Positions 1 to 64,000 of a stretch of DNA of 64,000 nucleotides are shown here, piece after piece. The notes beneath the pieces are model-generated. The model did no database searches. It had not been told where the DNA came from and saw nothing but the letters and a program-made list of their open reading frames with translations. Location of the stretch: the NCBI GenBank assembly GCA_028695135.1, contig JAQVJM010000004.1:1696-65695 (forward strand), read 5' to 3'. Made by a program: the position numbers and the translations under genes. Within the stretch, counting starts at the first letter, position 1, and every line of letters begins with the position of its first letter. This DNA comes from Candidatus Moraniibacteriota bacterium (GTDB taxonomy: Bacteria; Patescibacteriota; Minisyncoccia; Moranbacterales; UBA9337).

Positions 1-1
1 G

Positions 2-835
2 GTGGTGAATCTGGATATGGAAAAGCCCGAAGAATACCTCGACTGTAAAGCCGAAAGTATTTTCGGCTACAGTCTCAAAATCCAAAATTCAAAATTCCAA
101 ATTCCGAATAAATCAAAAATTCCAAATCAAAAATTCCAAACTGTCATAGCTGAAGATATCGAGCTGGGAGTAAAAAATTCAAAATTCGAAATTCATTCGC
201 CACGGCGAACAAAATTTTTGATCAATCTGATCGGAGACTTCAATATCGAAAACGCATTGGCGGCGATATCGGCGGGAGTAGCGCAGGGGATAAGCCTGGA
301 GGTCTGCGCCAAAGCCCTCGGTAAAATCAAAGGCGTTCCCGGAAGGATGGAGAGCGTCTCCAATGACAGAGATTTCAATATAATTGTCGATTACGCCGTG
401 ACTCCGGATTCGCTGGAAAAACTCTACGCTCTTTTGGATAGGATAAACTATAAAAAAGGAAAAATTATCGCGGTTTTCGGCGCTTGCGGGGAAAGAGATA
501 GAGGAAAGCGTCCGATCATGGGAGAAATCGTCTCGCGGTTCGCCGATTATGTCATTGTCACGAATGAGGATCCCTACAATGAAGATCCCCGAAGGATAAT
601 CGATGAAGTTGCCGGCGGAGTCAAAGGGAAAAAAGAAGGAAAAAATTTCTTCAAAATTTTTGACAGGAGAGAAGCGATAAGAAAGTCTTTGGAATTGGCC
701 ATGCCGGGGGATTTCGTTGTTATAACCGGCAAGGGGGCGGAGGAAACGATGGCGGTAGGTAAAAAGAGAATCCCCTGGAACGACAAAAAGGTCGTTTTGG
801 AGGAGTTGGCCCTGTTGACAAGAAATCAAAAATAG
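2..835 (+). CDS. murE: UDP-N-acetylmuramoyl-tripeptide ligase (MurE-type), C-terminal part; 5' end lies outside the window; an in-frame AT-rich repeat insertion sits in codons ~25-70
   Basis: Mur ligase C-terminal motifs DYAVTPDSLEKL, GACGERDRGKRP and VTNEDPYNEDP; ORF is open from the window edge. Confidence 0.8.
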   Translation: MVNLDMEKPEEYLDCKAESIFGYSLKIQNSKFQIPNKSKIPNQKFQTVIAEDIELGVKNSKFEIHSPRRTKFLINLIGDFNIENALAAISAGVAQGISLEVCAKALGKIKGVPGRMESVSNDRDFNIIVDYAVTPDSLEKLYALLDRINYKKGKIIAVFGACGERDRGKRPIMGEIVSRFADYVIVTNEDPYNEDPRRIIDEVAGGVKGKKEGKNFFKIFDRREAIRKSLELAMPGDFVVITGKGAEETMAVGKKRIPWNDKKVVLEELALLTRNQK

Positions 836-873
836 GTCATACTTTCCGGTTAGTCTTAATCCTAATCGGAAAT

Positions 874-1380
874 ATGATCATAACTCCCTTGGAAAAACAT
901 ATCCGGAACATAGAGAAAGAGAAGAAAAAGATATTTTTGGAGGCGATACGCTTTTTCTATGGAAACGATCGAAAACTTTTGAACTATTATCTTTTAACCG
1001 CAACTCTTTCTTTTGCGGCGCTTATTTTTTCAAGCTGGATGGACATCGGAGAAAGCCCCGCTTTTGCAATCGTAAATTTTCTGCTTGCGGGCGTTTTTGT
1101 TTTGAGCCTCGCCGAATATCTCAACTTTGTAGAAAAGTCGGAGAAAAAGTATAAGAATATTTTTTCCGACCTGGATCTCAAATATGACCAGGAGATTTCG
1201 ATTTTCAGGGATTTTTATTCCGGCAAGATAGACGAAAATGAATTGAGAAACTTTTATCTGGAAAGAGAAAATCTTTTGGAAAAATATTTTTTGTCCGTAG
1301 AAAGAAGGGATGTCGCGGAAAGATGGCTTATTTTCATAGGGCTGTCTCTGGCCGTGATTCTTATTTTTTTGAACTTTTAA
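874..1380 (+). CDS. hypothetical membrane protein
   Basis: 168-aa ORF with two hydrophobic segments, followed by a rho-independent terminator. Confidence 0.5.
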   Translation: MIITPLEKHIRNIEKEKKKIFLEAIRFFYGNDRKLLNYYLLTATLSFAALIFSSWMDIGESPAFAIVNFLLAGVFVLSLAEYLNFVEKSEKKYKNIFSDLDLKYDQEISIFRDFYSGKIDENELRNFYLERENLLEKYFLSVERRDVAERWLIFIGLSLAVILIFLNF

Positions 1381-1400
1381 TCTGTTTTTAAAGATATCCG

Positions 1401-1440
1401 GATCAAAAAACTCCTTTTGCAATAAGGAGTTTTTTTTATT
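1401..1440 (+). terminator. rho-independent terminator (AAAAAACTCCTT-loop-AAGGAGTTTTTTTT)
   Basis: perfect 10-bp stem plus T-run seen in sequence, between convergent genes. Confidence 0.65.
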
Positions 1441-1446
1441 TTTTAT

Positions 1447-1899
1447 TTATCCCAGAATTTTTATCAGAAGCATAGTGGACAAGAATCCGACTATCGCTCC
1501 GGCCATCACTTCGCTGGCGCGATGCCCCATACGCTCTTTGAGATCGGGATATTTTTTATTGTCTATGTTCAATCTTTCTTTGATGAGATTTATATATTCG
1601 CTGTGGTTTCCCATATAGACGCGGAGGCGGGTGGCGTCGTCAACGACTATTACGGCCATAACAACGGCAACGGCGAACGCTCCCGAGTCTATTCCGGCGT
1701 AATAGCCGACGGAAGTCACCATGGAAGTCATAAGAGCGGTATGGACGCTGGGCATATGGCCGTAACTCATGGCATGGTGCAAGGTGTATCGGAAATCTTG
1801 GCCGTGGCGGAAATAAAAGATGATGAACTTTATTATCCTGGAGACGAGAAGGACTAGAACGGGTATTATGAAAACGTTAAATTTCGGATCGTAAGGCAT
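1447..1899 (-). CDS. divergent PAP2 (acid phosphatase/haloperoxidase-related) family membrane protein
   Basis: motifs MPSVHTA and GHRASEV, hydrophobic profile, 150 aa. Confidence 0.7.
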   Translation of the reverse strand: MPYDPKFNVFIIPVLVLLVSRIIKFIIFYFRHGQDFRYTLHHAMSYGHMPSVHTALMTSMVTSVGYYAGIDSGAFAVAVVMAVIVVDDATRLRVYMGNHSEYINLIKERLNIDNKKYPDLKERMGHRASEVMAGAIVGFLSTMLLIKILG

Positions 1900-2069
1900 A
1901 TGATTGAAAATATTAATTTTTAAGTGAATTAATTATACTATAAAACGCTCTTTTTATCTATTTTTTGGTATTTTGTTATTGTCAAAAATGATGTATACTT
2001 GAATTAAGTTTAAATATTAATTAAAAAACTTTTGGATCGTTTATAAAACATCCAAGAGTATGAAAAAGT

Positions 2070-2633
2070 ATGTTTATAGGATTGATTCTTCTGGGAATCT
2101 TGGCAGTCGCGTTTATTTGGGTGATTGCTCTTTACAACGGCCTTATCAGGCTCAAAAACAGGGTGGATGAAGCTTGGAGCGATATCGATGTCCAGCTTAA
2201 GAGGCGCTATGATCTGATCCCCAATCTTATCAGCACCGTAAAGGGATATGCCGCGCATGAAAGCGCGACCTTTCAAAAAGTGACCGAAGCCAGAACGGCC
2301 GCCATGACCGCCCATGAATCTGGAGACGCCAAAGCTCAAGCTAAGGCGGAAAACATGCTTTCTGATACGTTAAAGTCGATATTTGCTCTAGCCGAAAATT
2401 ATCCGGATCTAAAGGCCAATCAGAGTTTTTTGGAACTGCAGAGAGAGCTCTCTGACACGGAAGACAAGATCCAGGCTTCCAGAAGGTTCTATAACGGAAA
2501 CGTCAGAGATTTCAACACGAAGATCGAGCTCTTTCCGAACAATATAATCGCCGGAATGCTGAAATTCACCAAAAGAGAATTCTTTGAGGTTGAGAATGAG
2601 AAGGAGAGAGAGAATGTGAAAGTAGAGTTCTAA
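2070..2633 (+). CDS. lemA: LemA family protein
   Basis: N-terminal TM segment plus conserved LemA segments (LIRLKNRVDEAWSDIDVQLKRRYDLIPNL, SRRFYNGNVRDFN). Confidence 0.85.
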   Translation: MFIGLILLGILAVAFIWVIALYNGLIRLKNRVDEAWSDIDVQLKRRYDLIPNLISTVKGYAAHESATFQKVTEARTAAMTAHESGDAKAQAKAENMLSDTLKSIFALAENYPDLKANQSFLELQRELSDTEDKIQASRRFYNGNVRDFNTKIELFPNNIIAGMLKFTKREFFEVENEKERENVKVEF

Positions 2634-3105
2634 TAAATCCGAAATACGAAGTGCGAAATTCGAAACAAATCAAAATGACAGAAAACAAAAATACAAAAAA
2701 ATTTGATTTAGAGGATCGCACTTTTAAATTTGCTAAAAATGTCAGAGTATTTGTCAAAAAAATTCCCAAAAGCATTTCTAATTTTGAAGATGGGAAACAG
2801 CTGGTGCGTTCCTCCGGTTCTGTTGGTGCGAATTACATAGAGGCCAATGAATCTTTAGGTAAGAAAGATTTTCTGATGAGAATTAAAATTTCCAGAAAAG
2901 AGGCTAAAGAAAGTCGATTTTGGTTAAATTTAATAGATATTGGCAATGAGAAAGAATTGTAAAAGGAAAGAAATGATCTTGCCAATGAAGCGACAGAACT
3001 AATGATGATATTCGGACCCATTATTAGAAAATCAGAATAAGTTTAGAATTTTAATTTTTAGTTATTATTTCGGATTTCGAGTTTCGAATTTCGTATTTAA
3101 GACTT
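2634..3105. mobile_element. small cargo element: four-helix-bundle (23S rRNA intervening-sequence family) gene flanked by ~30-bp imperfect terminal inverted repeats built from CGAAAT(A/T)CGAA units
   Basis: left end CCGAAATACGAAGTGCGAAATTCGAAAC (2636-2663); right end TTTCGGATTTCGAGTTTCGAATTTCGTATTT (3063-3093) is its approximate reverse complement. Confidence 0.55.
2651..2962 (+). CDS. four-helix-bundle protein (23S rRNA IVS-associated protein family)
   Basis: family-typical segments EDRTFKFAKNV..KIPK, GANYIEANE, SRKEAKESRFWLNLI; 103 aa. Confidence 0.75.
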   Translation: MRNSKQIKMTENKNTKKFDLEDRTFKFAKNVRVFVKKIPKSISNFEDGKQLVRSSGSVGANYIEANESLGKKDFLMRIKISRKEAKESRFWLNLIDIGNEKEL

Positions 3106-4005
3106 ATGGCTACCTTGTATAATCAATCAGACAGGAATAAACGCTTGACCTGGATCTATATCACAGGCTTTTTGGTGTTTGTCATCGGCGTGGGATATGT
3201 TTTCGCCGGGGCGATGGGAAACAGCTGGATACTTTACGGAGCGGTCATATTTTCCGTGCTTATGAGCTTCTCTTCTTATTGGTGGAGCGACAAGATCGTT
3301 CTCTCTATGAGTGGAGCCAAAGAAGTCACCCGTGAGAACGCCAAGGAGATTTATCGCATCGTTGAAAACCTCTGTATAACTGCCGGGCTTCCGGTTCCCA
3401 AGATTTATATTATTGAAGACAGCGCTCCCAACGCTTTCGCGACTGGTAGAGATCCCGAGCATGGAGTCATATGTTTTACGACCGGGATCATCCAAAAACT
3501 TGAGAAAGCGGAATTGGAAGGGGTTGTTGCTCATGAGCTTTCCCACATAGGCAATCGCGATGTACTCCTCTCGACAGTCGTTGTCGTGCTTGTCGGATTT
3601 GTAACGCTTCTGGCTGATTGGTTCCGCCATTGGGCTTTTTGGGGAGGAAGGTCGAGAAACAACGAAGGCGGAGGACAATTGCGCCTGATACTGATCGTTC
3701 TGGCGATCCTGCTTTCCATACTGGCTCCGATCGCGGCGATGCTGATGCAATTGGCGATTTCGAGAAAGAGGGAATTTCTGGCCGATGCAGATGGGGCGCT
3801 TCTTACTCGTTATCCCGAAGGGCTGGCGAGAGCCTTGGAAAAGATCTCTTCCGACCAAGAACCGCTGGAAGCGGCCAATCGCGCCACGGCTCATCTCTAT
3901 ATCGCCAATCCTTTCAAAGGCAAAAAAGCCTCCAAGTTTTTTATGACCCATCCTCCGATCGAGGAAAGGGTGGCTAAATTAAGAGGATTGGATGTAAATA
4001 GTTAA
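3106..4005 (+). CDS. htpX: zinc metalloprotease HtpX (M48 family)
   Basis: HELSH zinc motif, N-terminal TM helices, HtpX-like length and C-terminal MTHPPIEERV. Confidence 0.9.
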   Translation: MATLYNQSDRNKRLTWIYITGFLVFVIGVGYVFAGAMGNSWILYGAVIFSVLMSFSSYWWSDKIVLSMSGAKEVTRENAKEIYRIVENLCITAGLPVPKIYIIEDSAPNAFATGRDPEHGVICFTTGIIQKLEKAELEGVVAHELSHIGNRDVLLSTVVVVLVGFVTLLADWFRHWAFWGGRSRNNEGGGQLRLILIVLAILLSILAPIAAMLMQLAISRKREFLADADGALLTRYPEGLARALEKISSDQEPLEAANRATAHLYIANPFKGKKASKFFMTHPPIEERVAKLRGLDVNS

Positions 4006-4015
4006 TATAAAAATT

Positions 4016-4414
4016 ATGGCTCCAGAAAAAACCCCGCTTCCGGATGAAGCAGGGAGAAGGGACAGAACTTCTTATGACATCATAATGAGCTGTTTCGGCA
4101 ATCAAGATAAATTTGAGGCCGAAGTTTTTTCAATAAAAAAGCGGATGGAGGAAGAAACCGGAAAAAAAATAAAAGTGGACAAAGATTTTGTCAATATCGT
4201 GTTTGAAAATTATCCCGACAAAGAATTTATCAAAGAAAAAGCTACGGCCTTGCTGGCTCAAATCAAGGGAGTATTAGATGAGCCGGAGAAAAAGAATTTC
4301 GGTATGGACGTAGGAAGAAACAATAAAGAGAGAAAAAAATTAAGTGATGATCCGATTCATAAAAAAGGTGCTTGGCATAATCAAAAAAGATTGGGGGAAG
4401 ATAAAGATGATTAA
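4016..4414 (+). CDS. hypothetical protein (possible antitoxin partner of the downstream ORF)
   Basis: 132-aa ORF with 6-nt spacing to the next ORF; no recognisable motif. Confidence 0.4.
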   Translation: MAPEKTPLPDEAGRRDRTSYDIIMSCFGNQDKFEAEVFSIKKRMEEETGKKIKVDKDFVNIVFENYPDKEFIKEKATALLAQIKGVLDEPEKKNFGMDVGRNNKERKKLSDDPIHKKGAWHNQKRLGEDKDD

Positions 4415-4419
4415 TTTCT

Positions 4420-4860
4420 ATGCAGTTCAAACGGCCGGAAAATACGGATAAATATTATTGGACCCGTCACAGTATCGGGAAGATGATGCAATACGGACTG
4501 AGCGCCCAGAGAGTGATCAGGGTTATCAGAAGTTATACAAGGATAGAGGAGGGCATAGCGGAAAACACGATTGCGGTGATGCAGCCGACTTCCACCCGCA
4601 GGGACAAGGATGGAGAGCTTAAGTGGAACCAGGAGATATGGGTGATGTATCAGCTCCGACGCAAGGTCGGAGCAAATTCCAAAAAACAAATTCCAAATTC
4701 CAAACAAATCTCAAAATCAAAATTCAAAAATCGAAAAACAATTCCAAATTCTGCGAATGGAAAAATTCGCATCATCAGCGCTTGGAAGTTTCCGGGAATG
4801 AGTCCGAAAAGCAATCCGATTCCCAGGGAAATATTGGAGGAGATTGAGGATGTATTATAA
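4420..4860 (+). CDS. DUF4258-like putative toxin-domain protein with an in-frame AT-rich repeat insertion (codons ~85-120)
   Basis: N-terminal TRHSIGKMMQYGLSAQRVIRVI resembles the T-x-H-[AS]-x-x-R-M-x-x-x-G-[IL]-S-x-x-x-V signature of DUF4258; the repeat segment translates as NSKKQIPNSKQISKSKFKNRKTIPNS. Confidence 0.45.
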   Translation: MQFKRPENTDKYYWTRHSIGKMMQYGLSAQRVIRVIRSYTRIEEGIAENTIAVMQPTSTRRDKDGELKWNQEIWVMYQLRRKVGANSKKQIPNSKQISKSKFKNRKTIPNSANGKIRIISAWKFPGMSPKSNPIPREILEEIEDVL

Positions 4861-4861
4861 T

Positions 4862-4895
4862 AAAAAACCTCCCGAGCGGGAGGTTTTTTACGTCC
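4862..4895 (+). terminator. rho-independent terminator (CCTCCCGAGCGGGAGG + T-run)
   Basis: 8-bp GC stem and T-run directly after the stop codon. Confidence 0.65.
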
Positions 4896-4902
4896 AGTAT
4901 CA

Positions 4903-5106
4903 TTATGCGATACGTGAAACTTTTGTAGCGTTAGGCCCCTTTGGGCTGTCGCTAACTTCGAATTCAACTTGGTCGCCTTCTCTTAAGTCATTGAACTCTA
5001 CCCCTTGCAGTTCGTTCGAATGAAAGAATAGATCCTTTTCTTCTCCATCACGGGAGATGAAACCGAATCCACGATCAGTTAATCGAGTAATTTTACCTTT
5101 TTCCAT
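4903..5106 (-). CDS. cold-shock protein (CspA family)
   Basis: 67 aa MEKGKITRLTDRGFGFISRDGEEKDLFFHSNEL... with RNP1-like GFGFI; start taken at the internal ATG (the listed ORF extends further upstream). Confidence 0.85.
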   Translation of the reverse strand: MEKGKITRLTDRGFGFISRDGEEKDLFFHSNELQGVEFNDLREGDQVEFEVSDSPKGPNATKVSRIA

Positions 5107-5444
5107 TTTATTACTTGATAATTTTTTACATACAAGCGATAGATGCAAAAGATAAAATTCGACTGATTCACCATGTATTGCAAACGATTGTATTTTCAAA
5201 TCATAGCATTTGGGGCGCATTTTGTCAATAACAGAAAAGACAAAATCACAAAAAGTCTTGATTAAATATTTTTTAGATGTTAATATGATATTCGTTGAAA
5301 ATGGATAATTTTACGGCTCTCTTGCCCGCTTGCAACTCTATATAAAAAATCGCAAGCGGGTCTGGTGGTCAGCCAACCAGAGACTGACCAACCTCCGGGC
5401 AGCATCCATGCAACGAAAAAATATAACAACAAAATGATAATTAT

Positions 5445-5516
5445 GGCCCGTTCGTCTAGTGGTTAGGACACCAGGTTTTCATCCTGGCAACAGGGGTTCG
5501 ATTCCCCTACGGGCTA
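5445..5516 (+). tRNA. tRNA-Glu (anticodon UUC)
   Basis: cloverleaf GGCCCGU/ACGGGCU acceptor, anticodon arm CCAGG-UUUUCAU-CCUGG, T-arm AGGGGTTCGATTCCCCT; near-identical architecture to E. coli tRNA-Glu; CCA not encoded. Confidence 0.9.
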
Positions 5517-5525
5517 CAAGTAACA

Positions 5526-5556
5526 AAAAGCGCCTATTTAGTAGGCGCTTTTTGTT
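5526..5556 (+). terminator. rho-independent terminator after tRNA-Glu (AGCGCCTA-TTTAG-TAGGCGCT + T-run)
   Basis: perfect 8-bp stem followed by TTTTTGTTGTTTT. Confidence 0.65.
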
Positions 5557-5574
5557 GTTTTGTATTTCTATGGT

Positions 5575-5680
5575 GGGGAATCGAAGGGTGTGAGCAGGCG
5601 CGATTGCCCAGGCTTCGAGTCGCCTGCCTACCGGCAGGCAAGTAGCTAGGAGGACTCCCCTGCGGGCTAACAATTTAAAA
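5575..5680 (+). other. GC-rich structured element of unknown function (hairpins GCCTGCC-TACC-GGCAGGC and CAGGCG...CGCCTG); its 3' end imitates the tRNA-Glu 3' end
   Basis: about 100 nt of ~60% GC in a ~35% GC region; ends GACTCCCCTGCGGGCTAA versus the tRNA GATTCCCCTACGGGCTAC. Confidence 0.3.
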
Positions 5681-5699
5681 ACTTGATTTTTTGGCCGAA

Positions 5700-5711
5700 A
5701 TGGTGTATAAT
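5700..5711 (+). promoter_or_regulatory. possible extended -10 element (TGgTGTATAAT) upstream of ORF 5759
   Basis: TG-N-TATAAT motif 45 nt upstream of the start codon; no clear -35. Confidence 0.3.
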
Positions 5712-5758
5712 TATAACAGTTAAAAAACGGGTGCAAAAGCCCGTTTTTTATCGTTTAT

Positions 5759-6421
5759 ATGGCCGATTTAAGACAAAAATACAAAAAAATATCATCTGTT
5801 GCGGGCGCCGGAACCAAAAAAGCGCTTGTTTTGAGCTGGAAAAAATTCGAAGACCTGATCAATATGGAAGAGACTGCCTTGAAAAAATTTTTGACAGTTT
5901 TTGTCTTAATCTTTGCTCCGGTATTTTTATTTATGTTTCTTGTCTCCATAAACCGGATAGAGAATGAATTGCTTTCCATCAAACCTGTCGAAATAATGGA
6001 TCATACCGATCATGAATTGGAGAGACAGATAAGGAAAATGACAGTTGGCTATCCTATTGAAAATATGAGCCGATATATCGCAAGCGAAGACAGGGAAGTG
6101 GCGGCTTTCATAGTTTCCATCGCCAAAAAAGAAAGCAATTGGGGATTGAGAACTCCCAAGCTTGACGGAAAAGAATGTTATAATTATTGGGGATTCAGGG
6201 AACAAAGAGAAAGGATGGGAAGCGGAGGACATACCTGTTTTGACAGTCCCAAAGATGCGGTGAGATCGATAGCCAGAAGGATAGAAGATTTGAGAAATAA
6301 AAATATAAATACGCCGGAGGAGATGATCGTTTGGAAGTGCGGATACAGTTGCGAGAGCCATAGCCCGCAAAGTGTCCAAAAATGGATCAATGATGTAAAA
6401 TTTTATTATAATAAGATATGA
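5759..6421 (+). CDS. hypothetical membrane-anchored protein
   Basis: 220-aa ORF, one N-terminal TM helix, Cys/Trp-rich C-terminal domain. Confidence 0.5.
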   Translation: MADLRQKYKKISSVAGAGTKKALVLSWKKFEDLINMEETALKKFLTVFVLIFAPVFLFMFLVSINRIENELLSIKPVEIMDHTDHELERQIRKMTVGYPIENMSRYIASEDREVAAFIVSIAKKESNWGLRTPKLDGKECYNYWGFREQRERMGSGGHTCFDSPKDAVRSIARRIEDLRNKNINTPEEMIVWKCGYSCESHSPQSVQKWINDVKFYYNKI

Positions 6422-6427
6422 AAAAAG

Positions 6428-7408
6428 ATGGAAAATAATAATAAAGAAAAAGAGATAAACTATATCCAAATCGTAAAAGATTCCCTGAAAATCACCTGGG
6501 AAAATAAATTTTTATGGTGGTTCGGCTTGCTTATCTCTCTGGGGGGAGGAGGAATGTCGGGACTGAATTATTCTTTTGAAAACGAAGAAGCAGAGGAAAT
6601 ACCGCCGGAGACGATAGAAAATCTCAGATATTTTTGGAGCATCTATCGAGAATGGATAATTGCGGGACTAGTTGCTTTGTTCTTGCTGGTTTTCATTTTT
6701 TATATTTTGAGCGTCATCGGAAGAGGAGGTCTCATAAGTTCATTGCTCAAGATGACCAAAAACGAAAAAGCCGATTTTTCTTCCGGATTCAAGGCGGGAA
6801 AGGATTTTTTCCTGAGAATATTTATCCTTAATGTTTTTTACGGCATGGGACTTCTGGCCGTAGCCGTTGTTATGATTTTTCCGATTGTCAGGCTGGCCTA
6901 TCTCAAGGTTTACGGACCAGCCTTGATATTGGTTATTGCGGCGGTTCCTATCATCATCTCTATTATTATTCTGGCGAGTTTTCTAAAGATTTATTCCCAG
7001 ATCTATCTGGTCGGAAGCGGATTGGGAATTTTTGAATCGATAAGATCAGCTTATGCAGTTCTCAAGAAAAATATAAAAGAGAGCCTGATAATGGGGATTG
7101 CAAGAATGATATCAGGGATCATAGCCGGAATGTCTCTCCTTATTTTATTTTTGATTATTATCGCCTTCTTTTCAACCATAGGCTTTTTGGCTTATTTTTC
7201 CATAGGTTATGCGGGAGCGATAGCGGTAGCGATTCTCGGAATATCGACCCTGGTAGTTGTCAACTTCATATGGCAGTCGGCTTTCAATGTTTTTCTGCAA
7301 TGCGCATGGATCTTGTTTTTCAATAAAATTGCGGCAGTTGAAGACAAAAAAGAGGAAAAACTCAAAGAAGAGGCTAAAGAAAAAATATTGGAACTGGAAA
7401 AAGTTTAA
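6428..7408 (+). CDS. hypothetical polytopic membrane protein
   Basis: 326 aa, about 6 predicted TM helices, lysine/glutamate-rich C-terminus. Confidence 0.55.
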   Translation: MENNNKEKEINYIQIVKDSLKITWENKFLWWFGLLISLGGGGMSGLNYSFENEEAEEIPPETIENLRYFWSIYREWIIAGLVALFLLVFIFYILSVIGRGGLISSLLKMTKNEKADFSSGFKAGKDFFLRIFILNVFYGMGLLAVAVVMIFPIVRLAYLKVYGPALILVIAAVPIIISIIILASFLKIYSQIYLVGSGLGIFESIRSAYAVLKKNIKESLIMGIARMISGIIAGMSLLILFLIIIAFFSTIGFLAYFSIGYAGAIAVAILGISTLVVVNFIWQSAFNVFLQCAWILFFNKIAAVEDKKEEKLKEEAKEKILELEKV

Positions 7409-7423
7409 GCATAAAAAATAGAA

Positions 7424-7458
7424 AAGCGCTTGTAAGAAAGCGTTTTTTTGTTTTTTAA
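7424..7458 (+). terminator. rho-independent terminator (AAAGCGCTT-GTAAGA-AAGCGTTTTTTTG)
   Basis: stem-loop plus T-run between convergent genes. Confidence 0.6.
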
Positions 7459-7471
7459 ATTTTCCTTTTCC

Positions 7472-8461
7472 TTATCTTATCACGCAATTCCGATTGTCGG
7501 TACTTTGCCCTAGAGAACCGATGCCCATCCCTCCGAGCAGGCTTCCGTTGGGAGTGAGATTCCTAAGATTGTCTCTAAGATCCTGAGAATAATCGCATAT
7601 TTCGCTGTTTATTTTATTCTGTATGCTTTGTCTGGCGTTTCCTATTCCTTGCTTGATTACCGATGAGGCGATTTTTCCGACGGCTATTCCCGCCATCTCG
7701 CCTACGTCTCCGGCATTGGCGAGAATGAGATTGTCCAAAGTGTTGGCCGAAGAGGTAATATCGGAAATCAAAGTTCCGGGAGCTATGACTATGCCATTTT
7801 CTTTTTGTCCTATATAACCCTGATAAGCCAAAGCCTGAGCTTCGGCTTTCTTTTTCTCTTCTTCAAGCTTTTTTTCGTATTCGCTCTGAGCTATCAGGGC
7901 GTAAGCGATCGGGTTATTGTTGGGCTTCATAGCTTCTGTGTAAGCGTCCCAAGATCCTTCATTAAACATCGAAACAAAATCGCAGGCATATTCTTCAAAA
8001 GTTGACTGCATGGAAGTCAAGTCCACTTCCACATTTACGCTTTCTTTAGCTCCCGCGCTCCGCCATTCAGCAAAGGATTCTCCTCCCGGACAGGCGGATG
8101 TGAAATTTCCGGATGTTTTTCCTCGGGTCGTAATGGTGAAAAAATCATTCATATGGGCCTGTGTGCTGGCATGGGGGCTTTTGAAAAGATAATCTTCCCA
8201 ATCCTGGATGAAGAGAGCTCCGGCCTGAGTAGTTCCAGCAACAATATTATTGACGGTATCCACGATCAGATCCAGGGCGGCTTTTTTGAGAGCGGCCAAA
8301 AGAGCGGCTCTCACTTGCAGGGAAACTTCTTCCATCATCTGTTTCTGGAATTGGGCAATAGTATCCGGCCAAGCAACAATTGCGGCGGAAGCGGGACGCG
8401 AAAGGGATAAATTCAAGCACATCGCCAAAATGATCGTTATAATCGCTATTTTTTTGCTCAT
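7472..8461 (-). CDS. hypothetical secreted protein (signal peptide)
   Basis: N-terminal MSKKIAIITIILAMCLNLSLSRPASAA signal peptide; no TM helix elsewhere; in an operon with the 8486-9589 ORF. Confidence 0.55.
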   Translation of the reverse strand: MSKKIAIITIILAMCLNLSLSRPASAAIVAWPDTIAQFQKQMMEEVSLQVRAALLAALKKAALDLIVDTVNNIVAGTTQAGALFIQDWEDYLFKSPHASTQAHMNDFFTITTRGKTSGNFTSACPGGESFAEWRSAGAKESVNVEVDLTSMQSTFEEYACDFVSMFNEGSWDAYTEAMKPNNNPIAYALIAQSEYEKKLEEEKKKAEAQALAYQGYIGQKENGIVIAPGTLISDITSSANTLDNLILANAGDVGEMAGIAVGKIASSVIKQGIGNARQSIQNKINSEICDYSQDLRDNLRNLTPNGSLLGGMGIGSLGQSTDNRNCVIR

Positions 8462-8485
8462 ACTTTATAATTTTTTTTATGCTTC

Positions 8486-9589
8486 TTATTCCGCGCTTTT
8501 TTCTTCCGAACTGGATTCCGAGCTTTCTTCCGCTTCAGAATTTTCCTCATTTTCCTTTTCTTCGGAAATATCTTTATTATCCAAAGAAACGTTGTTTGAA
8601 GTAGAATTTCTTTTTAAAAAACGGCTTTCAACTTTTTCGGAAAAATCAGTTGTCATAACCATCAACCTTTCCACTCCCGAGAAGCTTAGCATAGAAGCGA
8701 TCGGATCGTTCATATCAATTTTTACTTTATCTTTGAGGGATATGGCGTATTTGGCCAATTGCAATCCTTCGATATGGATGTCAATGGCACTTTCCGGAAC
8801 TTCTATCTCATTGAGAAGATCCAGAATGGTCTGCCCCCTCTCGGCCAAGTCATTGAAGTATTCTATCTCTCCCGGGTTGGATGATACCGCACCTATTTTG
8901 GATACGAATTCGTTAAAAAATGATTTTATGGATTCTTCGCTATTTATATCGTGAGGAAGGTTATTCGCCACTATGTAAAAAACGGCAGAAAGATATTCTT
9001 CTTCATCTTTTTTAATCTGTTGCGCCCTTTTTTCTTCGCTCAAGTTAGAATAATTCTGCTCTTTTATCTTTATTTCATCCTTGTTCACTTCGGGAAGCTC
9101 ATCTTCTTTTATATTTTCGCTCAAGCTTTCTTCTATCATCGCGTTTATAGTTTCCATAGAGACTGCTTGCCCTACGGCTGTGTTATTTTCCGAAGCCAAC
9201 GCAGCCAGCTTAGCTGATATTTCTTCGGTGAGATTATCGCTTTTATAGATATCGCTTTCTATAGAAGTTGCGTTTTTTGTTTTTTCTTCCGTAATTATCT
9301 TGTCTCCCGGTGCCGGTTTCAAGGGGTCATATCCGCTTTTTACTTCAGCGCCATCGGAATAGCCGTCTCCGTCAGTGTCAGGATTTTTTGGATCCGTTCC
9401 GTAAGTCAATTCCTCGCTGTCGCTCAATCCGTCTTGATCAAAATCATTGAATAAATTGTATTTCCCCAAGGAGTTTTCCTGGGCAAATATTGAAGCTGAT
9501 ATTCCAAAGACTGTTATCAGGAAAAAAATAAAAAAAGATTTTTTTACCTTATCCGCCGGCAAATATATTTCTTTTATTCCCATATTCAT
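8486..9589 (-). CDS. hypothetical secreted protein with calcium-binding DxDxDG (thrombospondin-type-3/dockerin-like) repeats and an acidic C-terminus
   Basis: signal anchor then DQDGLSDSEE and DTDGDGYSDGAEV motifs; very acidic low-complexity tail. Confidence 0.55.
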   Translation of the reverse strand: MNMGIKEIYLPADKVKKSFFIFFLITVFGISASIFAQENSLGKYNLFNDFDQDGLSDSEELTYGTDPKNPDTDGDGYSDGAEVKSGYDPLKPAPGDKIITEEKTKNATSIESDIYKSDNLTEEISAKLAALASENNTAVGQAVSMETINAMIEESLSENIKEDELPEVNKDEIKIKEQNYSNLSEEKRAQQIKKDEEEYLSAVFYIVANNLPHDINSEESIKSFFNEFVSKIGAVSSNPGEIEYFNDLAERGQTILDLLNEIEVPESAIDIHIEGLQLAKYAISLKDKVKIDMNDPIASMLSFSGVERLMVMTTDFSEKVESRFLKRNSTSNNVSLDNKDISEEKENEENSEAEESSESSSEEKSAE

Positions 9590-9711
9590 AATTTTTTTGT
9601 TTTAACCGCAAGATTTATTTTCTTCAAAAATTATACCATAAGTCCTCTTGATTTGCCAATAATTTTAATGATATGCTTATTTTATAGGAAAAAGAAAAAA
9701 TTTTTTAAAAA

Positions 9712-11349
9712 ATGATGAAAAAAATACTTAATTACCCCTTTATCTTGGTAGAAAAGATAGAAAATTACCCGACCAGCTTTTTATTTTGGTCGATTTCTTT
9801 TTTGAGCATAATTTTTTCCAGGGTCTTGGTGGAAAATTGGCTGTCCGGAATGGTCAATAATTCTGGAGATTATTTTTTCCACCATGTATATTACACATTC
9901 GTTTTTTTTCTGTTGGTCTATTTGATTTTTTTGGGATTGGTGTATAGATTTCTGAAAGTTCCGATAGCCAAGGCTTCCAACGTATTGCTTTTCGGATATC
10001 TTCTGATAATCACCCCTCCTATTTTTGATTATTTGATATTAGGAGACAAGTTTTATCTCAGTTTTTATGGAATCTACGGATTGGAAGAGATGATCAAAAG
10101 ATTCCTGACCTTTTTCGGGGACAGTCCTGATTTCGGAGTTACCTATGGGGTAAGGATAGAGATAGCCTTGACGGTCTTTTTGATCTTTTTCTATGGATAC
10201 GCAAAAACAAAGAGATGGATCATGTCCCTTTCGCTGGCTTTGCTGGCTTATACGATATTATTCGTTTTGGGAACTTTCCCTTCTTGGATCGCGATAATAA
10301 TAAAAGGATTTCCAGCCGGATTTTTAAATGTCGATGAAATACAGATAGTGCAGATGTTTTTGTCTCCGGCTGATATTTTTTCTCGAAGCGTGGGAAGTTT
10401 TACGAACGCTCTTAGCGTTAAATTGAGCATGATTTATTCTCTCCTGCTTACGGCGGTTATTTTGGCGGGATCCTACTTCCATCATAAGGAAAAGTTTATT
10501 TCTTTCCTCGGAAACATAAGGCCGGTCCAAATAATCTATCATATCGGACTATTTGTCATAGGAATGGGACTGGGGATAAAATTTACCGATGTTTTTTGGA
10601 ATGTCGATTTTTTCAATATATTGGGATTTCTGAATTTGGCCTTGGCGATAATTTTTGCCTGGCTGGCTTCGGTTGTAGCAAATGATTTCGGCGATGAAAG
10701 AATAGACGCTATAACGAACAAGAGCCGTCCTTTATCGCAAAAAACCTTTTCCAAAGGGCAATACGCGGCAATCGGAGTCTTACTTTTCATATTTTCCTTG
10801 CTTCTTTCTGCGGCTATAAATCCCAAAGTGGCTATGATTTTGGCGGCCTACCAGGCTCTGGCCTGGCTGTATTCGATGCATCCCTTCAGGCTCAAAAGAA
10901 TTCCTTTAGTAGCGTCCTTCTTGAGCGCTATAACGACAATACTGGTTCTATTTTCTGGATTTATGGTAGCTACGACAGATCAAAATATCATCGATATACC
11001 GACCCAGTTGATTTGGCTTTTGATTTTTTCCTTCACGCTTTCACTGCCGATAAAAGATCTCAAAGACATAGAAGGGGACAAGAAGTATGGAGTTTTTACC
11101 ATTCCGGTTATTTTTGGAGAATATTGGGGAAAAATAATAATAGGAAGCGGAATTTTTATTTCCTATATTTCAAGCGTTTTTGTCTTGAGGGAGTTCAGGC
11201 TGGTTTTTTGGGCGATCTTGCTGGGAGGAATCTCTTTTTGGATAGTAGTTTTATCCGGAAAAAATAAGAGGATAACCAACAGAAACGTCATTTGGTGGGC
11301 TATTGCGCTGGTGGCAATATATGCCGGTATAATTTTCAGATATATATAA
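9712..11349 (+). CDS. UbiA-family prenyltransferase fused to a ~270-aa N-terminal polytopic membrane domain
   Basis: C-terminal half carries both UbiA Asp-rich motifs (ANDFGDERIDAITNKSRP; KDLKDIEGDKKYGVFT); 545 aa with at least 14 hydrophobic helices. Confidence 0.7.
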   Translation: MMKKILNYPFILVEKIENYPTSFLFWSISFLSIIFSRVLVENWLSGMVNNSGDYFFHHVYYTFVFFLLVYLIFLGLVYRFLKVPIAKASNVLLFGYLLIITPPIFDYLILGDKFYLSFYGIYGLEEMIKRFLTFFGDSPDFGVTYGVRIEIALTVFLIFFYGYAKTKRWIMSLSLALLAYTILFVLGTFPSWIAIIIKGFPAGFLNVDEIQIVQMFLSPADIFSRSVGSFTNALSVKLSMIYSLLLTAVILAGSYFHHKEKFISFLGNIRPVQIIYHIGLFVIGMGLGIKFTDVFWNVDFFNILGFLNLALAIIFAWLASVVANDFGDERIDAITNKSRPLSQKTFSKGQYAAIGVLLFIFSLLLSAAINPKVAMILAAYQALAWLYSMHPFRLKRIPLVASFLSAITTILVLFSGFMVATTDQNIIDIPTQLIWLLIFSFTLSLPIKDLKDIEGDKKYGVFTIPVIFGEYWGKIIIGSGIFISYISSVFVLREFRLVFWAILLGGISFWIVVLSGKNKRITNRNVIWWAIALVAIYAGIIFRYI

Positions 11350-11355
11350 AAAAGC

Positions 11356-12255
11356 CTAAAATATCTTTGAAATCAACTTCCATTTCTCCAGGGATAATTC
11401 CTGGGCGCGGGCGGTCGGCGATATGCCGGCCTTTTTTAATTTTTCTTCCACAGCCATTTTGTCCAAATGGAGGCTGTTGGAAAGATTATTGGCCAATGTT
11501 TTTCTACGGGCGCAAAATCCTGCCCTTACTGTTTGGAAAAATTTTTTCTCTCGTTCTTTTTGTTCCGCGCTCTGCGCTCCACGTTTTGCGATTTGCGATA
11601 TACGGATGACTGCGCTTTCTACTTCGGGCGAGGGATTGAAATTTTCTTTTCCAACCGCAAAAAGAACTTCAGCACTTCCGTAATATTGGACGGATACGGA
11701 AAGCTTGCTCATTTTTCCCGGAACCGCGACAATTCTTTCGGCCACTTCTTCCTGGACCATCAGGACTATTTCTTGAGGAGGAAACTCAGATTCTAAAAAA
11801 AGTCTTATGATTTTTGAGGTGATGTAGTAGGGTATATTGGCTATCAGCTTGTAGTTTTTAGCTTCATTGGCTTTTAGCAAAGAAGGGAGATTTATGCTTA
11901 ATATGTCTCCTTGGATTATCTCGACATTCTTATTATTTTTAAATTTTTCTTTTAAGGCGGGGACAAGAGTGTCGTCAATTTCGATTGATATTACCTTTTT
12001 GGCTTTTTTTGCCAATGTTTCGGTCAAAATTCCTTCTCCGGGACCGATTTCCAATACCAAATCATCTTCGGTTAAATTGGCGTATTTGATTATTCTGTTT
12101 ACAATCTCGAGATTATTAAGAAAATTTTGACCTAGTTTCTGTGGCATATATTTTTTGTAGTTTAAGTTTCCGTTACGGTTTTGCGCGAATACTATTTTTG
12201 CTTGCTTTACATTCGCTTCGCTCATACGGAAGCCACAAAAATAATATTCGCGCAA
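11356..12255 (-). CDS. rsmA: 16S rRNA (adenine1518/1519-N6)-dimethyltransferase RsmA/KsgA; the start may be the internal ATG at 12147
   Basis: QNFL start motif, SAM-binding LEIGPGEG, ANIPYYITS; the first 36 codons of the ORF are an atypical extension. Confidence 0.85.
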   Translation of the reverse strand: MREYYFCGFRMSEANVKQAKIVFAQNRNGNLNYKKYMPQKLGQNFLNNLEIVNRIIKYANLTEDDLVLEIGPGEGILTETLAKKAKKVISIEIDDTLVPALKEKFKNNKNVEIIQGDILSINLPSLLKANEAKNYKLIANIPYYITSKIIRLFLESEFPPQEIVLMVQEEVAERIVAVPGKMSKLSVSVQYYGSAEVLFAVGKENFNPSPEVESAVIRISQIAKRGAQSAEQKEREKKFFQTVRAGFCARRKTLANNLSNSLHLDKMAVEEKLKKAGISPTARAQELSLEKWKLISKIF

Positions 12256-12329
12256 AAAGTTTCAATGCTCGGTTTTGAATTATAATTAAGTCTAGCGCAG
12301 TTAGCGGGAAAAATAAAGACCTGCGGAAT

Positions 12330-12357
12330 TAAAAAACACCCCTTTCCCAGCCGGGAT
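12330..12357 (-). terminator. rho-independent terminator on the minus strand (CACCCCTT-loop-AAGGGGTG + T-run); member of the GC-rich palindrome family
   Basis: 8-bp GC stem; on the minus strand it is followed by TTTTTT. Confidence 0.6.
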
Positions 12358-12385
12358 AAGGGGTGGCTACTCTGCAAAGCCGATA

Positions 12386-12562
12386 CTATTTACTAAAGAG
12401 AAATAGTACGGGTGCGCTTCCAAGGAATAATACTGCGAAGTTCATCAGAACTTCTTCCCAAAAAGTCGCGTGATAAATCGACCCTTGTATCGCCTCAATG
12501 GACGTTAGGATTACTGCTAATACTGCCTCCGCCAATATTATTATAATCAAGTTAACAAACAT
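12386..12562 (-). CDS. small hydrophobic protein (58 aa, two TM helices)
   Basis: strong SD AAGGGAGGTG 5 nt upstream of the ATG at 12562; its own terminator downstream. Confidence 0.45.
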   Translation of the reverse strand: MFVNLIIIILAEAVLAVILTSIEAIQGSIYHATFWEEVLMNFAVLFLGSAPVLFLFSK

Positions 12563-12650
12563 GACACCTCCCTTAGTTATTTTGCATGATTTGACCTTAA
12601 TTAACTTCAAGTAATAATAACAGAAAAATAGTATTGCGTCAAGGCGTGCA

Positions 12651-12679
12651 TTGACTAGCCACAGAATTACTACTATAAT
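12651..12679 (+). promoter_or_regulatory. consensus sigma70-type promoter (TTGACT-17-TATAAT) upstream of typA
   Basis: -35 hexamer at 12651-12656 and -10 at 12674-12679 with exact 17-nt spacing. Confidence 0.55.
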
Positions 12680-12745
12680 AAGAAAGCTGTGTGAGAAACG
12701 CGCAGTTTTTATTTTCTTATTAAAAATAATATTTAATCAGCTTAA

Positions 12746-12773
12746 ATTATAAAGCATTTTGCATTTTGCATCT
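12746..12773 (+). repeat. heptanucleotide tandem repeat (GCATTTT)x4 in the typA 5' leader
   Basis: GCATTTTGCATTTTGCATCTTGCATTTT, 20 nt before the GTG start. Confidence 0.7.
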
Positions 12774-12792
12774 TGCATTTTAAATTTTCAAC

Positions 12793-14577
12793 GTGGACAT
12801 CAGAAACATTGCTATCATCGCCCATGTGGATCATGGAAAAACTACCATAACGGACGCGATAATGAAGCAGACCGGAGTAGCGGAAGAAGGTGTAAGTATG
12901 GACAGCAACGATCTGGAAAAAGAAAGAGGGATCACGATTTATGCCAAAAATACTGCCATAATATACAAAGGAAGCAAGATAAATATCGTTGATACTCCCG
13001 GGCATGCCGACTTTGGAAGCGAAGTGGAGCGGGTCTTGCGCTCTATCGATTCGGTCGTTTTGGTCGTGGACGCTCAGGAAGGTCCTATGCCTCAGACCAG
13101 ATTCGTGCTAAAAAAATCTTTGGAATTAGGACACAAACCGATAGTGGTCATAAACAAGATAGACAAGCCGGCGGCAAGGCTGGGGCAGGTGGAAGATGAG
13201 ATCCTGGAACTTTTTATGGAATTAGGAGCCGATGACGAACAATTGGATTTTCCTGTAATTTACAGCATTGCCAAACAGGGAATAGCCAAAAACGATCCGA
13301 ACGACCAATCCGGCGACATGGGTCCGCTTTTGGAAAAAATAATAGAGTATGTGCCCGTAGCGAATAAGAACGATGATCTTTCCTTACGGCTCCAACCCTT
13401 CTCTTTGGCTTATGACGATTATCTGGGGAGGTTGGCGGTGGCGAGGATCTATGAAGGGATTTTGAAAAATGGTCCGGTTTTCGTAAAGTCTCCAAACGGA
13501 GAAACGAGGAATTCAAAAATCATAAAAATATTTTCTTTTGAAGGAACTCGGAGAAAAGAAGTCGAAGAAGCCCGTTCGGGAGACATAGTCATGGTTGCCG
13601 GAGTGGAGGATATCGATATAGGGGAAACCATCTGTCTTGATGAACGGTCAGAATCTCTTCCTGCCATAACAGTGGACGAACCGACTATCGCTCTTGAATT
13701 TCTTGTCAACAATTCTCCTTTTGCGGGTAAGGAAGGAGAGTTTGTCACAAGAGAGCAGATAAGAGAAAGGTTAAAAAAGGAACTGGAAATCAATGTCGGG
13801 CTCAAGGTTGATTTTTCCGGAGAAAATTTCAAGGTGTTCGGACGCGGAGAATTGCATATTGCGGTACTTCTCGAAAATATGAGAAGAGAAGGGTTTGAGA
13901 TCCAAGTTTCACAGCCCCAGGTAATAATGAAGGAAATCGGCGGGGTTAAAAGCGAACCTTTCGAGGAGCTTACCATCACCGTTCCGGAAGAATTTTCCGG
14001 ATCAATCATCGAGAAACTAGGCAAAAGAAAAGGAGCGATGAAAGATATGAAATACGAGACGGACGGAGTGAGGATGATTTTTGAAATTCCCACCCGGGGG
14101 GCCCTAGGGTATCGCAGTGAGTTCGTGGTGGATACCAAGGGAGAAGGTATACTGGCCAGCCGGTTTTTGGAATTCCGTCCTTATGCCGGAGAGATCAGAA
14201 GACGCGCGGCAGGATCGATGATTTCAGGAGAAAGCGGGAAAGCTCTGGGATTTTCTCTCTTTAACCTTCAACAGCGCGGAGCGCTTTATATCGGTGCCAG
14301 CCAGGAAGTTTATGAGGGACAAGTTATCGGAAACACTTCCAAGGGGGACGAGATGACAGTTAATCCCATAAAGGGAAAGCATCTTACCAATATGCGCGCC
14401 AGCGGGAGCGACGACGCGATATTGCTCACTCCTCCGATAGGGATAACCATAGAAAAAGGCTTGGAAATAATGAGCGATGATGAATATTTGGAAATTACGC
14501 CCGAAAATGTCAGGCTTAGAAAAAAATATCTGACGGAAAATGAAAGAGTGAAGGCAAACAGGAAGAAAGGCAAATAA
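12793..14577 (+). CDS. typA: translational GTPase TypA/BipA
   Basis: [10 protein letters not shown]1 motif, [14 protein letters not shown]; 594 aa with EF-G-like domain order; GTG start. Confidence 0.9.
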
Positions 14578-14617
14578 AACTTCAAATAATATTTTAAATC
14601 AGAGCCTTCTGTTTTTG

Positions 14618-14750
14618 AGTTGATAATCTACGGACGTAAGTACGAACGTACTTACGTCCGTAATTACGTCATTAAAAAAGAGACGTCCGACGTATGCAGA
14701 CGTCGGACGTCTGTGAGAATCTGTGAGAAAAATAGAGACAAGGCATGCCT
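14618..14750. repeat. cluster of three perfect palindromes (16-bp, 12-bp and 12-bp stems) between the convergent typA and phosphohexomutase genes
   Basis: GGACGTAAGTACG-AA-CGTACTTACGTCC; GACGTCCGACGT-ATGCAG-ACGTCGGACGTC; AGAGACAAGGCA|TGCCTTGTCTCT (the last is a minus-strand terminator with a T-run); the first has a relative at 30078. Confidence 0.6.
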
Positions 14751-14793
14751 TGTCTCTATAAATGTTAAGATCTGATTTTTCGACTAATTTTTT

Positions 14794-16149
14794 TTATCCT
14801 TTAATTATCCCCAGAATCTCTTTTAATTTTTCTTCCATCAGCTCTTTATTATCCGCTTCGAGATTGAGCCTTAGAACCGGTTCGGTGTTGGAAGGCCGGA
14901 CGTTAAACCACCAGCGGGAACCTTTCTCTTTATTCCAATAGCTTATCTTCACGCCGTCCAATTCATCCAGTTTGCCATCCTTATATTTTTCCTTAAGCTT
15001 AGTAAGAACCGCATCCTTATCATTAACTTCACTATTTATCTCTCCGCTATGATAATATCTCCTTAATTCCTTAACTAATTCCGAAATCGGTTTTCCGGTC
15101 TCTGCTAGCAGGTTCAAAATATAGATGGCCGGAAGCGATCCCGCTTCGGCATTGAAATTTTCCTTGAAATAATAATGTCCGGAAAGCTCGCCGGCAAAGA
15201 CCGCTCCGTCCTCCAACATCTGTTTTTTGATCAGAGCGTGGCCGACCCGGCATTCATTGGCCGTTCCCCCGTTTTCTTCTATGATTTCCCTTACCGCCAT
15301 CGAGGAGCGCAAATCGTAAAGGATCGTGGCTCCGGGATTTTTTTCCAAAATTATTTTGGCGATCAGGCCGGTTAACAGATCCATCGGGATTACTTCTCCT
15401 TTTTCATCGATAAAACCCACCCGGTCGGCGTCTCCATCGTAAGCGATTCCCAGATCAGCCTTTTCGGAGATGACCTCTTTTTGAAGCGCTTCAAGAGTTT
15501 CCAGTTTTAGGGGGTTGGCTTCATGATTCGGAAACGAGCTGTCGAAGTCATCATAAAGAGTTTCAATTTCGAGATTCTGAGGGAATTTTTTATAGATTTC
15601 CAGCTCCAATATTCCCATCGCGTTGGCGGTGTCGATTATAAGCTCGAATTTTTTATCTTTTATATTCAAAAAACCGGAAAAATATTCAAAGTATTCGTTT
15701 TTTATGTCTTTCGAGAACGTTTCCCCTTTATTTTTTTCGGAGATTTCAAAATTATCACTCATAACCATATCCTTTATTTCCAAAAGTCCGCTGTTTTCTC
15801 CGACAGGCACAGCGTTTTTACGGCAAAATTTCATCCCGTTATATTCTTTGGGATTATGGGAGGCGGTGAGCATTATGCCTCCGTCCACATCCATTTTTCC
15901 GGAAGCGAAATATACCATCGGGGTGGTGGCAAGTCCCAGATCATAAGCATCGGCGCCTTCATCGGTTATCCCTCTTTTCAATTCTTCGAAAAGGGAAGGG
16001 CTGGACTCCCTGATGTCTCTGCCGATAACGACATTTTTAGCTCCCAGGAACTTGACGAAAGCTCGGCCGATTTTGTAAGCGATTCCTTCATTAATTTCTT
16101 CCGGATAGATTCCACGGACATCGTAGGCCTTGAATATTTTTTCTTGCAT
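14794..16149 (-). CDS. phosphoglucomutase/phosphomannomutase (alpha-D-phosphohexomutase family)
   Basis: active-site TASHNP, KAYDVRG N-terminus, metal-binding DGDADR; 451 aa. Confidence 0.85.
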   Translation of the reverse strand: MQEKIFKAYDVRGIYPEEINEGIAYKIGRAFVKFLGAKNVVIGRDIRESSPSLFEELKRGITDEGADAYDLGLATTPMVYFASGKMDVDGGIMLTASHNPKEYNGMKFCRKNAVPVGENSGLLEIKDMVMSDNFEISEKNKGETFSKDIKNEYFEYFSGFLNIKDKKFELIIDTANAMGILELEIYKKFPQNLEIETLYDDFDSSFPNHEANPLKLETLEALQKEVISEKADLGIAYDGDADRVGFIDEKGEVIPMDLLTGLIAKIILEKNPGATILYDLRSSMAVREIIEENGGTANECRVGHALIKKQMLEDGAVFAGELSGHYYFKENFNAEAGSLPAIYILNLLAETGKPISELVKELRRYYHSGEINSEVNDKDAVLTKLKEKYKDGKLDELDGVKISYWNKEKGSRWWFNVRPSNTEPVLRLNLEADNKELMEEKLKEILGIIKG

Positions 16150-16274
16150 ATTGAGCTGAGTTAAAAATTAAAAATTCAAATTTCAAAATTATAGTTTAAA
16201 TAATTTTCAAATTAAAATTAATCTTGTATTTATATTTTATAACGCATCTGATTTATTTCCAAACTTTTTTAAAA

Positions 16275-16305
16275 CCCCTTCCAACGATTTCGCCGGAAGG
16301 GGCAG
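16275..16305 (-). terminator. minus-strand rho-independent terminator (CCCCTTCC-loop-GGAAGGGG + T-run); GC-rich palindrome family
   Basis: 8-bp stem and T-run immediately after the stop of the 16321-16539 ORF. Confidence 0.55.
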
Positions 16306-16320
16306 GGATAGGGCAGGGAG

Positions 16321-16539
16321 TCAGATTGTTTTTACGAAATTTTTTGGCAGTGAAAAGAGGGGGCCGTCCTCTTTGCCGACTATCAGCTTGGGCAATTCGC
16401 CTTTTTGCAGAGGCAGCCTCTCTCCGAACAAAAAGACTCCGGAAGTTTCATTTATCTGTCGCAGTTCTCTCCTCCATGAAAGAATTTTTTCCGGAATGCT
16501 TACTTTGACAGGGACTTTTTCTGTTGTCTTTATGGCCAT
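16321..16539 (-). CDS. small hypothetical protein (72 aa)
   Basis: SD AAGGAG 6 nt upstream of the ATG at 16539, own terminator; sequence MAIKTTEKVPVKVSIPEKILSWRREL... Confidence 0.45.
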   Translation of the reverse strand: MAIKTTEKVPVKVSIPEKILSWRRELRQINETSGVFLFGERLPLQKGELPKLIVGKEDGPLFSLPKNFVKTI

Positions 16540-16808
16540 TGCGCGCTCCTTTTTTAATTTTTTTTCTTTTATCCCCATTTCATTATTGACGCTTATGGAT
16601 CCAAAAGTCAAGATTTTGCTCAAAAGGGTCTGATGAGATATAATATAATAAATTCAAAATACAAAGTTAAAAATTCAAAGTGCATGATTTAAGAAAGATT
16701 AACGCTATGGCATGGCCAGGCAGTAATTGGAAATAAAATTTAAAATAAAAAAGCGCCGATATCCGAATCATCAGTCCTTATTCGCGTATCGGATCAGCCT
16801 TATAAAAA

Positions 16809-18908
16809 ATGAAAAACGATTTAAAAAGCTTATTTGATCCGAAATCGATCGCTGTTGTCGGGGCGAGCGAAACGGAGGGGAAAATAGGATTTATAATTGC
16901 AAAAAATATTTTAAAACTGGGATTTAAAGGCGAAGTTTTTTTAGTTAATCCCAAATACGATAAATTATTCGGGGAAAAATGCTATGCTTCTTTGAATGAT
17001 ATCAAGCCCTCACCCCTAACCCCTCTCCCGGAGGGAGAGGGGAATCCTGTTGTCGATCTGGCGATAATCGTCATTCCCTCAAAATTTGTAAACCAAACCA
17101 TCGGGGAGGCCAAAGGAAAAGTGAAGAACTTCACGATTATTTCCGCCGGATTTTCGGAAACCGGAAAGGAAGGTAAAAAGAGGGAAAGAGAGCTTTCAAC
17201 ACTGGCAAAAAAGAATAAGTTAAATATTTTGGGACCGAACTGCTTGGGATTCATATCTCCTAAATTGAAATTAAACGCGTCTTTCGCCGGAGGGCTTCCG
17301 GAGGAGGGCAATGTCGCTTTCGTTTCCCAGTCGGGAGCGCTGGCCGTGGCTGTGATGGATGTGGCCAAAAAAGAGGAGATAAAATTTTCCAAAATAATTT
17401 CCATCGGAAACAAGATGCAGATAGGAGAGGCCGAGCTTATGGATTATCTGGAAAACGACGAAGACACGAAAGTTATAGCGATGTATCTGGAGGGAATCAG
17501 CAATGGCAAAAAATTCATAAAAATCGCTCGAAGAGTTTCCCGAAAAAAGCCGATCGTTGTTTTGAAATCGGGCAAGAGCGAAAAATCCCAAAAGGCGATT
17601 TCCTCGCATACGGGAGCGCTGGCGGGAAGCGACGAGATAATGGATGCGGCTTTCCGCAAGGCTGGAATAATAAGAGCTAATAATTTGGAAGAATTTTTCG
17701 GTTTTATAAAATTAGCTTCCAATTTCGGATCGGTAACAAGCCCTAAGACAGCCATCATAACCAATGCCGGAGGCCCGGGAGTCCTGGCCACGGACAGTTT
17801 CCATGGAAAAAATTTGGAACTGGTCGAATTTTCGGAAAAAACGAAAAATAAATTCAGGGAATTTTTGCCGGAAGAGTCTTCGGTGGAAAATCCGATCGAT
17901 CTTCTCGGCGATGCGAGAGAAGACCGGTATCAAAAAGTTTTGGAAATTTTGGATCAAGAGGATATCGGAAACATAATCTGCCTTATGACGGCTCAGGATC
18001 AGACTCCTACCGAAAAAATCGCCGAGACCCTTATTGATTTTTCAAGAAAATCTTCAAAAAACATCATTCCCGTTTTTGTGGGCGGGGAAAAAATGGAGAA
18101 GACATTCAAGATTCTTAACGACAACGATATGCCCAATTTTTCTTTTCCCAAGGAAGCTGTGGACGCCCTGGATCATTTCTATAATTGGTACATGAATAAA
18201 AGAAACGATCGGGAAAAAGAAATTCCGGATGAAAACGAAAGCAAAGAAGATATTTCCCGGATGATAGATAGCGTAAAGAAGAATAATAGAAGCGCGCTTC
18301 TCTTCGGCGAAGCGGCTGAAATCATGAAAAAATACAAAATTCCGGTCGTTGATTTTTCAAATATCGCGCTGAATGAAAAGATGCATTCCCGAATTGATTT
18401 TCCTGCTACGCTAAAAGTTGACAGCGACAAGGTTCTTCACAAGACTGATAAGCAGGGGCTCGTTCTGAATATCAAAAACATGGACGAGCTGGAGGAAACG
18501 ATCGGGAAAATGAGGAAAAATTTTCCCAAAGAAAATCTGATAATACAGCCGATGATAAAATATGAATCGGAAATAATTCTGGGAATGAAAAGAGATCCGA
18601 TTTTCGGACCGGTGATAGTTTACGGTCTGGGAGGAATCTATACCGAAGTTTTTAAGCTGGTTGATTTTTTGATTCTTCCGCTTTCCAAAAATGAGATAAA
18701 AAGAAGCCTCGAAAAAAGCAAAATCGGATTTTTGTTCAAAGAGACCCGAGGAAAGAAAATGGCGAATATCGATGAAATGGCCGGACTGATTTTCAATTTT
18801 TCCCGTCTGGCCAGAGATCAGAAAGATATAAAAGAAATTGATATCAATCCGCTTCTGATAGATAAAAAAGGAAAGATTTTGGCGGTGGATGTGAAAATAA
18901 TTTTATAA
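16809..18908 (+). CDS. acetate--CoA ligase (ADP-forming), fused alpha/beta (NDP-forming acyl-CoA synthetase)
   Basis: CoA-binding N-terminus (SIAVVGAS), succinyl-CoA-synthetase-like flavodoxin domain, His-loop SSHTGALAG, C-terminal ATP-grasp; 699 aa. Confidence 0.85.
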   Translation: MKNDLKSLFDPKSIAVVGASETEGKIGFIIAKNILKLGFKGEVFLVNPKYDKLFGEKCYASLNDIKPSPLTPLPEGEGNPVVDLAIIVIPSKFVNQTIGEAKGKVKNFTIISAGFSETGKEGKKRERELSTLAKKNKLNILGPNCLGFISPKLKLNASFAGGLPEEGNVAFVSQSGALAVAVMDVAKKEEIKFSKIISIGNKMQIGEAELMDYLENDEDTKVIAMYLEGISNGKKFIKIARRVSRKKPIVVLKSGKSEKSQKAISSHTGALAGSDEIMDAAFRKAGIIRANNLEEFFGFIKLASNFGSVTSPKTAIITNAGGPGVLATDSFHGKNLELVEFSEKTKNKFREFLPEESSVENPIDLLGDAREDRYQKVLEILDQEDIGNIICLMTAQDQTPTEKIAETLIDFSRKSSKNIIPVFVGGEKMEKTFKILNDNDMPNFSFPKEAVDALDHFYNWYMNKRNDREKEIPDENESKEDISRMIDSVKKNNRSALLFGEAAEIMKKYKIPVVDFSNIALNEKMHSRIDFPATLKVDSDKVLHKTDKQGLVLNIKNMDELEETIGKMRKNFPKENLIIQPMIKYESEIILGMKRDPIFGPVIVYGLGGIYTEVFKLVDFLILPLSKNEIKRSLEKSKIGFLFKETRGKKMANIDEMAGLIFNFSRLARDQKDIKEIDINPLLIDKKGKILAVDVKIIL
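17005..17050 (+). repeat. GC-rich palindromic element inserted in frame in the ACS gene (CCCCTCTCCC-GGA-GGGAGAGGGG)
   Basis: 23-nt perfect palindrome at 17020-17042, translated as PSPLTPLPEGEGNP between conserved blocks. Confidence 0.7.
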
Positions 18909-19071
18909 AAGCAGATTGATGCGGATAAAGATATGGATTAATGTGCAGACATATTGTTTTTTATAAAATGTGTTCGTATTTCTGGATCCCGGATTCCTCC
19001 AGAGGCGGACAGGCAAGTCCGGGATGACATTTGATGATATAGTTAATGCATAAGCTGTATATCGCAGGGAA

Positions 19072-20799
19072 ATGAATTGGAAAATAAAAGAAAATAAAAA
19101 AGATTTAAAAACCGACGATAAAAACAGCCGGCCTTTTTCTTTGCATCCGGTCGTTTTGAAGATTTTGGCGCAAAGAGGGATAACAGGATCAGACGAGATA
19201 AAATCTTTCATTTTTCCCGATTATGACAAAGGGGTGCACAGCCCTTTTCTTTTTGAAAAAATGGAAAAAGCTATGGAGAGGCTGAAAAAGATTGACAGGA
19301 AAAAGGAGAAGATCCTAGTTTTCGGGGATTATGACGCCGACGGAATAACTTCGGCACTGATTGCCAAGAAATCTCTGGAAGAAGCCGGATTTGAAACTTT
19401 TGTCTATATTCCCCATAAAGAAAAAGAAGGGTATGGGCTTAACAGGAAAGCGATGGAAAAATTTCTGGAAAAAGGGGTGCGTTTGGTGGTTACCACCGAT
19501 TGCGGGATAGCCAACAAAAAAGAAATTGAGGATATGACAGGCCGGGGAGTCGATTTTATCGTGACCGACCATCATCACATCCCTCCGGAAATTCCCGATG
19601 CGATAGCGATCATCAATCCGAAGATGAAAGATTCCGGCTATCCTTTCGAGGATCTTTCCGGAGCGGGAGTTTCTTTCAAGTTCGCCCAAGCCGTTTATGA
19701 AACTTTTATTCCGGAAAAAAAAGAGCAGATAAAATGGCTTTTGGATCTGGTCGCCATAGGAACCGTAGCTGACCTAGTATCCCTCAGAGGGGAAAACAGG
19801 ATATTGGTAAAATTTGGTCTTTTAGTCCTTTCCAAGACCAAAAGAGTCGGTCTTCAGGAGATGTTTAAAGTCGGAAGGATCCTGGTCGATGAGAATAATT
19901 TTCCCGATTCCCAGAAGATTTCTTTCCAGATCGCTCCGAGAATAAACGCTGCCAGCCGGATGAGTCATGCCGAAAAAGCCCTTTTCCTCCTAGCGGAAGA
20001 TGATAGAGTGAAGGCCAGGGATATGGCGCTGGAATTGGAGGCGCAAAATTCGAGCCGGCAGAAAGAGACACAGCAGGTAGTTGCGGAAGCGGAGAAAATC
20101 GTAAGCAATATTTTCAAGGACAGAAACTTCATCTTTATCGCCAATGAGAATTTCCCGATAGGCACTGTGGGATTGGTTGCGGGAAAACTGGCGGATAAGT
20201 TCAGGCGTCCGGCGGCTATTCTTAAGAAAGGAAAAAAAACGAGCAAGGGATCTTTCAGGAGCATCTCTCAAATAAACATAATAGAGAATATAGAAAAATG
20301 CCGGGATCTGCTCCTTAAATATGGGGGCCATTCCCAGGCGGCGGGAATCACGATCAAGAATGAAAATCTGGAAAAATTTTATGACAAGATGGACGAAATC
20401 ATAAGCGAAGAGATAAAGGAGTTGGATCTGTCTCCGGAGGTGGAGGTGGATATGGAAATTTTCCCCGGGGATATAAGCTTCGGATTGGCGGAGGATCTCA
20501 AAAAGCTCGAGCCTTTCGGGCAAGGGAATAGGGAGCCTGTCTTTTTGATGAAAAATTTGTCGATCAAGGAGCTCAAGTGGTTGGGAAACGGGGAGAAACA
20601 TCTCAAATTGTTCCTCCAGCCGAAAAACAAAAGCCCCAAAATTTTTGAGGCGATCGGCTTTAGCATGCTCGAAAAATTCGGCGACATAAAGATCGGAGAA
20701 ACTATCGATCTGGTCTTCAATCTCGGCCAGGACGAATGGAACGGGAACAAGAAGATTCAGATGAAAATAATTGATTTGAAAACTTCGAAAACCGATTGA
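19072..20799 (+). CDS. recJ: single-stranded-DNA-specific exonuclease RecJ
   Basis: DHH motifs (FGDYDADGITS, VTTDCG, DHHH), DHHA1 domain GGHSQAAG; 575 aa. Confidence 0.85.
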   Translation: MNWKIKENKKDLKTDDKNSRPFSLHPVVLKILAQRGITGSDEIKSFIFPDYDKGVHSPFLFEKMEKAMERLKKIDRKKEKILVFGDYDADGITSALIAKKSLEEAGFETFVYIPHKEKEGYGLNRKAMEKFLEKGVRLVVTTDCGIANKKEIEDMTGRGVDFIVTDHHHIPPEIPDAIAIINPKMKDSGYPFEDLSGAGVSFKFAQAVYETFIPEKKEQIKWLLDLVAIGTVADLVSLRGENRILVKFGLLVLSKTKRVGLQEMFKVGRILVDENNFPDSQKISFQIAPRINAASRMSHAEKALFLLAEDDRVKARDMALELEAQNSSRQKETQQVVAEAEKIVSNIFKDRNFIFIANENFPIGTVGLVAGKLADKFRRPAAILKKGKKTSKGSFRSISQINIIENIEKCRDLLLKYGGHSQAAGITIKNENLEKFYDKMDEIISEEIKELDLSPEVEVDMEIFPGDISFGLAEDLKKLEPFGQGNREPVFLMKNLSIKELKWLGNGEKHLKLFLQPKNKSPKIFEAIGFSMLEKFGDIKIGETIDLVFNLGQDEWNGNKKIQMKIIDLKTSKTD

Positions 20800-20922
20800 T
20801 TTCTTATTATTAAGCGCAAAAACTTCTTTTTTGATTGTTTTTGGCATATTTACACACATACACCAGAATATCTCTATTCTGGAAAAACCGCCAAATGTTT
20901 GTGGACATTACCAAAAAAAGTG

Positions 20923-20952
20923 TTGCATCCTTTTTCGGATTTGTGGTATAAT
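20923..20952 (+). promoter_or_regulatory. putative promoter (TTGCAT-18-TGgTATAAT) for the large surface-protein gene
   Basis: -35-like hexamer and extended -10 about 90 nt upstream of ATG 21042. Confidence 0.4.
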
Positions 20953-21041
20953 AATCTTGATAAAAATCTTTTTAAAATATAAATAAAACTTAACAAAAAA
21001 ATTGGCCGGCTTGCTCAGGCAATCTGTCAATAAGACAAAAA

Positions 21042-24000
21042 ATGAAGAAAATGAAAAATCTAATTAACTCGTTGGCGCTTTTGGCAATTCTGTCATTGGG
21101 CGCTTTTTCTGTCGCTGGCGCGCAGGAAGATTCAAGCGCCGATGAGGTAAATGGCAGCAATAATCCGGAAGATGCCATCGGGCTTCAATGGCCTGGGGAC
21201 GAAGCGACCAATGGAGTGGATTGTTTCGATTATTATACCTTTCAGTCGGTCAATGTGAGCATTAATCCGGAAAATGAAATTTACAGACCGAATGAAAGCG
21301 TCAAATTCGTGGGGCATATTACGAATGAAAATGACTATCCGGTCATAGACGGAAATGTCTATGTGCGGATAAGCAGATATAATGAGAACTTCGATACGGA
21401 AGGCCATGACGTAGTCGATGAATTTTTTGCGATGGAAGACATATCTTTAAATAAAAACAGCAGTGAAGATTTTGATTTCACATGGGATATCCCTGAAAAC
21501 ATTTCAGGGGGCGCTTATAATGCCGACCTTTTCTTTTCTGTCGGAAAAAAATTCAACTTGGGCGGATTGCCTTTTTCAAACGAAGTCATAGCGGGGACGA
21601 CGGCTTTTAACATAGAATCTGAAAACTCCAGCCAGATATATTTTAATAGAGACAAGACCATGATTGACGGTTCCAAATATATACATATCGGTTCATGGCC
21701 GAGGGTAGAGAGGAATGCTGATGTGGTTTTTTCGCAAACCTTGACTAATGATTTTGATGAAGATATAGAATCCAATATAACATTCGATACTTATTATTGG
21801 GACAGCTTGAATGAAAAAGACAAGATAAATTCAGAGACTATCTCAGTGAGTATTCCGGCTAATTCCGATAGAGAAATCAAATATACCATTTCCAATGCGG
21901 AGAGATCGGTATATTATCTGCAGACAGCCGCTATTTATAAAGACTCGAAATCAATCGTAAATACACGCTTTTCTGTAAATGATAGCGGTACTCCCCGCTT
22001 GAATTATCCGGCTATAACGAAATTTCCCTTGAAAAAAGGAGACAGTTTCACTCTTTTCTCATGCTTTCATAATACGGGCGGACCGAGCGCAGAGGGCTCG
22101 GTCGAGGTTAGATTGCTTGATAGCAAGGGGAACCTGATAAAAAGCGCTTCTTATGAGGGATTGATTCCTCCGGCTATGAGCGCGGTGAAAGAAGATATGA
22201 CTGCTTCCGGCGATTATGAAGATCTTGTTTTGGAGGCTTTTATAAAAGATAAAAACGGAAAAACCATAGATGAATATTCGGTAAAATATTCTTGCGATAA
22301 GCTGGGAGTCTGTAAAGAAAATGTTGCAAAAAGTCAGATTAAAAATAAGTTAAGCAGTCTGGATAAACTGTTTTATGTTTTCTTGGCTATAGCCGTAGTA
22401 TTTATATTGCTTATAATTATAAAAATCAAGCGAGGGGGGAAATTTATAGGGATGTTATTGTTCGCCCTTATTTTAGGAAGTGCTATCTTTTCCGCCAATC
22501 AGGCTTCGGCTGCTTCTGTCAATTCTTCCAAGGCTTATGATCATAGGTTTCATTTTAAAAGCACTCCCGTGTATATGAATATTGATGAAGGAACTGTGAC
22601 TCTCCATAATATTGTAAATGGTGCTTCCAGCATAAGTTGTGGAGGCTCTACGACTTACACATATGCCCCGACGCTTGAATTTTCCACATCGGGAGGCGAT
22701 TGGGACACTCCTTTTGGAAGATTCTGTGCTGACATCTACAATCCTGCATGTTTCGGATCCAATATAGTTACTCCCAATGCAGGCTCATCTCAGATAATAT
22801 ACTCGTCGCAAAACGGTCATTATGGCTATATTTATTGGACAGCGCAGATACCGACCGTGAGTTTAAGTTCCAGCAACACTTCCCTAGTAACCTGTAGCGG
22901 AATGACCTGTACGGCTCGACCGGGAGCGAGCGGAACGGCAAGCATAACTGCCAGTTTCGGAGGTTCCACTGCCAAGATATGGTCCGGAATCAGACTTTTT
23001 TATGATTCAGGGACAGTTCCGACAGAATTGGCAAATGGCTTATGGGGAATGCCGGCAAGGGTTCTAAACCGTTATTTTACTTCGCCAAGCGACAGAAATG
23101 TCGGTACCGCCAGCGGAGCGATCAGCACCAATTGGGAATCTTATCTTAATGGAAACGGAAAAAATACTTTAACCTTGGATGCCAAGTCGGTTTCGTGGAA
23201 TCTTACAGTCGGAAGCTGTGCCGTGAACGGTTCTTGCGGAACGAATGATCAAACCTATGCCACAACAACAACCTCTTGGCCTTCGACATCGAGTACGGCT
23301 TTCTGCGCTACGGGAACCGCTCCTTCTTCTAACCCGTCTTTTCCAGCTATGGGATCAAGCGTTACATGGAATTGCGCAGGCCAAAACGGTGGAACATCTG
23401 TAAGCTGTACGGCTGAAAGAAAATTGAATGGGGCTTGCGGAACTCGATCGGATAATTATTCCGCTACGGCCGACCCTCCTTATCCTTATACGACAACCGC
23501 TTGGCCGACAGGGTCTTCTTATTGTGCCAGTGGGACAGCTAGCGCCTCCCCGTCTTTCCCGGCGGCCGGATACAATGTTTCTTGGACTTGCAACGGAGCT
23601 TATGGAGGGACAAATGCCAGTTGTTCCGCAAGCAGAGTCGCTATTCCGGCTCCCACACTCAATCTTTCCGCTACGCCTCTGAATATCGGTGCAGGAGCAA
23701 GTACGACTTTAGCCTGGACGCCGACCAACGTTTCCTCTTGTACCGCCAGCGGGGCATGGAGCGGAGCAAAATCAACCGCAGCAAACTCTACCGAGTCGGT
23801 CACTTTGAATAATTCCGGAAATTACACATTTACTCTCACTTGTGCAGGAATAAACGGAACGAATATAAGCAGAAGTATTACTGTTACAGTTTCAAGCTGT
23901 GGAAGCAATGCCCGGACTTATCCTTATTCGACAACAACATGGCCGTCGACGGACATTTCCGCCTTCTGTTCATCCGCAAGTCCTGCTATCAGCAGTATCC

Positions 24001-24704
24001 CGAGTTTTCCTGCCGAGGGCGGAACTGCGACTTGGCAGTGCGGATATGGAAACACCGGAACTGACTTTAATCCAGTCGTGGATTGTTCGGCGAGAAGAGA
24101 AGCCTATGTTCCAGCACCGACCGTTTCGCTTACGGCTAATCCGGAATCTATTGAAGCGGGGGGAAATTCCAATTTGACATGGACAACCGCCAATGCCAGT
24201 TCCTGCTGGGCATCAGAAGGAACTACAGGTTGGGAAGGTTGGAGGTCCAATACGGGGGGAACGTGGAACACGGGCACTTTGAATAATATTGGAGAGTATA
24301 GATATATGATCGAATGTTGGAATAGCAACGGAGATCTTGCTACAAGTCAGGCTACTCTTAGGGTAAATCCTGCTAATCCCTGCGGGAATGGAGTATTAGA
24401 TCCAGGTGAAACATGTGATGACGGAAATACCATAGACGGGGATGGATGTAGCAGTACTTGTCAAACTGAATGTATTCTTGGCCAGAACTATGATTGCGCG
24501 TATTCTCCTACTGGACAAGCATGCGATGCAAGCAACTGCGGTACGACCATCACTACCAGTTATGCTAATTGTTATGATAGGTGTGATTCTACTACTACTG
24601 TTTCAAAAAGTCTCTGCGGAAGTTTATGCGTAGATCAAACTACAACTTGTCCGGCATGTCATACCTCAACAACCGAAGTCGGCGAGTGGACCGAAGTCAG
24701 ATAG
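21042..24704 (+). CDS. large cell-surface protein: signal peptide, AT-rich N-terminal domain, internal TM pair / second signal peptide, Ser/Thr/Cys-rich tandem repeats, Ig-like domains and a C-terminal cysteine-rich CxxCDDGN..DGC repeat
   Basis: N-terminal signal peptide; about 70-aa Cys-containing repeat x3 ([18 protein letters not shown]...); [24 protein letters not shown] repeat; 1220 aa. Confidence 0.7.
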
Positions 24705-24730
24705 GGATTCGAGATAAAAACAAAAACCGA

Positions 24731-24762
24731 GAAAACAGCCCTGAAAAAGATAGGGGCTGTTT
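24731..24762 (+). terminator. rho-independent terminator (CAGCCCCT-loop-AGGGGCTG + T-run)
   Basis: seen directly after the surface-protein stop. Confidence 0.65.
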
Positions 24763-24829
24763 TTTTGTAAATAAAATTCGAGGAAATGCCGATTTGAAAA
24801 ATAAATCGAATTAAGCTAATATTTAATAG

Positions 24830-25972
24830 ATGTCAGATAAAATTATGCTAGACAGGCTTTTAAAATTAGATTGGGTGCTTAATATTTCCGCTTTTTTGCT
24901 TTTAGGTATAGGGCTCTTGGCTCTTTACAGCATTTCTTTGTCCGAAAAAGAAACCGGGGGTATAAATATTTTTTTCAGACAGGCCGTTTTCTCTTTGATG
25001 GGGCTATCCGTATTGATAATTTTTTCCTTCGTCGACTACAGGCATTTCAGATCCTACAGCACGATAATATATTTTTCTATGCTGGTTATATTACTTGCGG
25101 TTCTTGTTTTGGGATCCGTAGTCAGGGGGACGACGGGATGGATAAGTGTCGGCTCCGTAAGCGTTCAGCCGGTTGAGCTGGCCAAGATTTTTCTAATCCT
25201 ATCTCTGGCCAGCTTCATAACGAAAAGCAAAGGAATCCTGAGCGAGGCTTCCAGATTGACAGTGGCTTTTGCATTAGGCGGAGCGGCTGTTTTTTTAGTC
25301 TTGATGCAACCGGATTTCGGAAGCGCCTTAGTCCTGATGATCATATTGCTGGCGATGGTTCTTCTCTCCGGAATAGGATGGAAATATTTGGCGGTAATGT
25401 TTTTTTTGGGAATGGCGTCGATAATCCTAGGGTGGTTCTTGCTTGCCGATTATCAGAAGGACAGGCTTATCAACTTTGTCGATCCTGGCAATGATCCCAA
25501 AGGAAGCGGATATAATGTGATCCAATCGGTGATTGCGGTAGGATCGGGAGGTATGAGCGGAAAAGGGCTGGGGCACGGCTCGCAATCCCAGCTTAATTTT
25601 TTGCCGGAAAATCATACCGATTTCATATATGCGGTTATCGTTGAAGAATTCGGGGTATGGGGTTCAGGGGCGATACTCTTTCTTTTTTTTATAATATTTT
25701 ATAGAATGAAAAAAATTGCTGAAACTTCCATCGATAATTTCGGATATCTCATAGTCGTAGGAAGCATGGGGATGTTTTTTATCCAGATAATGATAAATGT
25801 GGGAATGAATATCGGAATAATGCCGGTAACCGGAATTCCGCTGATATTTTTGAGTTACGGAGGAAGTTCCCTGGTCTCATCCTTTATGATTTTGGGAATT
25901 CTTAATAATATTTATATTACGGGAAAATCGACGATCAAAGGAAAGGTCGATCCGGATTATGAATTCAATTGA
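24830..25972 (+). CDS. SEDS-family peptidoglycan glycosyltransferase (FtsW/RodA)
   Basis: 10-TM profile, conserved QPVELAK(I), PENHTDFI, GIPLIFLSYGGSS segments. Confidence 0.85.
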   Translation: MSDKIMLDRLLKLDWVLNISAFLLLGIGLLALYSISLSEKETGGINIFFRQAVFSLMGLSVLIIFSFVDYRHFRSYSTIIYFSMLVILLAVLVLGSVVRGTTGWISVGSVSVQPVELAKIFLILSLASFITKSKGILSEASRLTVAFALGGAAVFLVLMQPDFGSALVLMIILLAMVLLSGIGWKYLAVMFFLGMASIILGWFLLADYQKDRLINFVDPGNDPKGSGYNVIQSVIAVGSGGMSGKGLGHGSQSQLNFLPENHTDFIYAVIVEEFGVWGSGAILFLFFIIFYRMKKIAETSIDNFGYLIVVGSMGMFFIQIMINVGMNIGIMPVTGIPLIFLSYGGSSLVSSFMILGILNNIYITGKSTIKGKVDPDYEFN

Positions 25973-25998
25973 TTTTCGGTAAATTTTTATTTTGAGTA

Positions 25999-26026
25999 TT
26001 GATTTTTAAACCAGTCTGTGTATAAT
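25999..26026 (+). promoter_or_regulatory. putative promoter (TTGATT-16-TGtgTATAAT)
   Basis: extended -10 seven nt before ORF 26034. Confidence 0.4.
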
Positions 26027-26033
26027 AGCTATT

Positions 26034-26333
26034 ATGAAAGGACAAGAGCGCGGCTTAAAACATTTGACCAAGTGTCCATTGTGCAAGGCGAAGTACAGCC
26101 ATTCGCAAGCTTCTGTGTTGGAAGAAAATGAGATGAGGACGGTTTTTCATCTGACTTGCAGCAAGTGTAACAGCGCGGTTCTGGCTTTCGTTTCGAGCAG
26201 CCAGCAAGGTATAGTCAGCTTGGGAGTGGCGACCGATCTTACCGGCCAAGAAGCCAAAAAAATGATCAAGGAAAAGCCGGTGAGTCCCGAACAAGTTTTG
26301 AAGGTTTACGAATATTTTAACCCCCGCTCTTAA
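26034..26333 (+). CDS. hypothetical zinc-finger-like protein (two CxxC pairs)
   Basis: CPLC...CSKC spacing; 99 aa. Confidence 0.45.
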   Translation: MKGQERGLKHLTKCPLCKAKYSHSQASVLEENEMRTVFHLTCSKCNSAVLAFVSSSQQGIVSLGVATDLTGQEAKKMIKEKPVSPEQVLKVYEYFNPRS

Positions 26334-26452
26334 ATGTTCAAATTTAAGTCGAGGGATATTTACCGGTAAATAAATTTTTTAAATAATTTGAAATTTGATT
26401 TACAGAAAGGATAATAGGAAATTTTTCTGTGGATGAGTTTCTTTTTTTGTTT

Positions 26453-27148
26453 ATGCAAGATATAGTTTTGAAAGCAACTTCCAGGGATTTGGAAAAGAAC
26501 AATCTGGAAGGCAATAGGAGCAAGGGATTGGTGCCGGCTGTTCTGTATGGCCAGAAGGCGGAAAATATGAATCTGTGGGTCGATTTGAAAAATTTTATGA
26601 AAGCTCACAAAAAAGCCGGAGAAAACACTATCATAGAGCTGGAGATCGATGACAAGAAGAAGGAAAATGTCCTTATTTATGATTTTCAAGAGGATACTTT
26701 GACGGGCGATCTGCTTCATGTAGATTTTTACAGAGTCGATATGTCCAAGAAAATCGAAGCCGAGATCCCTATCAATTTCGTAGGTGAATCTCCGGCAGTC
26801 AAAGAGCAGGGAGGAGTTTTAGTCAAAAATATTGACGAAATCGAAGTCAGATGCTTGCCCGGGGATATTCCCCAAAGCTTTGATGTCGATGTTTCCGTGT
26901 TAGCTACCTTCGAAGATCGCATAGCGGTCAAAGACTTAAAAGTTTCGGATAAGGTGGAGATAGATATTGATCCGGAAACGGTCATTGCGTTGGTGACTCC
27001 TCCGAGAAGCGAGGAAGAGATGGCCGCGCTTGATGAAAAGATCGAAGAAGATGTTTCTAAGGTTGAGGGAGTAGAAAAAGAAACCAAGGAAGAAGAAGGT
27101 GAAGAAGCGAAGGAAGGCGAGAAGCCGGCTGAGGAAAAATCTGAATAA
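26453..27148 (+). CDS. rplY: 50S ribosomal protein L25 / general stress protein Ctc, with acidic C-terminal tail
   Basis: L25 core (GLVPAVLYG, beta-barrel plus Ctc C-domain); start taken at ATG 26453 (ORF track begins at 26429). Confidence 0.8.
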   Translation: MQDIVLKATSRDLEKNNLEGNRSKGLVPAVLYGQKAENMNLWVDLKNFMKAHKKAGENTIIELEIDDKKKENVLIYDFQEDTLTGDLLHVDFYRVDMSKKIEAEIPINFVGESPAVKEQGGVLVKNIDEIEVRCLPGDIPQSFDVDVSVLATFEDRIAVKDLKVSDKVEIDIDPETVIALVTPPRSEEEMAALDEKIEEDVSKVEGVEKETKEEEGEEAKEGEKPAEEKSE

Positions 27149-27167
27149 GGAATTAAAAAAACTTCCG

Positions 27168-27200
27168 ATAGGCGCCCCGTTCTTGCGGGGCGTTTTTTTA
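27168..27200 (+). terminator. rho-independent terminator (GGCGCCCCG-TTCTT-GCGGGGCG + T-run)
   Basis: seen after the rplY stop. Confidence 0.7.
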
Positions 27201-27204
27201 TTCT

Positions 27205-27278
27205 TCTACGAAATTACCTGCCCGAAATGCTACGCATATCGTTGCAGGCGGGCAAATCCATTGCAAATATACGAATTA
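27205..27278 (+). repeat. copy A of a ~70-95-nt intergenic repeat family (core ...TACCTGCCCGAAATGCTACGCATATCGTTGCAGGCGGGCAAATCC-TTGCAAAT-TACGAAT)
   Basis: about 90% identical to copy B at 28596-28680; the two flank the 27338-28600 gene as direct repeats. Confidence 0.7.
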
Positions 27279-27337
27279 AGATTGACTGTTAAAATATATC
27301 TTTTCGAGAAATTTGATTTATGCTAAAATGAGTACTG

Positions 27338-28600
27338 ATGAAAAATGAAATAAAAAAGAACACAATTTTATCCATAGCTTTTTTGCTATTGGTTGCCCTG
27401 GTGCCTTTTCAGATAAAAGGCGTTTTTTCAAATCAGAATTTCAGCTTGGTTCTTGCCGAAGAGGATGCAGATGCGGTCAAAGATGACATTAAGGATCTGG
27501 AAAAGAAGAAAGAAAAAGAGCTCGAAGCCCAGCAACGGTATGAAGGGGATGTCAATAGGCTTCAGGGAGCGGTTTATAGCACGCAAAAAGACATAGAGGC
27601 GACGGAATCCAAAATAGAAACTGCCGAGGAGACTATCAAAAGAAAAGAAAGAGAAGTGGAGATGTTGAATAAGAACATAGAACTGAAGAAATTGACGCTC
27701 AAAAAAATGGTTTGGGAAGTATATTATAATTCGGAGCAACCGCTCCTCTACCTTCTTTTGCGGGAAAACGGTCTTTTTGAGTCTATTACCAGCAAGGATA
27801 ATTTTTTGACCCTGAAAAAAGACATTCTTTTGATAGTTGATGAAATAGAACAAGCCAAAGGAACGATAAAGAAAGAGCAGGAAGAACTGGAGAAGAATAA
27901 AGTAGAGCACGAAGAGCTTTTGTGGGTAAAAGAAGCGCAAAAGAACAATCTTGTGAGCGAAAAGCAGGTTTTTGAGAAGAAAGTGGAAGAAAAAAGGCTT
28001 ACTGTGGCGGAAATCGACGCTAAAATTTCCAAACTGAGAAGCACCCTTTCCAGTTTCCTGGGCGAATCGTTTGATGCCAGCGATATCGTGGAGGCCATAG
28101 AGTTTGCCAGTAAAAAAACAGGAGTGCGCAAGGAGTTCCTGATGGCGATGCTCGATAAGGAGAGCGATCTGGGAAGATTTACGGGAGGGTGTACTTATAA
28201 AAATACAAGAATTAGAGATGAAAATCCTGATGATAAATCAGCTTTTAAGGATATATGTGAAGAGTTGGACTATGATTATAAAAAGATGAAGGTATCATGT
28301 GCTTTAAGTTATGGGTATGGAGGAGCAATGGGTATAGCTCAGTTTATGCCAACAACATGGAATGGTTATCGGGATAGAATTACCAGATACACTGGACATA
28401 ATCCGCCTGATCCATGGGATCTAACAGACGGGGTGGTTGGAATGGCTATTAAGTTGGAGGATGCTGGCGGTGATAAGAAAAGCGGAGAATATAAGGCGGC
28501 AGCTATGTATTATTGTGGAGGAAATTGGAACAGAGATGTTTGTCATAATTATGCTAGCACTGTTATCAGCTGGTCAAGCGGGTATGATGATTATTTTTAA
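27338..28600 (+). CDS. secreted coiled-coil protein with a C-terminal lytic-transglycosylase-like domain
   Basis: signal peptide; ~250-aa heptad-rich region; C-terminal GIAQFMPTTW (SLT-type motif); codon/base composition of the last ~400 nt differs from the surroundings. Confidence 0.6.
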   Translation: MKNEIKKNTILSIAFLLLVALVPFQIKGVFSNQNFSLVLAEEDADAVKDDIKDLEKKKEKELEAQQRYEGDVNRLQGAVYSTQKDIEATESKIETAEETIKRKEREVEMLNKNIELKKLTLKKMVWEVYYNSEQPLLYLLLRENGLFESITSKDNFLTLKKDILLIVDEIEQAKGTIKKEQEELEKNKVEHEELLWVKEAQKNNLVSEKQVFEKKVEEKRLTVAEIDAKISKLRSTLSSFLGESFDASDIVEAIEFASKKTGVRKEFLMAMLDKESDLGRFTGGCTYKNTRIRDENPDDKSAFKDICEELDYDYKKMKVSCALSYGYGGAMGIAQFMPTTWNGYRDRITRYTGHNPPDPWDLTDGVVGMAIKLEDAGGDKKSGEYKAAAMYYCGGNWNRDVCHNYASTVISWSSGYDDYF

Positions 28601-28680
28601 CAACCCGCAAATTTACCTGTCCGAAATGCTACGCGTATTGTTGCAGGCGGGCAAATCCTTTACAAATCTACAAATTTTTT
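28596..28680 (+). repeat. copy B of the intergenic repeat family (full form with internal hairpin)
   Basis: CAACCCGCAAATTTACCTGTCCGAAATGCTACGCGTATTGTTGCAGGCGGGCAAATCCTTTACAAATCTACAAATT. Confidence 0.7.
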
Positions 28681-28754
28681 GGATCAAGGCCTCTCACTAC
28701 TGATTTTTTATTGAGATAAGCATATTGCGCAGTTTAATTTTGTGTGGTATTTTT

Positions 28755-28850
28755 TATAAGCAACCCACGAATTTACAAATCCTTTACAAATTTACAAATT
28801 CTATCGTTAAAAAATAAATTCGTATATTTGCAGTTGGCTTGTAAACTAGC
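28755..28850 (+). repeat. copy C of the intergenic repeat family (short form lacking the 35-nt internal hairpin; three TACAAAT units plus a TTTGCAG..TTGTAAA tail)
   Basis: CAACCCACGAATTTACAAATCCTTTACAAATTTACAAATTC...TATTTGCAGTTGGCTTGTAAACTAGCGG; co-linear over ~95 nt with copy D at 61788. Confidence 0.7.
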
Positions 28851-28881
28851 GGATTTTAATTATTTATTTTCTATAAAGAGT

Positions 28882-29949
28882 ATGAAATACGAAAAAGAAT
28901 TTCCCTTGTTCAAAACGAAAATGGAGGGGGTTAATGAAAAGTTCGATTTGTCAAAAACTGAAGATCGATCTAGATATTTTCAAGCCAAGGCCGGCGATGA
29001 AATAGGAAAATTGAAAAATTTTTTTGCTGATGGCAATACTTTCATCGCTTATCTGGTGGCCAAAAAATCTGCCGGAAAGGGAACTTATACCAAATTAATG
29101 AAAGAAATTTTCGGCGATGTGATAGAACATATTTCCGCCGGTGATGTTGTAAGAAACACTTACAAGATTTTTCAGGAAGACTTGCCCGAGAAAGAAGAAA
29201 TTATGAAATATCTGCAGGAAAGATATCGAGGGTATATGTCCCTGGATGATGCCGTGGACGCTTTACTTGGAAAATCCCAGGATAAACTATTGCCTACGGA
29301 ACTTATCCTGACTCTTATCGAAAGAGAGATTGACAAAGTTCCGAGAAAAACTCTGTTTATAGATGGATTGCCTAGAGATATGGATCAAATTTCCTACTCA
29401 TTGTTTTTTAGAAATCTGATCAATTATAGGCAGGATCCGGATTTTTTTGTAGCCATTGATATCCCGGAATCCATAATTGATGAAAGAATGAAATATAGAG
29501 TGGTTTGTCCAATTTGCCAAACGCCAAGAAACACAAAATTATTCGCTACTCAGGATGTCGAATATGACGAAAAGGATAAGAAATTTTATCTGCTTTGCGA
29601 TGAGCATAAAGTTCGCATGATTGGAAAAGAGGGAGATGAAGCCGGAATTGAAAGCATCAGGGAAAGGACGGACAGAGACCAAAATTTGATTGATAAGCTG
29701 TTTGCCATCCACGGAGTCCCCTTGATATTGTTAAGAAACGCCATTCCGGTTGATAAGGCCAAAGATTATGTGGATGACTATGAACTGACGCCTGCTTATT
29801 CTTACAAAGCTGGCAAAAACGGAAAGGTTGAAATAATAGAAAGCCCATGGACGGCTATGGATGACGAAGGTGTCGAAGTCAATTCTTTATTGGCGCCACC
29901 GGTCATCGTTTCTTTGATAAAAAGCCTGGTTAAGGAGTTGAAGCTGTAA
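28882..29949 (+). CDS. divergent adenylate-kinase-like NMP kinase (P-loop, NMP-binding DGLPRD, zinc-ribbon LID) with N- and C-terminal extensions
   Basis: Walker A AKKSAGKGT; LFIDGLPRDMDQ resembles the AK (L)DGFPR motif; CPICQ...C..H lid; start taken at ATG 28882 (the ORF track start 28744 overlaps repeat C). Confidence 0.5.
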   Translation: MKYEKEFPLFKTKMEGVNEKFDLSKTEDRSRYFQAKAGDEIGKLKNFFADGNTFIAYLVAKKSAGKGTYTKLMKEIFGDVIEHISAGDVVRNTYKIFQEDLPEKEEIMKYLQERYRGYMSLDDAVDALLGKSQDKLLPTELILTLIEREIDKVPRKTLFIDGLPRDMDQISYSLFFRNLINYRQDPDFFVAIDIPESIIDERMKYRVVCPICQTPRNTKLFATQDVEYDEKDKKFYLLCDEHKVRMIGKEGDEAGIESIRERTDRDQNLIDKLFAIHGVPLILLRNAIPVDKAKDYVDDYELTPAYSYKAGKNGKVEIIESPWTAMDDEGVEVNSLLAPPVIVSLIKSLVKELKL

Positions 29950-29998
29950 ATCCCGATGGAATATTGGAATGATTTACTATCGCTTTACATATATTTGC

Positions 29999-30033
29999 GA
30001 AGGCAGGATTTGATCCCGCCTTCTTTTTTCAGG
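29999..30033 (+). terminator. rho-independent terminator (AAGGCAGG-loop-CCCGCCTT + T-run)
   Basis: seen after the 28882-29949 gene. Confidence 0.55.
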
Positions 30034-30077
30034 TCAAACCCGTCTATCTTTTAAAAGGTTCGCGGTTATTTTTTTAT

Positions 30078-30104
30078 GACGTAAGTACGTACATACTTAC
30101 GTCC
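30078..30104. repeat. palindrome GACGTAAGTA-CGTACA-TACTTACGTC, relative of the 14622-14650 palindrome
   Basis: 10-bp perfect stem sharing the GACGTAAGTAC arm with the element downstream of typA. Confidence 0.6.
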
Positions 30105-30196
30105 GCTTCTCTTATTGACTTATGCTCCATTTATATTTACGATAGATGATAGTTGAATACTTGAGGGAAGGAGGAAGCTGAAAAAAGGAGTGTAAT

Positions 30197-30367
30197 ATGG
30201 AAAGTGCAGACGGAAAAAGAGGGGGGATGGTTATGAAAAAACGTTTTTTCAGGATCAGGAAGAAAAGCGGAGAGAAGAGAGATATTCTTCTGGTAGAAGA
30301 TTACTACATCAAAAGTCTTGTCGAAAGATTTTTTGAGCTATCTTCTTGCCCTGTTACTTTCCACTGA
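30197..30367 (+). CDS. small basic protein (56 aa), unlisted in the ORF track
   Basis: ATG preceded by SD AAAGGAG at -8; MESADGKRGGMVMKKRFFRIRKKSGEKRDILLVEDYYIKSLVERFFEL...; a stem-loop follows. Confidence 0.35.
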   Translation: MESADGKRGGMVMKKRFFRIRKKSGEKRDILLVEDYYIKSLVERFFELSSCPVTFH

Positions 30368-30435
30368 AAAATGTCATCCGAGGAAGCTGGAAACGGCCGG
30401 CTTCCTCAAAAATTTATCAAATCTGAAATTTTTTT

Positions 30436-31140
30436 ATGAAAAATAGTTTACCCAACCATATTGCGATAATTCCGGACGGCAACCGGCGTTGGGCAAAAAA
30501 GAAAGGCCTGAAACCTTGGGATGGCCATGAGGAGGGGGCAAAGAAGATAGAAGAGCTTGCCAGGGCGGCGCTTAATATGAAGATAAGAAACATATCCTTT
30601 TGGGGATCATCCCTGGGGAATCTGGAAAGAAGGCCGCTTAAGGAAAAAAGGGCGCTTCTCGGAATTTATGAGAGGTATTTCAGGAAGCTTATCGACAGCA
30701 AGGAGGTCCATGATAATGAGGCAAGGATAAATGTGATCGGGCGCTGGAGAGAATATTTCCCGGAAAAACTGAAAAAAATATTGGAAGAAGGGATAGAAAG
30801 GACCAAAAATTACAAGAAGTTCACTTTGAATTTTTTCCTGGCTTATAGCGGAGACGATGAGATGCTGGAAGCGGTTAAAAAAATCGTTAATAAATTCAGA
30901 GAAGAAGCTGAGATAACCAGAAAGACCATAAAAGAAAATTTGATGACCAAGGATCTGCCGGCAGTAGATCTGCTCATAAGGACGGGCGGAGATCCTCATC
31001 TTTCAGCCGGATTTATGATGTGGGATATTGCGGACGCGCAGTTGTATTTTTCCGATGAATTTTTTCCTGAATTCGGCGCTGAAAGATTAAAAGAGGCCGT
31101 TGAAGATTATAAAAAAAGAGAAAGAAGGATGGGAAAATGA
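30436..31140 (+). CDS. uppS: undecaprenyl-diphosphate synthase (cis-isoprenyl transferase)
   Basis: HIAIIPDGNRRWA signature, conserved C-terminal RRMGK-type ending; 234 aa. Confidence 0.9.
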   Translation: MKNSLPNHIAIIPDGNRRWAKKKGLKPWDGHEEGAKKIEELARAALNMKIRNISFWGSSLGNLERRPLKEKRALLGIYERYFRKLIDSKEVHDNEARINVIGRWREYFPEKLKKILEEGIERTKNYKKFTLNFFLAYSGDDEMLEAVKKIVNKFREEAEITRKTIKENLMTKDLPAVDLLIRTGGDPHLSAGFMMWDIADAQLYFSDEFFPEFGAERLKEAVEDYKKRERRMGK

Positions 31141-31271
31141 TCGATTTGAAAAATTTGTGAATAAAAAAATAACAAACAATCATTTGACGCAAGGAGATCT
31201 CATTGCCATATTGCGTAATATGGCAATGAAGGGTTCCTCTGGGACTTGCTTATTAAATTAAAACAAAAATT

Positions 31272-32411
31272 ATGCCATACAAAAAATTAACTTTTTTTCT
31301 CCTGATATTTTCGGCGATATTTTTTTCCGGAAAAGTTTTTGCGTCCCAGGAGAACGTGGATCTTTATCTTTTTTCGGCCGAGGGATGCGCTCATTGCCGG
31401 GACGAGAAAGTTTTTTTGGAAAAAATGGAAGATAAATACGAGAATATTTCCGTTTACGAGTTTGAAATAACCAAGAGCGAGAAAAATAGGAGGATATTCC
31501 AAGAGACGTTAGAAAAGCTGGGAACAAAAAGCAACGGGGTTCCTTTTACCGTGATAGGAGATAAATATTTTATAGGATTCGGCAGTGAAGAAACCACTGG
31601 AAAGCTTATAGAAGAAGCTATTTTGGATGAGATTTCCAATGGTAAAAACGGATTTCAGGATATGGGGAAAATAGATCTTCCGATTTTGGGGGAAGTTGAT
31701 GCTAAAAAAATGTCCCTGCCGGTATTGACTGTCATTGTGGGAGGCTTGGACGGTTTTAATCCCTGCGCTATGTGGGTCTTGGTGTTTTTGATAGGTTTGC
31801 TTTTGGGAATGAAAGATAGAAAAAGAATGTGGATTTTCGGGAGCGCTTTTATAATTTCTTCTTCATTGGTCTATTTCCTCTTTATGTCAGCTTGGCTCAA
31901 TCTTTTCTTATTTTTAGGCGTTATATTATGGGTAAGGCTGATTATTGCCGGAGTAGCTTTTTTTAGCGGGGGGTATTATTTGAGAGATTTCTACGTTAAT
32001 AAAGAAGGGGAGTGTAAGGTTGAAGGAGGGGGAAAGAAGAAAAAAGTTTTTGAAAAACTGCGCGAAATAATCCATGAAAGGAATTTCTTTCTGGCTCTCG
32101 CCGGAATCATAATGCTGGCTTTTGCAGTCAATCTGGTGGAGCTTATCTGCTCGGCCGGACTTCCTGCCGTGTATACCCAGGTTCTGGCTCTTAGTAATTT
32201 GCCTGCCTGGCAGTATTACGCTTATATTTTTCTCTATGTCTTTTTCTTTATGCTAGATGACCTGGCGGTATTCGTACTGGCTATGATTACCTTGAAACAT
32301 ATAGGAATTTCCGGAAAATATAGCCGGTATTCCCGCTTGATAGGAGGAATCCTGATGCTGATTTTGGGATATCTTCTTATTTTTCATCCCCAATGGCTTA
32401 TGTTCGGATAG
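31272..32411 (+). CDS. thiol:disulfide interchange protein: thioredoxin-like CxxC domain fused to a CcdA/DsbD-type transmembrane domain
   Basis: signal peptide, CAHC motif, then 6-8 TM helices with GFNPCAMWVL (Cys in TM1). Confidence 0.7.
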   Translation: MPYKKLTFFLLIFSAIFFSGKVFASQENVDLYLFSAEGCAHCRDEKVFLEKMEDKYENISVYEFEITKSEKNRRIFQETLEKLGTKSNGVPFTVIGDKYFIGFGSEETTGKLIEEAILDEISNGKNGFQDMGKIDLPILGEVDAKKMSLPVLTVIVGGLDGFNPCAMWVLVFLIGLLLGMKDRKRMWIFGSAFIISSSLVYFLFMSAWLNLFLFLGVILWVRLIIAGVAFFSGGYYLRDFYVNKEGECKVEGGGKKKKVFEKLREIIHERNFFLALAGIIMLAFAVNLVELICSAGLPAVYTQVLALSNLPAWQYYAYIFLYVFFFMLDDLAVFVLAMITLKHIGISGKYSRYSRLIGGILMLILGYLLIFHPQWLMFG

Positions 32412-32506
32412 ATCTCCTTTGGCGGGTTTGCAAGCGTTTTTTAAAAATTATATAATTGTATAGAAGCAAGGCTTGATATTCTAATTTTTGTTAGGATTAT
32501 CCAAAT

Positions 32507-33190
32507 ATGGAAGAAGGCGGAGAAAAAAAGAAAAAGAAAAAAAGAAAAATTATTATACCGATAATAATTCTTTTGAGTTTGTTTCTTATGGGAGCGGTTT
32601 TTATCCTCAAAAATGAAGGCGAAGATGAGCAGGCAGAAGATTTGACAATAGAGGAGAGCTCTGTAGGGGCGGTTTCCGAATCGCCTAAGGCTGGCGGAGA
32701 AATTTTTGAAGATTCTGAAGAGACTTCCGCAAAAGATTTATCGGGAATGTCTCAAAGCGAAAATTATAAGATAAATCAGATAAGATTCGGAGGAAGCGTG
32801 GCTTTGGCAGACGAGCAAGAGAGGGGGCTCGCTTTGGAATTGTCAGATATAAAAAGCGAGATGGTCATTTCCAGGGAAAATGAAGAGCCGAAATTTCTTT
32901 TGTCATGGAAAACCAATAAGGCATCCGTTTCAGAAGTGGTTTATGCAAAAGATGATGGAGGCGATATGAAAACCTTCAGGGAAAGCGACTATGGCCTTGA
33001 ACATAGCGTTTCCTTGTCGGATATGGAGCTATCCACTATTTATATCTATAAAATAACCGCCAAAGACAGGTGGGGAAATGAAAAGGTTTCGGATTATTTC
33101 AGCATGTACACGGGAGAAAAAGACGCATCCATATTCGACTTAATAGTAAATTCGATCGAGGAAACTTTCTCTTGGGCGCTGAAAAAATAA
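32507..33190 (+). CDS. hypothetical membrane-anchored protein with poly-Lys N-terminus
   Basis: 227 aa; single TM after the KKKKKKRK stretch; beta-rich C-terminal domain. Confidence 0.45.
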   Translation: MEEGGEKKKKKKRKIIIPIIILLSLFLMGAVFILKNEGEDEQAEDLTIEESSVGAVSESPKAGGEIFEDSEETSAKDLSGMSQSENYKINQIRFGGSVALADEQERGLALELSDIKSEMVISRENEEPKFLLSWKTNKASVSEVVYAKDDGGDMKTFRESDYGLEHSVSLSDMELSTIYIYKITAKDRWGNEKVSDYFSMYTGEKDASIFDLIVNSIEETFSWALKK

Positions 33191-33325
33191 TTCTATTTTC
33201 CGGCATATTTTAAAAAAATGTTAAACCAGAAAATAAGTTATTTATAAAATTTGTTTCCGTTCTTGTATGAATTTCGAAATTTTTTAAATAGAATGCGTTT
33301 TGAGAGCAAATTTAAGGTTTAGAGG

Positions 33326-33353
33326 TTGACAAAAAAAAGATATCTGCTAGTAT
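33326..33353 (+). promoter_or_regulatory. putative promoter (TTGACA-16-TAGTAT) upstream of infA
   Basis: consensus -35 hexamer and -10-like hexamer 140 nt upstream of infA. Confidence 0.5.
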
Positions 33354-33493
33354 GGATAAGCATTATAGTATGTAGATTAAAATTAAATAAAATATAAGCA
33401 AATAGAGGTTTATTCTGGAATTCAAGCATTAGGAATGAAACGTTAATAAAAAATTAACTCCTCTATTTTTGTATTGGAGCATATAATAAAAAA

Positions 33494-33712
33494 ATGACCC
33501 AGAACAAAGAATTAATAAAAGTTGAGGGAGTTGTGCTCGAAACTCTTCCCAGCACCACTTTCAAGGTAAGATTGGAAAACGGCCATGAAGTTTTGGCGCA
33601 TATTTCGGGAAGAATGAGAGTGAACTACATAAAACTTCTTCCAGGAGATAAGGTGGAGATGGAGATGAGCCCTTATGATTTGACCAGAGGAAGGATAACC
33701 AAAAGACTGTAG
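33494..33712 (+). CDS. infA: translation initiation factor IF-1
   Basis: 72 aa, S1-like OB fold, [31 protein letters not shown]. Confidence 0.9.
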
Positions 33713-33868
33713 CCTTTATGAAGTACGAATTTTAAGAATGTACGAATTAGGCGATAAATAATTTTAAGTTGGATTCTTATGATAATTTATATTGATTGGA
33801 TAAATAAAGAATTACATAGCTTATGATATTCGTAATTTCGTATAAGTTCGTAATTCGTAGAGATTAAC
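33713..33868. mobile_element. MITE-like cargo-less element with (T)ACGAATT-unit inverted repeats between infA and rpmJ
   Basis: left GAAGTACGAATTTTAAGAATGTACGAATTAGG; right ATTCGTAATTTCGTATAAGTTCGTAATTCGTAG (reverse-complementary units); same unit family as the TIRs at 2634/3063. Confidence 0.4.
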
Positions 33869-33982
33869 ATGAAAGTAAGAACATCAGTTAAAAAAATGTG
33901 CGCCCGATGTAAGATTGTCAGGCGAAAAGGAAAAATATATGTCCTATGCGTTAATCCTAAGCATAAGCAAAGGCAGGGATAA
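33869..33982 (+). CDS. rpmJ: 50S ribosomal protein L36
   Basis: [37 protein letters not shown], zinc-ribbon L36; unlisted in the ORF track (under 60 aa). Confidence 0.9.
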
Positions 33983-34006
33983 TTTTTTTGATTGATTATT
34001 TTTCAT

Positions 34007-34462
34007 ATGACTGGAGAAAAAAAGATCGTGAAAGAAGATATTAAAAAAGAGGCGGATTCCGTCAAGGAAGCGGAACTTCTTCAGGTTTCTTCCAAGGCGA
34101 GTAAATCAAAGAGAAGTATCTTTAAAGGGCAGGCTCACATTCAATGCACTTACAATAACACCATGATTACTGTAAGCGATATGAATGGGGCGGTTTTGGG
34201 ATGGTCCAGCGCCGGACTCTTGGGATTTAAGGGAGCTAAAAAATCCACTCCCTATGCTGCTACGAGAGTAGCCGCCGATGTTTCTGAAAAAGTAAAAAAA
34301 TATAATCTGAAAGAATTGATGATATTTATAAAAGGAGTGGGCGGAGGACGGGAGTCTTCTATAAGAGGTTTGGCCGGAGCCGGGTTTGATATTTCTTTGA
34401 TAAAAGATATCACCCCGATTCCTCATAACGGTTGCAGAAGGAGAAAACCTCGCAGGGTGTAA
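34007..34462 (+). CDS. rpsK: 30S ribosomal protein S11
   Basis: AHIQCTYNNTMITVSD, GFKGAKKSTPYAA, TPIPHNGCRRRKPRRV; start taken at ATG 34007 (the track uses TTG 33992). Confidence 0.9.
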   Translation: MTGEKKIVKEDIKKEADSVKEAELLQVSSKASKSKRSIFKGQAHIQCTYNNTMITVSDMNGAVLGWSSAGLLGFKGAKKSTPYAATRVAADVSEKVKKYNLKELMIFIKGVGGGRESSIRGLAGAGFDISLIKDITPIPHNGCRRRKPRRV

Positions 34463-34562
34463 TAAAGTAGTAAGCGCAAAGTAGAAGGTAGGAAGCGGAA
34501 TAGGCATAAAAATATAAAAAATATGCTTGACCCATACTACTTACTACTCGCTACATAAATAT

Positions 34563-34949
34563 ATGGCAAGAATAGTCGGAGTAAACATACCGGATGAAAA
34601 AAGAATGGAGATAGCTCTAACATATATTTTTGGCATTGGCAGAGCGTTGAGCGGAAAGATTTTATATAAGTTGAATATCGATAAAGACACTTTGGCCAAG
34701 GATCTCACAACAGAAGAGATCAACAATCTGAAAAACGAGATAGAAAAGAATTATAAAATTGAAGGAGAGCTGAAGCATGAAGTCAGAATGAACATAAGAA
34801 GGTTGAAGGAGATAGGATGCTATAGGGGCTTGAGGCACCAAAAGGGTCTTCCCGCAAGAGGACAAAGGACCAAAACCAACACCAGGACGGTGAGGGGAAA
34901 TGTCCGAAAAACTATGGGAAGCGGGAAACGATCAGTTGAGAAGACGTAA
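34563..34949 (+). CDS. rpsM: 30S ribosomal protein S13
   Basis: [10 protein letters not shown]... GIGR; [20 protein letters not shown]; start at the internal ATG. Confidence 0.9.
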
Positions 34950-35027
34950 TATCCGAATTGGAATTCAAATTTTTTCATCTTAATTCATTCGAAAAAATTC
35001 GTATATAATTAGAACCAAAATTAGCAT

Positions 35028-35660
35028 ATGGCGACAGATTTAAATCCAAAATGCAAAAAATGCAGAAGAGCCGGAGAAAAACTTTTTCTCAAAGGAGAGC
35101 GTTGCAATACGCCCAAATGCGGAGTGATAAGGAAGGCTTATGCGCCCGGAATGCATGGAAGCAAGATGGGGAGGGCTTTGAGCGAATATGGAAAACAGCT
35201 TGAAATGAAACAGAGGATAAAGCGTATTTACGGCGTTATGGAAAGGCAGTTTAGAAAACATTTTGAGGAAGCTAGCAGAAAGCAGGGAGTAACCGGCAAT
35301 CTTTTAATGATGCGTTTGGAGATGAGATTGGACAATGTCGTTTTTAGATTGGGACTGGCGGATTCAAGAAAAGCGGCCAGGCAGATCGTAGGCCATGGCT
35401 CCATTGTTCTGAATGGCAAGAAAGCCAGCATACCTTCGATGAAAGTTAAAATAGGGGATGTTTTGGGGATAAATGTTTCCAAAAAAGATAAAAGATATTT
35501 TCAGGAAAGAGCCAAGATGATGAAAAGAAGCAAAGATATTCCTTCTTGGATAGCGCTTGATCCTTCTAAAATTGAGGGAAGGATTCTTTCTGAACCTGAT
35601 GTTGAAAGCATAGGAGTGAATGTTGATCCTCAGTTGGTAGTAGAATATTATTCGAGATAA
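35028..35660 (+). CDS. rpsD: 30S ribosomal protein S4 (zinc-binding type)
   Basis: N-terminal CKKC...C..PKC zinc cluster, S4 domain LDNVVFRLGLA. Confidence 0.9.
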   Translation: MATDLNPKCKKCRRAGEKLFLKGERCNTPKCGVIRKAYAPGMHGSKMGRALSEYGKQLEMKQRIKRIYGVMERQFRKHFEEASRKQGVTGNLLMMRLEMRLDNVVFRLGLADSRKAARQIVGHGSIVLNGKKASIPSMKVKIGDVLGINVSKKDKRYFQERAKMMKRSKDIPSWIALDPSKIEGRILSEPDVESIGVNVDPQLVVEYYSR

Positions 35661-35730
35661 AATATATATTAATTTATTTATATTTGATAGGCCTAAAATC
35701 TTCGGCCTATCAGTTGGATAACAAAAAAAT

Positions 35731-36717
35731 ATGCAATCAATAACCCTCCCTAAAAAATCTAAATTCATGGAAACCGGAGAAAACAGCGGAAAGTTTATCA
35801 TAGAGGACTGTTATCCCGGATACGGAACAACCTTGGGGAATTCTCTTCGCAGAGTGATTCTTTCTTCTTTGGATGGAGCGGCGGTTACTGCCATAAAGAT
35901 AAAAGGAGTTTCTCATGAATTTTCCACCATAGAGGGAATTTTAGAGGACGTGGTCCAGATAATTTTAAACGTCAAAAAAATAAGATTTAAATTTTTTGGA
36001 GAAGAACCGGTAAGACTCTCTCTTTCCTTTAAGGGAAAAGGGGAAATAACCGCTAAAGAAATAAAATGCACTTCCGATATTGAGGTGGTAAACAAAGATT
36101 TGATTATTGCTACCGCCACTTCCGCCAAATCTTCTTTGGATATGGAATTGGAAGTTGCTCGGGGATTGGGATATGTACCAGTTGATCAGCAGGAAAAAAG
36201 AGAAGAGATAGGATGGATAAATATAGATTCTATCTATACTCCCATTAAAAGAGTGAATTACGAGATTGAGAACATGCGAGTCGGGAAAAGAACCGATTTT
36301 GACAGGATCATATTGGAAATTGTTACAGACGGAAGCATTGATCCTAAGGAGGCTTTTGAAAAATCGGTCAAGATATTGGTTAAGCAGTTTTCGGTTTTAT
36401 CGGAAGGAGTGGATGATTCCCTGGATGAGGGAGAAGATGAGCGAGCCGGAGAGTATGAGGCTATTTTAAATGAGGAAGAAGAAGCCGTGTCAGACGAAAG
36501 CGGATATGAGGACATTGAAGAATTGAGCGTAGAGGAATTAAAAGGACTTTCCACAAGGACGATCAACGCTTTGAAGGATAATAAGATTAAAAAAGTCAAA
36601 GGAATTATTAAATTAACCAATGAGGATCTTGAGCAATTAGAAGGTATGGGAGAGAAAGGGATAAAAGAGATTAAAAAATCTCTGGGCAGCCTAGGACTGA
36701 TATTGAAGAATAAATAA
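35731..36717 (+). CDS. rpoA: DNA-directed RNA polymerase subunit alpha
   Basis: alpha NTD (GYGTTLGNSLRRVLLSS), acidic linker, alpha-CTD helix-hairpin-helix. Confidence 0.9.
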   Translation: MQSITLPKKSKFMETGENSGKFIIEDCYPGYGTTLGNSLRRVILSSLDGAAVTAIKIKGVSHEFSTIEGILEDVVQIILNVKKIRFKFFGEEPVRLSLSFKGKGEITAKEIKCTSDIEVVNKDLIIATATSAKSSLDMELEVARGLGYVPVDQQEKREEIGWINIDSIYTPIKRVNYEIENMRVGKRTDFDRIILEIVTDGSIDPKEAFEKSVKILVKQFSVLSEGVDDSLDEGEDERAGEYEAILNEEEEAVSDESGYEDIEELSVEELKGLSTRTINALKDNKIKKVKGIIKLTNEDLEQLEGMGEKGIKEIKKSLGSLGLILKNK

Positions 36718-36829
36718 TCGAAAGATCCGAAGATGTTCCGATGTTGTTATGTGTTATGATTTCGTAAATATCGGAAGCGAATATTCGGAAAAATTATAAC
36801 GATGCAACAGTCGGAACAGTTACAATAAT

Positions 36830-37195
36830 ATGAGGCATAAAAAAGAAGGGAAAAAATTAAGCAGGGAACCGAGACAAAGAAGGGCGCTTGCCAGCGGGCT
36901 TATATCCAATTTGATATTGAAAGAAAGGATAATCACTACCCAAGCCAAAGCAAAATATATAAAACCCAGGGTGGATAAATTTATTACCAAAATCAAGAAA
37001 GCGGGAACGGATGACCAGAAAAAAGTCGCGGCTATCAGGGATCTGAGGAAGAGCTTAAATGAAGAGTCTGTAAAAAAAATTTCCGGTGATTTTATCAATA
37101 AGTTCGAAGGAAGAAGCAGCGGATATACCCGGATAATAAAATTACCCGGCAGAAAAAGCGACGGAGCTGAAATGGCCGTTATAGAATTTGTATAA
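36830..37195 (+). CDS. rplQ: 50S ribosomal protein L17
   Basis: MRHKK.GKKLSR...RRALASGL; typical length and position after rpoA. Confidence 0.9.
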   Translation: MRHKKEGKKLSREPRQRRALASGLISNLILKERIITTQAKAKYIKPRVDKFITKIKKAGTDDQKKVAAIRDLRKSLNEESVKKISGDFINKFEGRSSGYTRIIKLPGRKSDGAEMAVIEFV

Positions 37196-37221
37196 AACTA
37201 GAAATAAGGGTCTATAAAAAT

Positions 37222-37608
37222 ATGCGAAGAAAATATTATCATATAAGCGCTCAAGGAAAGGTTCTGGGCAGACTGGCCACTCAGTCAGCCAAGATTTTAA
37301 GCGGAAGAAACAAAGTCGAATTTACTCCCAATGTAGATGGAGGAGATTTTGTGATAGTTACCGATTCGGACGGAGTTATAGTAACCGGAAACAAAAGAAA
37401 AGGCAAAAAATATCAGAGCTATTCGGGCTATCCGGGAGGAATCAAAGAGATATCTTTTGAGGATCAGATGAAAAAAGATTCGACCAGAGTCGTATATTCG
37501 GCTGTGCGAGGGATGTTGCCCAAAAATAAGCTCAGAAGTAAAATGCTTAAAAGATTGATTATTTTCAAGAACAGTAACCACAATTATAAAATAGACCAGG
37601 AAATATAG
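37222..37608 (+). CDS. rplM: 50S ribosomal protein L13
   Basis: GRLATQSAKILSG, VDGGDFVIVTDS; classical rplM-rpsI pair. Confidence 0.9.
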   Translation: MRRKYYHISAQGKVLGRLATQSAKILSGRNKVEFTPNVDGGDFVIVTDSDGVIVTGNKRKGKKYQSYSGYPGGIKEISFEDQMKKDSTRVVYSAVRGMLPKNKLRSKMLKRLIIFKNSNHNYKIDQEI

Positions 37609-37618
37609 GAAAATTTTT

Positions 37619-38077
37619 ATGAATGAAGAAAAAATAAGCCGTAAAGCGGTGGAAAAAAAGAAAGATGCCAATAAGTCGGAAAAATATTTTTATGCTGTAG
37701 GAAGAAGAAAGACTTCTGTGGCGCAAGTCAGGATCTTTCCTGAAGATAAGGCTGGCGAAAGCAGCTGGTTCGTAAACAGCAGAAAAATGAAGGATTATTT
37801 TCCTGAAGAGAAGATGCAGTTATTGTTCCTGTCTCCCCTCAAGGAGGCCGGAATGATAGAAAACTTCAGAGTTTCTGTTGTCGTAAAGGGAGGAGGAACA
37901 ACCGGTCAAGTCGAAGCTTCCAGGATGGGAATAGCCAGAGCGCTGGTTGAATTTGATGAAGAACTCCGCCCCGTGTTGAAGGCCAATGGATTTCTTAAAA
38001 GAGACGATAGAAGGGTTGAAAGAAAGAAGCCAGGGCTCAAGAAAGCAAGAAGGTCTCCTCAGTGGAGCAAGCGATAA
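37619..38077 (+). CDS. rpsI: 30S ribosomal protein S9
   Basis: GRRKTSVAQVRI, GGGTTGQVEA, C-terminal KKPGLKKARRSPQWSKR. Confidence 0.9.
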   Translation: MNEEKISRKAVEKKKDANKSEKYFYAVGRRKTSVAQVRIFPEDKAGESSWFVNSRKMKDYFPEEKMQLLFLSPLKEAGMIENFRVSVVVKGGGTTGQVEASRMGIARALVEFDEELRPVLKANGFLKRDDRRVERKKPGLKKARRSPQWSKR

Positions 38078-38389
38078 CCTTTTCAATCGCGGGAAATAAA
38101 AAATTTCGAGAAAATGTTTTATCTGATAAAAATTCGCCTTTTTCCCAAAATTATTGAAAATCTTGACTTTTAAAAGTAAAATAACTTTAGTTAAGGCAAT
38201 TTTTCGTTTTATCTTGAAATAACAGGATCAAAGATTGCCATAAATATGATTTTATTCTAATATTTCAGTTAGCCGTTTCTAAGTTGGGTTAGAAACGGCT
38301 TTTGTTATGGATTAAATTGCAAAAAATGTCTCAGCCCTTTATACTGAATATATGCCTGATACTATGCTTAATACTTAATACACAAAAAA

Positions 38390-39880
38390 ATGAGAGACGA
38401 TATTAGGAAGACCAAGCTTGATAAGCTAGAAAACTTAAAAAATTTCGGGATGAATCCTTATCCGGAAAAAGCCCGAAGAACCCACACTAATAAGGAAGCT
38501 CTGGATAATTTTGATGACGTAAAGGAAGATATTTATTTGGCGGGCAGAGTAGCGTCTCTTCGCCCTATGGGAGGATCCTCATTCGTCCATATTGAAGACG
38601 GAACTGGCAAGATCCAATTATTCTTCAACAAGAAAAACATCGGTGATGATCGATACAAGCTTTTTGTCAAGAATATAGAATTGGGTGATTTTGTCCAAGT
38701 TAAAGGAAAGCTGTTCAAGACCAAGACCGGGGAAAAAACTTTGCAGGCGAACGAATGGAAAATTTTAAGCAAAACACTCGAATCTTTCCCGACCGAATAT
38801 TTCGGTTTTAGAAACGAGGAAGAAAAATTTCGCAAAAGATATCTGGATCTGTTTTTTAACAGGGAAGAGAGGGAAATATTTGTGCGCCGGGCTAAATTTT
38901 GGAAAGCCATAAGAGATTTTATGGTAAGTAAGGGATTTCTCGAGGTGGAGACTCCTTATATTGAAACGACTACCGGAGGGGCGGAAGCGCGTCCTTTCGA
39001 AACCTTTCATAATGATTTTGATATCCCTGTTTATATGCGGATATGTGTAGGAGAATTATGGCAAAAAAGACTTATGGCAGCAGGATTCGAGAAAACCTTT
39101 GAAATCGGAAGAGCTTTCAGGAATGAGGGAACCAGTCCGGATCATTTGCAAGAATTCACCAATATGGAGTTTTACTGGGCTTATGCCGATTATAACGATG
39201 GCATGGAATTGGTTAGGGAGCTGTACCGATTTATCGCCGAGGAGGTTTATGGCAAAACGGAATTTGAAGCCAGAGGACATAAGTTTGATCTGGCTGATGA
39301 ATGGAAAAAAATCGATTATACAGATGAAGTTAAAGAGCAGACCGGAATCAATATTTTGGAGGCTGATGAAAAGGAGCTTAAGAGTAGGCTTGATGAGCTG
39401 AAAGTCAAATATGACGGGGACAATAAAGAGAGATATGTAGATTCTCTTTGGAAATATTGTCGCAAAAATATAGCAGGGCCGGCCTTTTTGATAAATCATC
39501 CCGTTTTTATGTCCCCGCTGGCCAAAAGAAAAGAAGAATCTCCCGAGCAGGCCGGAAGATTCCAGGTTCTCATCGGTGGAGCGGAAGTAGGAAGCGGATA
39601 TTCAGAGCTTAACGACCCGATTGATCAGAGAAAAAGATTCGAGGAGCAACAAAAACTTATTGATGCCGGGGATAAAGAGGCTATGATGCCAGATTGGGAA
39701 TTTGTGGAAATGCTTGAATATGGAATGCCTCCGACCTGCGGATTCGGAGTGGGCGAAAGGCTCTTTGCTTTTTTGGAAAATAAGACCCTTCGTGAAGTGA
39801 CGCTTTTCCCTTTAGTAAAGCCGAAAAAAGAGAAAAAGAATAGTCCAAAAAAGAAAATTCAAAAAGCGGACAAGAAGTAA
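38390..39880 (+). CDS. lysS: lysine--tRNA ligase (class II)
   Basis: OB anticodon-binding domain, class II motifs FRNEG and GxGxGxxR-type (GFGVGERL); 496 aa. Confidence 0.9.
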   Translation: MRDDIRKTKLDKLENLKNFGMNPYPEKARRTHTNKEALDNFDDVKEDIYLAGRVASLRPMGGSSFVHIEDGTGKIQLFFNKKNIGDDRYKLFVKNIELGDFVQVKGKLFKTKTGEKTLQANEWKILSKTLESFPTEYFGFRNEEEKFRKRYLDLFFNREEREIFVRRAKFWKAIRDFMVSKGFLEVETPYIETTTGGAEARPFETFHNDFDIPVYMRICVGELWQKRLMAAGFEKTFEIGRAFRNEGTSPDHLQEFTNMEFYWAYADYNDGMELVRELYRFIAEEVYGKTEFEARGHKFDLADEWKKIDYTDEVKEQTGINILEADEKELKSRLDELKVKYDGDNKERYVDSLWKYCRKNIAGPAFLINHPVFMSPLAKRKEESPEQAGRFQVLIGGAEVGSGYSELNDPIDQRKRFEEQQKLIDAGDKEAMMPDWEFVEMLEYGMPPTCGFGVGERLFAFLENKTLREVTLFPLVKPKKEKKNSPKKKIQKADKK

Positions 39881-39927
39881 AATTTCCTTCCGGACAGGGA
39901 GTGCAGACAGAATTATTCATAAAATTT

Positions 39928-40890
39928 ATGCTTATTGATGACGTGACAATTAATGTCAGAGCGGGAAAGGGTGGCGAAGGCGCCAGCCTTTTTTCGCGCA
40001 TTGCGATGAGCCGAGGCCCTTCCGGGGGAAACGGGGGAAAGGGCGGCAACATAATAATAAAGGGCGTTTCTGATATAGGGGCTCTTAGAAAATTTCGTAA
40101 TAAAAAGGATATCAGGGCGGGAGATGGCAAAAATGGCAGTCAGAATATGCGTACGGGATCCGATGGAAAGGATGAGATCATATTTGTTCCGGCCGGAACA
40201 GTTGTTCACGATATGACGGATAAAAAAAAGAATGAGATTAAAGAGCCGGGAGAAGAAATAATAATTGCTCGAGGAGGCAAGGGGGGATTCGGTAATTTTC
40301 ATTATCGTTCCGGCAGAAATACCAGTCCCGAAAGGGCTAACCCCGGGGAACCCGGAGAGTCCAAAAAAATTAGATTGGAACTTAAGCTTATCGCCGATGT
40401 AGGTTTTGTCGGATATCCTAATGTGGGGAAATCAACTCTTTTGAATGAACTGACAAACGCCTCCAGCAAGGTGGCTAATTATAAATTTACTACCCTGGAA
40501 CCTTACTTGGGAGTTTATTATGAGCTTATTCTGGCCGATATCCCCGGAATAATAAAGGATGCTTCAAAAGGCAGAGGATTGGGGTATAAATTTTTACGGC
40601 ATATCGAAAGAACAAAAACCATTTTCCATTTTGTCGCCGCCGATAGCAGCGATCCTTTGAAAGACTACGAAAGTATCAGAAAGGAATTGGGAAAATACAA
40701 TCCAAATGTGCTAAAAAAGCCGGAGTGGATAATTGTGAGCCGTGCCGATGAAAAGTCTGAAGAAGAAGTCGAAAAAATAGTCAAAGAATTGAAGAAAAAA
40801 AACTCAAAAACGGTCTCTCTTTCTATCTTGGACGATAAGAGCCTTAAAGGAGTGAAAAATATTCTCAATAGTATCAAGGAAAATAAGTAA
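39928..40890 (+). CDS. obg: GTPase Obg/CgtA
   Basis: Gly-rich Obg fold (GKGGEGASL, GGNGGKGGNII), G-domain GYPNVGKST, DIPGII; start at ATG 39928 (ORF track GTG 39901). Confidence 0.85.
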   Translation: MLIDDVTINVRAGKGGEGASLFSRIAMSRGPSGGNGGKGGNIIIKGVSDIGALRKFRNKKDIRAGDGKNGSQNMRTGSDGKDEIIFVPAGTVVHDMTDKKKNEIKEPGEEIIIARGGKGGFGNFHYRSGRNTSPERANPGEPGESKKIRLELKLIADVGFVGYPNVGKSTLLNELTNASSKVANYKFTTLEPYLGVYYELILADIPGIIKDASKGRGLGYKFLRHIERTKTIFHFVAADSSDPLKDYESIRKELGKYNPNVLKKPEWIIVSRADEKSEEEVEKIVKELKKKNSKTVSLSILDDKSLKGVKNILNSIKENK

Positions 40891-40912
40891 TCCAAGCAAT
40901 AAGAAATGTAAA

Positions 40913-41512
40913 ATGAAAAAAATATTGATTGCGACAACCAATAAGAATAAGGCCGATCAATTCAAGAGAATTTTTAAGAGAGAAAAATTTTATCTTAAAA
41001 CGACATTTTTGGTTGAAATGGGGATAAAGGATGATATCGAGGAGGATGGGAAAACATTGCTTGAGAATGCTGAAAAGAAGGCTGAATATTTCGGAGAAAA
41101 AACAGGCCTGCTTACTCTTGCCGATGACTTTGGATTTTTTGTATATCATATGGGTGGAAAACCCGGGATTCATGCCAAGAGATGGATGGAAGGAACTGAT
41201 ACTGATAGGTGCGATGAAATTTTGAAAAGACTTGACGGATTGCTGGAAAAAGATAGGGGAGCCCTCTATGCGGGAGTTATAGCGGTATATGATCCGAAAG
41301 TTAAGAAATTCTGGCATTTCAAGCTTGAAACTAGAGGAAAAGTCTCGAATAAATTTAAAGGAAAAAAAGCATTTGGATATGACCAAATATTTTCTCCTGA
41401 TAAATTTCCAGATAAAACCTATTCGGAATTAAGCGATGAGGAGCTTGAGGCAGTAGGGCATAGGAGCAAAGGAGTGATGGAATTTTTAAAAATATATGGG
41501 AAAAAGTTGTAG
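40913..41512 (+). CDS. rdgB: non-canonical purine NTP pyrophosphatase (RdgB/HAM1 family)
   Basis: ATTNKNKADQF N-terminus, FGYDQIF, GHRSKG motifs. Confidence 0.75.
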   Translation: MKKILIATTNKNKADQFKRIFKREKFYLKTTFLVEMGIKDDIEEDGKTLLENAEKKAEYFGEKTGLLTLADDFGFFVYHMGGKPGIHAKRWMEGTDTDRCDEILKRLDGLLEKDRGALYAGVIAVYDPKVKKFWHFKLETRGKVSNKFKGKKAFGYDQIFSPDKFPDKTYSELSDEELEAVGHRSKGVMEFLKIYGKKL

Positions 41513-41597
41513 CATGTAAGAAGGCAGGATAATTTTTAGGCAGGTGTTTAAAAAATTAATATTTTTTATAAAAAAAAAGATTATTCGGATAGTTGAT

Positions 41598-41622
41598 ACG
41601 ATAAAGCCCCGGTCGTTGCCGG
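41598..41622. terminator. bidirectional rho-independent terminator (GCCCCGG-TCGTT-GCCGGGGC)
   Basis: perfect 7-8-bp GC stem between convergent genes. Confidence 0.6.
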
Positions 41623-41672
41623 GGCCTTATGATATAAGAAAAGTGCTTTTATTGTACGTTTAGTTTCGTATT

Positions 41673-42347
41673 CTAGAATTGAACGTTCGCTGAATATTTC
41701 TGCAGGTTTTTTAGTTGAGCGTCGTTTAGGTTTTTGGAAGCTGAAATAGCTTCTTGAATCAGGCTTTTAGAAAACTCAACGGATGTTCCGACATGTACCC
41801 TTCCCTGAAAGCCTACCTTTTTGCGCAGATAATCTTCAATGTAGATCTTGTGTTCGTTTGTAAGCGAAGAGTCCGGATTCTTTTCCAGATAATGGGCCAA
41901 AGCCCTCCTGGCCAAATGAGTCGTTCCGTCTCCCGCTTGAGCGCTTTCGATGAAAGAATTCTCTGTTTCTTGCGCTTCGGCGACAGGTTGCTTCTGAGTT
42001 ACTGGAGCCTCTGGGGCTTCAGCCGGCATCCCGGTTTCTGGGACTGTTTCCGTATCTTCCGTCCCGGCCACTTCAGCGGATCCGGTTTCGTCAGCGGCAG
42101 CTGATTCCGTTATGTCGCCTTCTTCAGTTTCGCTGGAAGAAAGATCTTCAAGGATCTTTTCGATGTCGCTGCCTCTTTCCGCCACTTCGACGGATTCTTC
42201 TCCTCTTTTAGAATAGGAGTATATCGAGGAAGCGATCAATAAGACTATCAGAATGCTTACAATAATACGGATATTCTCTTGAGCCCATTCTTTTATCTTG
42301 TCCATAGTATTTTGGCCACTCGTTTCATTGTTAAATTCATCGTTCAT
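41673..42347 (-). CDS. hypothetical membrane-anchored protein with acidic linker
   Basis: SD AGAGGTG before the ATG at 42347; one TM helix; E/T/A-rich low-complexity region. Confidence 0.45.
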   Translation of the reverse strand: MNDEFNNETSGQNTMDKIKEWAQENIRIIVSILIVLLIASSIYSYSKRGEESVEVAERGSDIEKILEDLSSSETEEGDITESAAADETGSAEVAGTEDTETVPETGMPAEAPEAPVTQKQPVAEAQETENSFIESAQAGDGTTHLARRALAHYLEKNPDSSLTNEHKIYIEDYLRKKVGFQGRVHVGTSVEFSKSLIQEAISASKNLNDAQLKNLQKYSANVQF

Positions 42348-42565
42348 TTTTTCACCTCTCTTTCTAGTGCTTGCCCTCAAAGAGAGCAAGGCTTATTTTT
42401 AATTTGTTAAGGTACCGCTTGCGTTGAAGACGGCAATTCTATTGCGGGACGCAATGACCGCAATCCATCTGTTTTTTAATTCTAAGGCAATAAAAGGGCT
42501 GAGTCAACTGGACAAATTTTATAAATATTTTATAATTTCTTTTTGCCTAAGTTGAAGATAAGAAG

Positions 42566-43483
42566 TCATATCGTTATTTTACAAACCCTTCTTTTTCCGG
42601 CCAGGTCTTTGTAAAATTTGACCTTGGCTTTCGGAAAATAATTTTTTATGATTTTTTCGAGCTTATTTTTTTGTTCGGGAGAAATTTCAAAGAAAATCGC
42701 AAATCGCAAATCGCAAATCGCAAATCTTTCAGATATCTGCTTCAGCAATTTTTCATAGTGAGCGAGGCCGTAATTTTCAGAATAAAGCGAGGATCCCGGT
42801 TCGTATTTACTTACATCTTTCGGGGAAGAAGCATATATTTTTTTTGAGAGATAAGGAAGATTGGCGGCGATGATTAGCTTATCGAGCTTTAGCTTCGTCA
42901 GCTTCTCAGTTAGCGGCGAAAGGAGACTGCCATGAATGAATTTTATGTTTCGTGCGACATTATGTCTTTTGGAATTTTTTCTAGCTATTTTTAAAGCCAT
43001 TCTCGAAACATCGATTCCGTAAAGCTCATGATTATTATTTTTTGATTCCAATCGCTTTGCGATTGAGACAATGATATTCCCGCTTCCGGTACCTATGTCA
43101 CAAATCGCGTATCGCGTATCGCTCAACTTTTTATTTTTCTTAGTTATCCCAGTATTTTCTTGTCCCTTGTCGCTTGTCGCTTGCTTCAGAACGAGATCCA
43201 CGATCAATTCCGTTTCCGGCCGGGGAATGAGCGTGTGCTTGTTGACCTCAAAATCCAACCCATAAAATTCTTTGTGTCCCGTTATATATGCGATCGGCTC
43301 GTGTTTCATCCTTCTTTTTAAAAATGATCCAAGTTTTGCGTTTTGCGTTTTGCGAATCTCGTATTCAGGATGCGATAAAACAAACTCCCGCGGTTTTTTA
43401 ATCGCATGAGAAATCAAAATCTCCAGGTCTAGTGGAGATAATTTTTCATAATATTTTTTTAAAATGTCGGATATTCTGCTCAT
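42566..43483 (-). CDS. prmC: release-factor glutamine N5-methyltransferase PrmC (HemK); carries three heptamer microsatellites in frame
   Basis: SAM motif DIGTGSGNI, catalytic NLPY (NPPY variant); immediately downstream of prfA on the same strand. Confidence 0.8.
   Translation of the reverse strand: MSRISDILKKYYEKLSPLDLEILISHAIKKPREFVLSHPEYEIRKTQNAKLGSFLKRRMKHEPIAYITGHKEFYGLDFEVNKHTLIPRPETELIVDLVLKQATSDKGQENTGITKKNKKLSDTRYAICDIGTGSGNIIVSIAKRLESKNNNHELYGIDVSRMALKIARKNSKRHNVARNIKFIHGSLLSPLTEKLTKLKLDKLIIAANLPYLSKKIYASSPKDVSKYEPGSSLYSENYGLAHYEKLLKQISERFAICDLRFAIFFEISPEQKNKLEKIIKNYFPKAKVKFYKDLAGKRRVCKITI
42694..42726. repeat. (AAATCGC)x4.7 heptamer tandem repeat inside prmC; related tracts (ATCGCGT)x2.7 at 43104-43122 and (TTTTGCG)x3 at 43334-43354
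   Basis: seen in sequence; all lie inside the prmC reading frame (peptides AICDLRFAIF, RYAICDIG, TQNAKLG). Confidence 0.8.
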
Positions 43484-43564
43484 AAAGATAGAATATTTTT
43501 CATGTTTTTATCTTTCTCGTACTCGATAAATAGTGAATGTTTAATGGCCGATATCATATGTTTT

Positions 43565-44632
43565 TTATGGCTTAACAGCCATCTTCCTCCTGATATCTTC
43601 TTCCTTGAGCGATTCGGTTATATCATCAAGTTCACCGTCAAGGATAACCTCTATATTGTTCCAAGATTGTTTTATCCTATGGTCGGTGATCCTGTCTTGG
43701 GGAAAATTATAAGTTCGGATCTTTTCGCTCCGGTCTCCGGTTCCGATCTGGCTTTTTCTTTGATCTCCAAGCTTTTTGGCTTCCTCTTCTTCCTTTATCT
43801 GGACCAAGCGAGAGCGTAAAACTTTCATAGCCTTATCCTTGTTCTTGTGCTGGGATTTTTCGTCCTGGCAGGAGACGATGAGGCCGGTAGGCAGGTGGGT
43901 TATGCGGACGGCGCTGTTAGTGGTGTTTACGCTTTGCCCTCCCGGACCGGATGAAGCGAAGGTATCGATGCGCAGATCTTTCTCATCGATCTTGATGTCG
44001 ACTTCTTCAGCCTCCGGCAATACGGCGACGGTGGCGGTGGAAGTGTGGATCCGGCCGGATTTTTCTGTTTCAGGGATCCGTTGGACCCTATGCACTCCGG
44101 ACTCATATTTCATTTTTGCATAAACATCTGTCCCGTTGATTTCGAATATGATTTCCTTAAATCCTCCTATTCCGGTCTGGTTCGAATTTAGGACGGAAAT
44201 GGACCATCCGTTTTTTTCGGCAAATCGGCTATACATCCTGAAAAGATCTCCGGCGAAAAGTCCGGATTCGTCTCCTCCGGCTCCGGCTCGGATTTCCACG
44301 ATTACATTTTTGCCGTCATTTGGATCTTTGGGTACCAGTTCCATTTCCAATTTTTTCCCCAGATCTTCCTTTTTCCTGGAAAGTTCGATATTTTCTTCCA
44401 TAGCCATCCGCTTCATTTCCTCGTCAGTTTCGGTATTCATTATTTCGGCGTTACCTTTCATATCATGCTCCGCCTTCTCCAGTTCATTTATGATTACGAT
44501 GATTTCCTCCAATTCCGCCTGTCTTTTGCCCAACTCGGCCATTTTTTTCGAATCGGAAACCAGCTCAGGCGAGCTGAGCTTTTCTTGTATTTCGGCGTAT
44601 TCTTTTTTAACAGCTTCGATCCGCGATTTCAT
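43565..44632 (-). CDS. prfA: peptide chain release factor 1
   Basis: PxT-type domain, GGQ motif ([11 protein letters not shown]); start at the internal ATG 44632. Confidence 0.9.
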
Positions 44633-44763
44633 ATTTATTATTTTAATATTATAAATTCTATATTTATAGAAGGATAAAGTCAATTGGAGCAATATTTCCG
44701 TTTACAAATAGTGAATTGTATCTTAAAATAGGTATTGATGTTTTTATTTTAAAATAATTTTTT

Positions 44764-45501
44764 ATGATTTGGTTTTATACATCATTAAGCGTGCTGGTAG
44801 TGAGCCTGGTTTCTCTGGTGGGAATACTGACTTTTTCTCTCAAGGAAAAGGTTTTGGAGAAAATATTGATCTATCTGGTAAGTCTTTCGGTGGGAACTCT
44901 TCTCGGGGGCGCCTTTTTCCATCTTATTCCCGAGGCTTTTTCAGAAGACGGGTTGAGCGCATCCTTTTTGATACTTTTAGGGATATTGGTGTTTTTTATT
45001 TTGGAAAAAATCGTGCACTGGAGGCATTGCCACGAAGTGGCTTGCGACGAGCATCCCCATCCTTTTTCTTATATGATATTTGCGGGAGACACTCTCCATA
45101 ATTTTATTGATGGAGCGATTATCGCTGCCAGTTTTATGGTAAGCATTCCATTGGGATTGGCCACAACAATAGCGGTCATCCTTCACGAAATCCCTCAGGA
45201 GATAGGAGATTTCGGCTCGCTGGTATACGCCGGCTTTTCCAGATCCAAGGCGTTAGCTTTTAATTTTATCAGCGCTTTGTCTGCTTTTGCGGGGGCTTTT
45301 ATCGTTTTGATAATAGGAGAAAGATTTTTGCAGATGACCGAATATCTGATACCGATAACAGCCGGAGGATTCATCTATATTGCCATGGCAGATCTTATGC
45401 CGGAGATCCATAAGACGAAATCTGCAAATAAATCTTTGATCCAGTTGGCCTTTATTGTTCTGGGACTGGCTGCTATGGCAGCTATTCTCAGGTTAGAATA
45501 A
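44764..45501 (+). CDS. zupT: ZIP-family zinc/metal transporter
   Basis: HNFIDG and HEIPQEIGDF signature helices; 8 TM. Confidence 0.85.
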   Translation: MIWFYTSLSVLVVSLVSLVGILTFSLKEKVLEKILIYLVSLSVGTLLGGAFFHLIPEAFSEDGLSASFLILLGILVFFILEKIVHWRHCHEVACDEHPHPFSYMIFAGDTLHNFIDGAIIAASFMVSIPLGLATTIAVILHEIPQEIGDFGSLVYAGFSRSKALAFNFISALSAFAGAFIVLIIGERFLQMTEYLIPITAGGFIYIAMADLMPEIHKTKSANKSLIQLAFIVLGLAAMAAILRLE

Positions 45502-45506
45502 AAAAT

Positions 45507-46584
45507 ATGCAAGAATCGAAAGATAAGATTAAAATACTCAAAGATAAAATCCCGCTCCTGCGGGACCGTCTTTGACTTTGAGCAGAAAAAACAAAAAATG
45601 AAAGAACTTGAAGATGAAGCTCAACAGCCGGATTTTTGGAAAGACCAGAAAGTCGCTTCTTTAAAAATGAGAGAACTGGAAAATTTAAAAGAAGTTGTAG
45701 AAAAACTGGAAAACCTGGAAAAGAAGATTGGCTATCTGGAGGAAATATCGGAAATTGCGGAAAGCCCGAAGGAAAAAAAAGAAATAAAAGAACAGGTGGA
45801 TTCAGCGGAGAAGGAATCTGACCGATTGGAAGTCGATACTTTATTGGGAGGCAAATATGACCAAAGCGACGCTATTTTGTCGATACACGCGGGAGCGGGA
45901 GGCGTGGACGCCCAGGATTGGGCGGAAATGCTTCTTAGGATGTATATGCGCTGGGCGGAAGAAAAAAAATTCAAATTAAAAATACTGGATGAGTCCAGGG
46001 GAGGGGAAGCTGGGATAAAAAGCGCGACTATTGAAATAAGCGGACCGTATGCATACGGATATTTGAAGGGGGAGGCTGGAACGCATAGGCTAGTAAGACT
46101 GTCTCCTTTTAACTCTGATAATCTAAGGCAGACATCCTTCGCTTTGGCGGAAGTCTTGCCGGTGATCAAAGATTCAGAGGGAGAAAACGTAAATGAAAAA
46201 GATTTAAAAATAGATACTTTCAGGTCTTCCGGCGCAGGGGGGCAGAGTGTCAATACTACCGATAGCGCCGTAAGAATAACTCACATTCCGACAGGTATTG
46301 TCGTAACTTGCCAGAATGAGAGATCTCAATTGCAAAACAGGGAAAAGGCTTTGGAAATTCTTAATTCCAAACTGAGACAAAAGCAGGAGGAAGAAAGGCA
46401 GAAAGAAAAAAAAGAGCTGAGAGGCGAATATCGCAGCGCTGAATGGGGAAATCAGATAAGATCCTATGTTCTCCATCCCTATAAATTGGTCAAAGATCAT
46501 AGGACGGAATATGAGGAAAGCGACGCGGAGAAAGTTTTAGGCGGAAAGCTGGACGGATTTATCCGGGCTTATTTGGAAAAATAA
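45507..46584 (+). CDS. prfB: peptide chain release factor 2 with programmed +1 ribosomal frameshift (leader ORF ends CTT TGA C near 45570-45576; coordinates of the shift +/-1)
   Basis: leader MQESKDKIKILKDKIPLLRDRL then in-frame UGA; the +1 frame continues DFEQKKQKMKELEDEAQQPDFW...SPGGQ-type [11 protein letters not shown]; the ORF track starts only at 45598. Confidence 0.8.
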
Positions 46585-46772
46585 TTATCTTTTTTAGATA
46601 AGATCAAGATCATTATATTTTTTTCTCGAATAAGAATAAGATTATAATTTGTTATTTGGCCTTAAAAGTATTATAATGTTAACAGCGAATTGATATTTGC
46701 TTCTGTTTTAAGATAACTATTAAATTCATTCTGTCAAACTTAAATCCAATGGGTTTGCCAGGATAAAAAAAG

Positions 46773-47549
46773 ATGGATAACAATCAGAACCCCCGCATCT
46801 CCGTTGTAATTCCTACATATAACGAGGAAAAAAGAAAAGAGGCGATGGAGAAACACCTAAAATCTATAGGAGATCATTTTGATAGGCTGGGATTGTCTTA
46901 CGAGATAGTCATAGCTCTTGACGGACCGACTGATAAGACTCCAGAGCTGGTAAAGAGCCATCAGTCCAATCTTAAAAACATAGTTGTTATCGACAGGAAA
47001 GAAAATAAAGGAAAGGGATTTACGGTCAGAGAGGGAATGATGAAAGCTCGGGGGGAGATCCGTATTTTTACCGATATGGACGGCGCCACCCCGATAAATA
47101 TGATTGACAGGTTTATTCCTAAATTCAAAGAGGGATTCGATATTGTTATCGGTTCAAGAGATTTGGAAGAATCCGACGTGAAGGTGAGCCAGCCCATATG
47201 GAAAGTTTTTTTGGGAAATACGGGGAATCTTTTGATCCAATTTATCGGCGGATTATGGGGGATGAAGGATACGCAATGCGGCTTCAAAGCTTTTACTAAA
47301 AAAGCGACGGAAGATATAATCCCCAGAACAACAGTGGATAGATGGGGTCTGGATTTCGAGTTGCTTATGATAGGGAAAAAAAGAGGATACAAGATTTCCG
47401 AAGTCCCAGTAGAGTGGATAGACAGCGGAGACAGTCTGGTGGGGATAAGCGGATATATAAGTACTTTCAGGGATTTGTTCAATGTCAGATGGAATATGAT
47501 AAAGGGAGTTTATCAATTAGATAAATCTGTCGAGGAAATGAAAAAATAA
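46773..47549 (+). CDS. family-2 glycosyltransferase (polyprenyl-phosphate sugar transferase-like)
   Basis: VVIPTYNE, DGPTD and DMDGAT motifs of GT-A fold. Confidence 0.8.
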   Translation: MDNNQNPRISVVIPTYNEEKRKEAMEKHLKSIGDHFDRLGLSYEIVIALDGPTDKTPELVKSHQSNLKNIVVIDRKENKGKGFTVREGMMKARGEIRIFTDMDGATPINMIDRFIPKFKEGFDIVIGSRDLEESDVKVSQPIWKVFLGNTGNLLIQFIGGLWGMKDTQCGFKAFTKKATEDIIPRTTVDRWGLDFELLMIGKKRGYKISEVPVEWIDSGDSLVGISGYISTFRDLFNVRWNMIKGVYQLDKSVEEMKK

Positions 47550-47620
47550 AATTTTTTTATTGATGACGAGCTCGATCGTTACCAGGGATTTAAAATAAAA
47601 AACAAATAAAAAACAAATAA

Positions 47621-48697
47621 ATGAAAATAGAAGTTTCCCAGGAAGAGAAAGATAGGGATAAAAAAAAGGAAAAAAAGCCTCTTTTGAAAAAAATATACGC
47701 TGATTCCGAATTGAGGCAGGATATAGTAACCGGGGATTGGGTGGTTATCGCTACTGGTAGAGCCAAGAGACCGGAGGATTTTTCCAAGAATGAATATAGC
47801 ACCAACAGTTTGGATAATGACACAGAAAACTGTCTTTTTTGCTATCCTGCAAAAAGCAAGCAAGAAAAAGACACTCTTATCTACAGCAGAGAGGATGGGG
47901 AATGGACTTTGAGAGTTTTCCCGAACAAGTATCCGGCTTTTTCTCGAGGGAGAGTTCACAAGCCTGTTGGTGAAGGTCCTTATTTTGCAATGACGGGATC
48001 CGGTTATCACGAAGTTATAGTGACCAGGGATCATTTCAAGCACTTTCCCGACTTGACAGACATAGAGGTAGCGGAGGTTTTCGACGCTTACCAGGACAGA
48101 TATCTGAGTTTGATGAATAAAAAAAGCGTTAATTATATAACCATTTTCCATAATTACGGAAAAGAAGCCGGAGCCTCAATCGCTCATCCGCATTCACAAT
48201 TGATGGCCATACCAGTTATCTCTCCTTATATAAGACAGGAACTTAACGGTGCTGAAATTTACTATAAGAGTAACAAGAGATGCGTTTATTGTACGATAGC
48301 GGATTACGAAAGCAAAAATAAATCCAGAATCGTTTTCGAGAATGATAAATTTATCGCTTTCTGCCCCTTTTCTAGCCGTATCGCATTTGAAATCTGGGTT
48401 ATGCCTAAAAATCATGAACCTTATTTTGAAAGAATAACCGAGGAAGACAAACTTTCTTTGGCGGAAGTTTTCAGAAAAGCTCTTCTAGCCATAAAAAATA
48501 CGGTTAACAATCCTCCTTACAATTTCTATATCCATACCTCTCCTTGCGATGGAAAAGACTACCGTCATTACCATTGGCATATAGAGATTTTGCCCCATAC
48601 CTCTACTTGGGCGGGATTCGAATTGGAAACAGGAATAGAAATCTCCATAATAGAACCGGAAAAAGCAGCAGAAGCTCTGAGAAAAAATTTAAACTAG
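47621..48697 (+). CDS. galT: galactose-1-phosphate uridylyltransferase (HIT-family, GalT-like)
   Basis: CxxC zinc site (CLFC), FENDKF..FCPFSSRIAFE, HPHSQLMAIP (HxHxQ). Confidence 0.75.
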   Translation: MKIEVSQEEKDRDKKKEKKPLLKKIYADSELRQDIVTGDWVVIATGRAKRPEDFSKNEYSTNSLDNDTENCLFCYPAKSKQEKDTLIYSREDGEWTLRVFPNKYPAFSRGRVHKPVGEGPYFAMTGSGYHEVIVTRDHFKHFPDLTDIEVAEVFDAYQDRYLSLMNKKSVNYITIFHNYGKEAGASIAHPHSQLMAIPVISPYIRQELNGAEIYYKSNKRCVYCTIADYESKNKSRIVFENDKFIAFCPFSSRIAFEIWVMPKNHEPYFERITEEDKLSLAEVFRKALLAIKNTVNNPPYNFYIHTSPCDGKDYRHYHWHIEILPHTSTWAGFELETGIEISIIEPEKAAEALRKNLN

Positions 48698-48765
48698 AAT
48701 TTTTTAAATAAAAAATATTTTGAGATGTCGGTTTTGATGAATAAAGCCGAAATCTTTAAAAAAAT

Positions 48766-49209
48766 ATGAAGATACATAAAGATAAAATAGACTTGGAGAG
48801 CAAGACGCAGATTGATTTTATGGACATCACGGACAAAGTTGCCGAAATAATCGATAATTCCGGAATAAGAGAAGGCCAAGTGACGGTATTCTGCCCTCAT
48901 ACTACGATGGGTTTGGCCATCAACCACAATGAATCAATGCTGCTCCAGGACTTTATGAGGATACTTTATAAATTGGTTCCGGTCGAAGATCAATATTCTC
49001 ATGATTTGTTCGAACTGAGAAGCGGAGGAAAAGGATCAGACGGAAGAAGCAACGGCCATTCCCATTCAAAATCCATTTTGATGGGCTCAAGCGAGACAAT
49101 ACCCATAACCAGAGGAAAAATGATGTTGGGCGGGAAGCAAAGCATTTTTGCCGTTGAGTTCGACGGGAGCAGAAAGAGGGATGTCATGATACAAGTTATG
49201 GGAGAATAA
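48766..49209 (+). CDS. yjbQ: YjbQ/UPF0047 family protein (secondary thiamine-phosphate synthase-like)
   Basis: conserved TVFCPHTTMGL and SHSKS.LMGSS segments. Confidence 0.75.
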   Translation: MKIHKDKIDLESKTQIDFMDITDKVAEIIDNSGIREGQVTVFCPHTTMGLAINHNESMLLQDFMRILYKLVPVEDQYSHDLFELRSGGKGSDGRSNGHSHSKSILMGSSETIPITRGKMMLGGKQSIFAVEFDGSRKRDVMIQVMGE

Positions 49210-49234
49210 TAACAATTCTTAATTTATCCAATCA

Positions 49235-49861
49235 ATGAACAGGTTAACCAATAATTTGATGAGAAACGGTTACCTGAAGTCGGATTATGTAATAGAGGCG
49301 TTCGCTAATGTAAACAGGATAGAGTTCGTCCCTCGCGATTTGGAGCTTCAGGCCGATATAGACATGCCTCTGCCCATAGGCTATGGACAGACTATTTCTC
49401 AGCCGACCACCGTGGCTATAATGCTGGAGCTTTTGGATCCGCGTCCGGGCCAGAAGATATTGGATGTCGGAAGCGGATCAGGTTGGACGACCGCTCTCCT
49501 TTCTTATATAGTAGGCGAGAAAGGCAAAGTGATTGCCCTGGAAAGAATAAAGGATCTTTGCGATTGGGGAAGGAAAAATGTCGACAAGATGGGATTTGTA
49601 AGGCGGGGAATAGCGGAATTTTATAACCTAGACGGAAGCGAAGGCCATAAAGCGCGTTCTCCTTACGACAGAATTCTGGCCTCCGCCGCTGCCAATGAAG
49701 TTCCTCAATCACTCAAGGATCAGCTTAAAATAGGAGGCAAGCTGGTTATGCCGGTAAGGAATTATCTTTATTATGCAGAAAAAAAAGGAGAAAAAGAATT
49801 TTATGAAGAAAAATACCCGGGCTTTGCTTTCGTGCCTTTGGTAAAAAAATCAAATAATTAA
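49235..49861 (+). CDS. pcm: protein-L-isoaspartate O-methyltransferase
   Basis: QTISQP, SAM motif LDVGSGSGW, later methyltransferase motifs. Confidence 0.85.
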   Translation: MNRLTNNLMRNGYLKSDYVIEAFANVNRIEFVPRDLELQADIDMPLPIGYGQTISQPTTVAIMLELLDPRPGQKILDVGSGSGWTTALLSYIVGEKGKVIALERIKDLCDWGRKNVDKMGFVRRGIAEFYNLDGSEGHKARSPYDRILASAAANEVPQSLKDQLKIGGKLVMPVRNYLYYAEKKGEKEFYEEKYPGFAFVPLVKKSNN

Positions 49862-49879
49862 AAACCAAACCGATATAAA

Positions 49880-49906
49880 TTAGCACTCTGGATGGGGGAT
49901 TGCTAA
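49880..49906 (+). promoter_or_regulatory. CIRCE inverted repeat (HrcA operator) upstream of dnaJ: TTAGCACTC-N9-GATTGCTAA
   Basis: left half is a perfect consensus, 9-nt spacer, right half has one mismatch to GAGTGCTAA; 145 nt upstream of dnaJ. Confidence 0.8.
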
Positions 49907-50050
49907 TTTTTTAATTTTGGTGTAAGATATTTCCGTAAGTCAAAAGGAAAATTTATATTTTTTGCAAAAAGATGAAAATCGATATTAATTTCAATTTTAT
50001 TTTTATGCGCAATCCGCTTGCTCTTGAAGCTTTTTGCGCTGAGTTATAAG

Positions 50051-51136
50051 ATGGCTGATTACTATAAGATTCTGGGAGTCGATAAAAGCGCCTCCGATGA
50101 TGAAATAAAAAAAGCTTACAGAAAATTGGCGCACAAATATCATCCGGACAAGAAAGGAGGAGACGAGAATAAGTTTAAAGAAATAAACGAAGCCTATCAG
50201 GTCTTATCAGACAAGACTAAGCGCTCGCAATATGATCAATTTGGCCAGACTTTTGAAGGAGCTGGGGGATTTAATAAAGGCGGTTTCGGAGGGTTTTCGG
50301 GATTTGGAGGGCAATGGGACTTTTCCGGGTTTTCAGGACAATCGGAACCCGGAGGTTGGGAGGATATATTCTCCGATATTTTCGGGGGATCCGGAAGGGG
50401 GTTCGGAGAAAAAAGAGGAGGCGATATACAAGTTGACATAGAGATTCCTTTCGAAGAAATGATAAAAGGAACCCAAAAAACCATAAAACTTTACAAAAAT
50501 TCAAGATGCAGTGTTTGCAACGGATCGGGAGGAGAGCCTGGCGCCAAAGAAGAAAATTGTAAAGCTTGCGGAGGAACCGGAAGGATAAGAAAGACAGTAA
50601 GAAGCATATTCGGAGCTATTTCTCAGGAAAGCGTGTGCAAAGATTGCCAAGGGAAGGGAAAAGTTTTTTCCCAAAAATGCAAAGTTTGCGAAGGTTCGGG
50701 AACCGTCAAGGAAGAGAAAAATATCCCCATAGATATTCCGGCGGGCATACAAGACGGCCAGACGATTTCTATCCAGGGTGAAGGAGAGGCAGGGCGTTAT
50801 GGCGCTCCCAGCGGAGATCTGTATGTAAATATTCGCATCATTCCGCACAAAAAATTTGTCCGGAAGGGAGATGATATATTTTCTGAAGAAACGATAAAAT
50901 TTTTTCAAGCTGCTCTGGGAGACCATATAGAAGTGGAGACCGTAGAAGGAAAAGTTTCCATGAAAGTTCCGGCAGGAACGCAGTCGGGAGAGATTTTTAG
51001 GATCCGTTCCAAAGGGGTGCCCCATCTCAGGGGCGGAGGCAGAGGGCATCATATGGTTAAGATTATCGTAGAAATTCCTAAAAAATTAAGCGGAAAAGAA
51101 AAAGAGCTGATCCAGCAGCTCAAAAATTTGGGATAA
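50051..51136 (+). CDS. dnaJ: molecular chaperone DnaJ
   Basis: J-domain with HPD, Gly/Phe-rich linker, four CxxCxGxG zinc-finger repeats, C-terminal domain. Confidence 0.9.
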
Positions 51137-51263
51137 CTGCGCGTTTGATCCATCTTCGCTTGCAGTGCGGGCGGATGGCGGATGCGCCGATGAATAGCAG
51201 CAAAAAATAAAAAATTTTTAAATTTCAGCGGATTTGAAAACAATCTTGTAATTTTTTTAAGAA

Positions 51264-51656
51264 ATGATTTTTTGGAAAAAAGAAGGCGCTAAAATAGGGA
51301 AAATCGGAGAAAGAGAAGCAAAAAATTTCTTAAAGAAGAAAGGATTTAAAATCGTAGATGTCAATTTTCAAAATACCCGGGGCCGGAAAGCGGGAGAAAT
51401 CGACATAGTGGCTCGCAAAGAAAACGAAATCATTTTTGTCGAAGTCAAATCCAGACTGACGGAGGATAGGGAAAGTCTTCCTGAAGAAAATATAACTTTC
51501 AAAAAACTCAAAAGCCTGCAGAGGATAGCCCGGATCTATCTTAAAGAAAAAAATATGGCTGATGCGTCTTATCATTTCGATGCGGTTTCCGTCCTGATTT
51601 CTCCGGAGAGCAAAAAGGTTGTGAAGATATATCATTTGGAAAATATATTCATATAA
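51264..51656 (+). CDS. yraN: YraN-family (UPF0102) predicted endonuclease
   Basis: GE.EA..FL...GF..V..N pattern and EIDIVA...FVEVK core. Confidence 0.75.
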   Translation: MIFWKKEGAKIGKIGEREAKNFLKKKGFKIVDVNFQNTRGRKAGEIDIVARKENEIIFVEVKSRLTEDRESLPEENITFKKLKSLQRIARIYLKEKNMADASYHFDAVSVLISPESKKVVKIYHLENIFI

Positions 51657-51667
51657 GAAGAAGCTTT

Positions 51668-51712
51668 TTGATTTTGGAAAATAGAGGCTTCTGTAGAGGC
51701 CTCTATAGAAGC
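51668..51712 (+). terminator. long palindromic stem-loop/terminator (AATAGAGGCTTCTGTAGAGGCCTCTATAGAAGCCTCTATT)
   Basis: 40-nt near-perfect palindrome after the yraN stop. Confidence 0.55.
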
Positions 51713-51795
51713 CTCTATTGACTTTCCGGCTTTCGAGATGTATATTTGCAAGTCAACGAGGATAGTTTTTTAAAATTTTTTTAAGGAGGGCGCTG

Positions 51796-52212
51796 ATGAG
51801 TAATTTTTTATTAACAGCAACGGTATCTTTGATCTTTCTTTTTATTTATCAGCCGGCCATATCGGCCGAGTATCAAGTGGAAAAAGGGGACGTGATGGGC
51901 AGCATCTCCGAAAAAACCAAGCAGTCCATAGAATGTCTCTGCTATGCCAACGGCATAGATCTTGAGACTCTCAAGATTAAAGCCGGGCAGACAATCATCT
52001 ATCCGAACGAAGATGACTTTATCGAGGCGGAGAAATTCGTTTTTGAGCATATTCTCGGGATGGCTCCCGATCATCCGGATTATAAGTATTTTCTAAAAAT
52101 TCACGGATATCTGAAAATTAGAAAGCTTAAATGCGCGGATGATCAGGAAGGCATTTCCCTGGACGAGGCGGTAGCCTTAGCCGAGGCTAGAAGGGCGCTG
52201 ACATTGAATTGA
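51796..52212 (+). CDS. secreted LysM-domain protein
   Basis: signal peptide; YQVEKGDVMGSISEKT...LKIKAGQTIIYP LysM motif; SD AAGGAGG upstream. Confidence 0.6.
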   Translation: MSNFLLTATVSLIFLFIYQPAISAEYQVEKGDVMGSISEKTKQSIECLCYANGIDLETLKIKAGQTIIYPNEDDFIEAEKFVFEHILGMAPDHPDYKYFLKIHGYLKIRKLKCADDQEGISLDEAVALAEARRALTLN

Positions 52213-52333
52213 TCGGTTCTTTAAGGAGTTTTAACGGTGATGAGCGAAAGCTTGTCGCCGTTTTTTAAATTAAAAAAGCAAGAGTTCCGGCCTTGCGAAA
52301 ATCCTGCCTTTTGATCTTTTCCTCCTTTCCTTT

Positions 52334-52495
52334 TTATAATTTTTTCCCGCAATCCCGGCAATGTTTGTCGCCGTAAGACTTGTAGCGGTCGTGGTCTCCC
52401 ACCGAGCACTTCGGAGAATCGTTCTTCTCTGAGTTTTCACGCGGCTTTCCGCATTCTTTGCAGAACCTTGAATCTTTTTCTCCTTCTCCAAGCAT
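52334..52495 (-). CDS. small zinc-ribbon protein (53 aa; CxxC...CxxC), unlisted in the ORF track
   Basis: SD GGAGG 8 nt upstream of ATG 52495; MLGEGEKDSRFCKECGKPRENSEKNDSPKCSVGDHDRYKSYGDKHCRDCGKKL; minus-strand terminator at ~52277-52305. Confidence 0.45.
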   Translation of the reverse strand: MLGEGEKDSRFCKECGKPRENSEKNDSPKCSVGDHDRYKSYGDKHCRDCGKKL

Positions 52496-52575
52496 AATTT
52501 TTTCCTCCCGGTTGATAAGTATCGGATTTCGATATAGTATTGTAAGCAGATAAAGAAGTCAATAATGTAATTTTT

Positions 52576-54009
52576 ATGAAAAAATATTTTTATATAACAA
52601 CGACCCTTCCCTACGTGAATGATAAGCCTCATATCGGTTTTGCCAGCGAGATCGTTTTGGCCGACGCGCGGGCGCGTTTTGAGGGGTCTTTGGGAAAGGA
52701 AGTAGTTTTTAATACCGGAACGGACGAGCATGGAGCAAAGATCTGGCAGAAAGCTCGAGAAGAAGCAAGAGACGTTCAGGAATATGTGGATGAATACGCA
52801 GCTAAATTTGACGAGCTTAAAAAAATGTTGAATTTAAGCTATACAAATTTTATCAGGACGACTGACGAGAAGCATTTGAGGGCGGTCCGGGAAATGTGGA
52901 AAAGAGTAGATCAAAACGGATATATTTATAAGAAGAAATACAAGATAAAATATTGCATAGGTTGTGAATTGGAAAAGACCGATAGCGAACTTATCGACGG
53001 TTGTTGCCCGCTTCATCCGGGGAAAGAATTGGAAATCATCGAAGAAGAGAATTATTTTTTCAAATTCAGCGCATTTCAAGAAAAACTTTTGGAGCTATAC
53101 AAAGATAATCCAGATTTTGTAATCCCCCAAAAGAGGCTCAACGAAATAAGCTCTTTTGTGGAACGCGGGCTGGAAGATTTTTCCGTTTCAAGGCTCAAAG
53201 AAAAAATGCCTTGGGGCGTGCCGGTTCCGGGGGACGACAGCCAAGTGATGTATGTCTGGTTCGATGCCCTGACCAATTATATTTCCACTCTCGGCTGGCC
53301 GGATGACAAAGAGAATTTCGAGAAATTTTGGGGAACCGAAGAAAACCCGAATGCCGTCCAAATCGCGGGAAAAGACAATCTCCGCCAGCAGTCGGCTATG
53401 TGGCAAGCGATGCTTATAGCCGCTGATTTGCCTACAAGTAAGCAGGTGTTTATTAATGGATTTATAGGGGTAGATGGGCAGAAGATGAGCAAGTCCCTAG
53501 GGAATGTGATTTCCCCAAAAGAAATGGTGGCAAAATTCGGAGTGGACGGAACAAGATATCTTCTTCTTACCAAGGGGACATTCGGAGAAGATAGTGATAT
53601 CTCTTGGGAAAAGTTAACCGGTAAATACAATTCAGACTTGGCTAACGGTTTGGGGAATTTGGTTTCGAGAGTTATTGTGCTTTCTGGAGATTTGGATTTT
53701 AAAACTTCTGGATCCGACTCTGTTTTTTCTGAGGAAGATGTGAAAATGATGAATAAGATGAACATGGATAAGATTTTAGATAATATCTGGAATATTGTGC
53801 GTGAAGATAATAAATATATTGAAGACAGAAAACCTTGGGAGCTAAAGAAAGAAAATCAAGAAGAATTTGAAAAAGTAATGAAAAAACTTGTCTCAGATCT
53901 CTATCATATATCTCAACTCTTAACACCTTTCATGCCGGAGACTTCTGAGAAAATTAAAAAAGCTCTTGAGACAAAAGAAAGAGTTATTTTATTTGAAAAG
54001 ATAAGATGA
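52576..54009 (+). CDS. metG: methionine--tRNA ligase (short form lacking the C-terminal dimerisation domain)
   Basis: HIGH variant PHIGF, zinc knuckle CIGC...C..H, KMSKS. Confidence 0.9.
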   Translation: MKKYFYITTTLPYVNDKPHIGFASEIVLADARARFEGSLGKEVVFNTGTDEHGAKIWQKAREEARDVQEYVDEYAAKFDELKKMLNLSYTNFIRTTDEKHLRAVREMWKRVDQNGYIYKKKYKIKYCIGCELEKTDSELIDGCCPLHPGKELEIIEEENYFFKFSAFQEKLLELYKDNPDFVIPQKRLNEISSFVERGLEDFSVSRLKEKMPWGVPVPGDDSQVMYVWFDALTNYISTLGWPDDKENFEKFWGTEENPNAVQIAGKDNLRQQSAMWQAMLIAADLPTSKQVFINGFIGVDGQKMSKSLGNVISPKEMVAKFGVDGTRYLLLTKGTFGEDSDISWEKLTGKYNSDLANGLGNLVSRVIVLSGDLDFKTSGSDSVFSEEDVKMMNKMNMDKILDNIWNIVREDNKYIEDRKPWELKKENQEEFEKVMKKLVSDLYHISQLLTPFMPETSEKIKKALETKERVILFEKIR

Positions 54010-54482
54010 ATAAAATAGTTTCCAATCTGATCCTGATTTATGATGATAAAAAAATTCTTTTGGGAATGAAAAAGCGGGGATTTGGCGAGGGTAAATGGAA
54101 TGGATTTGGCGGAAAACCTCGTGAAAATGAGACTATAAAAAAAGCAGCAGTGAGAGAGCTTAAAGAAGAAGCTTTTATTGATTTGAAAAATCTCGAAATC
54201 TTAAAAGAGAGAGGAATTATCAATTTTCACTTTGAAGGTAATGATGAGATTCAAGAAGTTCATTTCCTATCTGTTTCCAGCGATGATATTATCGGAGAAC
54301 CTCAGGAAACGGAAGAGATGCTTCCCAAATGGTTTGCGCATAGCGAAATTCCTTTCGGAAAAATGTGGGTAGATGACCCACATTGGATGCCACACTTACT
54401 GAAAGGTAAAAATTTATCCGGAGAGTTTTATTTTAATGAGGATGGAAGTGCTATTTTAGAAAGTAAGTTGGAAGTTAAATGA
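54006..54482 (+). CDS. NUDIX hydrolase (MutT-like)
   Basis: Nudix box GKWNGFGGKPRENETIKKAAVRELKEEA; start overlaps the metG stop (ATGA). Confidence 0.8.
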   Translation: MNKIVSNLILIYDDKKILLGMKKRGFGEGKWNGFGGKPRENETIKKAAVRELKEEAFIDLKNLEILKERGIINFHFEGNDEIQEVHFLSVSSDDIIGEPQETEEMLPKWFAHSEIPFGKMWVDDPHWMPHLLKGKNLSGEFYFNEDGSAILESKLEVK

Positions 54483-54483
54483 A

Positions 54484-54519
54484 AACTCTCTTGAATTATT
54501 TTTCAAGAGAGTTTCTTTT
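54484..54519. terminator. bidirectional terminator (ACTCTCTTGAA-TTATTT-TTCAAGAGAGT)
   Basis: 11-bp perfect stem between convergent genes. Confidence 0.6.
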
Positions 54520-54524
54520 CGGGT

Positions 54525-54803
54525 CTACCAAAATATTATTATGGAAGCCGGCGAGTCGCTTTCTTTCCATTTTTCTTTAAAGCCTTCGAGGAACTCATCC
54601 TTTATTAGTTGGAAAGAAGATGCAACAAGTAAAACAGCTCCCCCAAGTTTATTTTTGTCACAGCCTTTTCTCGTTTTCAGTATTGTGTCAGCCAGTCTAT
54701 GACCCTCCTCTACTGTATGTCCTCCAGTCAGGCCAGATAAGGTACCCCGGAAATCGAAGAGGCCATTTGGAGAACTAATTTTAATTTCTTCTTTTTTGGC
54801 CAT
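54525..54803 (-). CDS. hypothetical protein (92 aa), second gene of a two-gene SD-coupled operon; toxin/antitoxin-like arrangement
   Basis: MAKKEEIKISSPNGLFDFRGTLSGLTGGHTVEEGHRLAD...; ATG lies 2 nt after the upstream stop. Confidence 0.45.
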   Translation of the reverse strand: MAKKEEIKISSPNGLFDFRGTLSGLTGGHTVEEGHRLADTILKTRKGCDKNKLGGAVLLVASSFQLIKDEFLEGFKEKWKESDSPASIIIFW

Positions 54804-54805
54804 CC

Positions 54806-54970
54806 TCAGCCACAAGTTTGTATCAGGGACAATTTTTCTTCCTTTAACAATATAGAAGAGTTACCGATTTTTGTGGTTTTTGGAAGAATTTGCATATAAA
54901 CTTTAAAGCAATTCAAAAAAATTTCCCCTGAACTATCCTCAATTTGAATAATATTCACCTGGTTCTCCAT
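54806..54970 (-). CDS. hypothetical protein (54 aa), first gene of the bicistron; unlisted in the ORF track
   Basis: SD AAGGAGG 7 nt before ATG 54970; MENQVNIIQIEDSSGEIFLNCFKVYMQILPKTTKIGNSSILLKEEKLSLIQTCG. Confidence 0.4.
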   Translation of the reverse strand: MENQVNIIQIEDSSGEIFLNCFKVYMQILPKTTKIGNSSILLKEEKLSLIQTCG

Positions 54971-55071
54971 AATAGACCTCCTTTTTTTGATCTGCGGCTT
55001 TGTTTTGTGTAATATTAATTTATAACAAAGAACAATGAATAATAATAAATAATTTCCATAAAGTCAAGACG

Positions 55072-55920
55072 ATGTTTGATTCACACGCTCATGTAAATTT
55101 CAAGGCCTTTAAAGATGATGGAGACGATGTTATAAAGAGGTCTTTAGAAAGCAATACCTTTATAATTAACGTTGGCTCACAGTACAGTACAAGCCAGCGA
55201 GCTGTTGAATATGCTCAAAAATTTGAAACTGGAGTGTGGGCGGCCGTAGGGATTCATCCGATTCATATAAAAGTTAAAAGTGAAAAGTTAAAAGTCGAAA
55301 GTTCCACCCCCTCTCAATCTCCCCCTCAGGGAAGGGGAGAAGTTTATTTTGAAGAATTTGATTATGGTGAATACAAAAAATTAGCGGAAAATGAAAAAGT
55401 AGTGGCGATTGGAGAAGTCGGGCTGGATTATCATCACTTTGACGGGGTAACCGGAATTTCAGAAATAAAAGAAAAACAGAAGAAAGTTTTAAAAGAATTT
55501 ATCAAGCTTGCTAATGAAGTGAAAAAACCAATGGCTATTCACTGCTGGGATGCTTATGATGATTTATTTGAAATACTAAGAAAGAATCCAATTGAAAAAA
55601 GAGGGGTGGTGCACAGTTTTATTGGAAGCTGGAAGACGGCGCAGAAATTTATTGAAATGGGATACAAAATCGGACTCAATGGAATAATCACCTATTCGGA
55701 ATCTTATGATAAGCTTATCCGAAATATTGACTTGAAAGATGTCTTGATCGAGACTGACTGTCCGTATCTCAATCCCAAACCTCTGCCAAGAGAAGATAGA
55801 AATGAACCGATAAATGTAAAGTATGTCGCCCGAAAAATTTCTGAAGTAAAAGGGATTGAGATTGATGAAGTTGAAAGAATTACAGCCGAAAATGCCAAAA
55901 AATTATTCAAAATAAGATGA
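55072..55920 (+). CDS. tatD: TatD-family metal-dependent DNase/hydrolase; carries an in-frame composite repeat insertion
   Basis: DSHAHVNF start, GIHP, EVGLDYH, HCW(D), HSF(IG) motifs. Confidence 0.85.
   Translation: MFDSHAHVNFKAFKDDGDDVIKRSLESNTFIINVGSQYSTSQRAVEYAQKFETGVWAAVGIHPIHIKVKSEKLKVESSTPSQSPPQGRGEVYFEEFDYGEYKKLAENEKVVAIGEVGLDYHHFDGVTGISEIKEKQKKVLKEFIKLANEVKKPMAIHCWDAYDDLFEILRKNPIEKRGVVHSFIGSWKTAQKFIEMGYKIGLNGIITYSESYDKLIRNIDLKDVLIETDCPYLNPKPLPREDRNEPINVKYVARKISEVKGIEIDEVERITAENAKKLFKIR
55265..55345 (+). repeat. in-frame composite insertion in tatD: AT-rich (AAAGTTAAAAGTGAAAAGTTAAAAGTCGAAAG) unit plus GC-rich palindrome (CTCCCCCTCAGGGAAGGGGAG)
   Basis: translated as KVKSEKLKVESSTPSQSPPQGRGE between conserved GIHP and EEFD blocks. 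Confidence 0.7.
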
Positions 55921-55978
55921 AAAATGACCGGATCAAGAGTCAGAAGTATCCTGAGAGACATTGCCATTTTTAATTTTA

Positions 55979-56007
55979 TTGACATTATCATTTTCTTGTT
56001 CTAAAAT
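55979..56007 (+). promoter_or_regulatory. putative atp-operon promoter (TTGACA-17-TAAAAT)
   Basis: consensus -35 and a strong -10 with 17-nt spacing, ending 6 nt before the atpI-like ORF. Confidence 0.5.
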
Positions 56008-56012
56008 GGAAT

Positions 56013-56279
56013 ATGTTTAGAGAAAATTTGAAATCAGAGGATTTTAAAAAAAAGGAAGAAAAGAAGCAAATTAACAGCCAGTGGTCTGTTTTTTCTTTGG
56101 CAATGGAGTTGGGCTATTTAATTGCTATTCCTTTGGTTGCGACGGCGTTGCTAGGAAGATTTTTGGACAAAAAATTCGATTCTTCACCCTTGTTTTTATT
56201 GGCTGGAGTTTGCATAGCGATTATCTTGACAACATACTTAGTTTACAAAAAAACCATTTCGGTTCTTAACGACGAATAA
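56013..56279 (+). CDS. ATP synthase protein I-like small membrane protein (AtpI/AtpZ-like)
   Basis: 88 aa, two TM helices, located immediately upstream of atpB. Confidence 0.5.
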   Translation: MFRENLKSEDFKKKEEKKQINSQWSVFSLAMELGYLIAIPLVATALLGRFLDKKFDSSPLFLLAGVCIAIILTTYLVYKKTISVLNDE

Positions 56280-56289
56280 CGGAATAAAG

Positions 56290-57066
56290 TTGGGCAATTA
56301 CAATCAAATGGAAATTTCACTGGTTCCAGAATTAATAACTAATTTTGCAGGTTTCCCCGTCACAAACTCTGTTTTGGTGACTGCCATAGTGAGTATTTTG
56401 ATTATCTCAATTTCGCTTTTTATCAAAAAAAATATTTCAATGATACCTAAGGGCTTTCAGAATATAATCGAATATGTTCTGGAGGCTCTTTTAAATTTAG
56501 TCGATAGCGTTACTGGAGACAAAAATCAGACAAAAAAAATTTTTCCTCTTGTGGCTACCATATTTATTTTTGTAATTATTTCAAATTGGATCGGACTGAT
56601 TCCGGCTCTTATACCGGGAGGAACAATAGGCGTCAATCAGATCCATAACGGAGAAAGAATCCTGGTGCCTTTCATAAGGAGCGATAGCGCCGATCTTAAT
56701 ATGACTCTCGCCCTGGCTCTCATTGCCGTAGCTAGCGCTCAATTTATGGGAGCTACAGTGTTGGGCATAAAAAAATATGCCGGAAAATTTTTAGTCAGTC
56801 CTCTCAAAAAGCCCTATTTCATAGGAACATTTGTGGGGATTTTGGAGATTATATCTGAATTTGCCAAGATAATCTCATTTTCTTTTCGTCTTTTCGGAAA
56901 TGTTTTTGCGGGAGAAGTCCTTTTGACGGTTATGTTAATGCTCGTTCCGTATATACTCCCGTTGCCTTTCATATTTCTGGAGATTTTTGTGGGATTTATC
57001 CAAGCGCTTGTTTTTGCTATGCTTACTCTGGTTTTCATGAAGATGGCGACGGAAGAAGCGCATTAG
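56290..57066 (+). CDS. atpB: F0F1 ATP synthase subunit a
   Basis: conserved FRLFGNVFAGEVLL (essential Arg) and PLPFIFLEIFVGFIQALVFAMLT. Confidence 0.9.
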   Translation: MGNYNQMEISLVPELITNFAGFPVTNSVLVTAIVSILIISISLFIKKNISMIPKGFQNIIEYVLEALLNLVDSVTGDKNQTKKIFPLVATIFIFVIISNWIGLIPALIPGGTIGVNQIHNGERILVPFIRSDSADLNMTLALALIAVASAQFMGATVLGIKKYAGKFLVSPLKKPYFIGTFVGILEIISEFAKIISFSFRLFGNVFAGEVLLTVMLMLVPYILPLPFIFLEIFVGFIQALVFAMLTLVFMKMATEEAH

Positions 57067-57140
57067 GATTGATCATTAACCATTGATCATTAATCAATGT
57101 CGAATGTCTAATGATTAATGCTCAATGTTTAATATTTAAT
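57067..57140. repeat. atp-operon spacer motif cluster (TGATCATTAA x2, CATTAATCAATG, CTAATGATTAATG, GCTCAATGTTTAAT)
   Basis: atpB-atpE spacer; palindromic ATTAATCATT-type units seen in sequence. Confidence 0.7.
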
Positions 57141-57205
57141 TAAATTAAGTTACAGTTGGCTAATTCACATTTCCTGTGGATTAGAAACTGTCAACCAAAA
57201 ACTAA

Positions 57206-57478
<273 letters not shown>

Positions 57479-57514
57479 ATTTTTTCAGCTTACGGCTTGA
57501 CGACCGGATACAGT

Positions 57515-57605
57515 TAATGATTCTGATTAATAAAATTAATCATTAATCATTAACCATTGATCATTATCATTTTTCGCTTAGTGCTCAATGTTTAATGTTT
57601 AATAA
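57515..57605. repeat. atp-operon spacer motif cluster (AATTAATCATTAATCATTAACCATTGATCATTA; GTGCTCAATGTTTAATGTTTAAT)
   Basis: atpE-atpF spacer. Confidence 0.7.
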
Positions 57606-57611
57606 AAAACA

Positions 57612-58100
57612 ATGGAATTACTAGAAAATTTAGGGATAAATGGAAAAATATTATTGGCTCAGGTGGTGAACTTCTTCATTTTATTCTGGATCCTAAAAAA
57701 ATTTGCCTATAAGCCCGTTTTAAATTTACTGGAGGAAAGAAGCAAAAAAATTGAAAAAGGACTTAAAGATGCGGAGGTTGCCCGGAAGAAACTTGAAGAA
57801 ACCGAAATTGAAAGTAAAAAAATATTGTCTGATGCCAGAAAACATTCTCGAGAAATAATAAAAGAAGCTGAAATTCGGGCGGAAACCAGCAAAAGGGAAA
57901 TCGCCGAAGAGACAAAGCATAAAGTCGATAAGATGATTTCTGATGCGAAGAAAAAGATAGAAGAAGAGAAGGACAAGATGGTGGTGGAAGTCAAAAATGA
58001 GGTTGCCGACCTAGTGTCTCTGGCTACGGAAAAAGTGCTGGAAAAAAAAGCGGATAGCGAGGATGATAAAAAAATTATTAAAAAAGTTATTGAAAATTAA
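57612..58100 (+). CDS. atpF: F0F1 ATP synthase subunit b
   Basis: single N-terminal TM then a long charged helix; position in the operon. Confidence 0.85.
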   Translation: MELLENLGINGKILLAQVVNFFILFWILKKFAYKPVLNLLEERSKKIEKGLKDAEVARKKLEETEIESKKILSDARKHSREIIKEAEIRAETSKREIAEETKHKVDKMISDAKKKIEEEKDKMVVEVKNEVADLVSLATEKVLEKKADSEDDKKIIKKVIEN

Positions 58101-58144
58101 GCATTAAACATTAATCGTTGAGAATATCGATTAATGATCAATGA
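58101..58144. repeat. atp-operon spacer motif (GCATTAAACATTAATCGTTGAG = reverse complement of CTCAACGATTAATGTTTAATGC; CGATTAATGATCAATGATTGA)
   Basis: atpF-atpH spacer. Confidence 0.7.
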
Positions 58145-58567
58145 TTGATAAATAATGTCATGCGCATCAGCGCCAAGCAATATTCCAAAGCTCTGTATGA
58201 TCTCACTAAGGGCAAGGATGAAAAGGAATTAGATTCCATTGTTTTTAATTTTGCAAGCGAGCTGAGAAGAAGGAGAAAGCTCAATTTATCGGATGATATA
58301 ATGAAGATTTTTTCTGAAATTTATAACAAGGAGAACAGAATTATGGAAGCGGAAATCGTGAGCGCCAGGGAAATCGGCAATGAACAAATGATTGGAATAA
58401 AAAACTTCCTGAAGAACAAATATGGCGCCGATAAAGTCATATTGGATCCAAAAATGGATAAAAATATAAAAGGAGGGATAATAATCAGAATGGGAGAGGA
58501 TATAATTGACGGAAGTATTTTAAAAAAAATGAAGAAGCTTAATAATTTATTAAAAAATAATGTTTAA
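58145..58567 (+). CDS. atpH: F0F1 ATP synthase subunit delta (OSCP), short form
   Basis: operon position between b and alpha; C-terminal GGIIIRMGEDIIDGSI delta signature. Confidence 0.75.
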   Translation: MINNVMRISAKQYSKALYDLTKGKDEKELDSIVFNFASELRRRRKLNLSDDIMKIFSEIYNKENRIMEAEIVSAREIGNEQMIGIKNFLKNKYGADKVILDPKMDKNIKGGIIIRMGEDIIDGSILKKMKKLNNLLKNNV

Positions 58568-58633
58568 ATTTATATGTCGATAGCCGGCGACTGCCCGCCT
58601 ATCGGCGGCAGCCGGTTGCTTAAAATTAAAATT

Positions 58634-60130
58634 ATGAATAAAGATTATATCGTTGAAAAATTAAAAAAGCAGATTGAAAGTTTTAAAGGAGAAATCAGAA
58701 CGGAGAAAATAGGAAGGGTGATAGAGGTGGGAGATGGCGTAGCCAGAATCGAAGGCCTTAGTGAAGCTATGGCTTCGGAGATGATTGAATTTTCAAATGG
58801 AACCATGGGAGTGGCTCTCAATCTGGAGGAAGATCAGGCGGGTGCTATTATTCTGGGAGGATCCAAAGGAATCAAGGAGGGAGATGAGGTAAGGTCTGCG
58901 GGAAAAATCCTTTCTGTTCCTGTGACTGAAAAAATTATCGGAAGAGTCATAAATCCTTTGGGGCAAGCTATAGATGGAAAAGAGGAAATCAAGTCAGAAA
59001 AATATTATCCTATTGAAAAGATCGCTCCGGGAGTTATCGAACGGAGGTCGGTCCACCAGCCGGTTCAGACCGGAATCAAGGCTATTGATTCAATGATACC
59101 CATCGGAAGAGGACAAAGAGAGTTGATAATAGGAGACAGGCAGACCGGAAAAACCGCTATCGCGATTGACGCGATAATCAATCAGGCCGGACAGGATATG
59201 ATTTGTATTTATGTGGCGATTGGCCAGAAAGAATCCAGAGTGGCGAGAATCGTGGCCGAATTGGAAAAAAGAGGCGCTATGGAATATACGACTGTAATTG
59301 TTGCTGGCGCTTCCGATCCGGCGGCATTTTCTTTTATCGCTCCTTATTCTGGAGTCGCAATCGGGGAATATTTCATGGATCAGGGAAAAGATGTTTTAAT
59401 CGTTTATGATGATCTTAGTAAGCATGCTTGGGCATATCGCCAGATTTCTTTGATTTTAAAACGTCCGCCGGGACGCGAGGCTTATCCGGGAGACGTTTTT
59501 TATTTACACTCAAGGCTTTTGGAGAGAAGCGCCAAATTGAACGAAGATCATGGAGGAGGATCGATAACTGCGCTTCCGATTATTGAAACACAAGCCGGAG
59601 ATGTTTCCGCCTATATCCCGACCAATGTAATTTCCATAACAGACGGGCAAATCTTTTTGGAAACCGACCTGTTCAATAAAGGGATGAAACCGGCGATTAA
59701 CGCGGGGCTCAGCGTTTCGCGGGTTGGATCCTCAGCCCAAATAAAAGCTATGAAAAAAGTGGCTGGAAAGATAAGGCTGGATCTGGCGCAGTTCCGCGAG
59801 CTAGAAGCTTTCGCTCAATTTGGTTCGGATCTTGATCAAGACACAAGAAGGCAGATAGAAAGAGGTAAGAGAACCGTGGAAATATTGAAACAGGATCAAT
59901 ATGCGCCCATTAGAGTTGAGAATCAGGTAGCTATATTATACGCTCTTGTGAACGGTTTTATGGATGACGTAGAAGTTGAAAAAATATCAGAATGGGAAGA
60001 AAATTTCCATAAATATATGAAAGCCCAGAGGAAGGATTTATTAGGGCTGATAGCTGAGGAGGGCGATCTTTCGGAAGAGATGGCAAAAGAGTTAGAAGAA
60101 GCGATAAAAGATTACAAGAAGACATTGTAA
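58634..60130 (+). CDS. atpA: F0F1 ATP synthase subunit alpha
   Basis: Walker [16 protein letters not shown], alpha C-terminal domain; start at ATG 58634 (the track ORF begins 58574 and includes an upstream GC hairpin). Confidence 0.9.
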
Positions 60131-60226
60131 ATTAATTATTAAACATCAAACATTAATCATTGAGCATTAAATACCCATATTTTTATATCAATAATGATTG
60201 ATGATGAACAATGAATAGTTAACGAA
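60131..60226. repeat. atp-operon spacer motif cluster (AACATTAATCATTGAGCATTAAAT; CAATAATGATTGATGATGAACAATGAAT)
   Basis: atpA-atpG spacer. Confidence 0.7.
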
Positions 60227-61183
60227 ATGAGCAATGGCAAGGAGATCCGGAGGAGGATCAAGTCGATAAATAACACAGGAAAAATAACTCGGGCAATGGA
60301 GATGGTTTCGGCTGCCAAAATGAGAAAAGCTACCGAAAGCGTCTTAAAGATCAGGGCTTATGCCCATAGCGCTTGGAGCGTCCTTACCAATCTTGCTCGG
60401 GCTTTTGAAAATTATGACCACGGCCTCTTGGAAGTCAGAGAAGTCAAGAGCGTGCTGATAATAGCAGTTACATCCAATAGGGGGCTTTGCGGGTCATTTA
60501 ACGCGCAAATTATAAAAAAAATAAAAGAAGAAATCGGGAATCCTCAGAGCCTGAAAATAAATAGAATCGGGATGAAAAAGATCGAATCGACTGTTGCCGA
60601 TAAAGATTTGAAAATTGATTTTATAACAGTCGGAAGAAAAGGAGAAAATTTGGTGAGAAAACTCGGTAAAGAAATCATAGCCGCTTTCCCCGAACTTACC
60701 TATTTGCCCGGAATTGAAAACGTGAGGCCTTTGTCAAAGATAGTGATTGACGAATACTTGAATAAGAGGTATGACAAGGTGGTGATAGCTTATACGGACT
60801 ATATTTCCACTATGAGGCAGGAGCCTAAAATAAGGCAAGTTCTTCCGGTTTCCAAGATCGATTTAGAAAAACAAATTGCCGAGATGGATAATCTGGCCAA
60901 GGAATATGGATTGAAAAAACCAAAAATGGAGTACAAGGTGGAACCTAACCCGAAAGAAGTTCTGACCCATATTTTTCCGAGGTTGATCGAGATGCAGATT
61001 TATCACGCTATTTTGGAATCCAATGCCTCCAAGGAGTCATCCAGGATGCTAGCTATGAGAAACGCAACTGACGCGGCCAATGAAATGAGCGAGGATCTGA
61101 CATTAGCATACAATCAGATAAGGCAGATGAAGATCACCCAGGAGATCGCTGAGATAAGTGCAGGAAGAGCGGCGCTGGAGTAG
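60227..61183 (+). CDS. atpG: F0F1 ATP synthase subunit gamma
   Basis: N-terminal IRRRIKSINNTGKITRAMEMVSAAKMRKA and C-terminal coiled-coil ITQEIAEISAGRAAL. Confidence 0.9.
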   Translation: MSNGKEIRRRIKSINNTGKITRAMEMVSAAKMRKATESVLKIRAYAHSAWSVLTNLARAFENYDHGLLEVREVKSVLIIAVTSNRGLCGSFNAQIIKKIKEEIGNPQSLKINRIGMKKIESTVADKDLKIDFITVGRKGENLVRKLGKEIIAAFPELTYLPGIENVRPLSKIVIDEYLNKRYDKVVIAYTDYISTMRQEPKIRQVLPVSKIDLEKQIAEMDNLAKEYGLKKPKMEYKVEPNPKEVLTHIFPRLIEMQIYHAILESNASKESSRMLAMRNATDAANEMSEDLTLAYNQIRQMKITQEIAEISAGRAALE

Positions 61184-61208
61184 GATTAAGAATTATGAAT
61201 TAAGAATT

Positions 61209-61790
61209 ATGAATGTGGAATTCGAAGCGACATTTAAAAATATCAGCAAAGATGAATTTAGAGATAAGCTAAGAGATTTAGGCGCTGAAATGGTTAAGGA
61301 AGAATTTTTGCAGAAAAGAAGCACATTCAATGTGCCAAGAGGTTGCAAGATTAATGAAAGCTGGCTAAGGGTTAGAGACGAAGTAGATAAGATAACTTTG
61401 ACATTCAAATCAGGCGGAAAGCAATCCGCCATAGAAGATCAAAAAGAGATAGAGCTTAAGGTTGATAATTATGAAGAAGCTAAAAAATTTTTGGAAGTGC
61501 TGGGTTGCAGAAAGAAATCTTATCAGGAGACAAAGAGAGAAATCTGGAAATTGGATGAAGTAGAAGTTATGATTGACGAATGGCCTTTTCTTGAACCTTT
61601 TGCGGAGATCGAAGGCAAAAATGAGGAAGAAGTAAAGAAAGCCAGCGAGAAATTGGGATTTGATTATAATGATGCAGTTTTTGGTCCGGTTAGCATACTA
61701 TATTCCGAAAAATACGGAGTGACTGAGAAATTTGTAAATAATGAAGTCAAAGAAATTTTGTTTAATGGCGATAATCCATTTATAAGATAA
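61209..61790 (+). CDS. CYTH-domain protein (class IV adenylyl cyclase / triphosphate tunnel metalloenzyme family) inserted in the atp operon
   Basis: EFEATFK N-terminal beta-strand with conserved Glu pair, ESWLRVRD, ITLTFK, EIELKV, EVMIDEWPFLEPFAEIEG; start taken at the second ATG of a 14-nt tandem duplication. Confidence 0.7.
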   Translation: MNVEFEATFKNISKDEFRDKLRDLGAEMVKEEFLQKRSTFNVPRGCKINESWLRVRDEVDKITLTFKSGGKQSAIEDQKEIELKVDNYEEAKKFLEVLGCRKKSYQETKREIWKLDEVEVMIDEWPFLEPFAEIEGKNEEEVKKASEKLGFDYNDAVFGPVSILYSEKYGVTEKFVNNEVKEILFNGDNPFIR

Positions 61791-61885
61791 CCCACGAAAC
61801 TACAAATCCCATACAAATCTACAAATATATAAAAATAAATTTCTCATTTGTAGCTTTGCAGCAGAGTTGTAAATTCGCAGTTAAT
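61788..61885 (+). repeat. copy D of the triple-TACAAAT intergenic repeat family (AACCCACGAAACTACAAATCCCATACAAATCTACAAAT...TTTGCAG...TTGTAAATTCGCAG)
   Basis: co-linear with copy C (28755-28850) over ~95 nt; lies between the CYTH gene and atpD. Confidence 0.7.
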
Positions 61886-61906
61886 AAAATAATTTAAAAA
61901 ACTTAA

Positions 61907-63367
<1,461 letters not shown>

Positions 63368-63458
63368 TTCATCATTTATCATTAAATATTAATCAATCAT
63401 TATGATATGGCTTAATTGTACCCGATGTTTAATGATTAATAATCAATGATTAATTAAA
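63368..63458. repeat. atp-operon spacer motif cluster (ATTAATCAATCATT; CCCGATGTTTAATGATTAATAATCAATGATTAATT)
   Basis: atpD-atpC spacer. Confidence 0.7.
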
Positions 63459-63887
63459 ATGGATAACATTAAATTAAAAATAATAACTCCCGAGAGAATC
63501 ACCTATGAAAGCGATGGCATAAATCAGGCTACTCTTCCGGTTTCGGACGGGGAAGTTACGATTTTGCCGAATCATAGATCGTATATCGCTTCGCTAAAGC
63601 CTGGAGAAGTCATATTGAAAAAAGACGGAGAAGAGATTGATCTGGCCATCTCGGGAGGTTTTATCGAATTTCACGATAATGAGCTTGTGGTTCTGGCGGA
63701 TGAAGCGGAAAGAGCCGAGGAGATTGATTTGGAAAAAGCCGAAGAGGCCAAGAAAAGAGCCGAAGACATCAAGAACAAAGTTATTTCTACAGATGAGGCC
63801 GAATATGCCAGAGTGGCAGCGGCGCTGGAAAAGGAATTGGCCAAGATAAAAGTGGCCAAAAAATATCTGAGAAGAAGAGGGTTATAA
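63459..63887 (+). CDS. atpC: F0F1 ATP synthase subunit epsilon
   Basis: N-terminal beta-sandwich (KLKIITPER...LPNH) and C-terminal helical hairpin. Confidence 0.85.
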   Translation: MDNIKLKIITPERITYESDGINQATLPVSDGEVTILPNHRSYIASLKPGEVILKKDGEEIDLAISGGFIEFHDNELVVLADEAERAEEIDLEKAEEAKKRAEDIKNKVISTDEAEYARVAAALEKELAKIKVAKKYLRRRGL

Positions 63888-64000
63888 TTTTTTATAAAAT
63901 TTAAGATCGTTAACAATTAAACTAAAAAAAATGGAAAGGGAAAATTCAATGGAAACTGAAAAAAACATCGAAGCGATTGCTGAAAGCAATTTTTCTACAT

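Follow-up and report, generated by a model that had tools for sequence, protein, structure and literature searches.

To our knowledge, the physiological roles of bacterial CYTH enzymes are largely unknown, and the synthesis of thiamine triphosphate (ThTP) by ATP synthase is a long-standing puzzle. Published motif rules separate the activities found in this superfamily. Thiamine triphosphatases (ThTPases) are defined by a W/YxRxR motif, the aromatic residue of which stacks on the thiazole ring, and the W/Y motif is shared by plant TTM1/2 pyrophosphatases (Vogt et al., PMC8233210). Class IV adenylate cyclases (AC-IV) are specified by an HFxxxxExExK motif, by a small residue in place of the first Arg of xRxR, and by an Ala in place of the second Glu of ExE (Vogt et al., PMC8233210). 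A Tyr39-Lys65 catalytic dyad has been described for ThTPase; ThTP is a product of the F1Fo ATP synthase, and no specific bacterial ThTPase is known, ThTPase activity having been documented so far only in metazoan CYTH proteins (PMC8615392).

Here, a CYTH gene embedded in the atp operon of a Candidatus Moraniibacteriota bacterium was analyzed with respect to its sequence context, family distribution, predicted fold, and active-site motifs. The literature search returned no paper linking CYTH proteins with Patescibacteria or with atp operons. Taken together, the results make it fairly probable that the ORF at 61209–61790 encodes a functional, Patescibacteria-specific, single-domain CYTH triphosphatase, which was anciently relocated to the atp operon and vertically inherited thereafter, and that the repeats surrounding it are not insertion scars.

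The CYTH gene and its flanking repeats

In the window (the whole 64,000-nt stretch of DNA that was analyzed), an intact gene for a 193-aa CYTH/triphosphate tunnel metalloenzyme (TTM) protein occupies positions 61209–61790 on the plus strand, with atpG for the F1 gamma subunit directly upstream (plus strand, 60227–61183; Pfam ATP-synt PF00231, E = 1.3e-85) and atpD for the F1 beta subunit directly downstream (plus strand, 61913–63367; Pfam ATP-synt_ab, E = 4.7e-72). Its CYTH membership, as originally predicted, was confirmed by matches to Pfam CYTH PF01928 (E = 1.9e-11; 44.5 bits versus a cut-off of 23.2 bits) and, marginally, to TIGR00318 cyaB (61.8 bits versus a cut-off of 57.95 bits), while the extent of 61184–61885 first assigned to the gene proved too wide. 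The view of this gene as an addition to the canonical gamma-beta junction likewise held, since CYTH is absent from the atp operon in all 80 atpG-anchored loci of related metagenomic Parcubacteria/Patescibacteria, and in many of them atpG is followed directly by atpD. The atpG-CYTH spacer is 25 nt long and unstructured as RNA, and a promoter/terminator scan, itself not decisive, detected no terminator-like site on the plus strand between atpG and atpD, suggesting that CYTH is presumably co-transcribed with the F1 genes and would be expressed in step with them. A weak sigma-70-like promoter match of uncertain significance (TTAATA-17-TAAAAT; plus strand, 61881–61909) ends 4 nt before the atpD start; because 26 promoter-like sites were found in the scan compared to 18.3 expected, this match does not speak for a function. 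In the ORF list, CYTH is not adjoined by any gene for a transposase, integrase, or nuclease, and an Rfam scan of 55900–64000 yielded only chance-level snoRNA matches.

The spacer upstream of CYTH is filled by a heptamer array (ATTAAGA x4.3; plus strand, 61185–61214) equivalent to an exact 14-nt tandem repeat, TAAGAATTATGAAT x2, whose unit is present exactly twice, head to tail, at 61187–61200 and 61201–61214 (TRF: 61185–61214, period 14, 100% match). By our own rough estimate, the chance of an exact adjacent 14-mer in 64 kb is ~1e-3, i.e., none is expected. The description of a 14-nt tandem duplication lying over the gene start, with a first ATG running into a stop, was therefore accurate: the ATG at 61195 forms a two-codon mini-ORF (ATG AAT TAA, 61195–61203), and the second ATG, at 61209 and inside the tandem repeat, opens the CYTH gene. 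A MxIE[YF]EATF start is common to 40 of 40 aligned homologues, indicating that 61209 is the true start. Gene callers place the start of this ORF too early: public gene calls (P0001, 210 aa), in which the same repeat is present, begin at the upstream GTG at 61158. As RNA, the array region has a dG of −0.8 and a z of −0.2. In the closest relative, L087, an analogous but different repeat, AAGATTTAYGATTT x2, is accompanied by the mini-ORF ATG ATT TAA. The 14-nt tandem repeat is one of the many heptamer arrays that compose the spacers of this genome, and no insertion scar; it is one of 28 period-7 arrays in the window, compared to 0–6 in simulations.

On the 3′ side of CYTH lies a palindromic repeat, copy D (~61790–61880), in which three direct TACAAAT heptads (61801–61826) face three imperfect inverted heptads (61846–61871). 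The reported sharing of this element with a lytic transglycosylase cassette was verified, as copy D belongs to a four-member repeat family in the window, two members of which flank the SLT_2 transglycosylase gene: copy A (27211–27277; with a 36-nt internal insert), located between a terminator-like hairpin and SLT_2, and copy B (28610–28676; 88% identity to A), located directly after it. Copy C (~28763–28853), full length like D, is positioned ~30 nt upstream of an adenylate-kinase-like gene (28882–29949). The triple TACAAAT element at 61801–61826 has relatives at 28650 and 28774 and an inverted partner at 61846–61871 (four matches versus 0.01 expected). Copy D as RNA forms a long imperfect hairpin (dG −16.1, z −3.7) with no U-tract behind it; copy C folded alone, unlike copy D, has no significant structure (z −0.3), so a conserved RNA structure is not claimed for the repeat family. 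Hairpins are present in most atp spacers; copy D is the local version of these and, like them, probably acts on the mRNA, by tuning its translation or by affecting its processing or stability.

The heptamer array to the left of CYTH has no relation to the TACAAAT palindrome to its right, and both are instances of genome-wide spacer features that are not specific to CYTH. Cyanobacterial STRR heptanucleotide tandem repeats and REP/BIME palindromes are known as short units in intergenic spacers throughout genomes, where they form mRNA hairpins. The repeats in the window resemble them in combining short tandem heptamers with palindromic units across spacers, but differ in that their sequences are unrelated, each array has its own heptamer, and no Rfam family corresponds to them. 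Heptamer arrays and spacer hairpins spread across a genome in this way may interest those studying mRNA processing in CPR bacteria.

Distribution and history of the CYTH family

The characterization of the gene as accessory-looking did not survive the homologue search, which placed its product in a highly conserved, Patescibacteria-wide family comprising 714 protein clusters and represented in 405 species genomes (52–77% identity), with PF01928 carried by 120 of 120 homologues among the matches listed. Members of this family are normally encoded elsewhere than the atp operon, often beside NUDIX, Maf, pyrophosphatase(-like), or HD genes according to a neighbor census; CYTH is not near atp genes in ~80 of 87 family loci, and L003 and L005 are examples of genomes with the gene located elsewhere. 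Among 80 genome loci, the gamma-CYTH-beta order was found only in L007, and the close relatives P0002, P0003, P0005, P0008, and P0020 are all atp-embedded in varying positions. A second, independent atp-proximal placement was observed in L060.

The gene content of the gamma-beta junction was compared among relatives, as proposed with the original prediction. CYTH presence or absence varies among related Parcubacteria, but the repeat association did not hold: in the closest relatives (L087, L001/L002, and L007; the window's atpG is 85–92% identical to those of L007, L001, and L087), the gene is at the same position as in the window, without the TACAAAT element; neither this element nor the 14-nt tandem repeat occurs at the CYTH loci of relatives. 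Within the immediate lineage, the gene is in place with no repeat association, the outcome that the original prediction had named as speaking against it. L091 (atpG 85% identical) has a clean 50-nt spacer with no CYTH at this junction, and no CYTH remnant was detected there by relaxed tblastn in L091, L092, or other loci. CYTH in L007 carries an apparent frameshift, a 1-nt deletion following codon 4; this decay and the lack of the gene at the gamma-beta junction of the sister L091 suggest that the atp placement is dispensable. A small Cys-rich partner ORF adjoins CYTH in basal atp-embedded as well as non-atp loci, persists as a truncated remnant in L007, and is missing from the window.

In the atpG tree and the CYTH tree alike, the atp-embedded loci group as a single clade, and the proposed check of CYTH phylogeny thus revealed no incongruence with atpG, both trees being neighbor-joining trees without support values. 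For the atp-embedded copies, pN ranges from 0.13 to 0.26 and pS from 0.65 to 0.86, the latter being saturated, so that dS is not estimable and pN/pS is given as bounds only. Congruent trees, saturated synonymous sites, and low pN/pS together point to one ancient relocation followed by vertical inheritance. Judged by these comparisons, the atp-embedded CYTH is an old relocation in one Parcubacteria clade, vertically inherited and under purifying selection. In the proposed scenario, CYTH would have entered the F1 part of the atp operon in the ancestor of this clade, the small Cys-rich ORF probably moving along with it and later disappearing on the lineage of the window; local shifts would then have generated the gamma-CYTH-beta and beta-CYTH-...-epsilon arrangements, with vertical inheritance throughout. 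At least three rearrangements have left CYTH within the F1 block. Since the atp linkage corresponds to about one ancestral event plus the independent L060 case, it is compatible with chance plus inertia.

Predicted fold and active-site motifs

The AlphaFold2 model of the CYTH protein (pLDDT 95.5, pTM 0.88) is mostly beta, with 10 strands and 5 helices, and the protein is predicted to adopt the eight-stranded beta-barrel tunnel fold. All top 36 Foldseek matches in the PDB are CYTH/TTM proteins, the best being the Pyrococcus CYTH proteins, SaTTM, ThTPase, and YpAC-IV. A 40-sequence alignment of homologues has 44 invariant columns, including E4, E6, W52, R54, R56, K67, K109, R110, E111, D123, E133, and E135; T8 and R37 are also conserved. 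Both the basic (xRxR, Lys) and the acidic (ExE, beta8) tunnel residues are therefore present, in alignment with the motifs of SaTTM. The hallmark ExExK reads ExExT, with T8 found in at least 90% of the 40 sequences and aligned opposite both K11 in human ThTPase and the Lys in "IEVKF" of 2dc4. In the HMM alignment to SaTTM, W52 corresponds to A54 and E133/E135 correspond to E135/E137, the W52/A54 and ExE positions being those used by Vogt et al. to separate cyclases from phosphatases (PMC8233210).

None of the three AC-IV motif features was found. The protein and its homologues begin with M-x-I/V-E and lack HFxxxxExExK, because only three residues precede E4, and R54 and E135, the equivalents of the residues replaced in AC-IVs, are invariant (40-sequence alignment, SaTTM equivalences from the HMM alignment). 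By the published motif rules, the protein would thus not be a class IV adenylate cyclase, and cAMP production is unlikely; the cyclase or signaling option raised in the original prediction is contradicted by these rules. The TIGR00318 test, passed marginally, is at odds with them. It is this score, just above the cut-off of a cyaB "equivalog" model, that leads annotation pipelines to call the protein a cyclase, and the "adenylate cyclase" labels on these Patescibacteria proteins in databases are probably wrong.

The ThTPase-type WxRxR, in contrast to the AC-IV features, is present as an invariant W52-L-R54-V-R56. An hhalign comparison aligned W52 with the thiazole-stacking W53, and K67 with K65, of human ThTPase (sequence checked against 3tvl), the alignment being weak (E = 0.032, probability 1.6%). 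With respect to the Tyr-Lys dyad, K67 thus matches K65, while the Tyr of the "DxYF" strand corresponds to Thr39 according to the 1yem alignment, hhalign being gapped here. ThTPase was not retrieved by sequence in a PDB profile search with E up to 10, so the link rests on the motif, the weak hhalign alignment, and the fold. Replacement of the Lys of ExExK by T8 and of the ThTPase Tyr by Thr39 suggests that catalysis may differ from that of characterized TTMs. We infer from these data that the protein most likely cleaves off the terminal phosphate from a triphosphate compound with the help of two metal ions; candidate substrates would be inorganic triphosphate (PPPi) or a triphosphate with an aromatic group, such as ThTP or a nucleotide. 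Co-transcription with the F1 genes and any functional link to ATP synthase are likewise inferred.

Alternative explanations and comparison with known systems

The original prediction raised a mobile insertion co-opted into the operon, considered here as a repeat-bounded cassette recently inserted between atpG and atpD. Presence/absence polymorphism at this junction among related Parcubacteria, the non-random repeats on either side of CYTH, a repeat-flanked insert at the same junction in L092, and the many unrelated insertions hosted by atp spacers in this group, including selfish small genes (23S_rRNA_IVP, GIY-YIG, PDDEXK_3, ORF6N), are all in line with this idea. Against it stand the congruent CYTH and atpG trees, the saturated synonymous sites and low pN/pS of the atp-embedded copies, the absence of an adjoining mobility gene, and the conservation of the protein family, which ranks with the highest among small proteins in this phylum. 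Nor do the repeats mark an insertion: they form no matching bounding pair, both types occur genome-wide, and the spacer sequences differ in relatives that share this gene order. The mobile-insertion reading is thus largely refuted, and we regard it as extremely unlikely. The same insertion hot spots could instead have sheltered a neutral hitch-hiker in a permissive, highly expressed operon, or CYTH might help to assemble F1 or play a structural part in it, as the use of the CYTH fold as a non-catalytic scaffold in Mediator Med18/20 (found among the Foldseek matches) illustrates. Such roles would fit the observation that, in L007, L091, and the window, either CYTH or its partner has been lost or has decayed, but the invariance of all catalytic-type acidic and basic tunnel residues argues for an enzyme, and retention in the F1 block despite rearrangements and saturated divergence suggests a benefit of co-expression, making this explanation very unlikely. 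The idea that CYTH is functionally unrelated to ATP synthase is nevertheless shared in part with the preferred reading and may hold.

A class IV adenylate cyclase (CyaB) producing a cAMP signal coupled to the energy state would explain the TIGR00318 score, the name "adenylate cyclase class 2" given to several homologues by JGI, and the good Foldseek matches to YpAC-IV structures (TMq 0.69–0.71); with all three AC-IV-specific features failing, and with SaTTM, the closest solved relative by sequence, making no cyclic nucleotides, it is highly unlikely. A functional coupling has also been considered, in which a ThTPase-like "proof-reader" in the F1 block, co-produced with F1Fo, would hydrolyze ThTP or another aberrant triphosphate side product such as PPPi. 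Since ThTP is made by F1Fo, the operon context would be meaningful if the CYTH protein is a ThTPase, and the invariant W52-x-R54-x-R56 with its aligned W52/W53 and K67/K65 pairs, the ThTPase structures among the Foldseek matches (E = 3e-8, TMq ~0.6), the persistence of CYTH in the F1 block, and its second placement near atp genes in L060 are consistent with this. However, most family loci are remote from atp genes, and the linkage amounts to about one to two independent events, near chance expectation (~1% per lineage by our own estimate); furthermore, Thr replaces both the Tyr39 equivalent and the Lys of ExExK, the hhalign relation is weak, and the W/Y motif is shared with the plant pyrophosphatases. 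The coupling is therefore considered unlikely. Removal of the ThTP that F1Fo produces would nonetheless be an attractive role. That the atp-embedded CYTH is the first bacterial ThTPase-type enzyme, possibly acting with the Cys-rich partner and recruited to destroy ThTP or another aberrant triphosphate from F1Fo, seems quite unlikely.

The preferred reading, an anciently relocated and vertically inherited CYTH triphosphatase, differs in its implications depending on the substrate. The family provides a cheap and direct test, being phylum-wide, strongly conserved, only 193 aa in length, equipped with the ThTPase-type Trp, and placed between gamma and beta in one clade. If the ThTPase assignment is true, the locus would be genomic evidence that side-product synthesis by ATP synthase matters physiologically in bacteria and is actively policed; if the protein is a general-purpose triphosphatase unconnected with ATP synthase, the locus would be an ordinary lineage-specific gene-order variant.

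Among described systems, mammalian 25-kDa ThTPase (THTPA; 3tvl, 5a64) shares with the window protein the CYTH fold (Foldseek E ~3e-8), WxRxR, and ExE, but the sequence relation is marginal, the Tyr39 equivalent is not conserved, and ExExT takes the place of ExExK. CyaB (Yersinia pestis 2fjt/3n0z; TIGR00318) is similar in superfamily, size, and structural superposition (TMq ~0.7), yet is only 14% identical, and the window protein has no HF motif and keeps both the Arg and the Glu replaced in AC-IVs. The inorganic triphosphatases NeuTTM (3typ) and E. coli YgiF (5a60) have in common with it the CYTH/TTM fold, the predicted two-metal hydrolysis of triphosphate, and a plausible house-cleaning role; they are structurally more distant (Foldseek E = 8e-5 and 3e-6, respectively), YgiF has an extra CHAD domain, and the literature search returned no paper placing either in an atp operon. 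The best PDB sequence matches are SaTTM (Saci_0718, Sulfolobus acidocaldarius) and the Pyrococcus proteins 1yem and 2dc4 (E = 1.6e-6, 1.3e-5, and 1.1e-3, respectively), and SaTTM and the Pyrococcus CYTH proteins are also the best Foldseek matches (E = 3e-11 to 1e-9, TMt ~0.76). Like these single-domain beta-barrels of ~180–200 aa, the window protein has the two Arg of xRxR together with the two Glu of ExE, the triphosphatase pattern (PMC8233210). It is only ~25% identical to them, however, and its family has Trp where SaTTM has Ala54, Thr at the Lys position of ExExK, and Arg37/Thr39 in place of the archaeal Asp/Tyr; in further contrast to these proteins, the family is restricted to Patescibacteria and, in this clade, resides within the atp operon.

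Architecture of the atp operon and the start of the CYTH gene

A complete F-type atp operon lies on the + strand of the window, with ATPase_gene1 (56013-56279), atpB (56290-57066), atpE (57209-57478), atpF (57612-58100), atpH (58145-58567), atpA (ending at 60130), atpG (60227-61183), atpD (61913-63367), and atpC (63459-63887). The longest atpA ORF opens at 58574; the genes of relatives start at a position corresponding to 58634, suggesting that the latter is probably the true start, and the N-terminus reads MNKDY... in the window versus MSKDYIIEKLKKQ in L001 (L numbers designate loci of other genomes or contigs). The atpG-atpD gap holds a single ORF (61209-61790), which matches Pfam CYTH (E 1.9e-11), and no intrinsic terminator was placed within this gap by a scan of the window. 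Thus, the CYTH gene is located where the original prediction had put it, although the proposed limits (61184-61885) are tightened to a 193-aa frame starting at ATG 61209.

The 25-nt atpG-CYTH spacer is taken up by an exact tandem duplication, TAAGAATTATGAAT x2 (61187-61214), and the ATG of the first copy runs directly into a stop (ATG AAT TAA), both as originally described. The second-copy ATG at 61209 is taken as the real start because all 40 aligned homologues begin with MxIE[YF]EATF; public calls use GTG 61158 instead (P0001, the public version of this protein, 210 aa). The duplication recurs in the public sequence P0001, so it does not belong to this sequence copy alone.

Repeats in the intergenic spacers

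The 14-nt duplication is in fact a heptamer array (ATTAAGA x4.3). At the same junction, L087 carries a different repeat, AAGATTTAYGATTT x2, likewise containing a mini-ORF of two codons; in L001 the junction has yet another direct repeat. Tandem Repeats Finder (TRF) detected 28 period-7 arrays in the window versus 0-6 in twenty order-2 Markov simulations, mostly in spacers and each with its own heptamer (e.g., 2635-2665, 3067-3098, 12754-12781, 16161-16221, 55268-55303, 57068-57096, 57535-57571, 60138-60171, and 63360-63383). Several lie within long ORFs, including a cluster of five at 42694-43749 and one in a TatD-like gene. These arrays resemble the STRR heptamer repeats of cyanobacteria. Most atp spacers (57067-57208, 57479-57611, 58101-58144, 60131-60226, and 63368-63458) form a long AT-rich hairpin from an ATTAATC-like array and its inverted copy (families D1/D6), with z scores of -5.9, -2.8, -1.5, -2.9, and -1.0; these hairpins may be elements of mRNA processing, stability, or stoichiometry. 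Folding revealed no structure in the atpG-CYTH spacer.

The TACAAAT element reported 3′ of the CYTH gene was recovered at 61790-61880 (copy D), where three direct TACAAAT heptads face three imperfect inverted heptads, and the CYTH-atpD spacer folds likewise through these units (z -3.7). Related copies occur at 27211, 28610, and 28763: two flank the SLT_2 transglycosylase gene, as also originally noted, and one precedes an adenylate-kinase-like gene. The full-length palindromes C (28763-28853) and D each lie ~30 nt upstream of the start of an adenine-nucleotide energy gene (adenylate-kinase-like, 28882-29949, and atpD), and both end in TTGTAAAnTnGCnG; the pair could be a cis-regulatory site common to both genes and not a selfish repeat.

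An Rfam scan of 55900-64000 matched no family beyond chance-level snoRNA hits. Since the arrays are genome-wide, no CYTH locus of the relatives examined has the TACAAAT element, and the CYTH-atpD spacers of relatives (38-172 nt) are unrelated in sequence to that of the window, the repeats are spacer features at the level of the species, plausibly acting on mRNA, and not the vehicle of an insertion.

Distribution and history of the CYTH locus

A CYTH profile found 80 genome loci, of which L007 (Parcubacteria bacterium M6-OD1-3) alone shows the order atpG-CYTH-atpD; in Moranbacteria L003 and Ryanbacteria L005, CYTH lies elsewhere. When the ORFs up to 3.5 kb from CYTH were tallied at 87 loci, the recurrent neighbors were NUDIX (15/87), two small proteins of no assigned family (12/87 and 11/87), Maf adjacent to CYTH (8/87), a ~76-aa Cys-rich ORF immediately downstream (8/87), UvrA (6/87), a pyrophosphatase-like protein (5/87), and an HD phosphohydrolase (4/87), a neighborhood with an apparent flavor of nucleotide/phosphate house-cleaning. 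NUDIX, the commonest neighbor elsewhere, also precedes the atp operon of the window by ~2 kb (54006-54482, overlapping the stop codon of a methionyl-tRNA-synthetase-like ORF), and in L001/L002 a NUDIX domain is apparently fused to a leucyl-tRNA-synthetase-like protein just past the atp operon.

All close relatives of the window protein that were looked up lie within the atp operon, at variable positions: gamma-CYTH-beta occurs in L001/L002, L087, and L007; L089 reads gamma-113aa-dehydrogenase-CYTH-Cys-beta, L090 beta-CYTH-(split HD)-Cys-epsilon, and L088 CYTH-Cys-epsilon. CYTH is absent from all 80 metagenomic loci anchored on atpG (37-85% identical), many of which have atpD directly after atpG and others unrelated small inserts (23S_rRNA_IVP, GIY-YIG, PDDEXK_3, ORF6N, or the repeat-flanked unit in L092). 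The operon context is unusual yet lineage-restricted. In Uhrbacteria, L060 (228-1790) reads atpC-135aa-CYTH, all on the same strand and separated by short gaps; in the neighbor-joining (NJ) tree its CYTH is well removed from the atp-embedded clade, which makes it an independent atp-proximal placement.

Small genes of selfish type (23S_rRNA_IVP four-helix-bundle, GIY-YIG, PDDEXK_3, and ORF6N) are inserted between atp genes in several related Parcubacteria (L007:4540-4899, L007:8206-8490, L087:953-1300, L095:3402-3836, L107:8007-8378, and L122:4887-5426), and the atp spacers are insertion hot spots. At the atpG-atpD junction of L092 (902-1851), whose atpG is 82% identical, the insert is of another kind: two ~110-nt direct repeats (about 955-1062 and 1632-1745; GTCATCTCGAGCG.AACGATAGTGGAGTCGAGAGATCT...GTCGAAATGACA) surround a small minus-strand ORF. 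This insert may be a mobile unit or a structured RNA.

The CYTH-containing operons group as a single clade in the atpG NJ tree; nested inside that clade are two short contigs, L091 and L092, whose junction lacks CYTH. The atp-embedded CYTH loci form one clade in the CYTH NJ tree as well. Synonymous divergence between atp-embedded CYTH genes is saturated (pS 0.65-0.86), with low pN (0.13-0.26, compared with 0.05-0.18 for atpG). The agreement of the two clades, the saturated pS, and the low pN are consistent with a single old relocation, after which the gene descended vertically under purifying selection. The L007 CYTH gene shows a 1-nt deletion just past codon 4 (5990-6015), which may be a true frameshift or an error of sequencing, and the sister contig L091 has a clean, gene-less 50-nt gamma-beta spacer (3250-3299); together, these may reflect ongoing loss.

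The Cys-rich ORF (C-x-TGL...CCWG-x-C-x-x-CG), which has no Pfam match, directly follows CYTH at atp-embedded loci (L088:682-918, L089:4851-5081, and L090:4814-5047) as well as non-atp loci (L038:6584-6811, L014:6625-6861, L010:6605-6763, and L044:6816-7037), suggesting that it probably relocated together with CYTH; its product may work together with the CYTH enzyme. A 15-codon remnant persists in L007 (about 6594-6641), and the ORF is lost in the window, L001, and L087; these loci and the L091 spacer are counted as evidence for loss of CYTH or the Cys-rich ORF.

Family assignment and predicted function

The window protein has relatives in 714 protein clusters (E<=1e-3), the top 120 of which are 54-77% identical over full length, and in 405 species-representative genomes. 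The titles of these relatives mention Moranbacteria, Woesebacteria, Falkowbacteria, Uhrbacteria, Staskawiczbacteria, and other Patescibacteria, and a few automatic MAG labels point to other phyla. The family is large and tightly conserved, with 44 invariant columns in a 40-sequence alignment. A confident AlphaFold2 model built from this alignment (pLDDT 95.5) retrieved only CYTH/triphosphate tunnel metalloenzyme (TTM) structures as top Foldseek matches, namely Pyrococcus 1yem and 2dc4, Sulfolobus SaTTM, human and mouse thiamine triphosphatase (ThTPase), and Yersinia class IV adenylate cyclase (AC-IV); SaTTM, 1yem, and 2dc4 are also the nearest solved proteins by sequence.

We consider it probable that the product of the CYTH gene is a catalytically active hydrolase that uses two metal ions to cleave a triphosphate compound, that the gene is transcribed together with the F1 genes, and that it is present here by ancient relocation rather than mobility. 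After a single old move into the F1 half of the operon, the gene would have descended vertically under purifying selection, its position shifting locally and the gene being lost at times. The originally proposed mobile cassette is the least credible alternative, being disfavored by the single atp-embedded clade in both trees, the saturated divergence, and the repeat analysis; the observation itself stands, and its interpretation does so in part. A cyclase, also among the original options, is very improbable. AC-IV enzymes carry HFxxxxExExK, a small residue for the first Arg of xRxR, and Ala for the second Glu of ExE (PMC8233210), W/YxRxR marks ThTPases, and CYTH proteins fitting neither rule are triphosphatases (Vogt et al., PMC8233210). 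The window family has no HF motif because the first Glu has only 3 residues before it; both R54 and E135 are invariant, and the invariant W52 aligns by HMM with SaTTM A54 and ThTPase W53 (the ThTPase sequence used is identical to 3tvl). For these reasons, the cyclase label from TIGR00318 cyaB (61.8 bits versus a cut-off of 57.95) and JGI is probably wrong, and the motif pattern is phosphatase-like with a ThTPase-type aromatic residue.

The most interesting rival, though an unlikely one, holds that the enzyme clears away triphosphates formed by F1Fo as side products, above all thiamine triphosphate. The family has the ThTPase Trp, and no bacterial ThTPase is known (PMC8615392); however, most members are not at atp genes, the Lys of ExExK is missing and the Tyr appears to be, and the sequence relation to ThTPase is marginal. 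The statistical case for functional coupling to atp is weak, because there are only one or two independent atp placements. A neutral hitch-hiker or scaffold role is given a small probability. Were ThTPase activity or ATP synthase coupling shown, the gene would gain interest.

In contrast to all characterized CYTH members, the window family replaces the Lys of the ExExK hallmark with Thr8 and reads R37-x-T39 at the ‘DxY’ strand. The window protein is a new member of the CYTH/TTM superfamily, within a Patescibacteria-specific subfamily that carries ExExT and WxRxR.
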